A stretch of DNA of 62,103 nt, the filler included, from Dehalococcoidia bacterium (GTDB taxonomy: Bacteria > Chloroflexota > Dehalococcoidia > DSTF01 > RBG-16-68-14), in assembly GCA_040882355.1 (NCBI GenBank). It is 3 parts of 3 records of this genome, joined end to end, with 100 filler letters (N's around TTAATTAATTAA, not from the genome) between each part and the next. Parts side by side here need not be neighbours in the genome. Positions count along the whole stretch, not along the records: positions 1 to 26,707 come from JBBEBM010000038.1; 2 more parts are not named here. One strand, written 5' to 3'. Both the position numbers and the translations under genes were made by a program. Below, in pieces: positions 1 through 62,103 of this stretch (positions are counted from its first letter, which is position 1; every line of letters starts with the position of its first letter). Under the pieces are notes generated by a model, which made no database searches, had not been told where the DNA came from, and worked only from the letters and a program-made list of their open reading frames with translations.

Positions 1-56
1 CTTCGCTGCGCTCCCTTCGCTGCGCTCCCTTCGCTGCGCTCCCTTCGCTGCGCTCG
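1..56 (+). repeat. Tandem repeat, 4 x 14-bp CTTCGCTGCGCTCC (last copy ends in G), at contig edge
   Basis: Directly visible; runs into AGGGCAGGCTCAGGGCAGGC, resembling interspersed REP-like repeats. Confidence 0.9.
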
Positions 57-65
57 AGGGCAGGC

Positions 66-173
66 TCAGGGCAGGCCTCTCCCCGAGGGAGAGGGGACGT
101 GGGCGCGGCCCACGACCGTTGTTGCGCGAAACGTGTCATTACGTTTTGCAAAAGCGGCCTTTTTCGTGGACAT
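66..173 (-). CDS. Possible 35-aa small protein (MSTKKAAFAKRNDTF...)
   Basis: AGGAGGTGA Shine-Dalgarno at 190-182, 8 nt before ATG; the 3' part runs through a repeat, so doubtful. Confidence 0.25.
   Translation of the reverse strand: MSTKKAAFAKRNDTFRATTVVGRAHVPSPSGRGLP
76..94. repeat. REP-like palindrome CCTCTCCC-CGA-GGGAGAGG
   Basis: Perfect 8-bp inverted repeat. Confidence 0.6.
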
Positions 174-557
174 AACGTGAATCACCTCCTCGTGTCGAAT
201 CCAGCACACCGGCGCTGAGTGCCGCATGCCCTCGCGGTATTGTCGAGTGTGAGGATACGGGCGCGGCGGGAGAGCGCGAAGAGGCGGGTGGCGCGGGGTG
301 GCCGCGCGCGCGTCCACTGGGCGTCGCGAGTACGCCCCCGCGTCCTCGATCTATCCGCAGTCGGAGCAACTCCTGCCTCGACGACAGACTTGCTCGGCGC
401 CGCTCGAACTGCTGCTATGCCGACATAGTGTAGCGCCTCGGCACGCTCTCCAACGTCACGCCTGCCTGGTATACTGAGACCCCGCAGTCGGCGGCCCAAA
501 CTGCCGGCGGGGATCATAACGAACCCTGGCTCTCTCTCAGGCCAGACGGGGGGCGTG

Positions 558-3500
558 ATGCCGATCGATGCGACAGACGGCCCGGGCAGTACCAGGGCAG
601 GCGCGCCCGTTGAGCCCAAGACGTTCGCCTCCGGACGATTCGTCGTGAAGCGCCTCCTGGGTGAGGGCGGACAGAAGACCGTCTATCTAGCTCGCGATAC
701 GCAGTTGAACCGCAACGTCGCCATCGGCTCCATCAAGACCCACGGTCTGGACGAGGCGGGCATCGCCCGCGTGCGCCGCGAGGCGCAGACCCTGGCCGGG
801 CTCGGCGCGCAGCCGCACATCGTCACGATGTACGACATCGGGCAGGAGCAAGGGCCCGACGGGCGGCCGGTTCCCTACCTCGTGTGCGAGTACGTCGCGG
901 GCGGCGATCTGGAGCGCGAGCTGCGCCAGGCGGGCGGGCCGCTGCCGCTGGAGCGGGTGCTGGCCATCGGCCAGGACCTGTGCCGGGCGCTCGAAGTTGC
1001 CCATGGCCGGGGCATCCTGCATCGCGACATCAAGCCGGGGAACGTCTGGCTGACACAGGAGGGCCACGCCAAGCTGGGCGACTTCGGGCTGGCGGTAGCG
1101 CTGGGCCAGTCCCGCCTGACAGAGGCGGGCAGCGTCATGGGGACGGCGTCGTACATGCCGCCGGAGCAGGCGCTGGGGACGGAGGTGGACGTTCGCGGCG
1201 ACCTCTACGCGCTCGGCTGCGTGCTGTACGAGCTGGTCACCGGGCGGCCGCCGTTCCTTGGCGACGACGCTCTCGCCGTCATCTCGCAGCACGTCAACAC
1301 CGCGCCGGTCGCGGCCTCGTGGCACCGGGCGGACCTGCCGCGCGCGCTGGACGCGCTGATCGAGCGCCTGCTGGAGAAGGCGCCGGAGGAGCGCCCCAAG
1401 AGCGCCACCGCCGTCCTCGCTGAGCTGCAGCGGGTCGGAGCGGGGGGAGTGCACACCGCCGCCGAAACCGCGCCGGCGGAACCGCGTCGTGATCTGGCGG
1501 GCGTCGAATGGGGACGGTTCGTCGGACGGCGCGAAGAGATGGACGGGCTCAAGGACGCGCTGCAGGACGCGCTGTCAGGCAACGGCTCGCTGGCGATGCT
1601 CGTCGGCGAGCCGGGCATCGGCAAGACGCGGCTCGCGGAGGAGTTTGGCGTCTACGCCGGGCTGCGCGGGGCGCAGGTGCTCTCGGGCCGCGGCTATGAA
1701 GGTGAGTCGTCGCTGCCCTACACGCCGTTCATCGAGGCGCTGCGCCAGTACACGCGCTCGCGCCCGGACGCTGAGCTCCGCACGCAGATCGGTCCCGGCG
1801 CGCCGGAGATCGCCACCCTCGTCTCCGAGATTCGCGCGCGCTTCCCCGACATCGAGGAGGCGCCGAAGCTTGACGGGGAGGCGGAGCGGCTGCGGCTCTT
1901 TGAGAGCGTGACGCAGTTCCTGCACAACGCGGCGACCGCCAACCCGGTCGTCCTGTTCGTCGACGACCTGCACTGGGCGGATAAGCCGTCGCTGCTGCTC
2001 CTGCAGCACCTGGCGCAGCGGACCGCGCGCGACAGGCTCCTCATCCTCGGCGCCTATCGCGATGTCGAGCTGGACCGCACGCACCCGCTGGCCGACGCGC
2101 TCGGGGCGCTGCGCCGCCTCCCGAACTACCGGCGCGTGCTGCTGCGCGGCCTGCTGCAGGAGTCGGTCATCGACCTGCTCACGGCGATCGACCCCAGCGA
2201 AGAAGGCGCGGCGGGACGGCAGGCGTTGGCGGCGGCGCTCCACCAGGAGACGGAGGGCAACCCCTTCTTCATCCGCGAGGTAATGGCTCACCTGATCGAG
2301 ACGGGAAAGATCGTCCACGAGAACGGCCGGTGGGTCGGGCAGGTGACCAGCATCTCGGAGCTGGGCATCCCCGAAGGCGTACGGGAGGTCGTCGGTCGGC
2401 GGCTCTCGCGCCTGAGCGAGGGCTGCAACCGCATGCTCACGCTGGCCTCGACGATGGCCGGCGGTTTCTCGTGGGACGCGCTGAAGGCGATCTGCGCCGA
2501 CGTGCCGGAGGCCGAGCTGCTCGATCTCCTCGAAGAGGCGCTGCGGGCGCAGCTCATCGCCGAGCGGCGGGGTGAAGGCGGCACGTACGACTTCACGCAC
2601 GCGCTGATCCGCCAGACGCTCTACGACGAGCTGAGCACGCCGCGGCGCGTGCTGCTGCACCGCCAGATCGGCGAGGCGCTGGAGAGCCTCTACGCGTCGA
2701 ACGTCGAGCCGCACCTGGGCGAGCTGGCGCACCACTTCTATCAGGCCGCCCCCGGCGGCGACGTGGAGAAGGCGCTCGATTACGCGAAGCGCGCGGGCGA
2801 CCGCGCGATGGCGCAGGTCGCCTGGGAGGCCGCGGCGGCGCACTACGAACGCGCGCTCGAGGCGATGGACCTGATCCCGGCCCCCGACGAGCAGGTCCGC
2901 GTGGACGTCCTGCTTGCCATGGGGCGCGCGCTCGAGATGGGCGGTGCGGACCGCTCAACCCGGCGGCCGGTCTTCCAGCTCGCGGCAGAGCTCGCGAACG
3001 GCGCCGGCGACTACGATCGATACGCCAGGGCGGCACTCGGGTTCGCCAGCCTGCTTACAACCCCCGGTGCGCTCGATGCCGAGGTGGTGCGAATGCTGGA
3101 AGAGGCCCTGCAGGTGCTTGGCCCGGCCGAGAGCGCCCTACGGGCGATGGTGCTCGCGCGGCTGGGTAACGAGCTGTCCTTCTCGGAGCAGCGCGAACGG
3201 AAGAGGCAGCTCTTGGCAGACGCGCTGCAGGTGGCGCGCCGCGTCGACGACCCGGAGACGCTCGCATACGTCCTGGCATGCGTAGTGTGGGAAGACATGG
3301 ATCTTGCTCAAGCGCTTAGCCTGGCGCGAGAACAGGTCGAGGCAGCGAGCCGCAGCGGAGACAAGTTTGCGGAACTCCGCGCACATAACGTGCTGGCCAC
3401 CCACATCCTCGCTCTGGGCGATCGGGCCGGCTTCGACCGGGCCGTCGAGGAGGAGGACCGGCTCCAGCGCGAGCTCCGAATCGTCGACGGGTGGACGGGC

Positions 3501-4847
3501 TTCCATCACGCGCTGCAGGCGCGGATGGACGGGCGGTTCGAAGAGGCTGAAGGTCTGGCGGGCCAGGCCTTTGCGGAATTGCAGCGCGAAGATCCCGAGA
3601 ACGCCGCGATGGCCATTGGGACCGTCATATCTATGCTCCGCCGGCTGCAGGGCCGGCTGCTGGAGATCGAGCCGGCGTACAAGGCCAACGCCGAGCGATA
3701 CCCGGCGATCCCGGCGTACCGCGCCGCGCTCGCCTCAATCTACAGTGAGGCAGGTCGACGGGAAGATGCGCGCTCGGCCTTCGACGAACTCGCCGAACGG
3801 GGCTTCGGCCACCTCCCCCCCGACGCCCTCTTGCCCATCACCCTGATCAACCTGGCAGACGCCTGCTGGTCACTCGGCGACGCCGCCCGCGCGCCCGAGC
3901 TCTACCGGATGCTGTTGCCCCGTGAGGGAGAGGTCGTGACAATCGGTTGGGCCAACACGTCGGCGGGCGCCGTGTCCCGCAGTCTTGGGGTCCTGGCCGC
4001 GACGATGCGCCGCTGGCAGGACGCGGAACGCCACTTCGAGGACGCCCTTCGCACGACGGCGCAGCTCGGCGACAAGCCCTGGCTGGCCCAGACGCGCGCC
4101 CAGTACGCCGCGGTGCTCCTCGCGCGCGGCGCCCCCGGCGACCGCGAGCGCGCGCTGGCGCTCCTGCAACTGGCGCTCGACGCGGCGCAGGAGATGGGGA
4201 TGAAGAAGGTCATCGAGGACTGCCTGGCGCTCAAGCTGCAGCTCCAGGGGGTGGACGTGTCCGATATGCACGGCTCCATTGGCGCCGTCGTGTCGTCCGT
4301 TGGCGTGGAGCGCCCCGACGTAAGCACGTATGCCGCCCCGGACGGCACCGTCACCATTGTGTTCACCGACATCGAAGGCTCCACCGCGCTCGCCGAACGT
4401 GTCGGCGACCAGCGCTGGATGGAGCTTCTCCGCCCGCACAACGATCTCATCGTCCGAGAAGTCCGCGGCCATGACGGTTCCGTCGTGAAATCGATCGGCG
4501 ATGGATTCATGCTCGCGTTCAGGAGTCCGCAGAACGCGCTGCGATGCACCGTCGCGGTACAGCGCGCCCTCGCTCCGAGCAATGACGGCGCGAATGACGA
4601 GGCCATCCGAGTGCGAATCGGCATCCATGCCGGAGAAGCAATCCGTGAAGCGGACGACTTCTACGGGCGAACCGTGACGCTGGCGGCGCGCATCGCGAAC
4701 GAAGCGCACGGCGGACAAATCCTGGTATCGCCGGCGATCCGGGATGCCCTAGCTGGAACGAATGAGTTTTCGTTCGGCGACGAGCGAGAGGTGGAGCTGA
4801 AAGGCTTCGCCCTGTCGCAACAGGTCATCGAGTTGCGATGGACATGA
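558..4847 (+). CDS. Ser/Thr kinase + STAND-type ATPase + TPR-like region + class III adenylate/guanylate cyclase
   Basis: LGEGG, HRDIKPGN, DFG, GTASYMPPE; Walker A GEPGIGKT, Walker B FVDDLHWAD, EGNPFF; cyclase FTDIEGST, KSIGDGFM, DFYGRTVTLAARI. Confidence 0.93.
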   Translation: MPIDATDGPGSTRAGAPVEPKTFASGRFVVKRLLGEGGQKTVYLARDTQLNRNVAIGSIKTHGLDEAGIARVRREAQTLAGLGAQPHIVTMYDIGQEQGPDGRPVPYLVCEYVAGGDLERELRQAGGPLPLERVLAIGQDLCRALEVAHGRGILHRDIKPGNVWLTQEGHAKLGDFGLAVALGQSRLTEAGSVMGTASYMPPEQALGTEVDVRGDLYALGCVLYELVTGRPPFLGDDALAVISQHVNTAPVAASWHRADLPRALDALIERLLEKAPEERPKSATAVLAELQRVGAGGVHTAAETAPAEPRRDLAGVEWGRFVGRREEMDGLKDALQDALSGNGSLAMLVGEPGIGKTRLAEEFGVYAGLRGAQVLSGRGYEGESSLPYTPFIEALRQYTRSRPDAELRTQIGPGAPEIATLVSEIRARFPDIEEAPKLDGEAERLRLFESVTQFLHNAATANPVVLFVDDLHWADKPSLLLLQHLAQRTARDRLLILGAYRDVELDRTHPLADALGALRRLPNYRRVLLRGLLQESVIDLLTAIDPSEEGAAGRQALAAALHQETEGNPFFIREVMAHLIETGKIVHENGRWVGQVTSISELGIPEGVREVVGRRLSRLSEGCNRMLTLASTMAGGFSWDALKAICADVPEAELLDLLEEALRAQLIAERRGEGGTYDFTHALIRQTLYDELSTPRRVLLHRQIGEALESLYASNVEPHLGELAHHFYQAAPGGDVEKALDYAKRAGDRAMAQVAWEAAAAHYERALEAMDLIPAPDEQVRVDVLLAMGRALEMGGADRSTRRPVFQLAAELANGAGDYDRYARAALGFASLLTTPGALDAEVVRMLEEALQVLGPAESALRAMVLARLGNELSFSEQRERKRQLLADALQVARRVDDPETLAYVLACVVWEDMDLAQALSLAREQVEAASRSGDKFAELRAHNVLATHILALGDRAGFDRAVEEEDRLQRELRIVDGWTGFHHALQARMDGRFEEAEGLAGQAFAELQREDPENAAMAIGTVISMLRRLQGRLLEIEPAYKANAERYPAIPAYRAALASIYSEAGRREDARSAFDELAERGFGHLPPDALLPITLINLADACWSLGDAARAPELYRMLLPREGEVVTIGWANTSAGAVSRSLGVLAATMRRWQDAERHFEDALRTTAQLGDKPWLAQTRAQYAAVLLARGAPGDRERALALLQLALDAAQEMGMKKVIEDCLALKLQLQGVDVSDMHGSIGAVVSSVGVERPDVSTYAAPDGTVTIVFTDIEGSTALAERVGDQRWMELLRPHNDLIVREVRGHDGSVVKSIGDGFMLAFRSPQNALRCTVAVQRALAPSNDGANDEAIRVRIGIHAGEAIREADDFYGRTVTLAARIANEAHGGQILVSPAIRDALAGTNEFSFGDEREVELKGFALSQQVIELRWT

Positions 4848-4892
4848 GCACGCGGTCCGCAGGCCGAACGCCTGACGAGTGGCGCGCCGCCG

Positions 4893-7286
4893 TCAGCCGC
4901 CGCGCTTTCGTGACACCAGCCAGGCGGTCAGCGACGTGAATACGCCCGCCATCACCGCCAGCGCCAGCCAGCGCAAGAGCAGGTCGCTCCCCCCGAATCC
5001 ACCCACATCCGCCTGATACGGGATCTTCGCCGAGATCTTCATCGCTTCCACCGACCAGTGCGTGACGGTGAGGTACGAGAGCCACTGCCCCACCGTGCCG
5101 GTGCCCGGCCCGCCGATGAAGATGAGCTGCGGGATGAGGACGATGGGCACCAGGCTCTGCGCTCTGTCCGCGCTGGTTACGGAAGCTGAAATGACGAGGC
5201 CCAGCCCGAGCGCGGCGAGCGCGGCGAGGTTCAGGCTGATCCAGATCTCGAGCGGCGCCGGCATCAGGGCGCCCGACGAAGGCAAGTCGACTTTCAGCCA
5301 GACGACGCCGAGCAAGACTGACGTCTGGAGCACGCAGAGCACGGCCAGGACCAGGAGCTTTGATGCCAAGTATGGGAGCACACGCAGGCCCGCTAGCCGT
5401 TCGCGCAGCAGGATCGGCAGCTCCTTCACGATCTCGCGCGCGGCGTTGATCGCCCCGAACCAGGTGGCCGTAGCAGCGAGCATAATCGGGAGCGCCGCGG
5501 CCAGCTTGGCGGCAGGGATGCCGAACGCCTCGGCTTGAGCGATGGCCGCCGGAGGGGGCGGCTGAAAGTCGGTGGTCTTGGCGACGAGCGTCAGGAACAG
5601 GGCGAGAACCGGCGCCTGGGCCAGCAAGATCACGAGGTTTCGACGGTCGCGCAGCATCGTTTCAACGTAGCGGGTTGCGGCGATGCGGAACTGTCGCCAG
5701 GCGGAGATACCCTGCCGAGTGCTTCCCGTGATGAACCCGAAGGGGTCCCAGTGAGTGGCAGCCTCCTCCTGCGCGACCGACACTTCCGGCGCGCCAGCGC
5801 CGCGGGAGAAGCGCGACGCCTTGAACTTCTCTTGCCACGCAACAGGATCGTCTGCCTCCACCCTTGGATAGATTTCGGCGAGATCGCTGACGCCAAAGAA
5901 CTGCAACGCCTCCGCCGGCGTGCCGGCAAAGGCCACGCGCCCGCCAGTCGCCAAGAAGACCAGCCTGTCCGCTGCCCAGAGGCTTTCGACATCGTGCGAG
6001 ATGACGATCACGGTGCTGCCCGCTTGGGCCAGGTCTTTCGTGATGGCGGTGACGCGCCGGGTCAGGCCGGGGTCTAGGCCGGAGGTCGGCTCGTCCAGAA
6101 AGAAGAGGCCGGGCCGCGAGATCAGCTCGGCAGCGATACTCGCGCGCTTCTGCTGACCACCGCTCAAGCGCCCGATCTCCACATCGCGCCGCTGATGGAT
6201 CTCCAGCTCCCGCATCACCTCATCGACGCGTTGATCGGCGTCCTCCCTGCTGACATCCGGGGGCAGCCGCAGGCGAGCTACGTAGTGCAGGGCCCGTCGA
6301 ACGGTGAGTTGCATCGGCAAGATGGTGGCCTGTGGAACGTAGCCGATGAGGGGGCGCAACGCGTCGTAGGCCCGGTAGAGATCCGCTCCGTTTACGATCA
6401 CGCGACCGGACGTGGCGGGCCGCATGCCAATCAGCGCATCCAGCAACGTGGACTTGCCGGCGCCACTGGTACCGGCGATCGCCACAAGCTCACCGGGGCG
6501 AACGCTAAAGCCGATGTGGTCGAGGATCGTCTTCCCGGAAATGACTTTGGTGATATCGTGAACATCGAGCCTGACGGCCCGGCTATCGTCGTAGTGTTCG
6601 ATCGCGCCATCGTTGTAGATGAGCTTGTACGGCCCGATGCGTACGATATCGCCGGGCTCCAGCGCGCGCTCGGCGCCGTACGCGCCGTTGACGTACGTCC
6701 CGTTCGCGCTGCCGAGATCCGACAGGAGAACGCGGCCGTTCGCGATTTCGAGTTTCGCGTGCGCACGAGACACGCTGAGGCTGGGGAGGATGATATCGTT
6801 TCCCGGCGAGCGGCCGATGGAGATGGAGCCGCCTGCCGGCAGCTTCAGCCTTTCGACGCTGACCCGCCCAGGCGATTCGTCCTTCTTGAACGCACGGGTA
6901 CCCTCTAGCGAAGCGCGCAGGTCGGCTGCGCCGAGGTCAAAGATGAGCTGAACCTCGTCCTGAGTACCGGGTGCGATGAGGAGACAGTCGCGATGTTGCA
7001 ACATATGGTCGTCGACGGGCACTCCGCGAAGCAGGGTGGGGTTGGTGCTGCCGACTTGAATAAAGCGATAGGTACGGCCTTCCCGGACAAGCCGGGCCTG
7101 AAACGCAGAGACGACGCTGGAGTCGATGCGGATATCGTTGCGCCCATCCCTTCCGACCGAGATATCGTCGTGCTCAAGGGAGAACAGCTCCTCTTCGCCG
7201 TGAGCTATGAGAACGCGGAGGACTGCGCTACCCATGCCGGCGACGTTCGAACTGCTCACTGCTTCACTCTCCCCGACCTGGTCCAC
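4893..7286 (-). CDS. FHA-FHA ABC transporter, ATPase/permease fusion (Rv1747-like architecture)
   Basis: Two FHA motifs (VGR..VSAFQA..STNPT; IGR..VSRAHA..SANGT), GTSGAGKS, LSGGQ, LDEPT, C-terminal transmembrane segments; start uncertain. Confidence 0.92.
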   Translation of the reverse strand: MDQVGESEAVSSSNVAGMGSAVLRVLIAHGEEELFSLEHDDISVGRDGRNDIRIDSSVVSAFQARLVREGRTYRFIQVGSTNPTLLRGVPVDDHMLQHRDCLLIAPGTQDEVQLIFDLGAADLRASLEGTRAFKKDESPGRVSVERLKLPAGGSISIGRSPGNDIILPSLSVSRAHAKLEIANGRVLLSDLGSANGTYVNGAYGAERALEPGDIVRIGPYKLIYNDGAIEHYDDSRAVRLDVHDITKVISGKTILDHIGFSVRPGELVAIAGTSGAGKSTLLDALIGMRPATSGRVIVNGADLYRAYDALRPLIGYVPQATILPMQLTVRRALHYVARLRLPPDVSREDADQRVDEVMRELEIHQRRDVEIGRLSGGQQKRASIAAELISRPGLFFLDEPTSGLDPGLTRRVTAITKDLAQAGSTVIVISHDVESLWAADRLVFLATGGRVAFAGTPAEALQFFGVSDLAEIYPRVEADDPVAWQEKFKASRFSRGAGAPEVSVAQEEAATHWDPFGFITGSTRQGISAWRQFRIAATRYVETMLRDRRNLVILLAQAPVLALFLTLVAKTTDFQPPPPAAIAQAEAFGIPAAKLAAALPIMLAATATWFGAINAAREIVKELPILLRERLAGLRVLPYLASKLLVLAVLCVLQTSVLLGVVWLKVDLPSSGALMPAPLEIWISLNLAALAALGLGLVISASVTSADRAQSLVPIVLIPQLIFIGGPGTGTVGQWLSYLTVTHWSVEAMKISAKIPYQADVGGFGGSDLLLRWLALAVMAGVFTSLTAWLVSRKRGG

Positions 7287-7459
7287 TTCAGTGCACGCAA
7301 GGGCCGTATTCTACCGCATTCTGCGACTTCGCCACGTGAAGGATAGACATGCGGTGACGGAGGATCGGCCCGGCGGCGGAAGCGCTGCTCGCCGAGGGCG
7401 GCGCGGGCGCGGTCCTGCGCTACTAACGTCCGACCTAGGCTGCCCTTCCGGACGCGGTT

Positions 7460-7548
7460 CGCTACGATGGGGATGGACGACCCTCAGGTCGCTGCGAGGC
7501 GACCCTAGCCCGCAAGGAGCCCGGACGGTGCACAGCTCCGGTAGCCGC
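7460..7548 (+). repeat. Degenerate copy of the acnA promoter/leader/first codons (partner 12142-12233)
   Basis: Colinear blocks CGCTACGAT, GGACG, AGGTCG..GCGAGGCGACCCTAG, CGCAAGGAGCCC, ACAGCT.CGG.AGCCGC. Confidence 0.85.
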
Positions 7549-7680
7549 CCCATACGAACCTGATCGAGCGCAGCTTCAGACTGGCGGGGCCGGAGGGAAA
7601 CGTATACCCCCCGATTATGGGCCGTTAGGAGCAAGACGCCCCCTGGCGCTATACTAGGTCTCAGGTTCGCGGAGGACGCC

Positions 7681-9507
7681 TTGTTCATTGAGAGGGTGCA
7701 GGTCGACGAAGGCTTCTTGGACAAGCTTGACTTGCATTTCGTTCCCGGCTTGAACGTGATTATCGGGGCCCGAGGATCAGGGAAGACGTCTCTGATCGAG
7801 CTCATGCGCTTCTGCATGGGACTTAGGCCCTTCGCCGAGGGCCCGCAGAAGAAGTTCCGCGAAATCGCATTGGCGGCGCTTGGGACGGGACAAGTACAGG
7901 TCACGTTTGGGCCGTCAAGTGAAGGCGTCGCAGTAACACGGACAGCTGACGAAGCAGAACCAAGGTCGACCGGCCGGGTTCCTGCCGTACTCGTCCTAGG
8001 TCAGGGGGAGATTGAATCTGTTGGCCTCGATGCTGCCGGCCGACTGCGCCTGATCGACCTATTTCGCAAGCCCAGGGGCATCTCACACGAACACGCAGCC
8101 GAAGTCGCGAACCTTCGCTCCCTGACCGTCGAAATCCAGGACCTCTCGGCAGAGCTGGCAAAAATCGACCAAGACATGTCGGAACTAGGCAACGTTACTG
8201 ATGAGCTAAGCGAAGCCGAGGCACACCAGGCGGGAATGCTCGAGTCCGTTGCTGCGACGGCGGAGGAACAAACCCGGATGCGTCAGCTCCAGGAATCCAT
8301 TGCCCAGCTCTCTGTGCGAGAGGCCGCATTCACGAGATGGTCAGCGAAACTACGCGGGCTCCAGGAACGCCTAGCGGACACCCACAGATCCATCCCTAGC
8401 ATCGATGAGTGGCCAGACGCCGCTGGTCCAGAAGACCTCCTCGCGAACGCACGATTGACACTCTCTGCGATATTCGAGGGTCTAAACGTGGTCATATCAT
8501 TGGCTGGTCGCCTCGAAGCGGATCTCAAGGCCCTTACCACAGATAATGCGACCCGTCGCATAACTCTTGACGACGAAGCGCGTCAAATACGCAGTAAGCT
8601 CAACCAGCTTCAGGAAGGTGCTGGAGCCATAGCCCGCACCATTCAAACGCTTCGCGAGCGCCTCGGTCAGTTATCAGCGCTGACCGACCTCAGAAGCCAG
8701 AAGGTTGATCGCCAACATGCAGTGCTTCAGGAAAGATCGGCGATCCTCGAACGCGTTGAGGAGGACCGGCAGCTCCGATATGAGGGGCGTCTCGATGTGG
8801 CCAATCATCTCAACGAACAACTCGGCCCACGAATCCGGGTTGATGTGCGCAAGTCCGAGCTTGACGCAGATTACACGACAGCGATTACGGCGAGCCTGAG
8901 AGGCAGCGGCCTTCACTACAGTTCTCTAGCACCCCGCCTCGCCGAGCGCCTCAGTCCCAGGGAGCTGGTCACGTCAGTGGAGGCACGGGATGCAGAATTC
9001 ATTGCCTCAACGGCCGAGATTCCCATCGACCGGGCTCACAGGGCAATCGCATTCTTGACAGAGCACACAGACGACCTAGTTACCGCCGATATAGAAGATG
9101 GGATTGACCTGAGGCTCCTCGATGGGACGGAGTATAAGTCTGACCTGTCGACTGGGCAGCGTTGTACGGTCATATTGCCTATCATTCTAGCCAATCATGG
9201 GAATATCCTCCTTGTCGATCAGCCAGAGGATAACCTGGACAATGCGTTCGTCGTTGACACGTTGATACGAGCAATCCTGGCTCGCAGCACTGATCAACTA
9301 ATCTTCGTGACGCACAACGCAAATATTCCTGTTCTCGGGGCGGCGGACCAGGTCATTGTCCTCGAATCTGATGGTAGTCGTGCGTACGCCAAACATGTGG
9401 GTCCCCTGGACGAACCTTCCACAGTCGATGCAATCACCTCCCTTATGGAAGGCGGCTTGGAAGCGTTTAGGATGCGAGCCGAATTCTACCGCCGTTTCAG
9501 AGACTGA
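7681..9507 (+). CDS. SMC/Rad50-like coiled-coil ABC ATPase
   Basis: GARGSGKT, Q-loop GQGEIE, long coiled coil, LSTGQR, LLVDQPEDNLD, VTHNANIPV; TTG start with GGAGG; TATACT at 7650-7655. Confidence 0.92.
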   Translation: MFIERVQVDEGFLDKLDLHFVPGLNVIIGARGSGKTSLIELMRFCMGLRPFAEGPQKKFREIALAALGTGQVQVTFGPSSEGVAVTRTADEAEPRSTGRVPAVLVLGQGEIESVGLDAAGRLRLIDLFRKPRGISHEHAAEVANLRSLTVEIQDLSAELAKIDQDMSELGNVTDELSEAEAHQAGMLESVAATAEEQTRMRQLQESIAQLSVREAAFTRWSAKLRGLQERLADTHRSIPSIDEWPDAAGPEDLLANARLTLSAIFEGLNVVISLAGRLEADLKALTTDNATRRITLDDEARQIRSKLNQLQEGAGAIARTIQTLRERLGQLSALTDLRSQKVDRQHAVLQERSAILERVEEDRQLRYEGRLDVANHLNEQLGPRIRVDVRKSELDADYTTAITASLRGSGLHYSSLAPRLAERLSPRELVTSVEARDAEFIASTAEIPIDRAHRAIAFLTEHTDDLVTADIEDGIDLRLLDGTEYKSDLSTGQRCTVILPIILANHGNILLVDQPEDNLDNAFVVDTLIRAILARSTDQLIFVTHNANIPVLGAADQVIVLESDGSRAYAKHVGPLDEPSTVDAITSLMEGGLEAFRMRAEFYRRFRD

Positions 9508-9508
9508 C

Positions 9509-10411
9509 GTGGACGAGGAAGCCGCGCTCGCGCTCCTTACGTCCCCAAAGGCCCATGAACGCCTTGCCGCTGCACGATACTTGGCCCGGTGCGCATCGTC
9601 AAAAAGTTACAACGCTATCTCCAATGCGAGACAAACAGAGTCCGATCGATGGGTCAGGGCATCTCTGGGTCGAGCAATCGATCGGCTAGCGTCCTCAATC
9701 GCTCAGCGTAGCATAGAACTAGTCTCTGACGACGAAGACGAGGACAGCTCCCTCGCGATAGAACTACGGTCACAGGCCGTGCAGGATGTGACAAATCTCC
9801 TTTTGCACGAGGCTACGCCCATCATCGGTGCCCTTCGCCAACGAGCCACAACGGAGGTCCCGAATTTCGCCGCCAGCCAAACGGCCAGCGCGCTTCACCG
9901 GCTCGATACATTTCTGGACGCTGTAGACGGCCTCAATCGCGCGGCGAGCCCCGCACGACGTAATGAGTTCGACCTTGCGGCTTTGTTGCGCGACATCTCT
10001 GACGAAGATGAACTTCTAGGACACATCGAGACCGAGCTGACCGGCACGACACCTCTCATCGTTATCGGCGACACTGCTCTAGTCAGACTTATAGTTTCCA
10101 ACGGACTCAGAAACGCTATCGAAGCCACCGAAGCTGTACCCACCGGTGAGAAGGAACCCGTGCTCATCAACTGGGGCGATACAGATCGCGACACCTGGAT
10201 TAGCATCCTCGACAGAGGCATTGGCCTCCCCCCTGCTCACGACAGAGTCTTCGAGATAGGATTGACAACGAAGTCTAAGGATCGCCATCTTGGAATGGGG
10301 CTGGCTCTCGCAAGACAAGCCGCCGACTCGCTGGGTGGTAGTCTGACTCTCCGCCCTAGGGATGACGCTGGCGTCGCATTCGAGCTTCGCTGGCCGCACA
10401 CACCGTCATGA
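9509..10411 (+). CDS. Cytoplasmic histidine kinase with N-terminal HEAT-like repeat
   Basis: H-box LLLHEATP, N-box SNGLRNAIEA, G1 DRGIG, VFEIGLTTK, G2 GMGLAL; GTG 1 nt after ATPase stop; no transmembrane segment. Confidence 0.88.
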   Translation: MDEEAALALLTSPKAHERLAAARYLARCASSKSYNAISNARQTESDRWVRASLGRAIDRLASSIAQRSIELVSDDEDEDSSLAIELRSQAVQDVTNLLLHEATPIIGALRQRATTEVPNFAASQTASALHRLDTFLDAVDGLNRAASPARRNEFDLAALLRDISDEDELLGHIETELTGTTPLIVIGDTALVRLIVSNGLRNAIEATEAVPTGEKEPVLINWGDTDRDTWISILDRGIGLPPAHDRVFEIGLTTKSKDRHLGMGLALARQAADSLGGSLTLRPRDDAGVAFELRWPHTPS

Positions 10412-11826
10412 TGCGCGTACTACTTGTCGAAGACGAGGAATCGGAGATCGGCTTTGTTACAGACCAATTCAGAGAGGCTGGCCTCGACGTTAGTGTCGTC
10501 GCTGCCAAATCGAAGATGTCTGCGCTCTCGACGCTCCAAGACGATGAGTTCGACGCGTTCATCTTTGACCTGCGCATCCCAACGCAGGACGGGGCGCTGG
10601 ACAAGCAGGAAGCCCATGGCCTTTCCGTCATTGAGTCGGCCCGCCTATCGTTTCCGGGGACGCCTTTCTGCATACTGACCGGCAAGGGCACACCCGAACT
10701 CATAGGCGAAGCTCTGTCCAATGCCCCAACGCGAGACCTTTTCGGATCAGGAGAGCGTCCCTTGTCCAAATTTTGTAACAAGGTCAACTATGCCCCATGC
10801 ATCGAATGGCTTGCTGAGATTTGCGGCCAAGATAATATCTTGAAGGAAATCGAAATTGTCGGCACGGTCGATGGCCTATCAGTCCAGAGCAAGCGTGCTC
10901 TTCGAATCTTTGCTCGACGGCGTGCGGGTACTATCCTCCGAGTTTCGCCACTTGGAGGTGGTCTCTCGTCAGCCAGCACAATGCGCGCCCAAGTTTACGA
11001 TAAAGATGATGGCATTACAGCCACGGTTGTTGTCAAACTTGCTCCGCTTGATCGGATCGAAGACGAACGACTGCGTTATGAGACACTCATTACGCGTCTA
11101 GCGTCCGGGGCGTTTGCTCACTATGTTGATAACGTCGTCGCCGGCTGTGGCCGCACAGGAGGACTGTTCTATCGCCTCGCCGAAGATTACGTTAGCCTCT
11201 TCGACGCCCTACAAGCCGCTCCCATGTCGGGCGCATCAATAGTCCAACGGCTTAGGGATCTTCAGGAACCGTGGCGTCGAGACAAGTCATCTCACGCAGT
11301 TCAAATCGGCGCCCTTCGCCGGTCATTTATGGCTGACAGTGAGTTCGACGAGCATCAGCCTGCCCTCCCGGGCGTCGTGCTCAAGGATGTGGAGGCGAAA
11401 ACGATCCAGGTTCGCGAGTTCTGCCAGCATGGCGACCTTCACGGGGAGAACGTTCTCATAGACTCGCACTCACAGCCCCTACTAATTGACTATGGTGACG
11501 TCCGAATGGCGACGGCTTCCCTGGATCCAGTCACTCTAGAGCTCAGCCTTGCATTTCACCCAGAGGGGAGGGCAGTTAGCGGTGGGTGGCCAAGCACTGA
11601 TGCGGCCAGCCGCTGGGCAGAGCTCGACGAGTACACTCGCGACTGCCCGTTTGCGGACTTCGTCAATGCCTGCCGCGAATGGGCCCTGGACGATTCATTG
11701 AGTCAGTATGCCGTTTATGCGAATGCCTACGGATACGCGGTTCGTCAGCTCCGCTTCCAGGACGTTGATCCCAATCTCGCCCTGGCCGTAGCTGGCTCGG
11801 CCTGTACCAAGCTCCTAAGCAGTTAG
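10408..11826 (+). CDS. Response regulator: receiver domain fused to APH/protein-kinase-like domain
   Basis: VLLVEDE, IFDLRIP, ILTG; LGGGLS, VVVKL, HGDLHGENVLID, IDYG; ATGA overlap with kinase gene. Confidence 0.88.
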   Translation: MMRVLLVEDEESEIGFVTDQFREAGLDVSVVAAKSKMSALSTLQDDEFDAFIFDLRIPTQDGALDKQEAHGLSVIESARLSFPGTPFCILTGKGTPELIGEALSNAPTRDLFGSGERPLSKFCNKVNYAPCIEWLAEICGQDNILKEIEIVGTVDGLSVQSKRALRIFARRRAGTILRVSPLGGGLSSASTMRAQVYDKDDGITATVVVKLAPLDRIEDERLRYETLITRLASGAFAHYVDNVVAGCGRTGGLFYRLAEDYVSLFDALQAAPMSGASIVQRLRDLQEPWRRDKSSHAVQIGALRRSFMADSEFDEHQPALPGVVLKDVEAKTIQVREFCQHGDLHGENVLIDSHSQPLLIDYGDVRMATASLDPVTLELSLAFHPEGRAVSGGWPSTDAASRWAELDEYTRDCPFADFVNACREWALDDSLSQYAVYANAYGYAVRQLRFQDVDPNLALAVAGSACTKLLSS

Positions 11827-12206
11827 CGGCGAGTAGGCGGTTGAGGCGGCGATCGACACCGACGCGCTTGTCGAGGACGTACGCGGCCCGGCGCCCTCAG
11901 CGCCTCTCAAGCTCACCGTCCGCGACGCGCTGGGGATCAGAGCTACGGCCACCCTCGCCCTCTACGCGCCGCCAAGCGCGGCGGCGCCCACGCAGGCGGG
12001 CGAGGGACGGTGAGGGGCGGCGCAAAAGAGCATCGGCGTAGACAAAGAAGACGCGTTTTTGCGAAACAAATCCCTGCCCGCCTCGGGGCGCCGCCGGCCA
12101 GCGCCGGGCGCCGCTTCGAGCCGCGCCCCGAGCACGTCATCCGCTACGATAGAGGCGGACGGTCCTGAGGTCGTCGCGAGGCGACCCTAGCGCAAGGAGC
12201 CCCGCC

Positions 12207-15005
<2,799 letters not shown>

Positions 15006-15017
15006 GCCGGCGCTAGG

Positions 15018-15419
15018 TCAGCTTGGCTGGTGCATCAGCAGGGTGGGGACGTCGCTATAGTCCTGGAGGTTTCGAGTCACGACTGTCAGGCTGTGCTCGA
15101 GAGCCGTCGCGGCGATGAGGAGGTCAAGTGCCCGCCTTTGGACTTGTTTCTGCTGAGCACGAAGCGTCTCCCGAAGCTCCGCGCAGCGCCGTGCAATGGA
15201 GAGGGAAATGGGCAGAACGGGAACGTTCTCGAGGAAGCGAGACAATTCCTCCTCCGCGTCCTGCCTCCTCGGGTTCCTGGCCACACCCTGATACACCTCC
15301 ATGTAGGTGACAATGCTAATGGCGATGCCTTCGTCGGCCAGATTCAGGAGGAGTTGAAGAGCGTCAGGCTCGCCTTCGAGGTAGTCGATGACCCAGTCGG
15401 AGTCGACCAGGTAGCGCAT
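15018..15419 (-). CDS. vapC: PIN-domain (VapC-family) toxin
   Basis: YLVDSD, TYMEV, DLLIAATAL, VTRNLQDY. Confidence 0.92.
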   Translation of the reverse strand: MRYLVDSDWVIDYLEGEPDALQLLLNLADEGIAISIVTYMEVYQGVARNPRRQDAEEELSRFLENVPVLPISLSIARRCAELRETLRAQQKQVQRRALDLLIAATALEHSLTVVTRNLQDYSDVPTLLMHQPS

Positions 15420-15421
15420 GC

Positions 15422-15814
15422 TCAGGCCGGACGGCCACGGCTTTGTTGCTCGCGGCCAGTCCGGATGTCCCGCTTCAGAGCCTCCCGGTCAATGCCTGCC
15501 AGCACACCAGCAGCTCGTCGAAGGGCCCTTTTGACCTTAGCTGGATCGTAGTCGGCCCAGATGTCCCGATCTGCGGGCTCCTGCGGGGTCTCCAGCGTCG
15601 TCGCGCGCCTCGCCGTACGGTGCGGCCCGATCAATGCGTCCAACTGCTCACGGGCGATCCTGATCGTTCGCGGTCCCACGCGGTAGGCGGTGAGTCTGCC
15701 CGCGTCGATCCAGCGCCAGATGGTGGTCCGGCTCACATTGAGGACGCTCGCCGCTTCGGCAACGGTGTAGTATGCTCGCTCCTGAGACGCCTCTTGGCTG
15801 GGATTGACCTTCAC
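15422..15814 (-). CDS. Excisionase-like HTH protein, putative antitoxin
   Basis: YYTVAEAASVLNVSRTTIWRWIDAGRLTAYRVG; directly upstream of vapC; GTG start inferred from promoter position. Confidence 0.8.
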   Translation of the reverse strand: MKVNPSQEASQERAYYTVAEAASVLNVSRTTIWRWIDAGRLTAYRVGPRTIRIAREQLDALIGPHRTARRATTLETPQEPADRDIWADYDPAKVKRALRRAAGVLAGIDREALKRDIRTGREQQSRGRPA

Positions 15815-15850
15815 GTTGCATAGGTTATCATTTGTTTCATGCATTGTCAA
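15804..15850. promoter_or_regulatory. Overlapping divergent sigma70-type promoters for the TA pair and modA
   Basis: Minus: TTGACA(15850-45)-17-TAACCT-7-GTG; plus: TTGACC(15804-09)-16-TATCAT-7-ATG. Confidence 0.7.
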
Positions 15851-16660
15851 CGGGCACAAGTAGTTTGGGCCGGGGCGCTGGTAGGCCTCCTCATAGCGGC
15901 CTTCGCCTGCGGTGACAGCGACGAGCGGAGCGGGCCCGGTCCTTCAGGCGACATCACGGTCTTTGCCGCGGCATCGCTCACCGACCCGTTCAACGAGATC
16001 GGGGACGCGTTCGAGGCGGCGAACCCGGACGTGGGCGTGACGTTTCAGTTCGCGGGCAGCCCGGCGCTGCAGACGCAGCTCGCGGAGGGAGCGCGGGCCG
16101 ACGTGCTGGCGACGGCCGACGAGTCGAACTTGGAGGCGGCGCTCGACGCAGGGCTGGTCATCGACGCGGCGCAGCCGTTCGCGCGGAACAAGCTCGCGAT
16201 CATCGTGCCAGCCGACAACCCGGCGAGCATCGAGTCGTGCCTCGATCTGGCGAACGACGGCCTCAAGCTCGTCCTCGCCGCTGAGGAGGTGCCGGCGGGG
16301 AACTACGCGCGTCAGTCGATCGATCTGATGGCGCAGGACCCGACGGCGGGCGCCGGCTTTTCGGAGCGGGTGCTGGCGAACGTGGTCTCGAACGAGCCGA
16401 ACGTGAAGGCGGTCGTCACCAAGGTGCAGCTCGGCGAGGCGGACGCGGGGATCGCGTACGTGACGGACGTGACCCCGGACGTGGCCGCTGACATCACGGT
16501 GATCGAGATCCCGGACGACATGAACGTCATCGCCGTGTATCCTGTCGCTGTGACAAGCGAAGCGGCCGAACCTGAAATCGCAGCGGCCTTCATCGAGTTC
16601 GTCCTCTCGGATGAGGGCCAAGCGATCTTGCGGCAGCACGGGTTCCTGAGGGTGAAATGA
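15839..16660 (+). CDS. modA: Molybdate ABC transporter substrate-binding lipoprotein
   Basis: Lipobox AFAC, VFAAASL, FAGS, VPAGNYA, GEADAGIAYVTD. Confidence 0.93.
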   Translation: MHCQRAQVVWAGALVGLLIAAFACGDSDERSGPGPSGDITVFAAASLTDPFNEIGDAFEAANPDVGVTFQFAGSPALQTQLAEGARADVLATADESNLEAALDAGLVIDAAQPFARNKLAIIVPADNPASIESCLDLANDGLKLVLAAEEVPAGNYARQSIDLMAQDPTAGAGFSERVLANVVSNEPNVKAVVTKVQLGEADAGIAYVTDVTPDVAADITVIEIPDDMNVIAVYPVAVTSEAAEPEIAAAFIEFVLSDEGQAILRQHGFLRVK

Positions 16661-17493
16661 TCGCAGCACAGAGCGCGAGCAAGACACGAACTGCGAGCCG
16701 GCTGGGGCTGGACTGGCTCTTCGCCGCGCCGGCGGCGCTGTTCGTCGCGTTCTTCGCTGTGCCGCTGGCGGCGCTCGGCTGGCGCGCGCTCGAGAGCGGC
16801 GAGCTCGCCGACAACCTCACGTCCAGCCTCGTGCTCGACGCGCTGCGACTGAGCGCGATCACGAGCACGTTCACGCTCGTCATCGCGATCATCGTGGGTA
16901 CGCCGCTGGCCTACCTGCTGGCGCGACGGACGTTCCCCGGCAAGTTCCTCGTCGACCTGCTGCTTGACCTGCCGATCGTGCTGCCGCCGACGGTTGCCGG
17001 CGTCGCGCTGCTGGTCGCGCTGGGCCGGCGCGGGGTCATCGGTGACCCGCTGGACGCCGCCGGCTATGACATCGCCTTCACGACGACGGCCGTGGTGCTG
17101 GCGCAGCTCTTCGTGTCGGCGCCGTTCTACATTCGCACGGTGAAGGCCGGCTTCGACGCCGTCGAGCCGGCGTATGAAGGCGTCGCGTGGACGCTGGGCG
17201 CGTCGCCCTGGCGCACGTTCCGGCGCGTCACGCTGCCGCTCGCCTGGCCGTCCGTGGTCGCCGGGGCGATCCTGTGCTGGGCGCGGGCGCTGAGCGAGCT
17301 GGGGGCGACGCTCATCTTCGCGGGCAACTTCCAGGGCCGCACCCAGACGATGCCGCTGGCGATCATCAGCGCCTTCGAGTCCGGCCGCTCGATCGACGTG
17401 GCGATCGCGCTCTCGGTGATTCTTGTCGTGGCCGCCGCCATCCTGCTGCTGCTGCTGCGAGTGTTGGCGCGCACCGCGCCCTCATCGCTCTGA
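16657..17493 (+). CDS. modB: Molybdate ABC transporter permease
   Basis: DLPIVLPPTVAG, TLGAS, WARALSELGAT, TMPLAI. Confidence 0.93.
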   Translation: MIAAQSASKTRTASRLGLDWLFAAPAALFVAFFAVPLAALGWRALESGELADNLTSSLVLDALRLSAITSTFTLVIAIIVGTPLAYLLARRTFPGKFLVDLLLDLPIVLPPTVAGVALLVALGRRGVIGDPLDAAGYDIAFTTTAVVLAQLFVSAPFYIRTVKAGFDAVEPAYEGVAWTLGASPWRTFRRVTLPLAWPSVVAGAILCWARALSELGATLIFAGNFQGRTQTMPLAIISAFESGRSIDVAIALSVILVVAAAILLLLLRVLARTAPSSL

Positions 17494-18599
17494 TGTTCCG
17501 CATCGAGATCGATACCCAGGTAGGCGACTTTCGCCTCCAGCCGCGCTTCGAAGCGGGCAACGAGCTGGTGGTGCTTTTCGGGCCGTCCGGCTGCGGCAAG
17601 TCGCTGACGTTGCAGGCGGTCGCGGGGCTGCTGACGCCCGCGTCGGGCCGGATCGAGCTGCCGGGCGGCGTCGTCGCGTTCGACAGCGAGGCGAAGACCA
17701 ACGTGCCGCCGCAGGACCGCAACGTGGGTTATCTGGTGCAGGAGCTGGCGCTCTTCCCGCACATGAGCGCGCGCCAGAACATTGAGTTCTCGATCGCCGG
17801 ATGGCCGGCGGAACGGCGAAGCCAACGCGTCGCGCATTTGATCGAGATGTTCGGCCTGGAAGGACTGGAGGAGCGCCGCCCACGCGAAATCTCGGGCGGG
17901 CAGCAGCAGCGCGTCGCGCTCGCTCGAGCGCTGGCCGCCGAGCCGTCCCTCCTGCTCCTGGACGAGCCGTTCTCGGCGCTCGACGCGTCGATTCGCCAGA
18001 AGCTGCGCCGCGAGCTCACCGAGCTGCGGCGCAATCTGGAGCTGACGGCGCTGTTCGTCACGCACGACCTGGCAGAGGTGTATGCGCTCGCGGACAGGGT
18101 GGTGATCTACGACGACGGCCGCGTGCTTCAGCAGGGCACGCGTGAGGAGGTCTTCCGCCGGCCCGCGTCGCGTCGCGTCGCCGAGCTGACGGAGGTGCGG
18201 AACGTCGTACCGGGCGTCATTCAGGCGTACGCGGACGGCGTGGCGGTTGTGGAGACGCCGTGGTTCACGGCGCGCGTGCCCGATGACGCCGGCATCTTCC
18301 GGGGCGACGTCTGCATCTGCATCCGGCCGGAGCACATCATCGTGCTCAAGGAGGACCGCGACCCGCAGGGCTACACCGATACCGTCATCGAGACGGAGAT
18401 TATCGACGAGGTCGCCACGGGCAGCTCGCACCGCCTGCTCATGCGCACGACGGCGGCCAATTCGATCGCCGAGCCGTTCGTCTTCGAGGTCGATGTGCCG
18501 GCGCACCCGTACGCGGTGCTGGGCATCGCTTCGAGTCGCAACTGGCGGGTCGTGCTGAGCGCGGAGTGGATGTCGCTTGTGCCGCGGGAGTCGAGTTGA
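17493..18599 (+). CDS. modC: Molybdate ABC transporter ATPase
   Basis: GPSGCGKS, ISGGQQQR, LLDEPFSALD; TGATG coupling to modB. Confidence 0.9.
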   Translation: MFRIEIDTQVGDFRLQPRFEAGNELVVLFGPSGCGKSLTLQAVAGLLTPASGRIELPGGVVAFDSEAKTNVPPQDRNVGYLVQELALFPHMSARQNIEFSIAGWPAERRSQRVAHLIEMFGLEGLEERRPREISGGQQQRVALARALAAEPSLLLLDEPFSALDASIRQKLRRELTELRRNLELTALFVTHDLAEVYALADRVVIYDDGRVLQQGTREEVFRRPASRRVAELTEVRNVVPGVIQAYADGVAVVETPWFTARVPDDAGIFRGDVCICIRPEHIIVLKEDRDPQGYTDTVIETEIIDEVATGSSHRLLMRTTAANSIAEPFVFEVDVPAHPYAVLGIASSRNWRVVLSAEWMSLVPRESS

Positions 18600-18632
18600 C
18601 ATTTGCCGGACGCGGCGCGCCTGGAGTAAGAT

Positions 18633-18830
18633 GGCAGGGCCGCTCTGAGCGGCGACGATGAACAGAGCAGAGATGGATAGCGACGACAGTAAACCCGGGC
18701 ATAGTACCAAGGCTGAGCCGGAGATCGATCAGTCTCGATCCTGCTGCGCGGAGGGCCTAGCGTTGTAAACGCCGCTACGGCGTGCACTGCTGCCCCGGCG
18801 TAGCTCGGCCACGCCGGGGCTTTCGTTTGT
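18633..18830 (+). ncRNA. Unclassified structured RNA upstream of mgtE (attenuator/riboswitch or 6S-like sRNA)
   Basis: Promoter-like TTGCCG-18-TAAGAT (18603-18632), end-to-end complementarity, terminal terminator. Confidence 0.5.
18792..18830 (+). terminator. Intrinsic terminator
   Basis: GCCCCGGCGT-9 nt-ACGCCGGGGC followed by TTTCGTTTGT. Confidence 0.85.
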
Positions 18831-18873
18831 CCCGCGCATGGCTCTGGCCGGCTCGGCTCGAGAGGAGGGCGCC

Positions 18874-20220
18874 ATGGCGCAGCAGTACCGCGTTGTCCCG
18901 GACGAGCTGCCGGAGCTCCTGGCGAAGGGGAGCCCCGAAGAGATCGCGGAAGCGCTCGATGCGCTCCACCCGGCGGACCAGGCCGGGGCGTTCGCCAAGC
19001 TGGAGCCGAGCGAGCGCGAACAGGTACTGGCGCTCCTCCGGCCCGAAGACCTGGCCCGGCTGATCGAGCACCTGGACGAAGAGAGCCGCGAGGAGCTCGT
19101 CGCGAAGCTGCCCCGGGCCGTGCTCGCCAGGGTCCTCGACTATATGACGAGCGACGAGGCGGCGGACGTGCTCCAGGAGCTCCCGCCGGCTGAGGTGGCG
19201 CGTCTGCTGGCATCGATGGAGACGGCGGGCGAAGTGGCGCCGCTGCTCCGGCACGCGCCGGAGAGCGCCGGCGGGCTGATGACGCGCGGCTACGTCGCTC
19301 TGCACCACGAGATGACGGTGCAGGAGGCGATCAACTACCTGCGCCTGCGCCAGCCGGCCGCCCAGGACCCGTATTACCTCTACGTGCTGGACGCGGCAAA
19401 CCGTCTGCAGGGCATCGTCAGCCTTCGAGAGCTGATCATCGCGGAGCCTGCCACGCGGATCCCGGCGATCATGACCACGGAGGTGGTCTCGGTGCCACCG
19501 GGCACCGACCAGGAGGAGTGCGCGCGGCTGATCCAGCGCTACCGCTTTCGCACGCTGCCCGTCGTCGACGAGGACGGCGTACTGCAGGGCATCGTCACGA
19601 TCGACGACCTGATCGACGTCGTGACCGAAGAGGCGACCGAGGACATGTACCGCATGGCGGGCGTTGGCGTGAAGGAGTGGGCGTTCAGCCCGCTCCGCGA
19701 GTCGATCTTCCGCCGGGTGCCGTGGCTGGCGTTCAACATGGTCTGGGCCTTCGCGGGGGCGCTGGTGATCAGCCTGTTCAAGGGGACGCTGGAGCAGGCG
19801 GCCGCGGTCGCGATCTTCATGCCGATGATCGCGGGCCAGGCCGGCAACGCCGGCATTCAGACGGCGACGATCGTCGTGCGGTCGATGGCGCTGGGCGAAG
19901 TGCAGACGCGCGACGCGGCACGGCTTTTGGCGAAAGAGCTGGCGATGGGCGCCATCAAGGGTGCCCTGTTCGGCGCCGTGCTAGGGCTAATCGCGTGGCT
20001 GTGGCAGGGCAATCCGACGCTCGGCATCGTCGCGGGCGCTGCTCTCTTCCTCAACATGCTGGTGGCCGCGACGTGTGGCGTGCTGGTGCCGATGACGATG
20101 CGCCGGCTCGGGTTCGACCCGGCCACGATCGCCGGCGTCTTCGACACCATGCTGACGGACCTCATGGGGTTCGTGATCTACCTGGGCCTGGCGACGGCCG
20201 TGGTCTCGCACCTCGACTAG
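18874..20220 (+). CDS. mgtE: Magnesium transporter
   Basis: ESAGGLMT, CBS pair, GQAGNAGIQTAT, FDPATIAG; SD GAGGAGG. Confidence 0.95.
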   Translation: MAQQYRVVPDELPELLAKGSPEEIAEALDALHPADQAGAFAKLEPSEREQVLALLRPEDLARLIEHLDEESREELVAKLPRAVLARVLDYMTSDEAADVLQELPPAEVARLLASMETAGEVAPLLRHAPESAGGLMTRGYVALHHEMTVQEAINYLRLRQPAAQDPYYLYVLDAANRLQGIVSLRELIIAEPATRIPAIMTTEVVSVPPGTDQEECARLIQRYRFRTLPVVDEDGVLQGIVTIDDLIDVVTEEATEDMYRMAGVGVKEWAFSPLRESIFRRVPWLAFNMVWAFAGALVISLFKGTLEQAAAVAIFMPMIAGQAGNAGIQTATIVVRSMALGEVQTRDAARLLAKELAMGAIKGALFGAVLGLIAWLWQGNPTLGIVAGAALFLNMLVAATCGVLVPMTMRRLGFDPATIAGVFDTMLTDLMGFVIYLGLATAVVSHLD

Positions 20221-20336
20221 CGCGCTACCTGGGGCGGCTTGCGCCTGGGGCGAGGCCAAGTGGCAGGAGGGTCTTCGCCCCAGGCAGCCGGGAGTACGGT
20301 AGGAGGTCGCAGGCAACGAGCGCTGGTGAGGGAAGC

Positions 20337-20411
20337 TGGAGCGGGGGAAGGGACTCGAACCCTCGACAGCCTGCTTGGAAGGCAGGAGCTCTACCACTGA
20401 GCTACCCCCGC
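20337..20411 (-). tRNA. tRNA-Gly (TCC)
   Basis: GCGGGGG/CCCCCGC acceptor stem, TAGCTCAGTGGTAGAGC, CCTGC-CTTCCAA-GCAGG, GGTTCGAGTCC, encoded CCA. Confidence 0.97.
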
Positions 20412-20527
20412 TCGATATTAGCTTCCGCCAGAGGCGATAACTGGACGGCGCTTGACGCACAGCGCTCCGACAGACGATAATTGTGCCGCCTGGCAAGACG
20501 GTTCAATACCGAGAGAGGGATCGGCCC

Positions 20528-21490
20528 ATGCGTCAAGCAGCATCACGTACCAGTGAACCACTGGCGGCTAGCGGTGTCAACGTCGAGGACGCCATCGCGA
20601 GCTTCGCCCGCTACCTGAAGGCGGCGAACCGCTCGCCCAAGACCGTAGACACCTACACCGAGAGCACCCGACAGCTCGCGGCGTTCCTGCGCGAGCACGG
20701 GATGCCGACCGACGTGGTGCTCCTGCGCCGCGAGCACATCGAGACGTTCGTCCTCGACCTCCTGGAGCGCCGGAAGCCCGCGACCGCGAACAACCGCTAT
20801 CGCGGCGTCCAAGCCTTCTTCAAGTTCCTGCTGGAGGACGGCGAGATCGCGGAGTCGCCGATGGCGAGGATGACCCCACCGACGGTGCCGGACGAGCCAC
20901 CCCCGGTCCTCCGCGCCGAGGAGGTGCGGGCATTGCTGGCGACCTGCGAGCGCGGGCGGACGTTCGAGGAGCGGCGCGACTTTGCGATCCTGCTGACGCT
21001 CTACGACACCGGCGGGCGGCGCGCCGAGGTCGCCCGGCTGCGGCTGCACGCCGAGGACAAGACGGACGGCGACGTCGACCTGGAGCGGGGCGTCCTCTAC
21101 GTAGTCGGGAAGGGACGGCGCCCGCGGCCGGTCAAGATCGGCGCCAAGGCCGTCCGCGCCATCGACCGTTACCTGCGCCTGCGCAACCGGCACCCGAGCG
21201 CTGGCCTACCCTGGCTCTGGGTCGGCTCGAAGGGCTGTTTCAGCGACTCCGGCATCGCTCAGATGGTGCGGCGGCGCGGGCACGAGGCTGGCCTGGGCGA
21301 CAACATCCACCCGCACCTGCTGCGCCACAGCTTCGCTCACGAGTTCTTGAGTAACGGCGGTCAAGAGACGGATCTGATGCAGCTCGCGGGCTGGCGCTCC
21401 CGCACGATGGTCAGCCGCTACGCGCGCAGCACGGCAACGGAGCGCGCCCTGGAGGCTCACCAGCGGCTGAGCCCTGGAGATGCGCTGTGA
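20528..21490 (+). CDS. Tyrosine recombinase/integrase
   Basis: [25 protein letters not shown] (W for second His), SRYA. Confidence 0.95.
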
Positions 21491-22014
21491 CCCTGCCGGC
21501 CGCGGCAGGAGATGCCGAGGGCTACGTACGTTGCTCACATTGCCGAAAGCGGCTGACCATCATCGTTGACTTGCAGGGCCCCAGTCCGGCGGTGTACCTC
21601 GCCGGACGATACTGGACGACGGCCACCACCTCACGCGAGGCGGACGACACGCGTTTGCACGTCTGGCAGCACGGGAGGACCCGTCGGTGGCGCGATCGCG
21701 CTGGCCTGGAGACCGGTGTCGGGTGGCTTGCATCGCTACCGGCGATCATCGTCTGTGACAACGCCGCGTGTCGCCACCCAAGCATCCTAACCGGCAGGCA
21801 GCTCCGGGTTCGCTCGGCGTCGCCGCTCCACTACAGCACCTGCGCAGAGCTGGGGTGCTCCATGACCGTCTACCGACCCGCCGCATTCTGTCACGAACAC
21901 GGCGGTGGCCAGCGAAAGGCGATCCGTCGGTTGCCAGGTGTGAAGCATCGGCTGACAGGCCATGACCGAGAGCGACTCGCCGCCCTGCGTTTGACGGGTA
22001 GTGGGCCAGTGTAG
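21487..22014 (+). CDS. Hypothetical Cys-rich protein
   Basis: GTGA overlap with integrase; CSHC, CDNAAC, CAELGC, FCHEH clusters. Confidence 0.5.
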
Positions 22015-22156
22015 AATTGATCAGGCAAGAGCTCAGTTGACATGCCGCGTTGGGTGGGGTTACTCTTGAAGCGATGCCAACTCAGCGCAGGGAGCGCGCA
22101 GGCTGGTGGTTTAAGAACTCGGCAACCCCGCCGATGATAGCGACAGAGGCGTTCCA

Positions 22157-22468
22157 ATGGTAGCCATGCCGATGCCCGCGCCGGTGCTCCGAAAGAGAGC
22201 ACGGAGATTCTTCACCTCGGATGCGACGCCACCCGAGCTAGAGTGGGTTGCGAATCTCAGCCCCCTCCATTTCCGGCTGTTTGTGGTAGAATTGCATGAA
22301 GCGCTCTCTAACTCCCTAATTCGCAAGGGCAATGGCGAGCGGCTGCGCGAGGTGATCGAGGACTGGCAGGCGACAGCAGAGATCGACGCCGATCCCGATC
22401 TGGCCAAGAAGCTGAGGACGCCGCGCAGCGAGAAGTCCTACCGTGAGTGGAACCCCCCAGGCGACTAA
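22157..22468 (+). CDS. Putative antitoxin
   Basis: Overlaps downstream RelE-like gene; VIEDWQATAEIDADPDL; TTGACA-18-TACTCT at 22037-22066. Confidence 0.7.
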   Translation: MVAMPMPAPVLRKRARRFFTSDATPPELEWVANLSPLHFRLFVVELHEALSNSLIRKGNGERLREVIEDWQATAEIDADPDLAKKLRTPRSEKSYREWNPPGD

Positions 22469-22763
22469 GCCCGCGTACAAGGTGCAGATCGAGGATGAGG
22501 CCTGGGAAGGCCTCTCTTCTTTACCCGAAAGTCAGCAGGACAAGGTATTCGCTGTCAACAAGAATCACCTTCAGCACCATCCCACGCAGCCGATCCCCGG
22601 CAAGCTGAAGCGCCTCAAGGGAGAGTACAGCGCCTACTTTCAGTTCGAAATTACAGACTCGCAGCGAATGATCTACACGGTCGATGAGGAGACTAAGACG
22701 GTCTACGTCGAGTACATCGGCAGGCATCCCGAATGGAAACGGCGGCGGAGCCGTGCCTACTAG
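22443..22763 (+). CDS. RelE/ParE-superfamily toxin
   Basis: YKVQI, KRLKG, QRMIYTVDE..VYVEYIGRH. Confidence 0.82.
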   Translation: MSGTPQATKPAYKVQIEDEAWEGLSSLPESQQDKVFAVNKNHLQHHPTQPIPGKLKRLKGEYSAYFQFEITDSQRMIYTVDEETKTVYVEYIGRHPEWKRRRSRAY

Positions 22764-22924
22764 GTTGACGATCCGGCCCCAGTTACCGCTTGACGTGAGC
22801 GCTGTGCCTCGGCTATCATTCGGCAAGTCAAGATAGAACTCAAGACCGGATAGAGCGGTCCTTTCCGCCACCGCAGCGCCCCAGGAGCGGCGCCCCGGAA
22901 GGCTCAGGGAAGGGCCGTTTTCTG

Positions 22925-23209
22925 ATGGGCACCCCGGCTTCAGAGGTCTCGCTGCGCGGCCGACTAGGCGCCTACTCGCTCCACGCCACCCACGATCCCC
23001 GAGAGACGACCGCGAAGGCGCGGGCGACCTTCCTCGACCGCTTCATCGACCAAGTTGACCCTGGCCGGGTGTTGCCGGAACACGAACGCCTGCGCCGGGC
23101 GGAAAGCGCTCGAAAGGCGTACTTCACACGGCTCGCGCTCCGTAGCGCCCAGGCTCGCCGACGACGAAGCAGGAACAGCAAGACACCCAGAGCGCCACGC
23201 GATGAGTGA
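22925..23209 (+). CDS. Small basic hypothetical protein of mobile-element type
   Basis: VDPGRVLPEHERLRRAESARKAYFTRLALRS; overlaps primase start. Confidence 0.75.
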   Translation: MGTPASEVSLRGRLGAYSLHATHDPRETTAKARATFLDRFIDQVDPGRVLPEHERLRRAESARKAYFTRLALRSAQARRRRSRNSKTPRAPRDE

Positions 23210-25088
23210 GATCGCGGCCCGGCAGGTGGCTCCGGGTGCGCTCCGAACCGCCTGTGAGGGCTACGCTGGGCGAGGCTGGGTTCCGTTGGCGCTGAGAGCC
23301 GACGCGAAGGGCAAGCCGAAGGCCCCGATCGTGACCGGCTGGCAGACGATGAGCCTCGACACCTGGGAAGCGCAGCCGTGGGAGCGGGCGCTAGGCGTAG
23401 GTCTCCTGCTTGGCCCAGCGTCGGGCAACCTGGGGATCATCGATGTGGACGACGTCGGCCTCGCCGACGCTGCGCTTGCCCTCTTTCTGCGACGGCATCG
23501 CCCAGCTAGGTTCGTGAGAACCGGGAGCAACCGCGGCCACATCTATGTGATCGAGAATCAGCCAACGGCCCACAAGCGGAAGGTCCTAGCAGCGTTCGAC
23601 GGCCGGCCTGTCAAGGTCGACCTTCTGGTGCAAGGCGCTCAGGCGGTCGCACCGCCGACCGCTGGCTATGGGCTGGAGGGCTATGAGGAGACGCTTGACG
23701 CCGATCCCTTGCCCGTGCCGAACATCGAGGCAGCATGGCAGAGCCTCGCCCGAGACCTGAACATCAGGGAGATCGAAGCGCGGCAGCGAGGCACCAACGC
23801 GAACGCGCCGCCGCTTGGCGAGCGCATCATCGAGGGCGCTCGCAATGATACCCTGGCGAGCCTGGCAGGTTCGATGAGGCGACGCGGCGCTACCCGGCGC
23901 GAGATCCTGGCTGCGCTCACAGTAATGAACGAGCGTTGCGAGCCGCCCCTCTCCGAGCGGGAGTTGGAGGCAATCGCCCGCAGCGTCGGGCGCTACGCGC
24001 CCGAAGACTATTCGTTTCCTGTTCTACCTATAGGATCGGAGAAGGAAAAGAAACAGACCGCGCCTCTGACTTTGCCCTGGCGGACGGCCCGCGAGCTGGC
24101 GCAGACGCAACCAGAAGAACCCGCATGGATCGCGCCTCCCTACCTGGTGCGGGGCGAGATCACCGGCCTCGCTGGCAAGCTCAAGGTCGGAAAGTCTACG
24201 CTCACGGCGCACCTCATGCGCGGCGTTCTCACTGGCGGCACCTTCCTGGGCCAGTCGTGCGAGCAGGGCGCTGTCCTACTGCTCACCGAACAGCGGCCCG
24301 GGTCGTTGCGCGAGTTGCTGGCACGGTCCGACCTGACTGACTGTGACGACCTCCACGTACTCCACCTGACCGACGCTAGAGGGGCAGCCTGGCCGGAGGT
24401 GGTACGCGTCGCCATCGAGAAAGCGCAACAAGTAGGCGCCAATCTGCTGGTGGTGGATACCGTCTCGCGTTGGGCCGGGCTAGTAGAGGAGAACGACGCC
24501 GGAGCCTTCAATGCGGCGATGGTCCCGCTCGAGGATGCGGCAGCGGCTGGCCTCGGCGTCTGGGTTCCTCACCACGAGAGGAAGAGCGGCGGTGCGATCG
24601 AGGACGCTGGTCGCGGCAGTTCAGCCTTCGGCGGCGCGGTCGACATCCTCCTGCGACTCCGCCGCGGCGAAGGCAACACCCCCCGAACCGTCCGAATCGT
24701 CGAGGCCCTGAGCCGCTTCGACGCCACGCCGGAGCAGCTGGCCATCGAGTTGACCCCAGACGGCTACCTGGTGCGCGGCACGGAGACCGACATCAAGGTT
24801 CAGCAGGCGAGAGACGCGCTTGACGGCGTTCTCACGGCAGAACCCTCCTCGCTCGACGACCTCAAGGCGCTGCTGGGCGATGGCCACAAGGACAAGGCGT
24901 TACGCAACGCGCTCGACCAGATGGTGCGAGACAACGTGGCTCACCAGAGTGGCGGGGGCGTCAAGGGTGACCCCTTCAAATGGGCAGTGCTTTCTTTTCC
25001 TACTCCGATCTTAGGAGTAGAGAAGGAAAAGAAACCGCTGACGGCCCCGAACGCCCCTCCCGGTAGGGATGGCCCGGAGCCTGGCTGA
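23202..25088 (+). CDS. Bifunctional primase-polymerase + PriCT + RecA-like (AAA_25) helicase
   Basis: GIIDVD, RTGSNRGHIY, VAPPT, EGARNDTLASLAG, CEPPL, GKLKVGKS, LLVVDT, HHERK, GRGSSAF. Confidence 0.9.
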   Translation: MSEIAARQVAPGALRTACEGYAGRGWVPLALRADAKGKPKAPIVTGWQTMSLDTWEAQPWERALGVGLLLGPASGNLGIIDVDDVGLADAALALFLRRHRPARFVRTGSNRGHIYVIENQPTAHKRKVLAAFDGRPVKVDLLVQGAQAVAPPTAGYGLEGYEETLDADPLPVPNIEAAWQSLARDLNIREIEARQRGTNANAPPLGERIIEGARNDTLASLAGSMRRRGATRREILAALTVMNERCEPPLSERELEAIARSVGRYAPEDYSFPVLPIGSEKEKKQTAPLTLPWRTARELAQTQPEEPAWIAPPYLVRGEITGLAGKLKVGKSTLTAHLMRGVLTGGTFLGQSCEQGAVLLLTEQRPGSLRELLARSDLTDCDDLHVLHLTDARGAAWPEVVRVAIEKAQQVGANLLVVDTVSRWAGLVEENDAGAFNAAMVPLEDAAAAGLGVWVPHHERKSGGAIEDAGRGSSAFGGAVDILLRLRRGEGNTPRTVRIVEALSRFDATPEQLAIELTPDGYLVRGTETDIKVQQARDALDGVLTAEPSSLDDLKALLGDGHKDKALRNALDQMVRDNVAHQSGGGVKGDPFKWAVLSFPTPILGVEKEKKPLTAPNAPPGRDGPEPG

Positions 25089-25089
25089 G

Positions 25090-25413
25090 ATGCCATTCGC
25101 TCCAGCAAAGCCATGCCACATGGCGGGCTGCCCGGCCCTCGACTGCACCGTTCATCGTCGCAAGCCGTGGACGTACCCGACACCCCGCAGGCAATACGCC
25201 GGCTCCGGTTGGGCCTGGCAGCGACTCCGCGCTCACATCATCGAGCGTGACGGTGGAGTCTGCAACTACTGCGGCGGCGGCGCGACCACCGCCGACCATG
25301 TCGTCGCCGTCGCTCACGGCGGCACCGACGACGAGTCCAACCTCGTCGCTTGCTGCGAGCCTTGCAACGAGCGCCGTCGCCGCGAACAGGCCGCGAGGGG
25401 CAGGGCGCGATGA
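25090..25413 (+). CDS. Phage-type HNH endonuclease
   Basis: RDGGVCNYC, ADHV, GG..SNLVACCEPCN; N-terminal KPCHMAGC. Confidence 0.92.
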   Translation: MPFAPAKPCHMAGCPALDCTVHRRKPWTYPTPRRQYAGSGWAWQRLRAHIIERDGGVCNYCGGGATTADHVVAVAHGGTDDESNLVACCEPCNERRRREQAARGRAR

Positions 25414-25509
25414 GGGTAGGGGGTCGAAATTTTACGCATCTCCCGGTTCGTGGAAGCGCGTGGTGCCACCGTGCGCGCGGTCGCGAAATTGAGGGGGTGG
25501 GGGTAACAG

Positions 25510-26166
25510 ATGGCTAGGGCCAGCCAGCAAGCAGCAGAGCAGCCCGAGCAGACGGATCGCTGGCGTTCGCGCATCGTCGAGCAGGCCGATGTCGCTCCTA
25601 GCGACCTGATGCCCCACCCTGAGAACTGGCGCCTGCATTCGAGCTATCAGGCCGACGCGATGACCGGTGCCCTCAACGAAGTCGGCTGGGTCCAGAACGT
25701 CGTCGTGAACCGGCAGACCGGGCGCATCCTCGACGGCCACCTACGCGTCCAGCTCGCGATCGAGAACGGCGAGCCCAGCGTTCCGGTGGGCTACGTCGAC
25801 GTGTCCGAGGACGAAGAGCGGCTCATCCTTGCCACCTTCGACCCACTTGGTCAGATGGCGAGTGCTGCCGGCGAGACACTCGCGGCGCTCACCGCTGAGC
25901 TGGAGGCGCGGGAGCCGGCACTCCAAAGCCTGCTCGACGAGCTGGCGTTAGAAGGTGAGGAGCTCACGATAGGGCGCGGGGAAGGGCCAGGAGGCGCCGG
26001 TAGGGCGTCGATGGGCGACCCCGCGAGGGTAGTGAAGGCCTTAGTCTATACGACGGCGGTGGGGTTGTTTGAGGAGGCGATGGCGGCGACCGGACTGATG
26101 AACCGGGGCGATGCGTTGGAGGCCGTCTGCCGTGCCTACCTCGGCAAGAGCGAAGCGCGACAATAG
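25510..26166 (+). CDS. ParB/Srx-like N-terminal domain protein
   Basis: LMPHPENWRLH, GWVQNVVVN, ILDGHLRV. Confidence 0.85.
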   Translation: MARASQQAAEQPEQTDRWRSRIVEQADVAPSDLMPHPENWRLHSSYQADAMTGALNEVGWVQNVVVNRQTGRILDGHLRVQLAIENGEPSVPVGYVDVSEDEERLILATFDPLGQMASAAGETLAALTAELEAREPALQSLLDELALEGEELTIGRGEGPGGAGRASMGDPARVVKALVYTTAVGLFEEAMAATGLMNRGDALEAVCRAYLGKSEARQ

Positions 26167-26707
26167 CACCCTCCGCCGGAAGGTCGGGCTGCGGCTGGCG
26201 CTCCTGCGCGAGCTCGCGGATGAGCCGGTCGTGATGGAGACCCACGGCGGCTATGGCGCGATCTGGCGCCGCTGCTACAGCCAGGTCGAGCGCGGAATCG
26301 TGTTCGAGAGCGACGAGGCCCGGGCGCAGGCGCTCGCCGTCCAGCGGCCGACCTGGGCCGTCTACGAGGCGAAGTGTGAGACGGCGCTCGAGGCCGGCGT
26401 CGGTGCGCACCTGCCGGTCAACTTCCTCGACCTCGACCCCTACGGCGACCCGTGGCCGGCGCTCAGGGCGTTCTTCTTGAGCGACCGGCCGCGTCCGGAT
26501 ACGATGGCCGTCGCGGTGAATGACGGGCTAAGGCAGGCGCTCCGCCGCAACATCGGGTGGAACGCGCGGTCGGTGGCGACGGCGGTCCGCAAGTACGGGA
26601 ACACAGCGCTCCACGGCGTCTACCTGGAAGCGTGCCGCGAGCAGCTCGAGGAGCTGGCGGGCGCCGCGAGGTACCGGCTCGATGGCTGGACGGGGTACTA
26701 CTGCGGC
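26132..26707 (+). CDS. SAM-dependent methyltransferase-like protein (3' truncated)
   Basis: VVMETHGGYG (motif I-like), FLDLDPYG (motif IV-like); GGAGG before GTG. Confidence 0.6.
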
Positions 26708-26807
26708 NNNNNNNNNNNNNNNNNNNNNNNNNNNNNNNNNNNNNNNNNNNNTTAATTAATTAANNNNNNNNNNNNNNNNNNNNNNNNNNNNNNNNNNNNN
26801 NNNNNNN
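26708..26807. other. Artificial contig linker
   Basis: N run, TTAATTAATTAA, N run. Confidence 0.99.
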
Positions 26808-26860
26808 GGGGGGACACCCCCCAGACCCCCCGGCATGGGGCGCTGCCCCCTGCACCCCCG
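26808..26860. repeat. G/C-run interspersed-repeat-like sequence at contig start
   Basis: GGGGGGACACCCCCCAGACCCCCCGGCATGGGGCGCTGCCCCCTGCACCCCC with short hairpins; single copy in window. Confidence 0.55.
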
Positions 26861-27012
26861 TTCTTCAGCCGTCGCGGGATAACGCGAAGGGGTGTCTGGC
26901 ACGGGAAGCGTGGCGATGACTCCCCAGCGATTGACTCGCCCCGGCAATGGGCACATACTGGCACCAGCGGACGGACCTGCCAGGGAACGGCAAGACCTCT
27001 ACGGAGGACAGC

Positions 27013-27693
27013 ATGGCTGCTATGAATGAGTGCCTCTCCTGCAAGCGGGACCGCGGCCCCGGCCGCTTCTGTCAGTTCTGCGGCGTCTTTGCGCTCGACC
27101 CCGAGGGGACGGTCGTGATGGCCAGCCGCCTGTCGCGGTTGGGCGCTGCGATCGTCAACGTAGTGCTCATGTTCCTGACGCTCTTCATTGGCTGGGTGAT
27201 CTGGTGGTTCATCGTCGCCCCCCGCGGGCAGAACCCGGGCAAGGCGGTCGTCGGGCTGCGCGTGATCAAGACGAACGGCGAGGCGGCCACGACGGGCACG
27301 ATGTTCGTGCGCGGCTTGGTCGGCCTCGTCCTGGGTAATGCCATACCGATCCCCATCGACAGCGCGTGGCTACTGTGGGACCGCGACGCGCAGACGTTAC
27401 ACGACAAGCTCGTCGATACCGTCGTGGTGAAGGCGCAGGGCTCCGAGCGCATCGTCGAGCAGGGCTCGCTCGGGGCGCCTCCGCCCGGCGTAGAGATGCC
27501 GCCCGCGTATGCGCCGCCGGTCACGATGCCCAGCACCGCCCCGCCGCCCGCCAGCTCGCCGCCATCGGGCGTTCCTCAAGCGGAAGGCGGCGTGGAGGCC
27601 GAACTGGTGCGTCTTGCGAGCCTTCGCGAGCAGGAGCTGATCACGCAGCAGGAATACGAGGAGAAGCGGAAGGCGGTCCTAGACCGGATGTAG
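27013..27693 (+). CDS. RDD-family membrane protein with N-terminal zinc ribbon and C-terminal SHOCT domain
   Basis: CLSC..FCQFC, GQNPGKAVVGLRV, QTLHDKLVDTVV, LITQQEYEEKRKAVL. Confidence 0.88.
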   Translation: MAAMNECLSCKRDRGPGRFCQFCGVFALDPEGTVVMASRLSRLGAAIVNVVLMFLTLFIGWVIWWFIVAPRGQNPGKAVVGLRVIKTNGEAATTGTMFVRGLVGLVLGNAIPIPIDSAWLLWDRDAQTLHDKLVDTVVVKAQGSERIVEQGSLGAPPPGVEMPPAYAPPVTMPSTAPPPASSPPSGVPQAEGGVEAELVRLASLREQELITQQEYEEKRKAVLDRM

Positions 27694-27702
27694 GGCGGGG
27701 CC

Positions 27703-28974
27703 CTAGCGGAGCAGCGCCACCGGGTGCTCGAGCAGGCGGCGGACCTCGCTCAGGAACTCGGCGCCCTCCGCGCCGTCGGTGACGCGGTGATCGGCGGAGA
27801 GCGCGACCTTCATCATCTGCGCGACAGCCACCTGGCCCTTGCGCGCGACCGGTGTCGGTTGGATGACCCCGACGCCAAGGATCGCCGTCTGCGGCGGCTG
27901 GATGATCGCGACGAGCGTCTCGACGCCGTACGCGCCGAGGTTGCTGATGGTGAACGTGCCGCCCGTGTACTCCTCCGCCTTCAGCGCGCCGGACTTCGCG
28001 CGCTCGACCAGGCTCCGGCTCTCCTGGGCGATCTGAGCGAGCCGCTTGTTCCCGCAATCGAGGACTGCCGGCGCGATCAGCCCATCTTCCAACGCGATGC
28101 CGATGCAGACGTTTATCTCCGTATGTCGCTGCACCTGGTCGTCGACGATCCAGGTGTTGAACATCGGATGGCGCGCGAGCGCGAGCGCCGTCGCCTTTAC
28201 CAGCACGTCGTTCACCGTGACGTGCGCCGCGTCGCCCAGCTCGTCGTTGAGGTCGCGACGCAGGAGCTCCGCCTGCGTCATGTCGATGTCCATGGTGATG
28301 TAGTAGTGGGGCGCCTCGCGCTTACTCTGCGACATGCGGCGGGCGATTGTCTGGCGGATCTTGCTCATCGCGACCGTTTCGACCGGCGCGCCCGGTGACG
28401 GCGCGGGCGCTGTGGCTGTTTGGGTGACGCTACCTTGAGTGACGACCGCTTCCACGTCGCGACGGACGATGCGGCCGTCCGGGCCGGTGCCTCGGACTCG
28501 CGACAGGTCGACGCCCTGCTCCTCCGCGAGCTTCCGCGCGACCGGCGAGGCGCGCACACGGCCGTTCGTTCGCGCGGGCGACGGCGCGGTCGCGGTCTCC
28601 TCAGCGACAGCGGGCGCCTCGGCTGCGGCAGGCGCTTCAGAGGCGCGAGGCGCGTCGGTGGTTGCGGCCGCGGTGGCCTTCGGCTCGACGGTCTTCGTCG
28701 CGACGGCGGCGCCTTCGTACTTCGAGATGTCCTCGTCCGGCGAGGCGATGACGGCGATTGCGGCGCCCACGGCTATGGTGTCGCCCTCGTTCGCCAGCAC
28801 CTTGCGGAACACGCCCGACTCGAACGCCTCGATCTCGACGTTCGCCTTGTCGGTCTCGATCTCGGCGATGATCTCGCCGCGTTCGACAGCGTCGCCCTCG
28901 CGCTTGAGCCAGCGCACGATGGTGCCTTCCTCCATGTCGGCGCCCATCTGCGGCATGACGACCTCAGAGATCAT
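27703..28974 (-). CDS. pdhC: Dihydrolipoamide acyltransferase E2
   Basis: IETDKA lipoyl motif, RASPVARK, TFTISNLG, DHRVTDGA. Confidence 0.93.
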   Translation of the reverse strand: MISEVVMPQMGADMEEGTIVRWLKREGDAVERGEIIAEIETDKANVEIEAFESGVFRKVLANEGDTIAVGAAIAVIASPDEDISKYEGAAVATKTVEPKATAAATTDAPRASEAPAAAEAPAVAEETATAPSPARTNGRVRASPVARKLAEEQGVDLSRVRGTGPDGRIVRRDVEAVVTQGSVTQTATAPAPSPGAPVETVAMSKIRQTIARRMSQSKREAPHYYITMDIDMTQAELLRRDLNDELGDAAHVTVNDVLVKATALALARHPMFNTWIVDDQVQRHTEINVCIGIALEDGLIAPAVLDCGNKRLAQIAQESRSLVERAKSGALKAEEYTGGTFTISNLGAYGVETLVAIIQPPQTAILGVGVIQPTPVARKGQVAVAQMMKVALSADHRVTDGAEGAEFLSEVRRLLEHPVALLR

Positions 28975-28984
28975 CCGATGGCTC

Positions 28985-29956
28985 CTACACCAGCTCCAGG
29001 GCCGCGTCGGCGATCTGGCGTTCGTTGGGGAGGGCGGCTCGCTCGAGCTCCTTAGCGTATGGCATCGGCACGTCGGCGCCGCAGACGCGGGCGACCGGCG
29101 CATCGAGGTCGTCGAAGGCCTGCTCCATGATGATCGTCGCGATCTCGCCCGCGAAGCCGCCGAACTTCCAGTCGTCCTCGACGACGACGGCACGATGCGT
29201 CTTGCGCACCGAGGCGACGATCGTCTCCACGTCGAGCGGGCGGAGCGTGCGCAGGTTGATCACCTCCGCTTCGGCGCCCTCCTTGGCGAGCAGGTCGGCG
29301 GCGCCGTTCGCCTGGTAGACGCTGCCGGAGTAGCCGATCAGCGTGACGTCCTTGCCTTCGCGATAGACCTCCGCCTGGCCGAAGGGGATCCGGTAGTCGC
29401 CGTCAGGCACGTCGCCCTTGCGGGCGTAGAGCGCCGTGTGCTCGATGAAGATCACCGGGTTGGGGTCGCGCATGGCGGTCTTGAGCAGGCCGCGCGCGTC
29501 GGCGGGCGTGTAGGGCACGGCGACCTTGAGGCCGGGGATGTGCGCGTACCAGCCTTCCAGGCTGTGAGAATGCTGCGCGCCGAGCTGACTGCCGGCGCCG
29601 CTCGCCATGCGGATCACCAGCGGGACGTTTATCTGTCCGCCCGACATGTAGTAGAGCTTCGACGCGTTGTTCACGATCTGATCGAAGGCGAGCAGGCTGA
29701 AGTTGATCGTCATCAGCTCGACGACCGGGCGCAGGCCGCCCATCGCCGCGCCGATGCCGCAGCCGACGACGACCGACTCCGAGATCGGCGTGTCGCGGAT
29801 GCGGTCCGGGCCGAACTCGTCGAGGAAGCCCTTCGTGACGGCGTAAGAGCCGCCGTATGCGCCGATGTCCTCGCCCATCAACACCACGCGCTCGTCTTCG
29901 AGCAGCTCCTCACGTAGGGTCTGGCGCAGCGCCTCGCGGAAGGTCGTCTCGGGCAT
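28985..29956 (-). CDS. pdhB: Pyruvate dehydrogenase E1 beta
   Basis: MGEDIG, DTPISE, GAQHSHS, LRTLRPLD. Confidence 0.93.
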   Translation of the reverse strand: MPETTFREALRQTLREELLEDERVVLMGEDIGAYGGSYAVTKGFLDEFGPDRIRDTPISESVVVGCGIGAAMGGLRPVVELMTINFSLLAFDQIVNNASKLYYMSGGQINVPLVIRMASGAGSQLGAQHSHSLEGWYAHIPGLKVAVPYTPADARGLLKTAMRDPNPVIFIEHTALYARKGDVPDGDYRIPFGQAEVYREGKDVTLIGYSGSVYQANGAADLLAKEGAEAEVINLRTLRPLDVETIVASVRKTHRAVVVEDDWKFGGFAGEIATIIMEQAFDDLDAPVARVCGADVPMPYAKELERAALPNERQIADAALELV

Positions 29957-29958
29957 CG

Positions 29959-30960
29959 TTACGCCTCGCCCTCCTTATAGACGTTCTCGTAGAGGGCCTC
30001 GGGCCGCGGGAAGGGGCTCTCCTCGGCGAAGCGCGTCGCTTCGTTCACCACCTCCTCGATGTCGGCCTGGAGCGCCTGGTGGTGCGCATCGTCGAGCACA
30101 CCTTCGTCGGCGAGGGTGCGACGGAAACCCTCGATCGGGTCGTGCTTGCGCCACTCCTGGACCTCGTCCTTGCCGCGATAGAACTCGGGGTCGGCCATCG
30201 AGTGGCCGCGGAAGCGATAGGTGATCGCCTCCAGGAAGACGGGGCCGTCACCGGCGCGCACGGCACGAGCGACCCGCTGCGTCGCTTCGTACATCGCGAG
30301 CACGTCCATGCCGTCGACCTGCTCGGCGGGCATGGCGTAGGCCTGGGCGCGCTTGTAGACCTCGATCACGGCGGAGACCTGACGGATGTCGGTGCCCATG
30401 CCGTAGAAGTTGTTCTCGCAGAGGAAGATCACCGGCAGCTTCCAGACGACGGCGAGGTTGAGCGCCTCGTGGAACTCGCCTTCGTTCACCGCGCCGTCGC
30501 CGAAGATACAGACGGTGATGCGCCCGTTGCCGAGCTGCTTGCTCGCCAGGGCGAGCCCGCAGGCGAGGGGCAGGTGGCCGGCGACGATGGCGTAGCCGCC
30601 CATGAAGAAGCGCTGGGCGTCGAAGAGGTGCATCGAGCCGCCCTTGCCCCGGCTCACGCCTGTGTCCTTGCCGAACAGCTCCGCCATGACGCGCCCCGGG
30701 TCGGAGCCGCGCGCGAGGGCGTGGCCGTGGTCGCGGTAGTGCGTGACGAGGTAGTCGTCGTCGTTGAGAGCGGCGATCGCGCCAACGCCGACGGCCTCCT
30801 CGCCGATGTACAGGTGGAGGAAGCCGGCGATACGCTGACGCGCGTACATCTCCGCGGCCTTTTCCTCGAAGCGACGGATGAGCATCATCTGGCGGAGCAG
30901 GTCGATGCGCTGCCCCTTGTCGAGCTCCTTTACCGGCGGCTTGTCAGCGAGCTGGGTCAT
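29959..30960 (-). CDS. pdhA: Pyruvate dehydrogenase E1 alpha
   Basis: GFLHLYIG, GKGGSMH, FGDGA..ENN, TYRFRGHSMADP. Confidence 0.95.
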   Translation of the reverse strand: MTQLADKPPVKELDKGQRIDLLRQMMLIRRFEEKAAEMYARQRIAGFLHLYIGEEAVGVGAIAALNDDDYLVTHYRDHGHALARGSDPGRVMAELFGKDTGVSRGKGGSMHLFDAQRFFMGGYAIVAGHLPLACGLALASKQLGNGRITVCIFGDGAVNEGEFHEALNLAVVWKLPVIFLCENNFYGMGTDIRQVSAVIEVYKRAQAYAMPAEQVDGMDVLAMYEATQRVARAVRAGDGPVFLEAITYRFRGHSMADPEFYRGKDEVQEWRKHDPIEGFRRTLADEGVLDDAHHQALQADIEEVVNEATRFAEESPFPRPEALYENVYKEGEA

Positions 30961-30973
30961 TGCATTCCCTTGT

Positions 30974-31161
30974 TAGCCACAGATAGACACAGATTGAACA
31001 CAGATGGTGTTGGCACTGGCGTCGTTTGAAGGATCACTGTTCTGCCTGGCCGAGAGCGTGACGCTGGTGCGGACAGAGCTGAGGCTCTGTCCCTACGGGT
31101 GCCCGGGGGCACCGTTGGTGCGGCAGCAGACCGGTGTTTCATCTGTGTGAATCGCTGGCTA
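30974..31161. repeat. Miniature inverted-repeat element (CACAGAT units) containing a GTAG REP
   Basis: Left TAGCCACAGAT-AGA-CACAGAT-TGAA-CACAGATG; right CATCTGTGT..TGGCTA; REP at 31071-31096. Confidence 0.7.
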
Positions 31162-31165
31162 TACA

Positions 31166-32557
31166 TCACTCGGTCCAGAAGTGGATCGCCTCGCCATTCA
31201 CGGCGAGGGCTGCTTCCTTCACGACCTCCGACAGCGTCGGATGGGCGTGGACCGCCCAGCCCAGCTCGCGCGGCGTCGCTTCGAGCACGCTGGCCAGCGA
31301 CGCTTCGGCGAGCAGCTCGGTGGCGTCCTGCCCGATGATGTGGTAGCCGACGATCTCGCCCGTGTTCGCGTCGGCGACGAGCTTGGCGAGACCCTCCGTG
31401 CGCTCCATCGCGATCGCCTTGCCGTTGCCGCGGTAGGGGAACTTGCCGACGCGCACCTCGATGCCGCGCTCTCGCGCCTGCACCTCCGTGAGTCCGAGGC
31501 TGGCGACCTGCGGCTGGCAGTAAGTGCAGCGCGGCATCTTCTCGTAGACGAGCGTCGGCGGTTCTTTGCCCGCGATCTGCTCGACGGCGGTGACGCCCTG
31601 CGCCGACGCTACGTGGGCGAGCATCAGCTTGCCCGTCACGTCGCCGATGGCGGAGACGCCGGGCACGTTCGTCCGCATGCCATCGTCGATGCGCACGAAG
31701 CCGCGCTCAAGCTCGACGCCGAGCGTCTCCAGCCCGAGGCCTTCCGTGTTGGGTGCCATGCCGATCCCCATGAGGACAATGTCGGCAGAAAGCTCCTCGT
31801 CGCCTCCGTTCGAGGAGACGGCGACCGTCGCGCGCCCGTTCGACGTGCTGACGCCGGCCACCTTCGCGCCCGTGCGGTAGGCGATGCCCTGCTGTTTGAA
31901 CGCACGCTCGACCTGGCGCGAGATCTCCTCGTCCTCGAGGGGCAGGAGGTGGTCGAGCAGCTCGACGACGGTCACTCCGGCGCCGTACGCGCGGTAGAAG
32001 TAGGCGAACTCCGCTCCCACCGGCCCGCCGCCCACGATCACGACCGACTCCGGCTGCTCGCGCCGTTCGAGCGCCTCGCGGCTCGTGATCACCGTGCGGC
32101 CGTCGATCTCGACCCCCGGCAGCGAGCGGGCATGGGCGCCGGTGGCGACGATGACGTGCTCGGCCTCGACGACGTCCCCGCTGGGCTGGACGGCGATCTC
32201 GTGCGCGCTCTTGAGCGAGCCGCGACCCTCGATCACCGGCACCTTGTGCTTCTTGAGCAGGAACTCGACGCCTTTCACCATGCGGTCGACGACCTTCCGG
32301 CTGCGGTCGATCGCCTGGCCCATGTCGATGCGGAGGGCGTCGTAGGTGATGCCAAACTCCTCGGAGTCGCGAAAGAGGTGCACCAGCTCGGCATTCCAGA
32401 GGAGCGCCTTGCTGGGGATGCAGCCCCAGTTGAGGCAGACGCCGCCGACGCGGTCCTCTTCGACCACGGCTGCCGTCAGGCCGAGCTGCGCGGCGCGGAT
32501 CGCCGCGACGTAGCCGGCGGGCCCGCCGCCGAGGATCGCGATGTCGTACTTCGCCAT
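31166..32557 (-). CDS. lpdA: Dihydrolipoamide dehydrogenase
   Basis: GGGPAGY, GGVCLNWGCIPSK, HAHPTLSE. Confidence 0.97.
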   Translation of the reverse strand: MAKYDIAILGGGPAGYVAAIRAAQLGLTAAVVEEDRVGGVCLNWGCIPSKALLWNAELVHLFRDSEEFGITYDALRIDMGQAIDRSRKVVDRMVKGVEFLLKKHKVPVIEGRGSLKSAHEIAVQPSGDVVEAEHVIVATGAHARSLPGVEIDGRTVITSREALERREQPESVVIVGGGPVGAEFAYFYRAYGAGVTVVELLDHLLPLEDEEISRQVERAFKQQGIAYRTGAKVAGVSTSNGRATVAVSSNGGDEELSADIVLMGIGMAPNTEGLGLETLGVELERGFVRIDDGMRTNVPGVSAIGDVTGKLMLAHVASAQGVTAVEQIAGKEPPTLVYEKMPRCTYCQPQVASLGLTEVQARERGIEVRVGKFPYRGNGKAIAMERTEGLAKLVADANTGEIVGYHIIGQDATELLAEASLASVLEATPRELGWAVHAHPTLSEVVKEAALAVNGEAIHFWTE

Positions 32558-33489
32558 CAGGCGCCGCCTCGCAGCGCGCTCTCCAGGCCGGCCTGGCGGT
32601 GCGCGCGATACGAGCTGCGCACGAGCGGGCCCGCCTCGACGTTCGCGAAGCCGAGCGCGCGCCCGTGCTCGCGGAACGGCTCGAACTCCTCCGGCGGGTA
32701 GTAGCGCTCGACGGGCAGGTGCTTCTCGCTCGGGCGCAGGTACTGCCCGATCGTGAGCAGGTCGACGCCCGATGCGCGCAGGCCGGACATCACGTCGAAG
32801 ACCTCGTCATGCGTCTCTCCCAGCCCGACCATCAGGCCGGACTTGGTGAGCAGCGACGGGTCGAGCGCCTTCGCGCGGCGCAGCAGCTCGAGCGAACGCT
32901 CGTAGCGCGCCTTCGGGCGCACGCGGCCGTAGAGGCGCGGCACGGTCTCGATGTTGTGGTTCAGCACGAAGGGGCGCGCCTGAACGACCGTCGCCAGCGC
33001 GTCCCAGTTGCCCATGAAGTCGGGGATCAGCACCTCGACGCGGCAGTCGGGGTTGTCGCGACGGATGGTTCGGATGCAGCCGGCGAAGATGCCGGCGCCG
33101 CCGTCCGGCTGGTCGTCGCGGTTGACGGACGTGATCACGACGTAGTCGAGCCCGAGGGTGCTCACCGCGCGGGCGACTCGATACGGCTCTAGCAAATCGA
33201 GACCTTGCTCAGGGCGACCTGTTGTGACCGCGCAGAAGCCGCAGGCGCGCGTGCAGACGTCGCCGAGGATCATGAAGGTGGCGCTGCCGGAGTTGAAGCA
33301 CTCGCCGATGTTGGGGCAGCGCGCCTCCTCGCAGACGGTGTGCAGGCCGTGCTCACGCAGGAGGCCCTTGATGCGCTGGTAGCGGTCGCCGGCGGGGAAG
33401 CGCACCTTGAGCCAGGGCGGCTTCGGCTCACGGTGTGCCGTTCGCGTCCGTTCGACCAGCGGGATGAGGGTGTCCTGCATGACTGTCAA
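32557..33489 (-). CDS. lipA: Lipoyl synthase
   Basis: CEEARCPNIGEC, CTRACGFC, VRSSY; start 33489 or 33480. Confidence 0.97.
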   Translation of the reverse strand: MTVMQDTLIPLVERTRTAHREPKPPWLKVRFPAGDRYQRIKGLLREHGLHTVCEEARCPNIGECFNSGSATFMILGDVCTRACGFCAVTTGRPEQGLDLLEPYRVARAVSTLGLDYVVITSVNRDDQPDGGAGIFAGCIRTIRRDNPDCRVEVLIPDFMGNWDALATVVQARPFVLNHNIETVPRLYGRVRPKARYERSLELLRRAKALDPSLLTKSGLMVGLGETHDEVFDVMSGLRASGVDLLTIGQYLRPSEKHLPVERYYPPEEFEPFREHGRALGFANVEAGPLVRSSYRAHRQAGLESALRGGA

Positions 33490-34220
33490 CGACTCGTGGT
33501 CTCGGCGACCTGTAGGGGCGACCGTCTGGTCGCCCTGGGCGGGCGAACGGCCGCCGCAAGATCGTCGATCGTCAGGCCGAACACGCGCCCAAACGCGCGC
33601 TCAACTGCGTCCATCACGTCGCGCATGTCCGGCGCGCTGCCTAGCACCTCCGCCATCGACGTCACCCGCACGTCGGGCAGGCCGCAGGGAACGATGTGCG
33701 AGAAGTAGTCGAGGTCGGGATCGACGTTGAGGGCGAAGCCGTGGCTGGTGATGCCGCGCGACACCCGCACGCCGATGCTCGCGATCTTGGCGTCGCCGGC
33801 CCAAACGCCGGGGCAGCCCGGCTCGCGTCGCGCCTCGATGTCAAACGTGGCGAGCGCGTCGATCAGCGTCGTTTCGAGGGAGCGCACGTACCAGGTCGGC
33901 CCCTGGTGCCAGCGGCGCAGGTCGAGAATGGGGTAGCCGACGAGCTGGCCCGGACCGTGGTAGGTCACGTCACCCCCACGGTCGACGCGGTGGACGGCGG
34001 CGCCCAGCGACGTGAGGGCGTCTTCGGAGAGCAGCAGGTGCTCGCTCTTGCCGCGCGGCCCGAGGGTGTACGTGTGGGGGTGTTCGAGGAGGAGGAGGCG
34101 CGCCCGGCCGTCCTCACGGCACGCCTCGACGAGGCGGCGCTGCAGCGCCCACGCTTCGCCATACTCGACGAGGCCGAGGCGCTCGACGGCGCAGGAAGCG
34201 GGCGCGACAGCAGGAGGCAT
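33486..34220 (-). CDS. lipB: Octanoyltransferase
   Basis: LLEH..YTLG, RGGDVTYHGPGQLVGY, KIASIG, HGFALN, IVPCG. Confidence 0.96.
   Translation of the reverse strand: MPPAVAPASCAVERLGLVEYGEAWALQRRLVEACREDGRARLLLLEHPHTYTLGPRGKSEHLLLSEDALTSLGAAVHRVDRGGDVTYHGPGQLVGYPILDLRRWHQGPTWYVRSLETTLIDALATFDIEARREPGCPGVWAGDAKIASIGVRVSRGITSHGFALNVDPDLDYFSHIVPCGLPDVRVTSMAEVLGSAPDMRDVMDAVERAFGRVFGLTIDDLAAAVRPPRATRRSPLQVAETTSR
33512..33535 (+). repeat. GTAG-type REP inside the lipB 3' end
   Basis: GTAG-GGGCGACC-GTCT-GGTCGCCC. Confidence 0.75.
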
Positions 34221-34297
34221 GGCGGGGGCTCCTGTGGTGTTATCGGCCGGTGCGGCGGGTTCGCCGCGTCGAGACCGATCTTACCACACGGGCGGCG

Positions 34298-34738
34298 CTA
34301 CTCGCCGACGACGATGCTGCTCGTGATCTTGGGCCCGCTGATGAGCGTGCGGTGCACCGGACAGCGGTCGGCGATCTCGAGCAGGCGGTCGCGCTGCTCG
34401 TCCGTCAGCTTGCCCCGCACCGAGATCTCGCGCTCGATGACTTCGACCCGTCCGACGACCTCACCGTCCGCAGTGCCCGCCATGTCGTCCATGTAGACGC
34501 GGTCGTGGGTGAGGTGGACGGAGATGTCGTCGACGGGCCACTCCTTGCGCCGGGCGTACATGAGGACGGTCATCGCAGTGCAGGCGCCCAGCGCCCAGAG
34601 CAGCAGCTCGTAGGGGCCGGGGCCGAGGTCGTTGCCGCCCTTCTCCCCCGGCTCGTCGGCGATGAACGAGTGCTGGCCGGCGGTGAGGAGCTGGCTGTAG
34701 TTGTAGTCGGGCAGGTACTGGACGGTGACCTTCTTCAC
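34298..34738 (-). CDS. OsmC-family protein
   Basis: ADEP..GGNDLGPGPYELL..LGACT, CPVHRTL. Confidence 0.92.
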   Translation of the reverse strand: MKKVTVQYLPDYNYSQLLTAGQHSFIADEPGEKGGNDLGPGPYELLLWALGACTAMTVLMYARRKEWPVDDISVHLTHDRVYMDDMAGTADGEVVGRVEVIEREISVRGKLTDEQRDRLLEIADRCPVHRTLISGPKITSSIVVGE

Positions 34739-34811
34739 GACGGGGCGCCTCCTGTGCGGTGGGATCGAAGCTATCCTAGCACGAGGAAGAAGATTGCTTC
34801 GCGCGGCCCTC

Positions 34812-34849
34812 TTGACAGACAGACACTAGTATGCTAGCATCCTAGTATG
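34812..34849 (+). promoter_or_regulatory. Leaderless promoter overlapped by 3 x 8-bp operator-like repeats
   Basis: TTGACA-17-TAGCAT-6-ATG; CTAGTATG CTAGCATC CTAGTATG. Confidence 0.75.
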
Positions 34850-35044
34850 ACCGATTCGGAGGACAACGAAGCCCAGGAGGGCCACGACGCCTTTGGTAAG
34901 CAGCAGTTCAACGTCTACCTGCCGCCGGAGCTGGTCCGCGAGCTGAAGCATGCCGCAATCGATGGGCGCTTGTCGCTGAGCCGCTACGTCGAACGCGTCT
35001 TTCGTGACCATCTTGATCGTAAGGAAGAGGAGGATACCCCATGA
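34847..35044 (+). CDS. Ribbon-helix-helix (CopG-like) regulator
   Basis: QFNVYLPPELVRELKHAAID..SLSRYV. Confidence 0.82.
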   Translation: MTDSEDNEAQEGHDAFGKQQFNVYLPPELVRELKHAAIDGRLSLSRYVERVFRDHLDRKEEEDTP

Positions 35045-35385
35045 GCGCGACGCTGACTGTCTACGTCTACACCAGCGACCTGGAGCGCATGCGCCGCTTC
35101 TACGAGGAGGCGCTCGGTGCGAAGGCCGATACGCAACACGGCAATTGGGTGCCGCTTGAGCTGAAGGGCGCGACCTTCGCTCTGCACCAGTCGCATCCAG
35201 ACGGCGGCGAGGACCTCGTCCGTCCGAACATTAGCTTCGGCGTCGATGACGTCGAGGCGGCGGTCGAACGGTTCACAGCGAACGGCGCGAAGGTGCTGCG
35301 AGGCGTTGCGGACGAGACGTTCGGGCGCATGGCCACGCTAGAGGATCCGGACGGCCGCGTGTTCGAGGTCGTGCAGTACGGGTAG
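35041..35385 (+). CDS. VOC/glyoxalase-family protein
   Basis: DLERMRRFYEEALG, FGVDDVEA, DPDGR. Confidence 0.9.
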   Translation: MSATLTVYVYTSDLERMRRFYEEALGAKADTQHGNWVPLELKGATFALHQSHPDGGEDLVRPNISFGVDDVEAAVERFTANGAKVLRGVADETFGRMATLEDPDGRVFEVVQYG

Positions 35386-35401
35386 AAGCATGCTGTGGAT
35401 C

Positions 35402-35848
35402 TTAGGGCGCGCTTAGGTGTGCCGCTGCCTCGATCGCATCTCGCCACTGCTCAGCAGCCTCGCGCGAGAACCACCAGGCGGGCGGCCACCAATGCTGCTT
35501 CACAAGAAGGAATCTGTATGCGGTGTCGCCGGTCTTCAGCCAGAGGCCACCACCTCCGATTGCCATCAGCAGGCCGCTGCCACTCACGTCACAGCTTCGG
35601 ACGTCCCCCAAAGATATCTCGAAGGGCCACACGCGGGCCCAAGGCGGAGTCAGGGCTACCCGCTTCCACATGAACCGCCGATCGGTCAAGGTGACTCTGC
35701 CATCCGCCTTCCAAGACACCTTGATCGCCTTGGGCAAGGGAAGAGGTATTGGTCGAAATGCCCGGCCAAGACCAACCCTTAGGACCACTTCACCAGGTTG
35801 GATGTCAGCAGGCTCGGCTTGGTTTGCTGCGCCAATTTCGGATGACAT
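35402..35848 (-). CDS. Hypothetical protein (possible PH-like fold)
   Basis: Fills the gap downstream of ilvC-like gene; GRVTLTDRRF motif. Confidence 0.55.
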   Translation of the reverse strand: MSSEIGAANQAEPADIQPGEVVLRVGLGRAFRPIPLPLPKAIKVSWKADGRVTLTDRRFMWKRVALTPPWARVWPFEISLGDVRSCDVSGSGLLMAIGGGGLWLKTGDTAYRFLLVKQHWWPPAWWFSREAAEQWRDAIEAAAHLSAP

Positions 35849-35877
35849 GAGATTTTCGCCGCGAGCGCGGAAGCTGG

Positions 35878-36897
35878 CTACGCTCGTTTCCGCGCTTCAC
35901 GCACCGCCGCGCGGATGCGCTCTTCGATGGGCGTGAAGGGGTTCGCCTGGCGGCCGAGGTCGCGGAGGCGCTCGAAGTTCTCGCAGCCGTTCGCGCGCTC
36001 CTCCGCCCACTGCTTCGCGAAGGCGCCGCTCTGGATCTCGGCAAGCACCGTCTCCAGGTGCTTGCGGATCGGCTCGCGGTCCATGGCGATCGTGCGCATC
36101 ATGCCGCCGTACTGGCTGGTGCGTGAGTGGAGGCGCGACTGGTCGTAGAAGCCCAGCTCGGCCATCGCCTCGAACGTCTCGGTCATCTCGCCGGAGAAGT
36201 AGGTGTCGAGGATGAGCGCCTCGGGTGGCAGGCCGGCCTTCGTCGCCACGTCGAGCATCAGCATGATCGTCGAGCCGACGACGGCGCCCCAGCCCTGCTC
36301 GGCGAAGAGGTCGAGCACCGCCTCGTCGCGCGCCGAGACCTCGAACGCGCCGGCGCGCAGCGTGCCGATGCCCTTCGCCAGCGCGAGCAGCACCGGCCAG
36401 GCGCGCCCGCTCGCGTCTTGCTCCACCGAGACGTAGCTGTAGAAGCCCTCGCCTCGTTCGAAGAGCTCGCGCGCCTTCTGGCCGATCATGCGCGGCGCGA
36501 GCATGACGAGGTCGACGTTCTTCGGCGGCGTCATCTCTCCGAACGCGAGGTTGTAGCCGGTGGCGAAGACGAGCGTGTCGGCCGGCTTGAGGTGCGCCTC
36601 GATGTGCTCGGCGAACACGTCCGGCAGCTCTTCGTCCGGCACGAGCAGGAACAGGATGTCGCTGGCTGCCGTAGCGTCGGCGACCGAGCGCGGCGCGAAG
36701 CCGTCGGCCTCGGCGTTCGTCCACGACTCGTCGCGCAGCGTGGCGACGACGATGCCCTCGACGCCGGAGTCGCGCAGGTTGAGCGCCTGCGTCCGGCCCT
36801 GGTTGCCGTAGCCGATGACGGCGATCGCGCGCCCGTCGAGGACGCTCAGGTCGCCGTCGGCCTCGCCGAAGACGCGCAGGCCGGATGCGTCGCTCAT
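35878..36897 (-). CDS. ilvC: Ketol-acid reductoisomerase-like protein (divergent)
   Basis: IGYGNQG..QALNLRDSG, LVPDE, APRMIG, DLFAEQ, IQSGAFAKQW. Confidence 0.8.
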   Translation of the reverse strand: MSDASGLRVFGEADGDLSVLDGRAIAVIGYGNQGRTQALNLRDSGVEGIVVATLRDESWTNAEADGFAPRSVADATAASDILFLLVPDEELPDVFAEHIEAHLKPADTLVFATGYNLAFGEMTPPKNVDLVMLAPRMIGQKARELFERGEGFYSYVSVEQDASGRAWPVLLALAKGIGTLRAGAFEVSARDEAVLDLFAEQGWGAVVGSTIMLMLDVATKAGLPPEALILDTYFSGEMTETFEAMAELGFYDQSRLHSRTSQYGGMMRTIAMDREPIRKHLETVLAEIQSGAFAKQWAEERANGCENFERLRDLGRQANPFTPIEERIRAAVREARKRA

Positions 36898-37406
36898 TCT
36901 TCGAGCGCGATCGGGCGCTTCGAGTGGCCGTTGCGCCGTGGGCAGTTGTGGCCCTGCTTGTCGATGGGCCCGCCGCAGAGGATGCAGAGCGGTCTGCCGC
37001 CGCTGATCACCTCTTCCGCCCGGTCCGCGAAGCGATCGCACTGGCGGAGGCTTGCCTGGCACGAGAAGGCGGGCGGAGCATCTTCTTTCTCGGCATCCGC
37101 GATTTCGTAGGCGAAGATCACCACCATGCGCTGCCCGCCGTCGTAGCCGATGCCCAGGCGGCCGATCTTGAAATCGACCTGCGCCTGGTCCGGAAAGGTC
37201 GCGCCCCGTGGCTCAGGCTCGTCGGGTGTCTCGCCCGCCTGCTCCAGGATCCCGCGGATCGCGAGGGTGAGCGCTTCGAGCTGCTGCTTCTCCAACCAGA
37301 GCGAGGCGGCGTCGCCGCCGCTCATCACGCGCAAGCGAAAGGTGCGCTTGCCCGGCTCGCCGATCGCCTCCGGCTCCAGCAGCTCGGCTCGCCCGAAGTC
37401 CCGCAT
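36894..37406 (-). CDS. DUF3090-like protein
   Basis: AIGEPGKRTF, LEKQQL, GRPLCILCGGPID..GHNCPRRNGH. Confidence 0.85.
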   Translation of the reverse strand: MRDFGRAELLEPEAIGEPGKRTFRLRVMSGGDAASLWLEKQQLEALTLAIRGILEQAGETPDEPEPRGATFPDQAQVDFKIGRLGIGYDGGQRMVVIFAYEIADAEKEDAPPAFSCQASLRQCDRFADRAEEVISGGRPLCILCGGPIDKQGHNCPRRNGHSKRPIALEE

Positions 37407-37452
37407 AACGCACTCATTGTACGGCGCGCTGCTTCCAGATGCGAAGGCGCCC

Positions 37453-38154
37453 CTACTCGCGCGCGCCCGCGAGCGCCTCGCGCGGCGACTTCAGCTCGAT
37501 GAGGGAGCGGAGGGTGAGGTAGCCGAGCATGAGGAAGGCGGAGAAGACGATGGTGAAGCCGTAGGTGCTCGGGTACTCGATGGGCTGCGCGACGTGGCTC
37601 GCGATGTCGCTGAACAGCGGGCCGGGCCGCGTGAAGACGTCCCAACTGTTCCAGCGCAGGAAGCGCCCGATGAAGATGCCGAAGCTGCCGAGCACGATGG
37701 CGCCCGTCGCGAAGAGCCAGCCGGCGCTCCTGCCGAAGCGCGACTCGATCAGGCCCTGCATGTCGAAGAGCGAGAGGAAGCCGAGGATGAGCCCGTTCCA
37801 GGCGAACGCGAGGAAGAGGACGATGTCGTACCAGATCGGCACGGTGGTGTTGTCGGAGAGGTGGAAGAGGTCGGTCATGAGATAGGGGGCGTTGGGGAAG
37901 AAGAGCAGCCAGAGGAAGAGGCCGCTGAACAGCGCAGCGTTGGTGCGCGGCGGGACGAACAGCATCCACTGGCTGATCGCGAACGGGATCAGCGCCAGGA
38001 AGAGGTTCCAGCCGAGGAAGAAGTGGTTGCCCGACGTGTCGTAGTACCAGACCCGAGCCAACACCATCATGCAGGCCACCGCGCACGATATCGCCAGGAC
38101 GACGTAGAGGTTCCAGCGCCCGCTCTCGTGGATCCGGCTGACGATGTCGCTCAT
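37453..38154 (-). CDS. DUF1361-like membrane protein
   Basis: WNLFLA, WLLFFPNAPYLMTDLFHL, IGRFLRWNSWD. Confidence 0.9.
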   Translation of the reverse strand: MSDIVSRIHESGRWNLYVVLAISCAVACMMVLARVWYYDTSGNHFFLGWNLFLALIPFAISQWMLFVPPRTNAALFSGLFLWLLFFPNAPYLMTDLFHLSDNTTVPIWYDIVLFLAFAWNGLILGFLSLFDMQGLIESRFGRSAGWLFATGAIVLGSFGIFIGRFLRWNSWDVFTRPGPLFSDIASHVAQPIEYPSTYGFTIVFSAFLMLGYLTLRSLIELKSPREALAGARE

Positions 38155-38261
38155 GCTTCGCCCGACGCCGCCGGCCAGAGGCGGACGGCGTACCCCTCAC
38201 TATAGCGAACCGGGAGCCAGCGGCCCGCCAGCTACTCGAGACCCTTCGTCGCCGCGTTCGG

Positions 38262-39829
38262 TCAGGGTGCGGGCACGAAGAGGTAGGCCGCCCCTGACAA
38301 TTCTGCGGCAGCGGCGTCCTGGGGTGCGCCGACGACGACGCCCTGCTCCCCGGCAGCCACAGACCAGCCGAAGTAGTCGCCGTCGTCAGGCGCCGGCTTC
38401 TGGAAGGTGTGGAGCAGCGCGCCTGTTGCGGCGTCGAACAGGTACGCCGCGCCGATGTCTCTGTCTGCAACGGGCCTTACGCCGGTGTCGTCGAAGGGAG
38501 CGCCGACGAGCACGCTATCGCCTGCCACCGCTAGCGAAGCGCCGAATCCATCGCCAGCGAGGTTTGGGTGTTCGACGTAGTCCACCGCCATGTTCGGGCT
38601 CTCCAGCGCCCGGGGCTGCTCGCCGGTTGCGGCGTCGAAGATATAGACCTTCCCGCGCCCGTCGTCGTGCGGCGCGCCTACGACGACGTTGCCGCCAACG
38701 GACGCGGCGCGCCGACGACAGCCTTGTCGCCGATGGCGGCCACCGACGATCCGAATCCAACGTCCCCGTCCGGGTTTGGATTGAGAAAGGTCTGGAGCAG
38801 ATCGCCGCTGCCGGCGTCGAAGAGATAGGCTGCGCCCGAGTCACGAGCGCCCGCGTCGCCCTGGGGCGCGGCGACAAGCACATCGTTGCCTACCAATGCC
38901 ACGGACTTGCCGAAGAGGGTGCCGGCCTCCGGACCAGGATTGACGAAGGTCTGGAGCAGCGAGCCAGATCCCGCGTCGAACAGATAGGCCTCGCCGACGC
39001 TGAGGGGCTCCTCGCTGAACACGCCGGGCGCGCCCACGAGGACGTTGTCGCCGAGGGCCGCGACTGAGTGGCCGAATTGGTCGTCGCGCTCCGGACTGGG
39101 GTTGTGTAAGGTCCGGAGCAGATCGCCGGAGGCGCGGTCGAAGAGATAGACAGCGCCGACGGTGTTCGTCTCCTCGATGTCCGCGAAGCGCGCGCCGACG
39201 ACAACCATGTCGCCGGCGGCGGCCACTGACCAACCGAACTGATCGTTCTCGCGCGGGTTTGGATTGAGAAAGGTCTGGAGCAGATCGCCGCTGCCGGCGG
39301 CGAAGAGATAGGCTGCGCCAGAGTCACGAGCGCCCGCGTCGCCCTGGGGCGCGGCGACAAGCACATCGTTGCCTACCAACGCCACGGACTTGCCGAAGTA
39401 GTCGCTCTCCTCCGCATCCGGGCTTAGGAAGGTGTGCGCCAGCGCGCCGGGCTGGCCGGACGCTGGCCCAGCCTGTGTCCGGGCGAGGCCCCAGATGAGC
39501 AGGCCGACGCCTGTGGCGATACCGACGGCCAGTCCGCCGACGATTGTCGCTGCGAGCCAGCCGGAACTGAGCTTGCGCCAGAACAGGAACGGCGCAGCGG
39601 CGGCGGCCCACCAGGGGCGGTCCTCCGGCCGCCAGCGAGCGGCCTCCTCGCGGCTCGTTACGCCCAACTTGCCGAGGATCTCGGAGACGTGGAACTTCGC
39701 CCCATCCGGACTGACACCTAAACGCTGGGCGATCGCCTCGTTCGTGAGACCCTCGCGCAGAAGCGCCAGCACCTCCCACTGGCGCGGCGTGAGGATGTCC
39801 GGGTGCTTGGGCCGCCCGCGTCGGTTCAT
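38262..39829 (-). pseudogene. LuxR-HTH + transmembrane + FG-GAP-repeat protein, frameshifted near 38703
   Basis: LTPRQWEVL..GLTN..IA..HVSEILGKLG; FGxSVA..VVGA repeats continue in another frame (SVGGNVVVGAPHDDGRGKVYIFD) to the stop at 38262. Confidence 0.8.
38771..39398. repeat. 145-bp internal direct repeat (38771-38915, 39254-39398), 3 mismatches
   Basis: Direct comparison of the two copies. Confidence 0.92.
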
Positions 39830-39944
39830 GGCGAGGCCAGCTTACACGGGAGAAGGACGAATTACACTACCCGCGCCGGCCACCGCCTCCGCTCACCAGG
39901 CGTGCCCCTCACTACAGCGAACCGAGGCCGGCGGCCCGCCGGCT

Positions 39945-40781
39945 CTATTCGAAACGCACGGTCAGTGGTGGTAGGTCGAGGCCCTCGGTGTCGGTGCGCC
40001 AGGTCTCGCCGGGCGCGACGGGCAGCGCCGCCGTCAGCGTGCCCGTCGTGATGACCTCGCCCGCTCCGAGGGGCGGCGCCTCGGGCTGCGGCGCCGCAAG
40101 CGGCGAGGCGAGGACTTCGGCGAGGTGGGCGAGCGCCAGCGCCGGGTGGCCGAGCGCGTTCGCGCCGGTGCCGGTGTCGACGACCTCGCCGTCCTTCGCA
40201 AGCGTCACCCGACAGTCGCGCAGGGCGTCGACGAGCGACTGGATGTCGTCGGGTGTGACGGCGAGCGGCTCGCCGACGACAAGCGCGGCGTGGTGGCTGA
40301 AGTCGATGACGGAGTCGGGGCCTGCGAACTGCCAGTCCGCGTAGTGGCAATCGACGATCTCAAACGTCCGCGCCACCCACTCTATCGATTCCAGAACCAG
40401 CGCCGGGTCCTGGCAGCCGGTGGGTGGCGGCGCGCGCAGCTTGAACGCGATCTCCGGCTCGATGCGCGGCGCTACCATCCTGCTAAGCGACAGTGTCGCC
40501 GAGCCGTCGCGCGCGTGGTGCAGCGTGTGGGCATAGACGTGGTCCCAGATGGGCTGGTGGACGTTGTACTGCGGCCAGATGCGACGGTTGGTGTAGCCGA
40601 TCTTACGCCCGGCCGGCTGCTCGCCGCGCGCCTGGCGGAGGCGCGTCGCCTCGCGCGCGACCTCGTAGGCCGTCGGGAAGTCGAGGTCCGGCCAGCGCTG
40701 CGACGGCGGCGTGACCAGCGCCGCGCCGTCGAGGGCGTCGAGCATTTCGCGGGCGAGGGCGGGCACGTCGAGCTGTGCCAT
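39945..40781 (-). CDS. 2-keto-4-pentenoate hydratase / FAA-hydrolase family protein
   Basis: GRKIGYT, RIEPEIAF, GTGANALGHP, ITTGT. Confidence 0.88.
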   Translation of the reverse strand: MAQLDVPALAREMLDALDGAALVTPPSQRWPDLDFPTAYEVAREATRLRQARGEQPAGRKIGYTNRRIWPQYNVHQPIWDHVYAHTLHHARDGSATLSLSRMVAPRIEPEIAFKLRAPPPTGCQDPALVLESIEWVARTFEIVDCHYADWQFAGPDSVIDFSHHAALVVGEPLAVTPDDIQSLVDALRDCRVTLAKDGEVVDTGTGANALGHPALALAHLAEVLASPLAAPQPEAPPLGAGEVITTGTLTAALPVAPGETWRTDTEGLDLPPLTVRFE

Positions 40782-40868
40782 GAACCGTTAGCCCGCCAGC
40801 GCCGGACGCACCTCGTTCGCGAGCGGCTTGCGTGCGAGGGCGGATGCGTCGAGCTGAGCCATCAGCCG

Positions 40869-41756
40869 CTAGCCGGCCACCGCGGGTCGTACCTCGTTCG
40901 CGAGCACGTCCATCATCGAACGGGCGCGGTCGAGGTCCAGCGTGTAGATCTCGATGACGGCGTGGCTAACGCCGATCTCGGCGTACGCGCGGAGCTGCTC
41001 GACAGCCTTGGCCGGCTCGCTGAGCGAGAGGCGCGTGCGCACCGTGATGTCGATGGCGTTAGGGTCGCGGCCGGCGTCCTTCGCGTGCTGCTTCACCTGC
41101 TCGAACTGCTGGGCCAGCACCGCCGGCGGCACCCCCACGGCGTGCCAGCCGTCGGCGAGCCGGCCGGCGCGGCGAAGCGCTCGTTCGCCGTGGCCTCCGG
41201 TCCAGATCGGCGGGCACGGCTTCTGGACGGGCTTCGGCGCGAAGCCGACGTCTTCGACCTGCCAGAACTTGCCCTTGAATGACGGGTTGTCCTCCGTCCA
41301 GAGCGCGCGGAAGAGCCGGATGTACTCGTCCAGGCGAGCGCCGCGTCGCTCGAAGGGCACGCCCAGCAGCTCGAACTCCTCCTCCATCCAGCCGGCGCCC
41401 ACGCCCAGGATCAAACGCCCGCCCGAGAGCACATCGAGGCTCGCCAGGATCTTCGCCGTCACGATCGGGTTTCGCATCGGCGCGACGAGGATCGTGGTGC
41501 CCAGCTTCGGGCGCTGCGTGACGCCGGCGACGTACAGCAGCGTCGCGAGCGGTTCCAGGAAGGGGGTGTCGGGCGGCACCGGGAACGATCCGTCCGGGGT
41601 GTACGGGTAGCGAGAGGTGAGGTTGCGGGGCACGAGCACGTGGTCGCTCACCCAGAGCGAGTCGAAGCCGTGCTCCTCCGCGAGCTGGGCGAAGGCGGTG
41701 ACGCCCTCGCGGTTCGCCAGCGGGCCTATTTGCGCCAGGTGCAGGCCGATCTCCAT
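40869..41756 (-). CDS. Luciferase-like (probable F420-dependent) oxidoreductase
   Basis: GFDSLWVSDHV, LDVLSGGRLILGVGAGW, PKPVQKP, ADGW. Confidence 0.92.
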   Translation of the reverse strand: MEIGLHLAQIGPLANREGVTAFAQLAEEHGFDSLWVSDHVLVPRNLTSRYPYTPDGSFPVPPDTPFLEPLATLLYVAGVTQRPKLGTTILVAPMRNPIVTAKILASLDVLSGGRLILGVGAGWMEEEFELLGVPFERRGARLDEYIRLFRALWTEDNPSFKGKFWQVEDVGFAPKPVQKPCPPIWTGGHGERALRRAGRLADGWHAVGVPPAVLAQQFEQVKQHAKDAGRDPNAIDITVRTRLSLSEPAKAVEQLRAYAEIGVSHAVIEIYTLDLDRARSMMDVLANEVRPAVAG

Positions 41757-42070
41757 ATAACGCTCCTTTCCGGTTCGTCGAGGCCGGGACACATCTTACA
41801 ACGGCCCGACGATTACCGAAACGGAGCGAACGTCTATCATCGAGGGCCTCTGGCGCAGCGGAAGAGGCGACCTCCTGGTAGCCGAGCTCGCCTCGTCGGT
41901 GAGAACGGCGGGCCCAGTCAAGGCGCGGCGATGGTCCCGCCAACGCCCGAGAACGCCCACGATCAAGGTGTACCCGGGATGACGTCGTCCGGCGCTGGGA
42001 GACGAATGATCGGTTGCCGCCCGCATGGGCCTATTCATGCATGCTGGCTATAGAGGTCACGGATCGGTGG

Positions 42071-42481
42071 TCAGGACGTGAAGGGTTCCACGATGGGGAC
42101 GCCGGCGTGCTCGAAGTCGGCGCGGTTGTGAGTGACGACGGCGAGACCGTGCACGAGCGCGGTTGCCGCGATGAGACTGTCCTTAACGGGCATAGCAAGG
42201 CTGGCCGCGCGCAGGCGTGCTAGGAGCTCGGCCCACCGCAATCCGGTCGCCTTCTCCCAGGGAAGACACTGCAAGCGTTGGACGCCGGCGTCGAACCACT
42301 GCTCGAGCTCGTTGCGCTTCTTCCCCTTGCGCAGCAGAAGGATGCCGAACCGGAGTTCCCCGAGGATGACCGGGTCGACGGCAATCTCATGCTCGTTGCG
42401 GCGCAGCCAATCGACCACCCCGGGCTGCGGTTTCTGCCTCGTCGGCTCGCTTAAGACGTTCGCATCGACGAGGTATCTCAC
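42071..42481 (-). CDS. vapC: PIN-domain (VapC-family) toxin
   Basis: YLVDANVLSE, LGEL, DSLIAATA, VTHNRADF. Confidence 0.92.
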   Translation of the reverse strand: MRYLVDANVLSEPTRQKPQPGVVDWLRRNEHEIAVDPVILGELRFGILLLRKGKKRNELEQWFDAGVQRLQCLPWEKATGLRWAELLARLRAASLAMPVKDSLIAATALVHGLAVVTHNRADFEHAGVPIVEPFTS

Positions 42482-42708
42482 AGCTCGTCAGTGGACTCGG
42501 ACTCGACGGGAACGAAGAAGTCCTTTTGGGGACAGGCGGCGAGCCATTCCACAAGGCCCTCATTGGCGCGGCGGGTGCGCCGCTTGAGCAGATACTCACC
42601 CTGATCGAGGCGTTCGACTTCGAACTCCTGGCCTGCTTCGATGCGGTCCTGCTGCCGGATTTCTGCAGGAAGCACAATCTGGCCCTTGGATGAGATCTTG
42701 GTCTTCAC
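42478..42708 (-). CDS. AbrB/MazE-like antitoxin
   Basis: KISSKGQIVLPAEIR; GTGA overlap with vapC. Confidence 0.9.
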   Translation of the reverse strand: MKTKISSKGQIVLPAEIRQQDRIEAGQEFEVERLDQGEYLLKRRTRRANEGLVEWLAACPQKDFFVPVESESTDEL

Positions 42709-42743
42709 CGAAGTAAGATAGCGTCTTACGGGCTGGAAGTCAA
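42709..42743 (-). promoter_or_regulatory. Leaderless TA promoter with palindromic operator
   Basis: TTGACT-17-TATCTT-6-GTG; GTAAGA-5-TCTTAC at 42713-42729. Confidence 0.75.
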
Positions 42744-42870
42744 GGTAGCGGCACTACCACCACGGTTGCGCGAGGCATGGCGGCGCTCCGCGCGTGCTCT
42801 ATCTTACTCGAAACGGAGCGAACGTCTATCATGGAGGGGCTGTGGCGCAGGCTGAATCGGAAGGTAACCC

Positions 42871-45348
42871 ATGGTAGCAGAGCTTGCTTCGACCAACCTC
42901 GTCCCGCCGGACGACCTCTACCGGCGCTGCGACCCCGATCAGCTCGGATTCGAGACGACGGCGGACGTGCCGCCGCTCGACGGGACGGTGGGGCAGGACC
43001 GCGCGGTGAACGCGCTCGAGTTCGGCCTCGACATCAAGGCGGACGGCTACAACCTGTTCGTCGCGGGACCCGCGGGCACCGGGCGAAACTCGACGCTGCG
43101 GGCCACGGTCCGGCGCATCGCGCAGGGGCGGGCGGTGCCGCCGGACTGGTGCTACGTCCACAACTTCCACGATGGCCGCCAGCCCTCCGTAGTGAGCCTG
43201 CCCGCCGGCCGCGGGCGCGAGCTGGCGCGCGATATGGACGCCTTCGTTGCGGCGTGCCGGCGCGAGATACCGCGCCACTTCGAGAGCGAGGTCTACACCG
43301 AGCGCCGCGAAGAGGTGGCGAAGGAGCTGCAGGCGGCGCGCGAGCAGATCTTCTCGCCGGTCGAAGAGGAGGCGCGCAAACGCGGCTTCACGATCAACGT
43401 CACGCCGATGGGCATCGCCACCGTTCCGCTGAAGCCGGACGGCCAGCCGATGACCCGCGAGGAGTTCGCCCAACTGTCGGAGGAGACGCGGCGAGAGATG
43501 CAGGCAAAGGGCGACGAGCTACAATCCCTCATCACCCAGGCGATGACGCAGGTGCGCCGGCTGGAGAAGGAGGCGAACACCCGGCTGGAGCAGATCGATA
43601 AGGCGGTGACGCTCTACGCCATCACGCCGCTGCTGAACGAGCTGCGGCAGGAGTACCTCGACATCCCGAAGGCGGTGGAGTACCTGGAGCACGTTCAGGA
43701 CGACATCGTTGAGCACCTGGACCTCTTCCGCGCCGTTGAGCCGGAGCAGGGGCCGATGGCCTTTCTGCGGCCGCCCGTCGAGGACGCGCTCATCCGGTAC
43801 AAAGTGAACGTCGTCGTCGCGCAGGACGATCACGGGGCGGCGCCGGTGATCGTCGAAGACAACCCGACGTACTACAACCTCTTCGGGCGCGTCGACTACC
43901 GCTCGCAGCTCGGCGCCGTCACCACGGATCACACGATGATCAAAGCGGGCGCGATTCACCGCGCGAACGGCGGCTACCTCCTGGTCCAGGCGCTGGACAT
44001 GTTCACCAGCCCCCTCGTCTGGGAGACGCTGAAGCGAGCGCTCCGCTGTCAGGAGGTCCGCATCGAGAACCTGGGCGAGCAGTTCAGCGCCATCCCTGTC
44101 GCCACGCTCAACGCCCAACCGATCCCGCTCGACGTGAAGGTCGTGATCGTGGGCAGCCCCCAGGTCTATCACATCCTCTATCAGGCGGACGAGGACTTCC
44201 GGAAGCTCTTCCGCGTGAAGTCGGACTTCACCATCGATATGGACCGCAGTCCGGACTGCGTCGGTCTCTACGCCGGCTTCATCGCCAGCCGTGTCAAGGA
44301 AGGGGAGCTGCGCCCCTTCCACAAGTCGGCCGTCGCTCGTGTCGTCGAGTACGGCTCGCGGCTCGTCGAGCATCAGGCGAAGCTCTCGACGCGCTTCATC
44401 GAGATCGGCGACCTGCTCACCGAAGCCAACTTCTGGGCGGCGAAGGACAGCGGCGACGTGGTCCAGGCAGAGCACGTCGAGCGAGCGATAGACCAGAAGG
44501 TCTATCGCTCGAACCTGATCGAGGAGCGCGTGCAGGACGTGATCGAGGAGGGGACGATCCTGATCGATACGGACGGCGCCGTCGTCGGACAGGTGAACGG
44601 CATCTCGGTCTACGACCTGGGCGACTACCGCTTCGGCCGGCCCAGCCGGATCACCGCCCGCACGGCGCTCGGTCGCGGCCAGGTGGTGAACATCGAGCGC
44701 GAGATCCACCTCTCGGGTCGCATTCACAGCAAGGGCTTTATGATCGTGAGCGGCTACCTCACTGGCAAGTACGGCCAGGAGCGCCCGCTCGCGCTCAGCG
44801 CGTCGATCGGCTTCGAGCAGACCTACGACGAGATCGACGGTGACAGCGCGTCGGCCGCCGAGCTCTACGCGCTGCTCTCGGCGCTTTCGGACGTGCCGGT
44901 CAAGCAGGGCATCGCCGTCACCGGGTCGGTGAACCAGCGAGGCGAGATCCAGGCGATCGGCGGCGCGAACGAGAAGATCGAGGGCTTCTACGCGGTCTGC
45001 AAGGCGAAGGGCCTGACCGGCGAGCAGGGCGTCGTCATCCCGCGTGAGAACGTCAAGCACCTCATGCTCCGCCGGGAGGTCGTCGATGCGGTGCGCGCGG
45101 GGCGCTTCCACGTCTGGGCCGCCTCGACCGTCGACGAGGGGATCGAGCTGCTCACGGGCGTCCCCGCCGGTCAGCCGGACCCGCGCGGACGCTATCCCGC
45201 CGACACGATCAACCGCAAGGTCGTCGATTCCCTCGCGCGCATGTCGCGGCGGGCCGCGGCCGCGCGGCGGCGGCCGCGCCGGCGCGGCGAACGCGACGAT
45301 CAGCGAGACGGCGAGAACTCGCGGGACGAGGAGCGCCGCGAGACGTGA
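42871..45348 (+). CDS. Lon-like protease (LonC-type, AAA-like + Lon_C domains)
   Basis: GQDRA, HRANGGYL, DGDSAS (catalytic Ser), GGANEK (catalytic Lys). Confidence 0.92.
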   Translation: MVAELASTNLVPPDDLYRRCDPDQLGFETTADVPPLDGTVGQDRAVNALEFGLDIKADGYNLFVAGPAGTGRNSTLRATVRRIAQGRAVPPDWCYVHNFHDGRQPSVVSLPAGRGRELARDMDAFVAACRREIPRHFESEVYTERREEVAKELQAAREQIFSPVEEEARKRGFTINVTPMGIATVPLKPDGQPMTREEFAQLSEETRREMQAKGDELQSLITQAMTQVRRLEKEANTRLEQIDKAVTLYAITPLLNELRQEYLDIPKAVEYLEHVQDDIVEHLDLFRAVEPEQGPMAFLRPPVEDALIRYKVNVVVAQDDHGAAPVIVEDNPTYYNLFGRVDYRSQLGAVTTDHTMIKAGAIHRANGGYLLVQALDMFTSPLVWETLKRALRCQEVRIENLGEQFSAIPVATLNAQPIPLDVKVVIVGSPQVYHILYQADEDFRKLFRVKSDFTIDMDRSPDCVGLYAGFIASRVKEGELRPFHKSAVARVVEYGSRLVEHQAKLSTRFIEIGDLLTEANFWAAKDSGDVVQAEHVERAIDQKVYRSNLIEERVQDVIEEGTILIDTDGAVVGQVNGISVYDLGDYRFGRPSRITARTALGRGQVVNIEREIHLSGRIHSKGFMIVSGYLTGKYGQERPLALSASIGFEQTYDEIDGDSASAAELYALLSALSDVPVKQGIAVTGSVNQRGEIQAIGGANEKIEGFYAVCKAKGLTGEQGVVIPRENVKHLMLRREVVDAVRAGRFHVWAASTVDEGIELLTGVPAGQPDPRGRYPADTINRKVVDSLARMSRRAAAARRRPRRRGERDDQRDGENSRDEERRET

Positions 45349-45791
45349 AGGGCCGCTACGAGCTCTCCTCGGGCGGCGTCATCTACCGCCAGGGCGACGC
45401 CGGTCCCGACATCTGCCTGATCAACACGCAGGGCGGCAAGACGTGGCAGCTCCCCAAGGGCATCATCGAGGATGGTGAGCCGCCTGAGGACGCGGCGCTG
45501 CGCGAGGTCCTGGAGGAGACGGGCCTGCAGGGTGAGATCGTCAAGCTCCTCGACAAGATCGAGTACTGGTACGTTGACACCTACACCGGGCCGGGGCGCA
45601 TCCGCGTCCACAAGAACGTCTACTTCTTCCTCATGCGCTACCTCAGCGGCACCACGGACGACCACGACGACGAGTCCGAAGAAGCGCGCTGGTTCACGCT
45701 CGCCGACGCGCAGAAGCGCGTCTCCTTCGGCAACGAGCGGAACGTGCTCGATCTGGCCGCGACGGCGATCGACGAGGCTGTCAACGGATAG
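45345..45791 (+). CDS. NUDIX hydrolase
   Basis: LPKGIIEDGE..AALREVLEETG. Confidence 0.93.
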   Translation: MKGRYELSSGGVIYRQGDAGPDICLINTQGGKTWQLPKGIIEDGEPPEDAALREVLEETGLQGEIVKLLDKIEYWYVDTYTGPGRIRVHKNVYFFLMRYLSGTTDDHDDESEEARWFTLADAQKRVSFGNERNVLDLAATAIDEAVNG

Positions 45792-45817
45792 GAAGCGGAT
45801 CAAGAGATGGTCATGGC

Positions 45818-45843
45818 GTAGGGACAGACCTTCAGGTCTGTCC
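45818..45843 (+). repeat. GTAG-type REP
   Basis: GTAG-GGACAGACC-TTCA-GGTCTGTCC. Confidence 0.75.
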
Positions 45844-45917
45844 GGCCCCTGAGGGCAGCGCTGGTCGTCTGGGGCGGCGCGTACCAGCAACTGGCGACGA
45901 GCGACCAACTACCGTGC

Positions 45918-47174
45918 CTACAGCCGTCTGACCCGCGCGGAGCCGAGGCCGAGGTACGCCGCCAACGCGAAGCCGGTCAGCGCGAAGGCGACGACCGCCT
46001 CCTGGACGCCGAATCGCGCCGACGCCGCGCCCAGCGCCAGGCTGCCGAACGGGCTGAGGCCGTTTGCCATGGTGTAGAGCGAGATCACGCGGCCGCGGAA
46101 GTCCTCGGCGACGTTGAGTTGGAGCAGCGTCTGGTTCAGCGTCACCATCATTGACCAGCCGAGGCCGCCGATGACCAGGATGGCGAACGAGAGCCCGAAC
46201 CAGGACGAGAGGGCAAAGCAGGCGACCATCGCCATGTAGAGGAGCGCGGCGCCGCCCATGATCCGCCCCTTCCAGCGCGATCCGGACATGCTCGCCACCA
46301 TCAACCCGCCCGGGATCGATCCGAAGCCGACCGCGGAGAGCAATACGCCGTAGCCGACCGAGCCGACGCCCAGGATCTCCTTCGCGAAGATGGGCATCAT
46401 CGCGACGTAGGGGTAGATGAGGACGTTGGGGACGACGTTGAGCAGCACGAGGCGCAGCACAGTGGGGTTCGCTCGAACGTACGCGACGCCGTCGCGCATC
46501 GCCTGCCACATCGGAACGCGCACCGGCTCCACCTGCGTCATCGGGCGGAGCATGAGCGTGGACACCGTCGCCAGCGCGAAGAACGCCGTCTGCGCGTAGT
46601 ACGACGCGCCCACGCCCACGGTGCCGATCAACACGCCGCCGACCGAAGGCGCGACGATGCGCGCCACGTTCGCCGTGACCGAGTTCAGCGCGATGGCGTT
46701 CGTCAGGTGCTGCGAGCCCACCGTGTCATAGACGAGCACCTGACGCGTCGGGAAGTTGACGGCGTTCGTCACGCCCGCGATCGTGACCGAGACGTAGAGG
46801 TGCCAGAGCGCGATCTGGTCGGTCACCACCAGCACAGCGATGACGAGGGCCATGAGCCCCGGCACGGCCTGCGAGATCGCGGCCAGGCGCCGCCGGTCGA
46901 GCCGGTCGGCGAGCACTCCCGCGACGGGCGAGACGACGAGCGAGCTGGAGCCTCGGATGAAGCCGAACAGGCCGAGCTGGAAGGGCGAGTCGGTGAGCTG
47001 CAGCACGAGCCAGCCGCGCGCAACCTCCTCCATCCAGCTCGCGACCTGGCTGAAGGCCGTGCCTGCGAGCAGGAAGCGAAAGCTCGGGACGGAGAGCGAT
47101 GAGAACGCCGCGCTGTTCGCGAGCCGCGCCGTGAGAGGCGGGCGCGCCGTACCGGCGGCCTCCAAGTCATCCAT
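45918..47174 (-). CDS. MFS transporter
   Basis: AGVLADRLDRR, many hydrophobic segments, FRGRV. Confidence 0.92.
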   Translation of the reverse strand: MDDLEAAGTARPPLTARLANSAAFSSLSVPSFRFLLAGTAFSQVASWMEEVARGWLVLQLTDSPFQLGLFGFIRGSSSLVVSPVAGVLADRLDRRRLAAISQAVPGLMALVIAVLVVTDQIALWHLYVSVTIAGVTNAVNFPTRQVLVYDTVGSQHLTNAIALNSVTANVARIVAPSVGGVLIGTVGVGASYYAQTAFFALATVSTLMLRPMTQVEPVRVPMWQAMRDGVAYVRANPTVLRLVLLNVVPNVLIYPYVAMMPIFAKEILGVGSVGYGVLLSAVGFGSIPGGLMVASMSGSRWKGRIMGGAALLYMAMVACFALSSWFGLSFAILVIGGLGWSMMVTLNQTLLQLNVAEDFRGRVISLYTMANGLSPFGSLALGAASARFGVQEAVVAFALTGFALAAYLGLGSARVRRL

Positions 47175-47315
47175 GAGCTGTGCGTTGCGCTGGGAGGAGA
47201 GTCCGCACTTCGCGGACGCGGGCTGTCGCGGCCATTGTAGCGACGCCGGACGCTACGCACATATGAGGGAACTCAGGCGCCCGGCATTCGCGGGGAGGAC
47301 GAGGCGCCAGCGATG

Positions 47316-47696
47316 TCAACTGTCGCCCGGAACGGTCGCCTCGTCGTCTCCGGGCTCGCCTTCGACCGCGCGTTTCAGGTTCGCAAGGCCCTGGACGAGC
47401 ACCAGCTCGTAGTTCGTGTCGGCGCGGCCCAGCGTCAGGATGCGGAACAGGGCGTAACGCAGCCCCTCGGGCGACATGGTCGCGACGACCTCGGTGTGGT
47501 CGGCGCGCGGGACGAGCCTGTAGGTGAGGAGGGCGCGGATGCCGCCCTGCAGCTCGACCCAGAGCGCCAGCTCCTGGCCCGCGATCGCGCGCTCGATACG
47601 ATACGCCGACTCGTCGCCCGATGCCAGGTCGGCGGTGAGGGCGTCCCAGATCGCCGCCGGCGACGCCTTGATCGCGAACGCCTTTTCGAGGGCCAC
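47316..47696 (-). CDS. Hypothetical protein (SRPBCC/START-like)
   Basis: IKASPAAIWDALT..GLANLKRAVE. Confidence 0.7.
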   Translation of the reverse strand: MALEKAFAIKASPAAIWDALTADLASGDESAYRIERAIAGQELALWVELQGGIRALLTYRLVPRADHTEVVATMSPEGLRYALFRILTLGRADTNYELVLVQGLANLKRAVEGEPGDDEATVPGDS

Positions 47697-47898
47697 GGGG
47701 GTAGTATAGACGGAGGGGCCATCGGTCTGCGTTTATATCAGCATTATGCGGTTTATCTGCTCCGCATAGACCGGATAAACCTGCTATAAATCCAATCGAT
47801 GGACCCGGTCAGGAAGCGCTTCGCGCCCGGTGCCGGCACGCGGCCTTGCGGGCTGTCGTGAACGCGTGGTGCAGGGACGGATAGCAAGGAGTGACTGC

Positions 47899-48402
47899 AT
47901 GGACTCGACAGTGACATCAGACCGCGTCGCCATCCGCGGCGCGATCGAGGCGATGGCGCCCGAATTCGCGACTCTTGTGGCGGAGATTGGCGACGAGGGA
48001 TGGAAGACGAACAGCGGGATTCCCGCGTATACCTGCGGGCAACTCGCATGGCACCTGGCGTCGGGCACTTCGTTCCTCGCTGGTGAGATAGCGAAGGCGA
48101 AGGACGGAAAGGCGCTCAATCCGCCTGCATTCCTGCGGCCGGTCCTCTACAAACTGGGCGAGTGGCGGGTTCGCGTCGTATCGCGGAAGGCGACCCCCGC
48201 GTCGGTGCTCGCCGATTTTGACGCCGGCGTGCGGAGGCTCCTGGCAGTGCTGGAATCGTTTGACGATGAAACGCTGCGATTGTCCGCGACGCGGATGGGC
48301 GAGACGATGACGATCGCCGCCCTGTTTCACAAGCCTGTGGAGCACCTGGCGGAGCATGCCGCCCACATCCGCGCCGGCCTGCCTGACGTGGCGTCTTCCT
48401 AG
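47899..48402 (+). CDS. DinB/MDMPI-superfamily protein
   Basis: YTCGQLAWHL and EHLAEHAAHI His motifs; SD AAGGAG. Confidence 0.8.
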   Translation: MDSTVTSDRVAIRGAIEAMAPEFATLVAEIGDEGWKTNSGIPAYTCGQLAWHLASGTSFLAGEIAKAKDGKALNPPAFLRPVLYKLGEWRVRVVSRKATPASVLADFDAGVRRLLAVLESFDDETLRLSATRMGETMTIAALFHKPVEHLAEHAAHIRAGLPDVASS

Positions 48403-48542
48403 GACAACGCGCCTGCTGGCCTCCTGACCGGCATCCTGCGCCGCCGCCGCGCTCTGCGAGGAGCTGGACGCCGCTCCGTCTGCGAACCCCGGCGCGGGGC
48501 GCAGTGATCGAGGGGGCGCGACGCGGGGTGAAGTGAGCTGAA

Positions 48543-49097
48543 TCAGCGCTCGAACTGGACGACCCAGCTCCGGCGGCACTGGCGCGAAACGTTGCAGGCC
48601 TGCTGAAGCGCCCTCGACAGCCGGCCGCCCCGGAAGTAGACGTATTCAACGCGCTTCCCGTAGCGTTGCACTTCCCTCACCAGCGGCGCGAAGTCGCCGT
48701 CCGACGATACGAGGACGGCGCTGTCGTACCGGTCTTCGAACGCGCCCGTGAGCATGTCGATCGCCAGCGTGACGTCGACACCCTTCTCCTCGAAGACAAC
48801 GCCGCCTGGTACCCGCCGCTCCTGCAGATGTCCAAGCCGGAAGCGCACAAGCTCAAGGCCTCGGATGAGCGAGTAGTACCGTTCCTGGCCGGCGACCTGC
48901 TCGGGACGGAGAGTCCTGGGAGGCGGAACGTTGTAGTAGTAGGCTTGCACCAAGCCCCGGCTTCCTACCAGCCGTTCCGAGAACGCCCTGATGTCGACCC
49001 GCGTGGGCCAGCCGCACTCCTGGAGACGATGATGCAGATTGCTGCCGTCGATGAAGACGGCCACGCGCGACTTCCGCTCAACGGCGCTCCCTGCCAT
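48543..49097 (-). CDS. NYN (LabA/DUF88) domain ribonuclease
   Basis: VFIDGSN, YYY, EKGVDV, LVSSDGDF. Confidence 0.93.
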   Translation of the reverse strand: MAGSAVERKSRVAVFIDGSNLHHRLQECGWPTRVDIRAFSERLVGSRGLVQAYYYNVPPPRTLRPEQVAGQERYYSLIRGLELVRFRLGHLQERRVPGGVVFEEKGVDVTLAIDMLTGAFEDRYDSAVLVSSDGDFAPLVREVQRYGKRVEYVYFRGGRLSRALQQACNVSRQCRRSWVVQFER

Positions 49098-49115
49098 CGT
49101 GGTCCTTCCTGATCG

Positions 49116-49184
49116 ATATAGAACAAGCCCCGACCGAATCGGGGCTCGTTACTCATGGCAGGTCGCCCCACCATGAGGGGGTCT
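49116..49184 (-). ncRNA. Candidate small structured RNA (possible pseudoknot + terminator) upstream of NYN gene
   Basis: TTGACA-16-TATTCT promoter (49217-49190); CCCC/GGGG and CUCAUGGU/GCCAUGAG pairings; GAGCCCCGA-UUCGG-UCGGGGCUU-GUUCUAU. Confidence 0.6.
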
Positions 49185-49229
49185 ACACCAGAATACACGA
49201 TCCGCGGGATTTGTCAAGGAGCGTACTCA

Positions 49230-49450
49230 ATAACCTTGGCCGCCCTCGCCGCCGCCACCCCGACCGCCCGCTCATTCGAGCGGACCGCCTCGCTGCTCAC
49301 CATCTGCATCCGGCACGATCGGTTCGTTGAGGGAGAGCTGGCTGGCCACTACCGCTCGGGCCTGCTCACCCGCATCCTGCGCCGCGCCGCGGCCCCGCCG
49401 CGCCGCCGGCGCGCCGCCGCCGCGCTCTGCGAGGAGCTCGACGCAGGGCG
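49230..49450 (+). pseudogene. Remnant of a DUF6508-like gene
   Basis: LLTICIRHDRFVEGELAGHYRSGLLTRILRR; no credible start; diverged 3' copy at 48418-48471. Confidence 0.55.
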
Positions 49451-49574
49451 GTCGCGCTCTCTTGACTAATCACTCCGAATATATGTACGGTGGGCATCGG
49501 ATCACCCTTGGCAGCGTTGCGGAACTGGGGAGTAAGCGTGGAGGGAGCCTATCCGTTTAGACTTGAGGTGAGCT

Positions 49575-52500
49575 GTGTCTGAGCCGTTCTTCGACCAGCC
49601 TATCCTCAACTCGCCGTACGAGTACCCCGGCCGGCACTGGGAGCTCGACGAGTCGGGCCAGCCCACCCAGCGGACCCTCGATCATCGCCGGCGGGCCGAG
49701 TTCATCACGCCCATTCCCAAGCCAAAGAAGCGGCGGGACCGCGGGGCCCAGCAGCAGATGGTGCTCGACGAGGGGAGAGGCCTCTCGACCGTAGAGCAGC
49801 AGTACGACCCGACCTCCCTCATCAACGAGATCCGGCGCCAGGTCGACCAGTGGCGCGCGCTCCCGAACCCGAACCAGTGGGGAGTGACACCTGAGACCGC
49901 TCGCCTCCTTCTGTACTGGCGCGAGCACGAGTTCAGCATGTATCGTCCATTCTTCTGCCAGGTCGAGGCTGTGGAGACCCTGATCTGGCTGACGGAAGTC
50001 GCGCCGCAGACGCGCGCGGCGAAGAGCCTGATTGAGACCGTCGAAAACGCGAGCAAGCAGTCCAACCCCGATTTCACACGCATCGCGCTGAAGCTGGCGA
50101 CGGGCGCGGGCAAGACCACCGTAATGGCGATGATCATCGCATGGCAGGCGGTCAACGCCGCGCGCCGCTCTCAGAGCAGCAGGTTCACCCGGGGGTTCCT
50201 CGTCGTCACGCCGGGCCTCACGATCAAGGACCGGCTGCGCGTGCTGTTGCCTCAGGACCCGGACAGCTACTACCAGAGTCGAGAGCTGGTGCCGCCCGAC
50301 ATGCTAGAGGACGTCAAGCGCGCCAAGATAGTCATCACGAACTTCCACGCGTTCAAGCTCCGCGAGAAGATGGACGTCTCGAAGGGCGGGCGCGCGTTAC
50401 TGCAGGGTCGGCATCCGGCGGGAGAACTCCAGACCAAGGAAACGGAAGGTCTGATGATCCAGCGGGTCATGCCGGACCTCATGGGCCTGAAGAACGTCAT
50501 GGTGCTCAACGACGAAGCGCACCACTGCTACCGGGAGCGGCCACCAACCGAGGAGGAGCTGGAACTGAAGGGCGACGAGCGGAAGGAGGCGGAGAAGAAC
50601 AAGGAGGCGGCGCGTCTGTGGATGGGCGGCCTTGAGGCGGTCAAGCGCAAGCTCGGCCTTGCCAACGTGGTGGACCTCTCCGCGACGCCGTTCTTCCTCC
50701 GTGGCTCAGGCTACGTCGAAGGCACGCTGTTCCCGTGGACCGTGAGCGACTTCTCGCTCATGGACGCCATCGAGTGCGGCATCGTCAAGCTGCCGCGCGT
50801 GCCGGTCGCCGACAATATCCCGGGTGGCGACATGCCCATGTACCGCAACCTGTGGGAGCACATCCGCGCCAAGATGCCAAAGAAGGGGCGCGGCAAGGCG
50901 GGCGAGCTCGATCCGCTGAGCATCCCGACGCAACTCCGAACAGCACTCGACGCGCTCTACGGCCACTACGACGAGACGTTCAACGCGTGGCGGAACGCGG
51001 ACGTCAAAGTCCCGCCGTGCTTTATCATCGTCTGCAACAACATGTCGACATCGAAGCTCGTCTACGACTACGTGGCTGGTTTCACCCGCGGGAATCAAGA
51101 CGGCTCGACGTCGCTGGAGAACGGCCGCTTGCCCCTGTTTCGCAACTTTGATGAACATGGCAACCCCTTGCTCCGGCCCAACACGCTGCTCATCGATAGT
51201 ATAGCCGTCGACTCCGGGGAGGGGATCGACGATAATTTCCGCCGAGCCGCAGCCGACGAGATCGAGCGCTTTCGCCGCGAGATCATCGAACGCACCGGCG
51301 ATCCCCGGCAGGCGGAGAACGTCAGCGACGAAGATCTGCTACGAGAAGCGATGAACACGGTAGGCAAGGAGGGCCAGTTGGGCGGGACGATCCGCTGTGT
51401 CGTCTCCGTGTCGATGCTCACCGAGGGTTGGGACGCGACCAATGTCACGCACATCCTCGGCGTCCGCGCATTCGGCACGCAGCTCCTCTGCGAGCAGGTG
51501 ATCGGCCGCGCGCTGCGGCGCCAGTCCTACGAGCAGAACGAAGAAGGCCTGTTCGGTGTGGAGTACGCCGACATCCTGGGCATTCCATTCGACTTCACCG
51601 CCAAGCCGGTCGTTGCCAAGCCGCAGGCGCCGCGCGAGACGATCCAGGTCCGCGCCGTGCGCCCTGCGCGCGATGCGCTCGAGATCCGCTTCCCGCGCGT
51701 CGCGGGCTACCGCGTCGAGCTGCCCGAGGAACGGCTCACCGCCGAGTTCAACGAGGACTCCGTCCTCGAGCTGACGCCGGACCTGGTCGGCGCCACCGAA
51801 ACGCAGGTGTCGGGCATCATCGGCGAGTCGCTCGAGCTCACCTTGGAGCACACAGGCGACGTGCGCCCGTCGCAGATCGTCTTCGAGCTGACATCATATC
51901 TGCTGTTGAACAAGTGGCGCGACGCCAACGAAGAGGTCCGCTACAACCTGTTCGGCCAACTCAAACGCATCGCCAAGGAGTGGCTGGACGGCTACCTAGT
52001 CTGCAAAGGCGGCACCTACCCCGCGCAGCTCGGCTACAAGATGATCGCGGACATGGCCTGCGAGCGCATCACCGCCGGCATCACGCGGGCGTTCGTCGGC
52101 CAGCGGCCTATCGTTGCCGTGCTCGACCCGTACAACCCAAGCGGTTCGACGATGCACGTCAACTTCACCACCTCGAAGCGTAGTCGCTGGGAGACCGACT
52201 CGCGCCGCTGTCATATCAACTGGGTGATCCTCGACAGCGACTGGGAGGCCGAGTTCTGCCGCGTCGCCGAGAAGCACCCGCGCGTCCGCGCCTACGTCAA
52301 GAACCACAACCTGGGCTTCGAGGTGCCGTACCGCTACGGCTCCGAGATGCGGAAGTACCGGCCGGACTTCATCGTGCTCGTCGATGACGGTCACGGCGAG
52401 GACGACCTGCTCAACCTTGTCGTCGAGATCAAAGGCTACCGTCGCGAGGACGCGAAGGAGAAGAAGACGACCATGGACACCTACTGGGTGCCCGGTGTGA

Positions 52501-52658
52501 ACAACCTCGGCACGTACGGCCGCTGGGCGTTCGCCGAGTTCCGAGACGTCTACGCCATCAAGGCCGACTTCGCCGAGCAGGTCGAAAGCGAATTCAACGA
52601 CATCATCCGGTCCGTCGCGGCGACGCCGGCCGGCACTGCGGAGGCTGCGAGTGGCTAA
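49575..52658 (+). CDS. res: Type III restriction enzyme Res subunit
   Basis: ATGAGKT, NDEAHH, LSATP, MLTEGWD, EQVIGR, YRPDF..VEIKG. Confidence 0.92.
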   Translation: MSEPFFDQPILNSPYEYPGRHWELDESGQPTQRTLDHRRRAEFITPIPKPKKRRDRGAQQQMVLDEGRGLSTVEQQYDPTSLINEIRRQVDQWRALPNPNQWGVTPETARLLLYWREHEFSMYRPFFCQVEAVETLIWLTEVAPQTRAAKSLIETVENASKQSNPDFTRIALKLATGAGKTTVMAMIIAWQAVNAARRSQSSRFTRGFLVVTPGLTIKDRLRVLLPQDPDSYYQSRELVPPDMLEDVKRAKIVITNFHAFKLREKMDVSKGGRALLQGRHPAGELQTKETEGLMIQRVMPDLMGLKNVMVLNDEAHHCYRERPPTEEELELKGDERKEAEKNKEAARLWMGGLEAVKRKLGLANVVDLSATPFFLRGSGYVEGTLFPWTVSDFSLMDAIECGIVKLPRVPVADNIPGGDMPMYRNLWEHIRAKMPKKGRGKAGELDPLSIPTQLRTALDALYGHYDETFNAWRNADVKVPPCFIIVCNNMSTSKLVYDYVAGFTRGNQDGSTSLENGRLPLFRNFDEHGNPLLRPNTLLIDSIAVDSGEGIDDNFRRAAADEIERFRREIIERTGDPRQAENVSDEDLLREAMNTVGKEGQLGGTIRCVVSVSMLTEGWDATNVTHILGVRAFGTQLLCEQVIGRALRRQSYEQNEEGLFGVEYADILGIPFDFTAKPVVAKPQAPRETIQVRAVRPARDALEIRFPRVAGYRVELPEERLTAEFNEDSVLELTPDLVGATETQVSGIIGESLELTLEHTGDVRPSQIVFELTSYLLLNKWRDANEEVRYNLFGQLKRIAKEWLDGYLVCKGGTYPAQLGYKMIADMACERITAGITRAFVGQRPIVAVLDPYNPSGSTMHVNFTTSKRSRWETDSRRCHINWVILDSDWEAEFCRVAEKHPRVRAYVKNHNLGFEVPYRYGSEMRKYRPDFIVLVDDGHGEDDLLNLVVEIKGYRREDAKEKKTTMDTYWVPGVNNLGTYGRWAFAEFRDVYAIKADFAEQVESEFNDIIRSVAATPAGTAEAASG

Positions 52659-52867
52659 GCAGACGAAGAAGCCCGCCCGTCGCAAGAAAGTAGACGTCCT
52701 CGTCCACGATGAGGCGAAGCGCAAGAACATTCCGACCGCCGAATACCAGTCGGTGGCGGAGCGGGAGCCGGCGGAGGGCGTCCGCGTCGCTTACGAGCGG
52801 CGCAACCGCGACCTCGACCCGCAGCTCGTCTGGCGCGGCAAGGACGAGCAGGACTGGAGCGACCTGG
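52651..52867 (+). CDS. mod: Probable type III Mod methyltransferase, N-terminal fragment
   Basis: Overlaps res stop; RKNIPTAE..DLDPQLVWRGKD; cut by contig end before catalytic motifs. Confidence 0.75.
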
Positions 52868-52967
52868 NNNNNNNNNNNNNNNNNNNNNNNNNNNNNNNNN
52901 NNNNNNNNNNNTTAATTAATTAANNNNNNNNNNNNNNNNNNNNNNNNNNNNNNNNNNNNNNNNNNNN
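52868..52967. other. Artificial contig linker
   Basis: N run, TTAATTAATTAA, N run. Confidence 0.99.
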
Positions 52968-53009
52968 GAGTCAAGCGCCGAAGCTCGGTCGCCGGGGACG
53001 AGGGGACCG

Positions 53010-56000
53010 TCAGGCGACGCGGCGGACGCTCCCCTTCGCGGGAAGCGGCAGCGTCCCCTGGGCGTAGAGGCGGGCCAGCGCCTGCGCCACACGCGGGCTA
53101 AACTGGCTCCCTGAGCAGGCCATGATCTCCTGAATCGCCCGCTCCACCGACCGTCCCCGCCGGTACGGCCGGTCGTGGATCATCGCGTCGAAGCTGTCCG
53201 ACACCGCGACGATGGTTGCGGCGTCGGGGATCGCATCGCCGGCAAGGCCGTCGGGGTAGCCCGCGCCGTCCCAGCGTTCGTGGTGCGCCCGCGCGATGGT
53301 CGTCGCCAGCTCGAAGCCCGCTCTGCCGGCCAGAAACTGGGCTCCCCAGGTCGTGTGGTGCTTCATCAGCTCCCACTCTTCCTCTTCCAGTTGGCCTGAG
53401 CTCGCCAGGACCGTATCGGGCACGCGGATCTTGCCGATGTCGTGCAAGACCGCAGCCAGGCCAAGCTCGCGCGTCTGCTCCTCATCGCGGCCAAGCTCGC
53501 GTGCGAGCGCTTCGGTCACCGCGCGCACGCTCTGGAGATGCCGTCCTGTTGTCTGGTCGTGAGCTTCGGCAGACGCAGCGAGCAGGAGCACAGCCTCTTC
53601 CTGCGCCTCGGAGAGCCGCGTGGAGGTGACCTGGAGCTGATCGACGAGTGTCGACATGCGCACGATGGCGGTCACCTGTGTCGCCACGCCGGTCAGGAAT
53701 TGGGCATCGCGCGGCGTAAATGCGGCCTGCCGCTTGCTCACCACCGAGAGCGTGCCGACGACCTCATCCTGCCAGACCATGGGCGTGATCAACACGGAGT
53801 GGAAGCCCGCCTGGCGGAGCATGTGGCGTTGCGGCTCGGGCAACCGTTCGTCGTTCTGGGGATCGTCCAGGATCAACGGCCGGCGCGTCCGCTCCAGGAT
53901 GCGCTGAATCGGGTCCTCCCTGTCCGGGTCCAACGTCCGGCTCCAGGCTTCGACGATCTCGTTCGGCACGCGAGCGAAGGTCGTCTTCGCGGCAAGGCGG
54001 TCCGTGAGCGGAGCAAAGAGGACGAAGTTCACCGCGTCGTAACCGGCGCCGACGGATAGCCGGTGCCCCACCAACCGGAGTTTTTCGTTCAAGTCGCCGG
54101 GGTGCGTCAGCAACGGCACGATCTCGCCCACGACACGCGCCGCTCGCTCGTCGCCCAGTGGCCGGGCAGAGGCGAAGCCGGTTGCGCCCACCGGGCGCTG
54201 CCGCTTGGCCGAGTACATCGCGCTGTCGGAGAGACGGATCAGGTCCTCAACCGATTCGGCCTCCTCCGGGTAGACGGCGAGCCCCATGGTCGCCACGACC
54301 GGAATGCTGGCGCCCGTCTCCGAATCGCGCAGCCCCGCATTCGCCAGGGCCACCGACACCTCTTCCCTGTAGCGCTCGGCCGTGTCGCGATCCGCGTGAG
54401 GGAGGACCGCCACGAACTCGTCGCCTCCGTAGCGGCCGGCCAGCGCGCCGCGCCGCGAGAGCGCAGAGGCTGCCGCGACGAGTACCTGATCTCCTACCTG
54501 GTGACCGTACGTGTCGTTCACCGCCTTCAGCCCATCAACATCCATCATTGCCACAGCGTGGGGCGTGGCGGCGCTGGCCAGGGAACGCAACTCGTCAACA
54601 ATGGCGGCGTGATTGAGCACGCCGGTCAGGGGGTCGCGACGGGCCTGCTCGCGCAGGGCTTCCTCGGCGCGCTTTCGCTCCGTGATGTCGAAGGCGGTGC
54701 CCAGGACGGCTGGCTGCCCCTCGTACTCGATCCCGCGGGCCATGAAATCGAGCCAGCGCTCCTCACCGGCTTTGGTCAGCAGCATGACTTCATAGCGGGA
54801 GGGCACCTGCTCGCCGCGCTGGCGCGCCAGGCCCCGCTCGCGCACGAAGTCTTGGAAGTCGGGGTGGATCATGTCCCAAAACGACATCTTGAGGAGCTCG
54901 TCGCGGGAGTGACCCGTCAGGGCCTCGGCGGCCGAGTTGACGTAGACCATCTGCGTGCCCTGGTAGATGAACGCGGCCGCCGCTACCGTTTCCGCCAGCG
55001 AGCGGAACTTCGCTTCGCTCTCCCTGAGCGCCTCCTCAGCCCGCGCTCGCTCAGTTACATCGCGCGAGACCGTGACGACGGCCGCGGGCTTTCCGTCAGC
55101 GTCGAGCAGGGCCTGGCCATGCGCCTCCATGATCAGCCAGCGACCGTCCGCGTGGCGGATGCGGAATGTGGCCGTGGTGGGCAGGCCATCTCGCGCGATC
55201 CGCACAAACGATTCGACCGTGGCGTTCTGGTCGTCCGGATGCACGAGGGTCTCCGGCACCACGCGCGGGAGATCGCCCGGCTCGTAGCCGAGCACGCTCT
55301 TGTAGGCGGAGTTGGCAAAGCGGAAGGTGCCGTCCAGCTCCTGGATCGCGATGAGGTCCGGGGAGGTCTCCACGACGCGGTTAAGCTGCTGCTCGCTCTC
55401 CCTCAGCGCCTCCTCGGCGCGCCTGCGCTCTGTGACATCGCGAAAGCTCCAGACGCGGCCGGCCACGGCGCCCTCACGGAAGAGCGGGCGCGAGTAACGC
55501 TCGAAGACGCGACCGTCCTGGAAGCGAAGCGAATCGAAGCTCTCGTCTGCTTGCTGGTAGAGATCGCGGACCTTCGAGAGAAACGCCTCCGGGTCATCGA
55601 GTTGGTCCAGCACAAACGCCAGCAACTGCTCGTCGTCGCGCGTTTCCAGCACCTCCGGCGGGATGCGCCAGAGCTGGGCGAACAGGGGGTTCGCGTAATC
55701 GACCTTGCCTTCGTTGTCCACGACCAGGATGCCGTCGGCAGTCGACTCCAACGTTGCGCGCAGGATCTCTTCGCTCTCCTGGCGTGCTCGCTCCGCGCGG
55801 ACGCGTTCCGTCACGTCGATCGCGACGCCGATCGTGCCGGCCGGCTCGCCCTGCTCATCGCGCAGCGGCTCGTAGTGCGTCTCGAAGAAGACCCCCGCCA
55901 CCTCAACGGTGGATGTCAGCGCGTCACCTGCCAGGGCGTTGCGCACGTGCCGCAGGACCTCGGGCATCTCGCGGTAGAAGTCGAACACAGAGAACCCGAC

Positions 56001-57206
56001 AACCTGACCCGGTTTCAAGCCGAGCGCGTCAAGGCCCTTGCCTTCCGACAGCGTGAACACGCCGTCGCGATCGAGCGCAAACAGCACCATCGGGACGTTG
56101 CCGACAACGGTGCGCAGACGCTCCTCGCTCTCCTGGCGCGCTCGCTCGGCGCGCGCGCTTTCCGTGTTGTCGACGCCGACGCCAATGAAGCCCGTGACGC
56201 TGCCGTCCGGAGCGCGAAGCGGCTGGTGATGCGTTTCGAAAGACAGGCCCCTGATCTTGACGGTCGCCGTGAATGCCTCACCGGCGAGTGCCCGGCGAAC
56301 ATTCGATAGGACTTCTGGAGAATTGGGGAATGCCTCCGCGATAGTGCGCCCGACCACCTCCTCCGACTTCAGCCCCAACGCCTCCAGACCCTTGCCCTCC
56401 GACAGCGAGAACACGCCGTCCTTATCGACGGCAAAGAGGACGACCGGCGCGTTTGAGACGATGGTGGTCAGCCGTTCCTGGCTCTCTCGCAGAGCGCTGT
56501 ACGCTCCCTCCAATTCCGCTGTGCGTTCCCGGACGCGCTCCTCCAGATCCGCGTTCGCCTGCTGCAGCTCGGCGCGCGCCGTCAGCAGATCGTCGTGGGT
56601 ACGCACCGCCGCGTCACGCTCGCGACGGAGCTGGCTGCCCACCCAGTTCACCCAGGCATAGATGCTAAAGAAGACGCCCCAGCCGCCAATGATGGACGTC
56701 GCGACAAACCGGGCGTCCGTGTACCGGAACGGCCCCTGCTCCAGATAGACCCTGTGCGCGATCACGCCGTTCGCTTCGAGGAGGACGAGAGCGGTGATGG
56801 CCGCTGCGACGCCGGTCGTGTAGACGAAGCCGCGTCGCAGATCGAGAAACGTGTTCGTGAAGATGAGGCCAAAGATGTACGCCAGCGGGCCGAGCCAGGT
56901 GATACCACCGAGCAGGTACACCATCGTCGTGTGAAAGAGGATCTCGGCGGCGAGCATGGAGTAGTGCGCCGCTGAAATGGCGCGGGCGCTCGGGAGCAGG
57001 AAGACGACCCGCCAGTAGCCGACGAAGAAGATCGCCTCAGCGCAAAGGACATACAAGAAAAGGAGCGGCATGGGGATGCGCGCCACCCAGAGCCCGAACC
57101 AAAGCCCGATGAACAGGGTAACGACCACCAGCCGCGCGAGCGCCTGTGGAGTTTGCTCTGCGCGCTTGAGGCTCAGCCGGTCGAACGCGTGCGCCTGGTT
57201 AGCCAT
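53010..57206 (-). CDS. Membrane-bound multi-PAS + GGDEF + GAF + HD-GYP cyclic-dinucleotide signalling protein
   Basis: N-terminal TM helices, about 5 PAS repeats, RDPLTG, RYGGDEF, LHDIGK, HHERWDGAGYP. Confidence 0.95.
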   Translation of the reverse strand: MANQAHAFDRLSLKRAEQTPQALARLVVVTLFIGLWFGLWVARIPMPLLFLYVLCAEAIFFVGYWRVVFLLPSARAISAAHYSMLAAEILFHTTMVYLLGGITWLGPLAYIFGLIFTNTFLDLRRGFVYTTGVAAAITALVLLEANGVIAHRVYLEQGPFRYTDARFVATSIIGGWGVFFSIYAWVNWVGSQLRRERDAAVRTHDDLLTARAELQQANADLEERVRERTAELEGAYSALRESQERLTTIVSNAPVVLFAVDKDGVFSLSEGKGLEALGLKSEEVVGRTIAEAFPNSPEVLSNVRRALAGEAFTATVKIRGLSFETHHQPLRAPDGSVTGFIGVGVDNTESARAERARQESEERLRTVVGNVPMVLFALDRDGVFTLSEGKGLDALGLKPGQVVGFSVFDFYREMPEVLRHVRNALAGDALTSTVEVAGVFFETHYEPLRDEQGEPAGTIGVAIDVTERVRAERARQESEEILRATLESTADGILVVDNEGKVDYANPLFAQLWRIPPEVLETRDDEQLLAFVLDQLDDPEAFLSKVRDLYQQADESFDSLRFQDGRVFERYSRPLFREGAVAGRVWSFRDVTERRRAEEALRESEQQLNRVVETSPDLIAIQELDGTFRFANSAYKSVLGYEPGDLPRVVPETLVHPDDQNATVESFVRIARDGLPTTATFRIRHADGRWLIMEAHGQALLDADGKPAAVVTVSRDVTERARAEEALRESEAKFRSLAETVAAAAFIYQGTQMVYVNSAAEALTGHSRDELLKMSFWDMIHPDFQDFVRERGLARQRGEQVPSRYEVMLLTKAGEERWLDFMARGIEYEGQPAVLGTAFDITERKRAEEALREQARRDPLTGVLNHAAIVDELRSLASAATPHAVAMMDVDGLKAVNDTYGHQVGDQVLVAAASALSRRGALAGRYGGDEFVAVLPHADRDTAERYREEVSVALANAGLRDSETGASIPVVATMGLAVYPEEAESVEDLIRLSDSAMYSAKRQRPVGATGFASARPLGDERAARVVGEIVPLLTHPGDLNEKLRLVGHRLSVGAGYDAVNFVLFAPLTDRLAAKTTFARVPNEIVEAWSRTLDPDREDPIQRILERTRRPLILDDPQNDERLPEPQRHMLRQAGFHSVLITPMVWQDEVVGTLSVVSKRQAAFTPRDAQFLTGVATQVTAIVRMSTLVDQLQVTSTRLSEAQEEAVLLLAASAEAHDQTTGRHLQSVRAVTEALARELGRDEEQTRELGLAAVLHDIGKIRVPDTVLASSGQLEEEEWELMKHHTTWGAQFLAGRAGFELATTIARAHHERWDGAGYPDGLAGDAIPDAATIVAVSDSFDAMIHDRPYRRGRSVERAIQEIMACSGSQFSPRVAQALARLYAQGTLPLPAKGSVRRVA

Positions 57207-57342
57207 GCTCCCCGCTATAGATGGTTATCTACGTTAGTTTCGGTATTCCAGAAGACCCAGTGCAGGGATGGGCGCCTTCGGGTCAGATTCGAAGGCGGGT
57301 GCCTTGACCGCCTTCTGGCCGTGCCCTATGCTGCCCTCGCTC

Positions 57343-58593
57343 ATGAAGGCAGAGATCTGCTCCATCGGCACCGAGATTCTCCTGGGCGAGATCCTGGATA
57401 CGAATGCTCAGTACATCGCTTCCCGCCTCCCGGCCCTGGGCATCGACCTCTACTACATGTCCCAGGTAGGCGACAACCTAGAACGCTTGTCCGAAGTGGT
57501 CGGCCGCGCCTGGGACCGCTCAGACCTCGTTATCGCCACCGGTGGACTCGGGCCCACGGAGGACGACCTCACCCGGGAAGCGATCGCGCGCGTCCTGGGC
57601 GAGGAGATGACGATCGATGCTGATCTGGAGCGCCAATTGCGCGAGTTCTTCGAGAGGCGAGGCGCTTCGATGCCGGAGCGGAATCTGAAGCAGGTGACCC
57701 TCATTCCGTCAGCCCGCGCGATCCCCAACCCGCGCGGCACCGCCCCTGGCTGGTGGGTGGAGCGCGCCGGGCGGATCATCGTCGCCATGCCCGGCCCGCC
57801 ATCCGAGATGGAACGCATGTGGGAGCAGGAGGTCGCGCCGGAGCTGGAGCGCCGCCGCCCAGGCGCCGTCCTCGTCGCCCGCACACTGAAGACGGTTGGG
57901 GTGGGCGAAGGCCACCTCGACGAGATGATCAGCCCGCTTCTGAAGTCCACCAATCCCAGCATCGGCGTCTACGCGCGGGCCGATGGGGTACAGCTCCGCA
58001 TCGCCGCGAAAGCGCCTTCGCAGGAGGAGGCGTGGCGCCTCATCCAGCCGGTCGAAGAGGAGGTGCGCCGCATCCTGGGCAATGTCATCTGGGGCGCAGA
58101 CGACGATACGCTGGAGGGCGCGCTGGGCGACATGCTGCGTCAGCACGACCTGACGCTGGCGACAATGGAGTCATGCACCGGCGGCCTGCTGGCGAACACG
58201 ATCACGAACGTACCCGGCAGCTCGGGCTACTTCCGGGGGGGCCTCGTCTCCTACGCCACCGAGCTGAAGATCGAGTGGGGCGTCGACTCGGAGGTGATTG
58301 CGCAGCACGGCGTGATCAGCGCCGAGTGCGCGCGCGAAATGGCGCGTGCCGCCCGCGAACGCCTCAACGCGGACATCGCCATCGGTATCACGGGTGTCGC
58401 GGGACCCGACCCGCAGGAAGGGCACCCGCCCGGCACCATTCACATCGGCCTCGACGCCGGGTTCGCCGTGCCGCAAAGCGTGAGCTACCACTTCGCGCAG
58501 GGCCGCGAAGCGGTGAAGCGGCGAGCCGTCACGACCGCGCTGGCGCTGTTGCGTCGCACCCTCATAGACTGGAAGGGTCACGCCACCGTCTAG
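57343..58593 (+). CDS. cinA: Competence/damage-inducible protein A (NMN deamidase fusion)
   Basis: IGTEILLG..DTNA, GGLGPTEDDLT, ESCTGG, ITGVAGP; TTGACC-17-TATGCT at 57304-57332. Confidence 0.95.
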   Translation: MKAEICSIGTEILLGEILDTNAQYIASRLPALGIDLYYMSQVGDNLERLSEVVGRAWDRSDLVIATGGLGPTEDDLTREAIARVLGEEMTIDADLERQLREFFERRGASMPERNLKQVTLIPSARAIPNPRGTAPGWWVERAGRIIVAMPGPPSEMERMWEQEVAPELERRRPGAVLVARTLKTVGVGEGHLDEMISPLLKSTNPSIGVYARADGVQLRIAAKAPSQEEAWRLIQPVEEEVRRILGNVIWGADDDTLEGALGDMLRQHDLTLATMESCTGGLLANTITNVPGSSGYFRGGLVSYATELKIEWGVDSEVIAQHGVISAECAREMARAARERLNADIAIGITGVAGPDPQEGHPPGTIHIGLDAGFAVPQSVSYHFAQGREAVKRRAVTTALALLRRTLIDWKGHATV

Positions 58594-58629
58594 CGGCGTT
58601 CCGGTCACGCTTGCCCTCCAGTCATCGCC

Positions 58630-59718
58630 ATGCCTCACCACCCAGCGCTCCACACCTTCTTGCTGCTCGCGCTGCTGTTCGCCGCCTGCGCGGACGGCTC
58701 GTCCGATAGCGACACCACGCAGACGGCGACGCGGTCCCGCACCGCCGAGGCCACCCCATCGCCAGCGCGACGAGGCGAGACAGCGACGCCCATCGCGCCT
58801 CCGGGCGGCGGACTAACGCCCGAGCCGACGGTCGCCGGACCGGCCACGTCGGGCTGTATCGATCCGTACCCGCAAGGCGCCCCCTACACCCCTGAGCCCG
58901 GCGAGCCCATCACCATCCGCTCGACGGGTTACCCGGCGCCGCCCTCGCGCTACCAGCCGATGCCCTTCGCCAGCGACCCCGTGCTGGTAGGCATCGTCCG
59001 CGACACGCTGGGCGCGGACGCGGGACGTTTCGGCATCGTGATCAAGAACCTGGCGGACGGGCGAGGGGTCGCGCTGGCGCCGGACCGCGTCTATTATGCC
59101 GCCAGCCTCTTCAAGACCTGGGTGATGCTGGAGGCGTTCCACCAGCGCGAGGCGCGCGTGCTCGGCTTCGACGAACGCTACACGGTCACCGACTACTACG
59201 CCGAGTACGGCCTGACGGCCGGCCAGCTTCAGGCGTGCCAGGACGCAAGCGTGCGGGAGATGCTGCTGTCCATGATGCGCATCAGCGACAACGTGGCGGC
59301 GAACATGCTGCTCGACCGGGTCAACGCTGAGAACGTCCGCCGGGCCCTGCGCGGGATGGGCCTCCAGGTCTCCACCTTCGCCGGCGGCGGTTCGCTGCCG
59401 CTGAACGCAAGCGACACGGCGCTGCTCCTGGAGGCGATCGCCCGCCGTCAGGCGCTCAGCCCGGCCGCCAGCGATGAGATGCTGGCGCTCCTCGCCAGCG
59501 AGACCTACAACGACCGCCTGCCGGCGCTGCTCCCGGCAGGCACGCGCGTTGCGCACAAGACGGGCGACTGGGAGAACGCGACCCACGACGCCGGCATCGT
59601 CTTCTCGCCGCGCGCTACCTACGTCATCGTCGTCCTGAGCGACTTCGGCTTCAGCGACGACGGCGCCACGCCCATCGCCCGCGTCTCCCGGGCGGTCTAC
59701 GACTACTACAACCGCTAG
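58630..59718 (+). CDS. Class A beta-lactamase-like serine hydrolase lipoprotein
   Basis: Lipobox FAAC, ASLFK, SDN, HKTG. Confidence 0.88.
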   Translation: MPHHPALHTFLLLALLFAACADGSSDSDTTQTATRSRTAEATPSPARRGETATPIAPPGGGLTPEPTVAGPATSGCIDPYPQGAPYTPEPGEPITIRSTGYPAPPSRYQPMPFASDPVLVGIVRDTLGADAGRFGIVIKNLADGRGVALAPDRVYYAASLFKTWVMLEAFHQREARVLGFDERYTVTDYYAEYGLTAGQLQACQDASVREMLLSMMRISDNVAANMLLDRVNAENVRRALRGMGLQVSTFAGGGSLPLNASDTALLLEAIARRQALSPAASDEMLALLASETYNDRLPALLPAGTRVAHKTGDWENATHDAGIVFSPRATYVIVVLSDFGFSDDGATPIARVSRAVYDYYNR

Positions 59719-59755
59719 AGCGAGCCTGTGGATTGCCCGAGTTCAGGCCGAAGGT

Positions 59756-59795
59756 CCATGCCGTAGGACAGGCTGAAGCCTGTCCCACGGCATGG
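59756..59795. repeat. REP-like long hairpin
   Basis: CCATGCCGT-AGGACAGGC-TGAA-GCCTGTCCC-ACGGCATGG. Confidence 0.7.
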
Positions 59796-59968
59796 CAGGG
59801 AAGCCTGCATCGAATCTGGCTCCGTACCTGTGCTATAGTTGAGTCGGTCTACCAGGCAGACGCTCCAGGAGCAGGGCGCGGGCCGGTGGAGGGCAAGGCC
59901 CTCGTCCGGCCCTTGTCCCATCAGCGTCACCGCGTCGAGTCCCCGAGGGAGTCGGGAAGGAACAGTCT

Positions 59969-60925
<957 letters not shown>

Positions 60926-60931
60926 GGCATC

Positions 60932-62103
<1,172 letters not shown>

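Follow-up and report, generated by a model that had tools for sequence, protein, structure and literature searches.

What does an operon do that couples an SMC-like ABC ATPase to a histidine kinase with HEAT-like repeats and to a receiver domain fused to a second type of kinase? The question is raised by three intact, coupled genes on the + strand at positions 7681-11826 of the window, the 62,103-nucleotide stretch of Dehalococcoidia bacterium DNA that was analysed, which a preliminary description had put forward as a candidate new defence operon. We conclude that the cassette most likely serves in anti-phage defence, as a system not yet characterised. The ATPase gene (7681-9507, +, 608 aa) has a TTG start behind GGAGGA and a TGA stop at 9505-9507. 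After a 1-nt gap the histidine kinase (HK) gene (9509-10411, +, 300 aa) begins with GTG, and its stop overlaps the start of the receiver-kinase gene (10408-11826, +, 472 aa) in an ATGA. All three starts agree with the points where homologue alignments begin.

The genes occupy a low-GC island, as had been claimed: GC content over 7501-11500 is 0.56-0.60, against 0.66-0.72 on either side, and the island overall stands at 56% against about 70%. At the left boundary (7460..7548, +) lies a direct copy, now decayed, of the leader, ribosome-binding site and first few codons of the aconitase gene, and the GC drop begins there, going rightwards. The right boundary (12142..12233, +) is the native aconitase leader and the 5′ end of the gene (ORF 12207-15005). 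A repeat search paired 7460-7509 with 12142-12191 at 82% identity, and in a pairwise alignment of the leader copies the likeness extends further, taking in the AAGGAG site as well as some 10 codons. Neighbouring genes in the window are housekeeping genes (aconitase, ABC transporters, MgtE), and no integrase belonging to the island was found there. The cassette is most likely a self-contained, horizontally mobile three-gene unit.

The first protein is an SMC/Rad50-like ABC ATPase of the TrlF/Ppl/Spaf_1101 family that has no N-terminal PHP domain. The PHP part is taken as absent because the match to the NCBIfam TrlF profile NF045780 (240.7 bits, under the curated cut-off of 350) spans only profile positions 291-944 of 944. 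Further NCBIfam matches were to Spaf_1101 (115.7 bits) and Ppl (96.3 bits), and the PADLOC Ppl model scored 83.7 bits. The resemblance to PHP-associated ATPases noticed earlier is thereby borne out, and the family includes a protein listed in NCBIfam as 'anti-phage protein Ppl'. The AF2 model (pLDDT 88.2) shows a head together with a coiled coil whose antiparallel helices span residues 134-237 and 255-381, and its top Foldseek matches are JetC, Rad50, Smc, MukB, RecN and LmuB. In the Walker A loop (residues 29-36; 7765..7788, +), none of G29, R31, G32, G34 and K35 varies among 38 sequences, in which Q108 is also conserved. The C-terminal half of the head (9142..9333, +) carries the signature motif (488-493), Walker B and D-loop DQPEDNLD (513-520) and H-loop THNANIPV (544-551), with S490, G492, Q493, D513-D517 (DQPED), D520, H545, N546, N548 and P550 invariant in the 38 ATPases. 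Reading the sequence by eye showed no CxxC zinc-hook motif at the tip of the coiled coil (residues 238-254), and the protein has no membrane segment (its Kyte-Doolittle mean over 19 residues peaks at 1.55).

The HK begins with two HEAT-like repeats (about residues 1-65); after an acidic linker come a DHp helix and then the catalytic ATP-binding domain (187-298). Pfam finds HATPase_c (53 bits) and, below threshold, HEAT_2 (14.4 bits; cut-off 27.7). The predicted phospho-accepting histidine of the H-box (H-E), H100 (codon 9806..9808, +), is invariant in an alignment of 38 sequences, as are N202, G262 and G264, while E101, D235, G237 and G239 are kept in at least 90%. The kinase had been described as soluble with a HEAT-like N-terminus. 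It contains no membrane segment (highest 19-residue mean, 1.46), and homologous HKs from a sister clade treated below score 26.7 to 35 bits with HEAT_2, around the cut-off. No PADLOC model matched the HK at E up to 0.1.

A model of the ATPase together with the HK, a check suggested at the outset, scored 0.56 against 0.00 for the best of three controls; at least 77% of contacts agreed between runs and partner pLDDT was at least 71. Of 80 solved complexes 58 reached the pass mark, as did 2 of 110 mismatched pairs, and passes at 0.60 or below comprised only seven of the 80 solved complexes along with both passing mismatches, counts that hold roughly since our own alignments were used. The score of 0.56 falls in a range where, for a pairing that was not already likely, a pass is wrong more often than right. 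The model lends weak support to binding.

The third protein starts with a receiver domain (residues 1-128; 10408..10791, +) with predicted phospho-acceptor D54 (10567-10569). It scores 28.8 bits against Pfam Response_reg (cut-off 30.2); its fold, compared by VIA with known receiver domains, reaches Z 17.3 (e.g. 8vc9_A, rmsd 2.3 over 127 residues). Across 26 sequences K125 never varies, and D9 and D54 are kept in at least 90%. The remainder is a TCAD9/APH-like kinase domain (about residues 175-472; 10930..11826, +), with K210, E220, a catalytic loop HGDLHGEN (341-348; nt 11428-11451) and metal-binding D361; K210, E220, H341, D343, N348 and D361 are invariant in the same number of sequences. Pfam matches it to TCAD9 (PF19974, 60.8 bits; cut-off 40) and APH (26.4 bits), which upholds the earlier view of the regulator output as an APH/protein-kinase-like enzyme. 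The receiver-kinase lacks a membrane segment (highest 19-residue mean, 1.04) and its AF2 model has a pLDDT of 93.2. Foldseek matched the kinase to maltokinase, APH(3′) and choline kinase, the nearest folds also take in APH(4), amicoumacin kinase and the putative APH 3csv, and VIA on residues 159-472 gave Z 15.4 to 3csv and 15.2 to LxmK. In the model, the kinase fold is nearest to small-molecule and peptide kinases, antibiotic kinases included, so that a toxic protein kinase is only one option.

These nearest folds, together with the Pfam APH match, would also suit an inducible antibiotic or xenobiotic kinase, whose APH-like domain inactivates a small-molecule toxin (as aminoglycoside, macrolide and amicoumacin kinases do) while the ATPase-HK pair senses the drug or its damage. 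The best PDB sequence match of the ATPase C-terminal half, an ABC-F resistance factor, is weakly in keeping with this (34 bits), but the modelled ATPase is a coiled-coil protein of SMC/Rad50 type with a single head and does not have the tandem build of an ABC-F. Moreover, Pfam places the kinase in TCAD9, a name tied, in the accessible text of its source, to vWA-MoxR-VMAP conflict systems, no resistance-gene context was seen around plasmid relatives, and TIR, CBASS and SIR2 loci appear to be driven by the same sensor pair in the sister clade. We regard drug inactivation as highly improbable.

The three genes are conserved as a unit. Of the 45 genome loci with a receiver-kinase relative, 39 have the complete set with order and strand unchanged, and in metagenomes the HK and receiver-kinase lie downstream in every closer-clade ATPase locus with room (four loci end too soon), so the co-occurrence that the preliminary description had set as a check does hold elsewhere. 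Two of the six loci without a complete trio are contig ends; in three genomes the receiver-kinase is alone beside metabolic genes, and a search with this ATPase query did not find the ATPase there. The tight coupling (here the 1-nt gap and ATGA overlap) and the motifs are kept in relatives: ATPase-to-HK and HK-to-regulator junctions each fall within -30 to +10 nt in 35/36 cases, a 4-nt overlap being commonest. Pairwise divergences of the three proteins correlate over 37 loci (r = 0.89, 0.82 and 0.82; best of 300 label shuffles, 0.23), which speaks to co-inheritance only. No conserved fourth gene, whether permease, nuclease or other, accompanies the trio, and no flanking family is common to more than three loci, in line with the claim that the ATPase has no permease or nuclease partner.

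The trio spans at least eight phyla, and its distribution is patchy, across phyla, without conserved neighbours. By record title the genomes belong to Chloroflexota, Acidobacteriota, Actinomycetota, Pseudomonadota (alpha, beta and gamma), a campylobacter family, Spirochaetia, Latescibacterota and an obscuribacter family, the last of which we take to be a cyanobacteria-related lineage. Relatives of the cassette occur on 49 plasmid records, adjoining IS elements, an AbiEii pair and a SMEK-domain gene. Both trio-bearing IMG/VR contigs (n=2) are prophages; in one the trio lies between the O/P replication genes and NinB/RusA/Q, and in the other it adjoins tail fibre, Cor and UmuD genes.

Such carriage on plasmids and in two prophages, often between IS elements, and an island in the window without its own integrase might instead indicate a selfish addiction or exclusion module, which serves its carrier element, for example by stabilising the plasmid or prophage or by killing cells that lose it, rather than host immunity. 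No antitoxin-like small partner is conserved with the trio, however, and known addiction modules are far simpler than a sensor ATPase with a phosphorelay. This alternative, which we consider very unlikely, also overlaps with defence, because many prophage morons are defence genes.

A sister clade of ATPases (n=28) is monophyletic with support 1.0. These ATPases are followed by a homologous HEAT-HK (hhalign to the cassette HK, HEAT part included: probability 99.8%, E 9.9e-28), and in their response regulators the receiver is joined to a sigma-54 AAA+ domain, to an HTH or to a domain without assignment. Sixteen loci have room downstream, and in 10 of them immune-type genes come next on the same strand: TIR, SMODS+HORMA+AAA (CBASS), SIR2-STALD, E2/E1, caspase, PD-(D/E)XK and HNH/RNase_T. 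Judged from gene content, this wiring to TIR, CBASS and SIR2 genes points to a tie between the ATPase-HEAT-kinase pair and immunity. Since the outputs in this clade are transcription factors, the pair might also serve as a general regulator which some islands have taken up.

Those ordinary outputs favour a general, non-immune stress or DNA-status module, in which the ATPase reports damage or topology of chromosome or plasmid DNA, the relay tunes metabolism through a small-molecule kinase, and the immune link of the sister clade is secondary recruitment. The housekeeping setting in the window would agree with it, as would the Photorhabdus TrlF locus, known in the accessible text through temperature-dependent growth arrest and not phage resistance (PMC7554251). 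Defence neighbourhoods give it some room too. A clear known defence gene (BREX, Drt8, HmaC, NsnAB, AbiE, SoFic and others) lies within about 6 kb in 12 of 39 trio loci, and 27 have no clear recognised one; the enrichment, a check proposed earlier, is modest and not significant over a small control (1/15; one-sided Fisher p=0.06), and when ambiguous matches are included for trio and control loci alike the figures become 14/39 and 4/15 (p=0.38). Against a stress module stand the patchy cross-phylum distribution without conserved neighbours, the plasmid, prophage accessory and low-GC island locations, and the sister-clade loci placed directly upstream of dedicated immune effectors. On balance we find it unlikely.

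The reading we favour, and hold to be reasonably probable, is a mobile immune cassette in which the ATPase senses infection and acts through a His-Asp relay to turn on a kinase effector. The sensor would be the Ppl/TrlF ATPase core without its PHP nuclease-like domain, recognising an infection cue in an ATP-dependent manner; the likeliest cues are a phage protein and DNA that is foreign or damaged. It would partner a cytoplasmic HK whose only extra part is the short HEAT-like module, and coupling may run through that part. The HK would autophosphorylate at H100 and pass the phosphoryl group to receiver D54; the phosphorylated receiver would free the fused APH/TCAD9-type kinase, which might phosphorylate a small molecule or protein, so that phage growth is stopped or the cell arrested. 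The gene anatomy, the intact motifs, the co-inheritance and mobile settings of the trio and the immune wiring of the sister clade are observed; what the ATPase senses, docking at the HEAT part, and the target and toxicity of the kinase are points we infer.

No named system or description with the trio layout was found in PADLOC 2.0.0, NCBIfam, Pfam and the accessible literature. Within that scope the claim that no characterised system has this layout stands, but the principle of a defensive relay does not originate here. The nearest relatives of the ATPase are Ppl (NF042955), TrlF (NF045780) and Spaf_1101 (NF045781), whose core is homologous to it over its full length, including the coiled coil, DQPED, THNAN and a conserved C-terminal helix. 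They have an N-terminal PHP domain of about 290 residues and a fused phosphoesterase output, whereas the cassette has a His-Asp relay output. TrlF is from the Photorhabdus temperature-restriction locus (PMC7554251), and its partners named in the accessible text, the TrlG helicase and TrlR, have no counterpart here. Lamassu LmuB, Wadjet JetC and non-immune Rad50, the top structural neighbours, share the ABC head and long antiparallel coiled coil, but the cassette has no LmuA/LmuC, JetABD or Mre11 partners, and PADLOC LmuB models match weakly (41.2 bits or less).

The likeness of the kinase to TCAD9, over the Pfam cut-off with catalytic residues intact, connects it to an APH-superfamily kinase named for vWA-MoxR-VMAP ternary conflict systems (PMC10910872, accessible part) and worded as an 'active APH-like kinase' in the available text of PMC7159879. 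No vWA, MoxR or VMAP gene is near the cassette, whose kinase is receiver-fused and HK-paired; Kaur et al. report finding no histidine kinase among vWA-associated effectors. Ambrosia (AbrR, AbrA-D; 10.1101/2025.09.30.679545), as far as the accessible text describes it, likewise has an HK and a receiver inside a validated defence operon, and its receiver-wHTH, proposed to switch on immune enzymes, resembles the sister clade. Its partners there are a methylase, an HNH nuclease and an XRE regulator, with no SMC-like ATPase or HEAT-like kinase, and its output is transcriptional, against a fused kinase here. Detocs (DtcA/DtcB/DtcC), a defensive two-component system (Rousset et al., 10.1101/2023.01.24.525353), is also a three-gene operon in which, by the portion available, a cytoplasmic HK hands phosphate to a receiver with an enzyme effector, itself modular, in place of the usual DNA-binding output. 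In Detocs the sensor is TPR repeats on the kinase, a stand-alone receiver, DtcB, serves as 'buffer', and the effector is mostly a PNP ATP-nucleosidase; the cassette has only two HEAT-like repeats on its HK, a separate SMC-like ABC ATPase as third gene, no buffer receiver and an APH/TCAD9-type kinase effector. Defensive His-Asp relays with enzymatic or transcriptional output are thus already known from Detocs and Ambrosia, on the accessible accounts, and the cassette differs from both in its layout.

The ATPase gene of the cassette (7681-9507, plus strand, 608 aa) has a TTG start with GGAGGA ahead of it, the histidine kinase gene (9509-10411, plus strand, 300 aa) begins with GTG one base past the TGA of the ATPase gene, and the receiver-kinase gene (10408-11826, plus strand, 472 aa) overlaps the histidine kinase stop in an ATGA. 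The tight coupling, lower GC and intact motifs of the preliminary description all hold: beside the 1-nt gap and the ATGA overlap, GC is 0.56-0.60 over 7501-11500 against 0.66-0.72 in both flanks, and the catalytic residues are conserved. To the left lies the minus-strand gene of an FHA-ABC transporter (4893-7286), to the right that of aconitase (12207-15005). Farther left, 555-4847 encodes a 1430-aa soluble protein that joins a Ser/Thr kinase, an AAA_16 STAND-like NTPase, TPR and an adenylate/guanylate cyclase.

The genes lie in an island of ~4.7 kb with a copy of a direct repeat on either side (7460-7509 and 12142-12191, 82% identity). In pairwise alignment the similarity of the repeat reaches into the AAGGAG ribosome-binding site and ~10 codons of aconitase, which makes the left copy a decayed duplicate of the aconitase 5′ end. 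Just 5′ of the AAGGAG site is a G+C-rich hairpin (7488-7506 in the decayed copy, 12170-12188 in the aconitase leader), retained in both copies despite their 18% divergence. The plus strand of the island has three ORFs of at least 150 aa only, no integrase was found within the island, and a 118-aa ORF upstream of the ATPase gene (7207-7563) was assigned to no family. The stretch is present in four DNA sequencing runs of one sediment study, with no RNA runs listed. Over 6500-13000, contigs from these runs break at 7366-7395 (three runs) and at 12516-12533 (one run), and single contigs link 7392 to 12527 (with a side of 21 letters) and 7401 to 12335 (6 letters between). Breaks and joins might come from a co-existing form without the island, which we do not claim; given how short the sides are and how conserved aconitase is among organisms, no inference is drawn from the joins. 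A separate feature 8.6 kb to the right of the island (20337-25088) combines a minus-strand tRNA-Gly(tcc) with a tyrosine integrase gene after it (20483-21490) and a primase/helicase-like gene with PriCT_1 and AAA_25 domains (23055-25088), and looks like a small integrative element of its own.

The three genes were expected to co-occur elsewhere, and they do. ATPase, histidine kinase and receiver-kinase follow one another in fixed order on one strand at 39 of the 45 genome loci that have a substantial receiver-kinase relative (one genome per species), in hosts of at least eight phyla according to the organism names on the records. Of the remaining loci, L021 and L030 are cut off by a contig end, L023 retains a remnant next to LysR genes, and L001, L004 and L031 have a receiver-kinase alone, next to metabolic or unassigned genes; the ATPase query used found no ATPase in the available genome sequence of these last three. 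The junctions are tight in 35 of 36 at each boundary, most commonly as a 4-nt overlap, and the divergences of the three proteins correlate (r = 0.82-0.89, with a maximum of 0.23 in shuffles), which shows co-inheritance, not interaction. No fourth gene is conserved beside the 39 trios, where no flanking family is common to more than three loci. The trio is a unit. Two of the 39 copies (L014, L040) are each split into several ORF fragments, which hints that some lineages are losing the cassette. Beyond the complete genomic loci, a receiver-kinase profile run against 1.84 billion proteins found 581 cluster representatives at E up to 1e-30, and nearly all of the best 150 of these are full length at ~470 aa. 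A metagenome scan with an ATPase profile gave at least 573 relatives among 596 candidate stretches; within the best 80, those closer-clade loci with downstream room all have the histidine kinase and the receiver-kinase.

The ATPase had been likened to the PHP-associated ATPases, and the likeness is confirmed, the PHP domain excepted. Its residues 4-604 align with positions 291-944 of 944 of the NCBIfam TrlF profile NF045780 (E 4.9e-71; 240.7 bits, below the curated cut-off of 350), the next NCBIfam matches are Spaf_1101 and 'anti-phage protein Ppl', the best PADLOC match is the Ppl model, and the core is homologous to the TrlF/Ppl family over its full length. Pfam gave no PHP match in the protein, and since the NF045780 alignment starts only at position 291, the ATPase is a PHP-ABC family core without the PHP domain. 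A 5′-truncated TrlF gene is excluded because all 37 collected relatives are equally short (605-620 aa) and share their start residues. Walker A, Q-loop, signature, DQPED Walker B and THNAN H-loop are invariant in 38 ATPase sequences. The AF2 model (pLDDT 88.2) has an ABC head and an antiparallel coiled coil of ~100 residues per arm, with JetC, Rad50, Smc, MukB, RecN and the Lamassu protein LmuB as its best structural neighbours; a sequence search of the PDB found no close solved relative (best ~34 bits). Identity as an ABC transporter was rejected, a permease being absent.

Histidine kinase and receiver together have the classical two-component features, namely the H-box His and the N, G1 and G2 boxes in the kinase and the acidic pocket, Asp and Lys in the receiver. 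The histidine kinase is soluble. Among 38 sequences H100 of the H-box, N202 and G262/G264 are invariant, and at least 90% have E101 and D235/G237/G239. Residues ~1-65 form two HEAT-like repeats, with HEAT_2 below threshold in the window protein and at 26.7 to 35 bits (cut-off 27.7) in the kinases of a sister clade; TPR gave no Pfam match. No PADLOC 2.0.0 family matched the kinase at E up to 0.1. The proposed complex of the ATPase with the HEAT kinase was co-folded using own alignments: the pair scored 0.56 against 0.00 for the best of three controls, with contacts agreeing by at least 77% between runs and partner pLDDT of at least 71, and no interface was reported. Of 80 solved complexes 58 pass the co-fold mark, as do 2 of 110 mismatched pairs; at scores of 0.60 or less it is passed by only 7 of the 80 and by both of these mismatched pairs. 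Because own alignments were used for the present pair, these counts apply to it only roughly. The co-fold thus lends weak support to coupling of ATPase and kinase and falls short of placing it on the HEAT domain. Since the HEAT part is the sole extra module of the kinase and is conserved in both clades, we infer that it may be the docking site.

In 26 sequences of the receiver, E8, D9 and D54 are present in at least 90% and K125 is invariant; VIA matches it to solved receiver domains at Z 17.3. Directly after the phospho-acceptor Asp is a conserved insertion (residues 55-72; 10570-10623) that ordinary receivers do not have, with L55, P58 and G71 invariant and D65 and H70 kept in at least 90%; it may touch the kinase domain or hold a second metal. 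The suspected TCAD9-like kinase was found by profile search, with PF19974 at 60.8 bits (Pfam cut-off 40) and APH matching too, and K210, E220, H341-x-D343-x4-N348 and D361 are invariant. The receiver-kinase model (pLDDT 93.2, pTM 0.87) likens the kinase part to maltokinase, APH(3′), choline kinase, N-acetylhexosamine kinase and amicoumacin kinase (Z 15.4 with the putative APH 3csv and 15.2 with the lanthipeptide kinase LxmK). By sequence, the best 60 of 157 PDB matches of the regulator are all within the receiver, and PADLOC 2.0.0 gave receiver-domain matches and one weak match to MkoA in the kinase part (E 0.017). On the model, the kinase fold by itself appears compatible with a small-molecule or a protein substrate. 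A regulated antibiotic or xenobiotic kinase, the reading to which the APH likeness belongs, is highly improbable in our estimate. A receiver-less TCAD9/APH-like kinase was also seen at a control locus (L049:12275-15790), ~2.6 kb from a complete Lamassu (LmuA, LmuB, LmuC).

Relatives occur on 49 plasmid records. On the three plasmids inspected, RefSeq names the products 'AAA family ATPase', 'sensor histidine kinase' or 'ATP-binding protein', and 'response regulator'. Around them lie IS elements, a DUF6088/AbiEii pair, a gene for a SMEK-domain protein and relaxase genes. A phage genome collection yielded no receiver-kinase relatives, and each of the two IMG/VR contigs that carry the trio is a prophage. 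In the lambdoid one (L143) the cassette lies between O/P-like replication genes and NinB/RusA/Q, and in the other (L144) beside tail fibre, Cor, UmuD/polymerase and transposase genes. Such prophage regions hold accessory genes, often defence genes. Copies are also found in Erwinia, Pseudomonas and Vibrio replicons. Plasmid and prophage carriage is the setting of a further reading, an addiction or exclusion module serving the carrier element, which we consider very unlikely.

A test for defence-island enrichment had been proposed; the trend goes the way a defence role would predict, short of significance. We scanned with PADLOC the 354 flanking ORFs (at least 150 aa, within ~6 kb) around the 39 trio loci, leaving generic matches uncounted in trio and control alike (Ser/Thr kinases, ABC 'mad3', RecD-like, DEDDh, TnsBC, and DpdF/DpdJ-like helicases). 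A clear defence neighbour was found at 12 loci, or 10 without lone methylases: AbiEi (L002), HmaC with PDC-M45C (L010), Drt8 (L012), BrxABC (L013), MTase_II (L014, L017), a Type I S subunit with methylases (L018), NsnAB (L025), type IV restriction (L029), SoFic (L032), AbiJ (L037), and AbiE with DrmD (L038). The control, 15 unrelated loci of the same scan with 91 ORFs, gave one clear case (the Lamassu of L049) and three ambiguous ones. The one-sided Fisher test gives p=0.06 for 12/39 against 1/15, and p=0.38 when ambiguous matches are counted on both sides, so the enrichment is suggestive only and not established. Alongside these counts stands a reading of the trio as a non-immune relay for DNA status or stress, which we regard as unlikely in view of what follows the related genes of the sister clade.

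The sister-clade ATPases, drawn from the best 80 of the at least 573 metagenome relatives, are monophyletic (28 of 103 tips, support 1.0) at 29-33% identity; their loci are L104-L142 (e.g. L113:3-5583, L112:1117-8033, L135:4923-11734). The next gene is common to 19 loci and the one after it to 17. The second gene is a HEAT and HATPase_c kinase homologous to the window histidine kinase over 280 columns that include HEAT (hhalign probability 99.8%, E 9.9e-28). The third joins a receiver to a sigma-54 AAA+ domain (L113, L123, L126), to an HTH (L122, L133, L137) or, in the others, to an unassigned domain of ~150-230 residues. Immune modules lie directly downstream on the same strand at 10 of the 16 loci with at least ~1.2 kb beyond the regulator. 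These are three TIR genes (L113), TIR with caspase (L119), DUF1883-TIR (L122), two TIR genes (L128), one TIR (L139), AAA with bacterial HORMA and SMODS, that is CBASS (L112), SIR2-STALD (L135), E2/E1 (L141), PD-(D/E)XK (L120), and RNase_T with HNH (L132); the other six have nothing recognisable or opposite-strand genes. This wiring is the strongest contextual evidence for an immune role of the ATPase-HEAT-kinase pair. The sister trio may act as a switch by which infection turns on the transcription of immune operons, and the pair would then switch genes in the sister clade and an enzyme in the window clade.

For the window trio we consider it probable that the ATPase senses infection and signals to the HEAT histidine kinase, which would pass the signal to receiver D54, and that the APH/TCAD9 kinase so activated would arrest phage growth or the cell. 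A broader reading, which we put forward tentatively as possible but not the likelier case, makes the PHP-less ATPase and HEAT histidine kinase a widespread and so far overlooked infection-sensing 'front end' that would convert Rad50/SMC-type recognition into a His-Asp phosphorelay. In the window clade it would turn on an APH-type kinase that acts on a small molecule or nucleotide, which would be immune effector chemistry of a new kind. In the sister clade it would be dedicated to switching on the transcription of TIR, CBASS, SIR2 and ubiquitin-like modules upon infection, through sigma-54 activators and HTH regulators. If phage defence is true, a classical phosphorelay can take the place of a fused or bound nuclease in signalling by SMC/Rad50-like sensor ATPases, the APH-type kinase joins the list of immune effectors, and the sister clade offers a possible explanation of how certain TIR, CBASS and SIR2 operons stay off until infection. 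The cassette is open to direct testing, with its 4.2 kb, soluble proteins and copies near laboratory hosts.

Within the reach of PADLOC 2.0.0 and the literature searches the trio matches no described system, as the preliminary description had supposed. Full-text searches, mostly answered at title and abstract level, returned no prior account in which an SMC-like or ABC ATPase is combined with both a histidine kinase and a receiver-kinase, and as far as this literature shows the layout is not yet named or tested. Lamassu (ABC-3C) has LmuA effector and LmuC partners that are absent here; LmuB models match weakly (at most 41.2 bits), and the fold likeness of the ATPase is to SMC-like ATPases in general, not Lamassu specifically. 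Membership in Lamassu or Wadjet is ruled out, the partner genes being absent. The vWA, MoxR and VMAP genes of the vWA-MoxR-VMAP ternary systems are missing from the window flanks, and no flank family is conserved over the 39 loci. In the portions consulted of Kaur et al. 2020 (PMC7159879), the effectors of vWA systems include rare active APH-like kinases and receivers, and histidine kinases were not found among them. 'TCAD' is absent from the main text and searched supplements of that paper; the name TCAD9 was met only in Pfam, in the legend of a figure in PMC10910872 and in the methods of a 2026 preprint. The window kinase has the hallmarks of TCAD9/APH-like kinases, with a Pfam score above cut-off and the catalytic Lys, Glu, HxDxxxxN loop and metal-binding Asp intact.

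With the TrlF/Ppl PHP-ABC ATPases the trio shares the ATPase core and lacks their N-terminal PHP phosphoesterase. In the Photorhabdus TRL operon the partners are the TrlG helicase and the TrlR regulator, in place of the histidine kinase and receiver-kinase here; according to the sections seen of PMC7554251, this TrlF-containing operon can cause conditional growth arrest, with mutations in TrlG, not TrlF. Detocs has a DtcA sensor kinase with an N-terminal TPR, whereas the kinase here has 300 aa and a HEAT-like N-terminus, and it has a stand-alone receiver, DtcB, of which none is conserved beside the trio. Its effectors named in the part of the account available (10.1101/2023.01.24.525353) are PNP, REase, TOPRIM and TM hydrolase; the kinase type here is not one of these. 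The DtcC protein of Detocs, a receiver fused to an enzymatic effector, is built like the receiver-kinase here, and by the same account Detocs establishes a defensive two-component relay with an enzyme-fused receiver. Ambrosia, as described in the part seen of its report (10.1101/2025.09.30.679545), likewise has a kinase and receiver-wHTH module within a validated defence operon.
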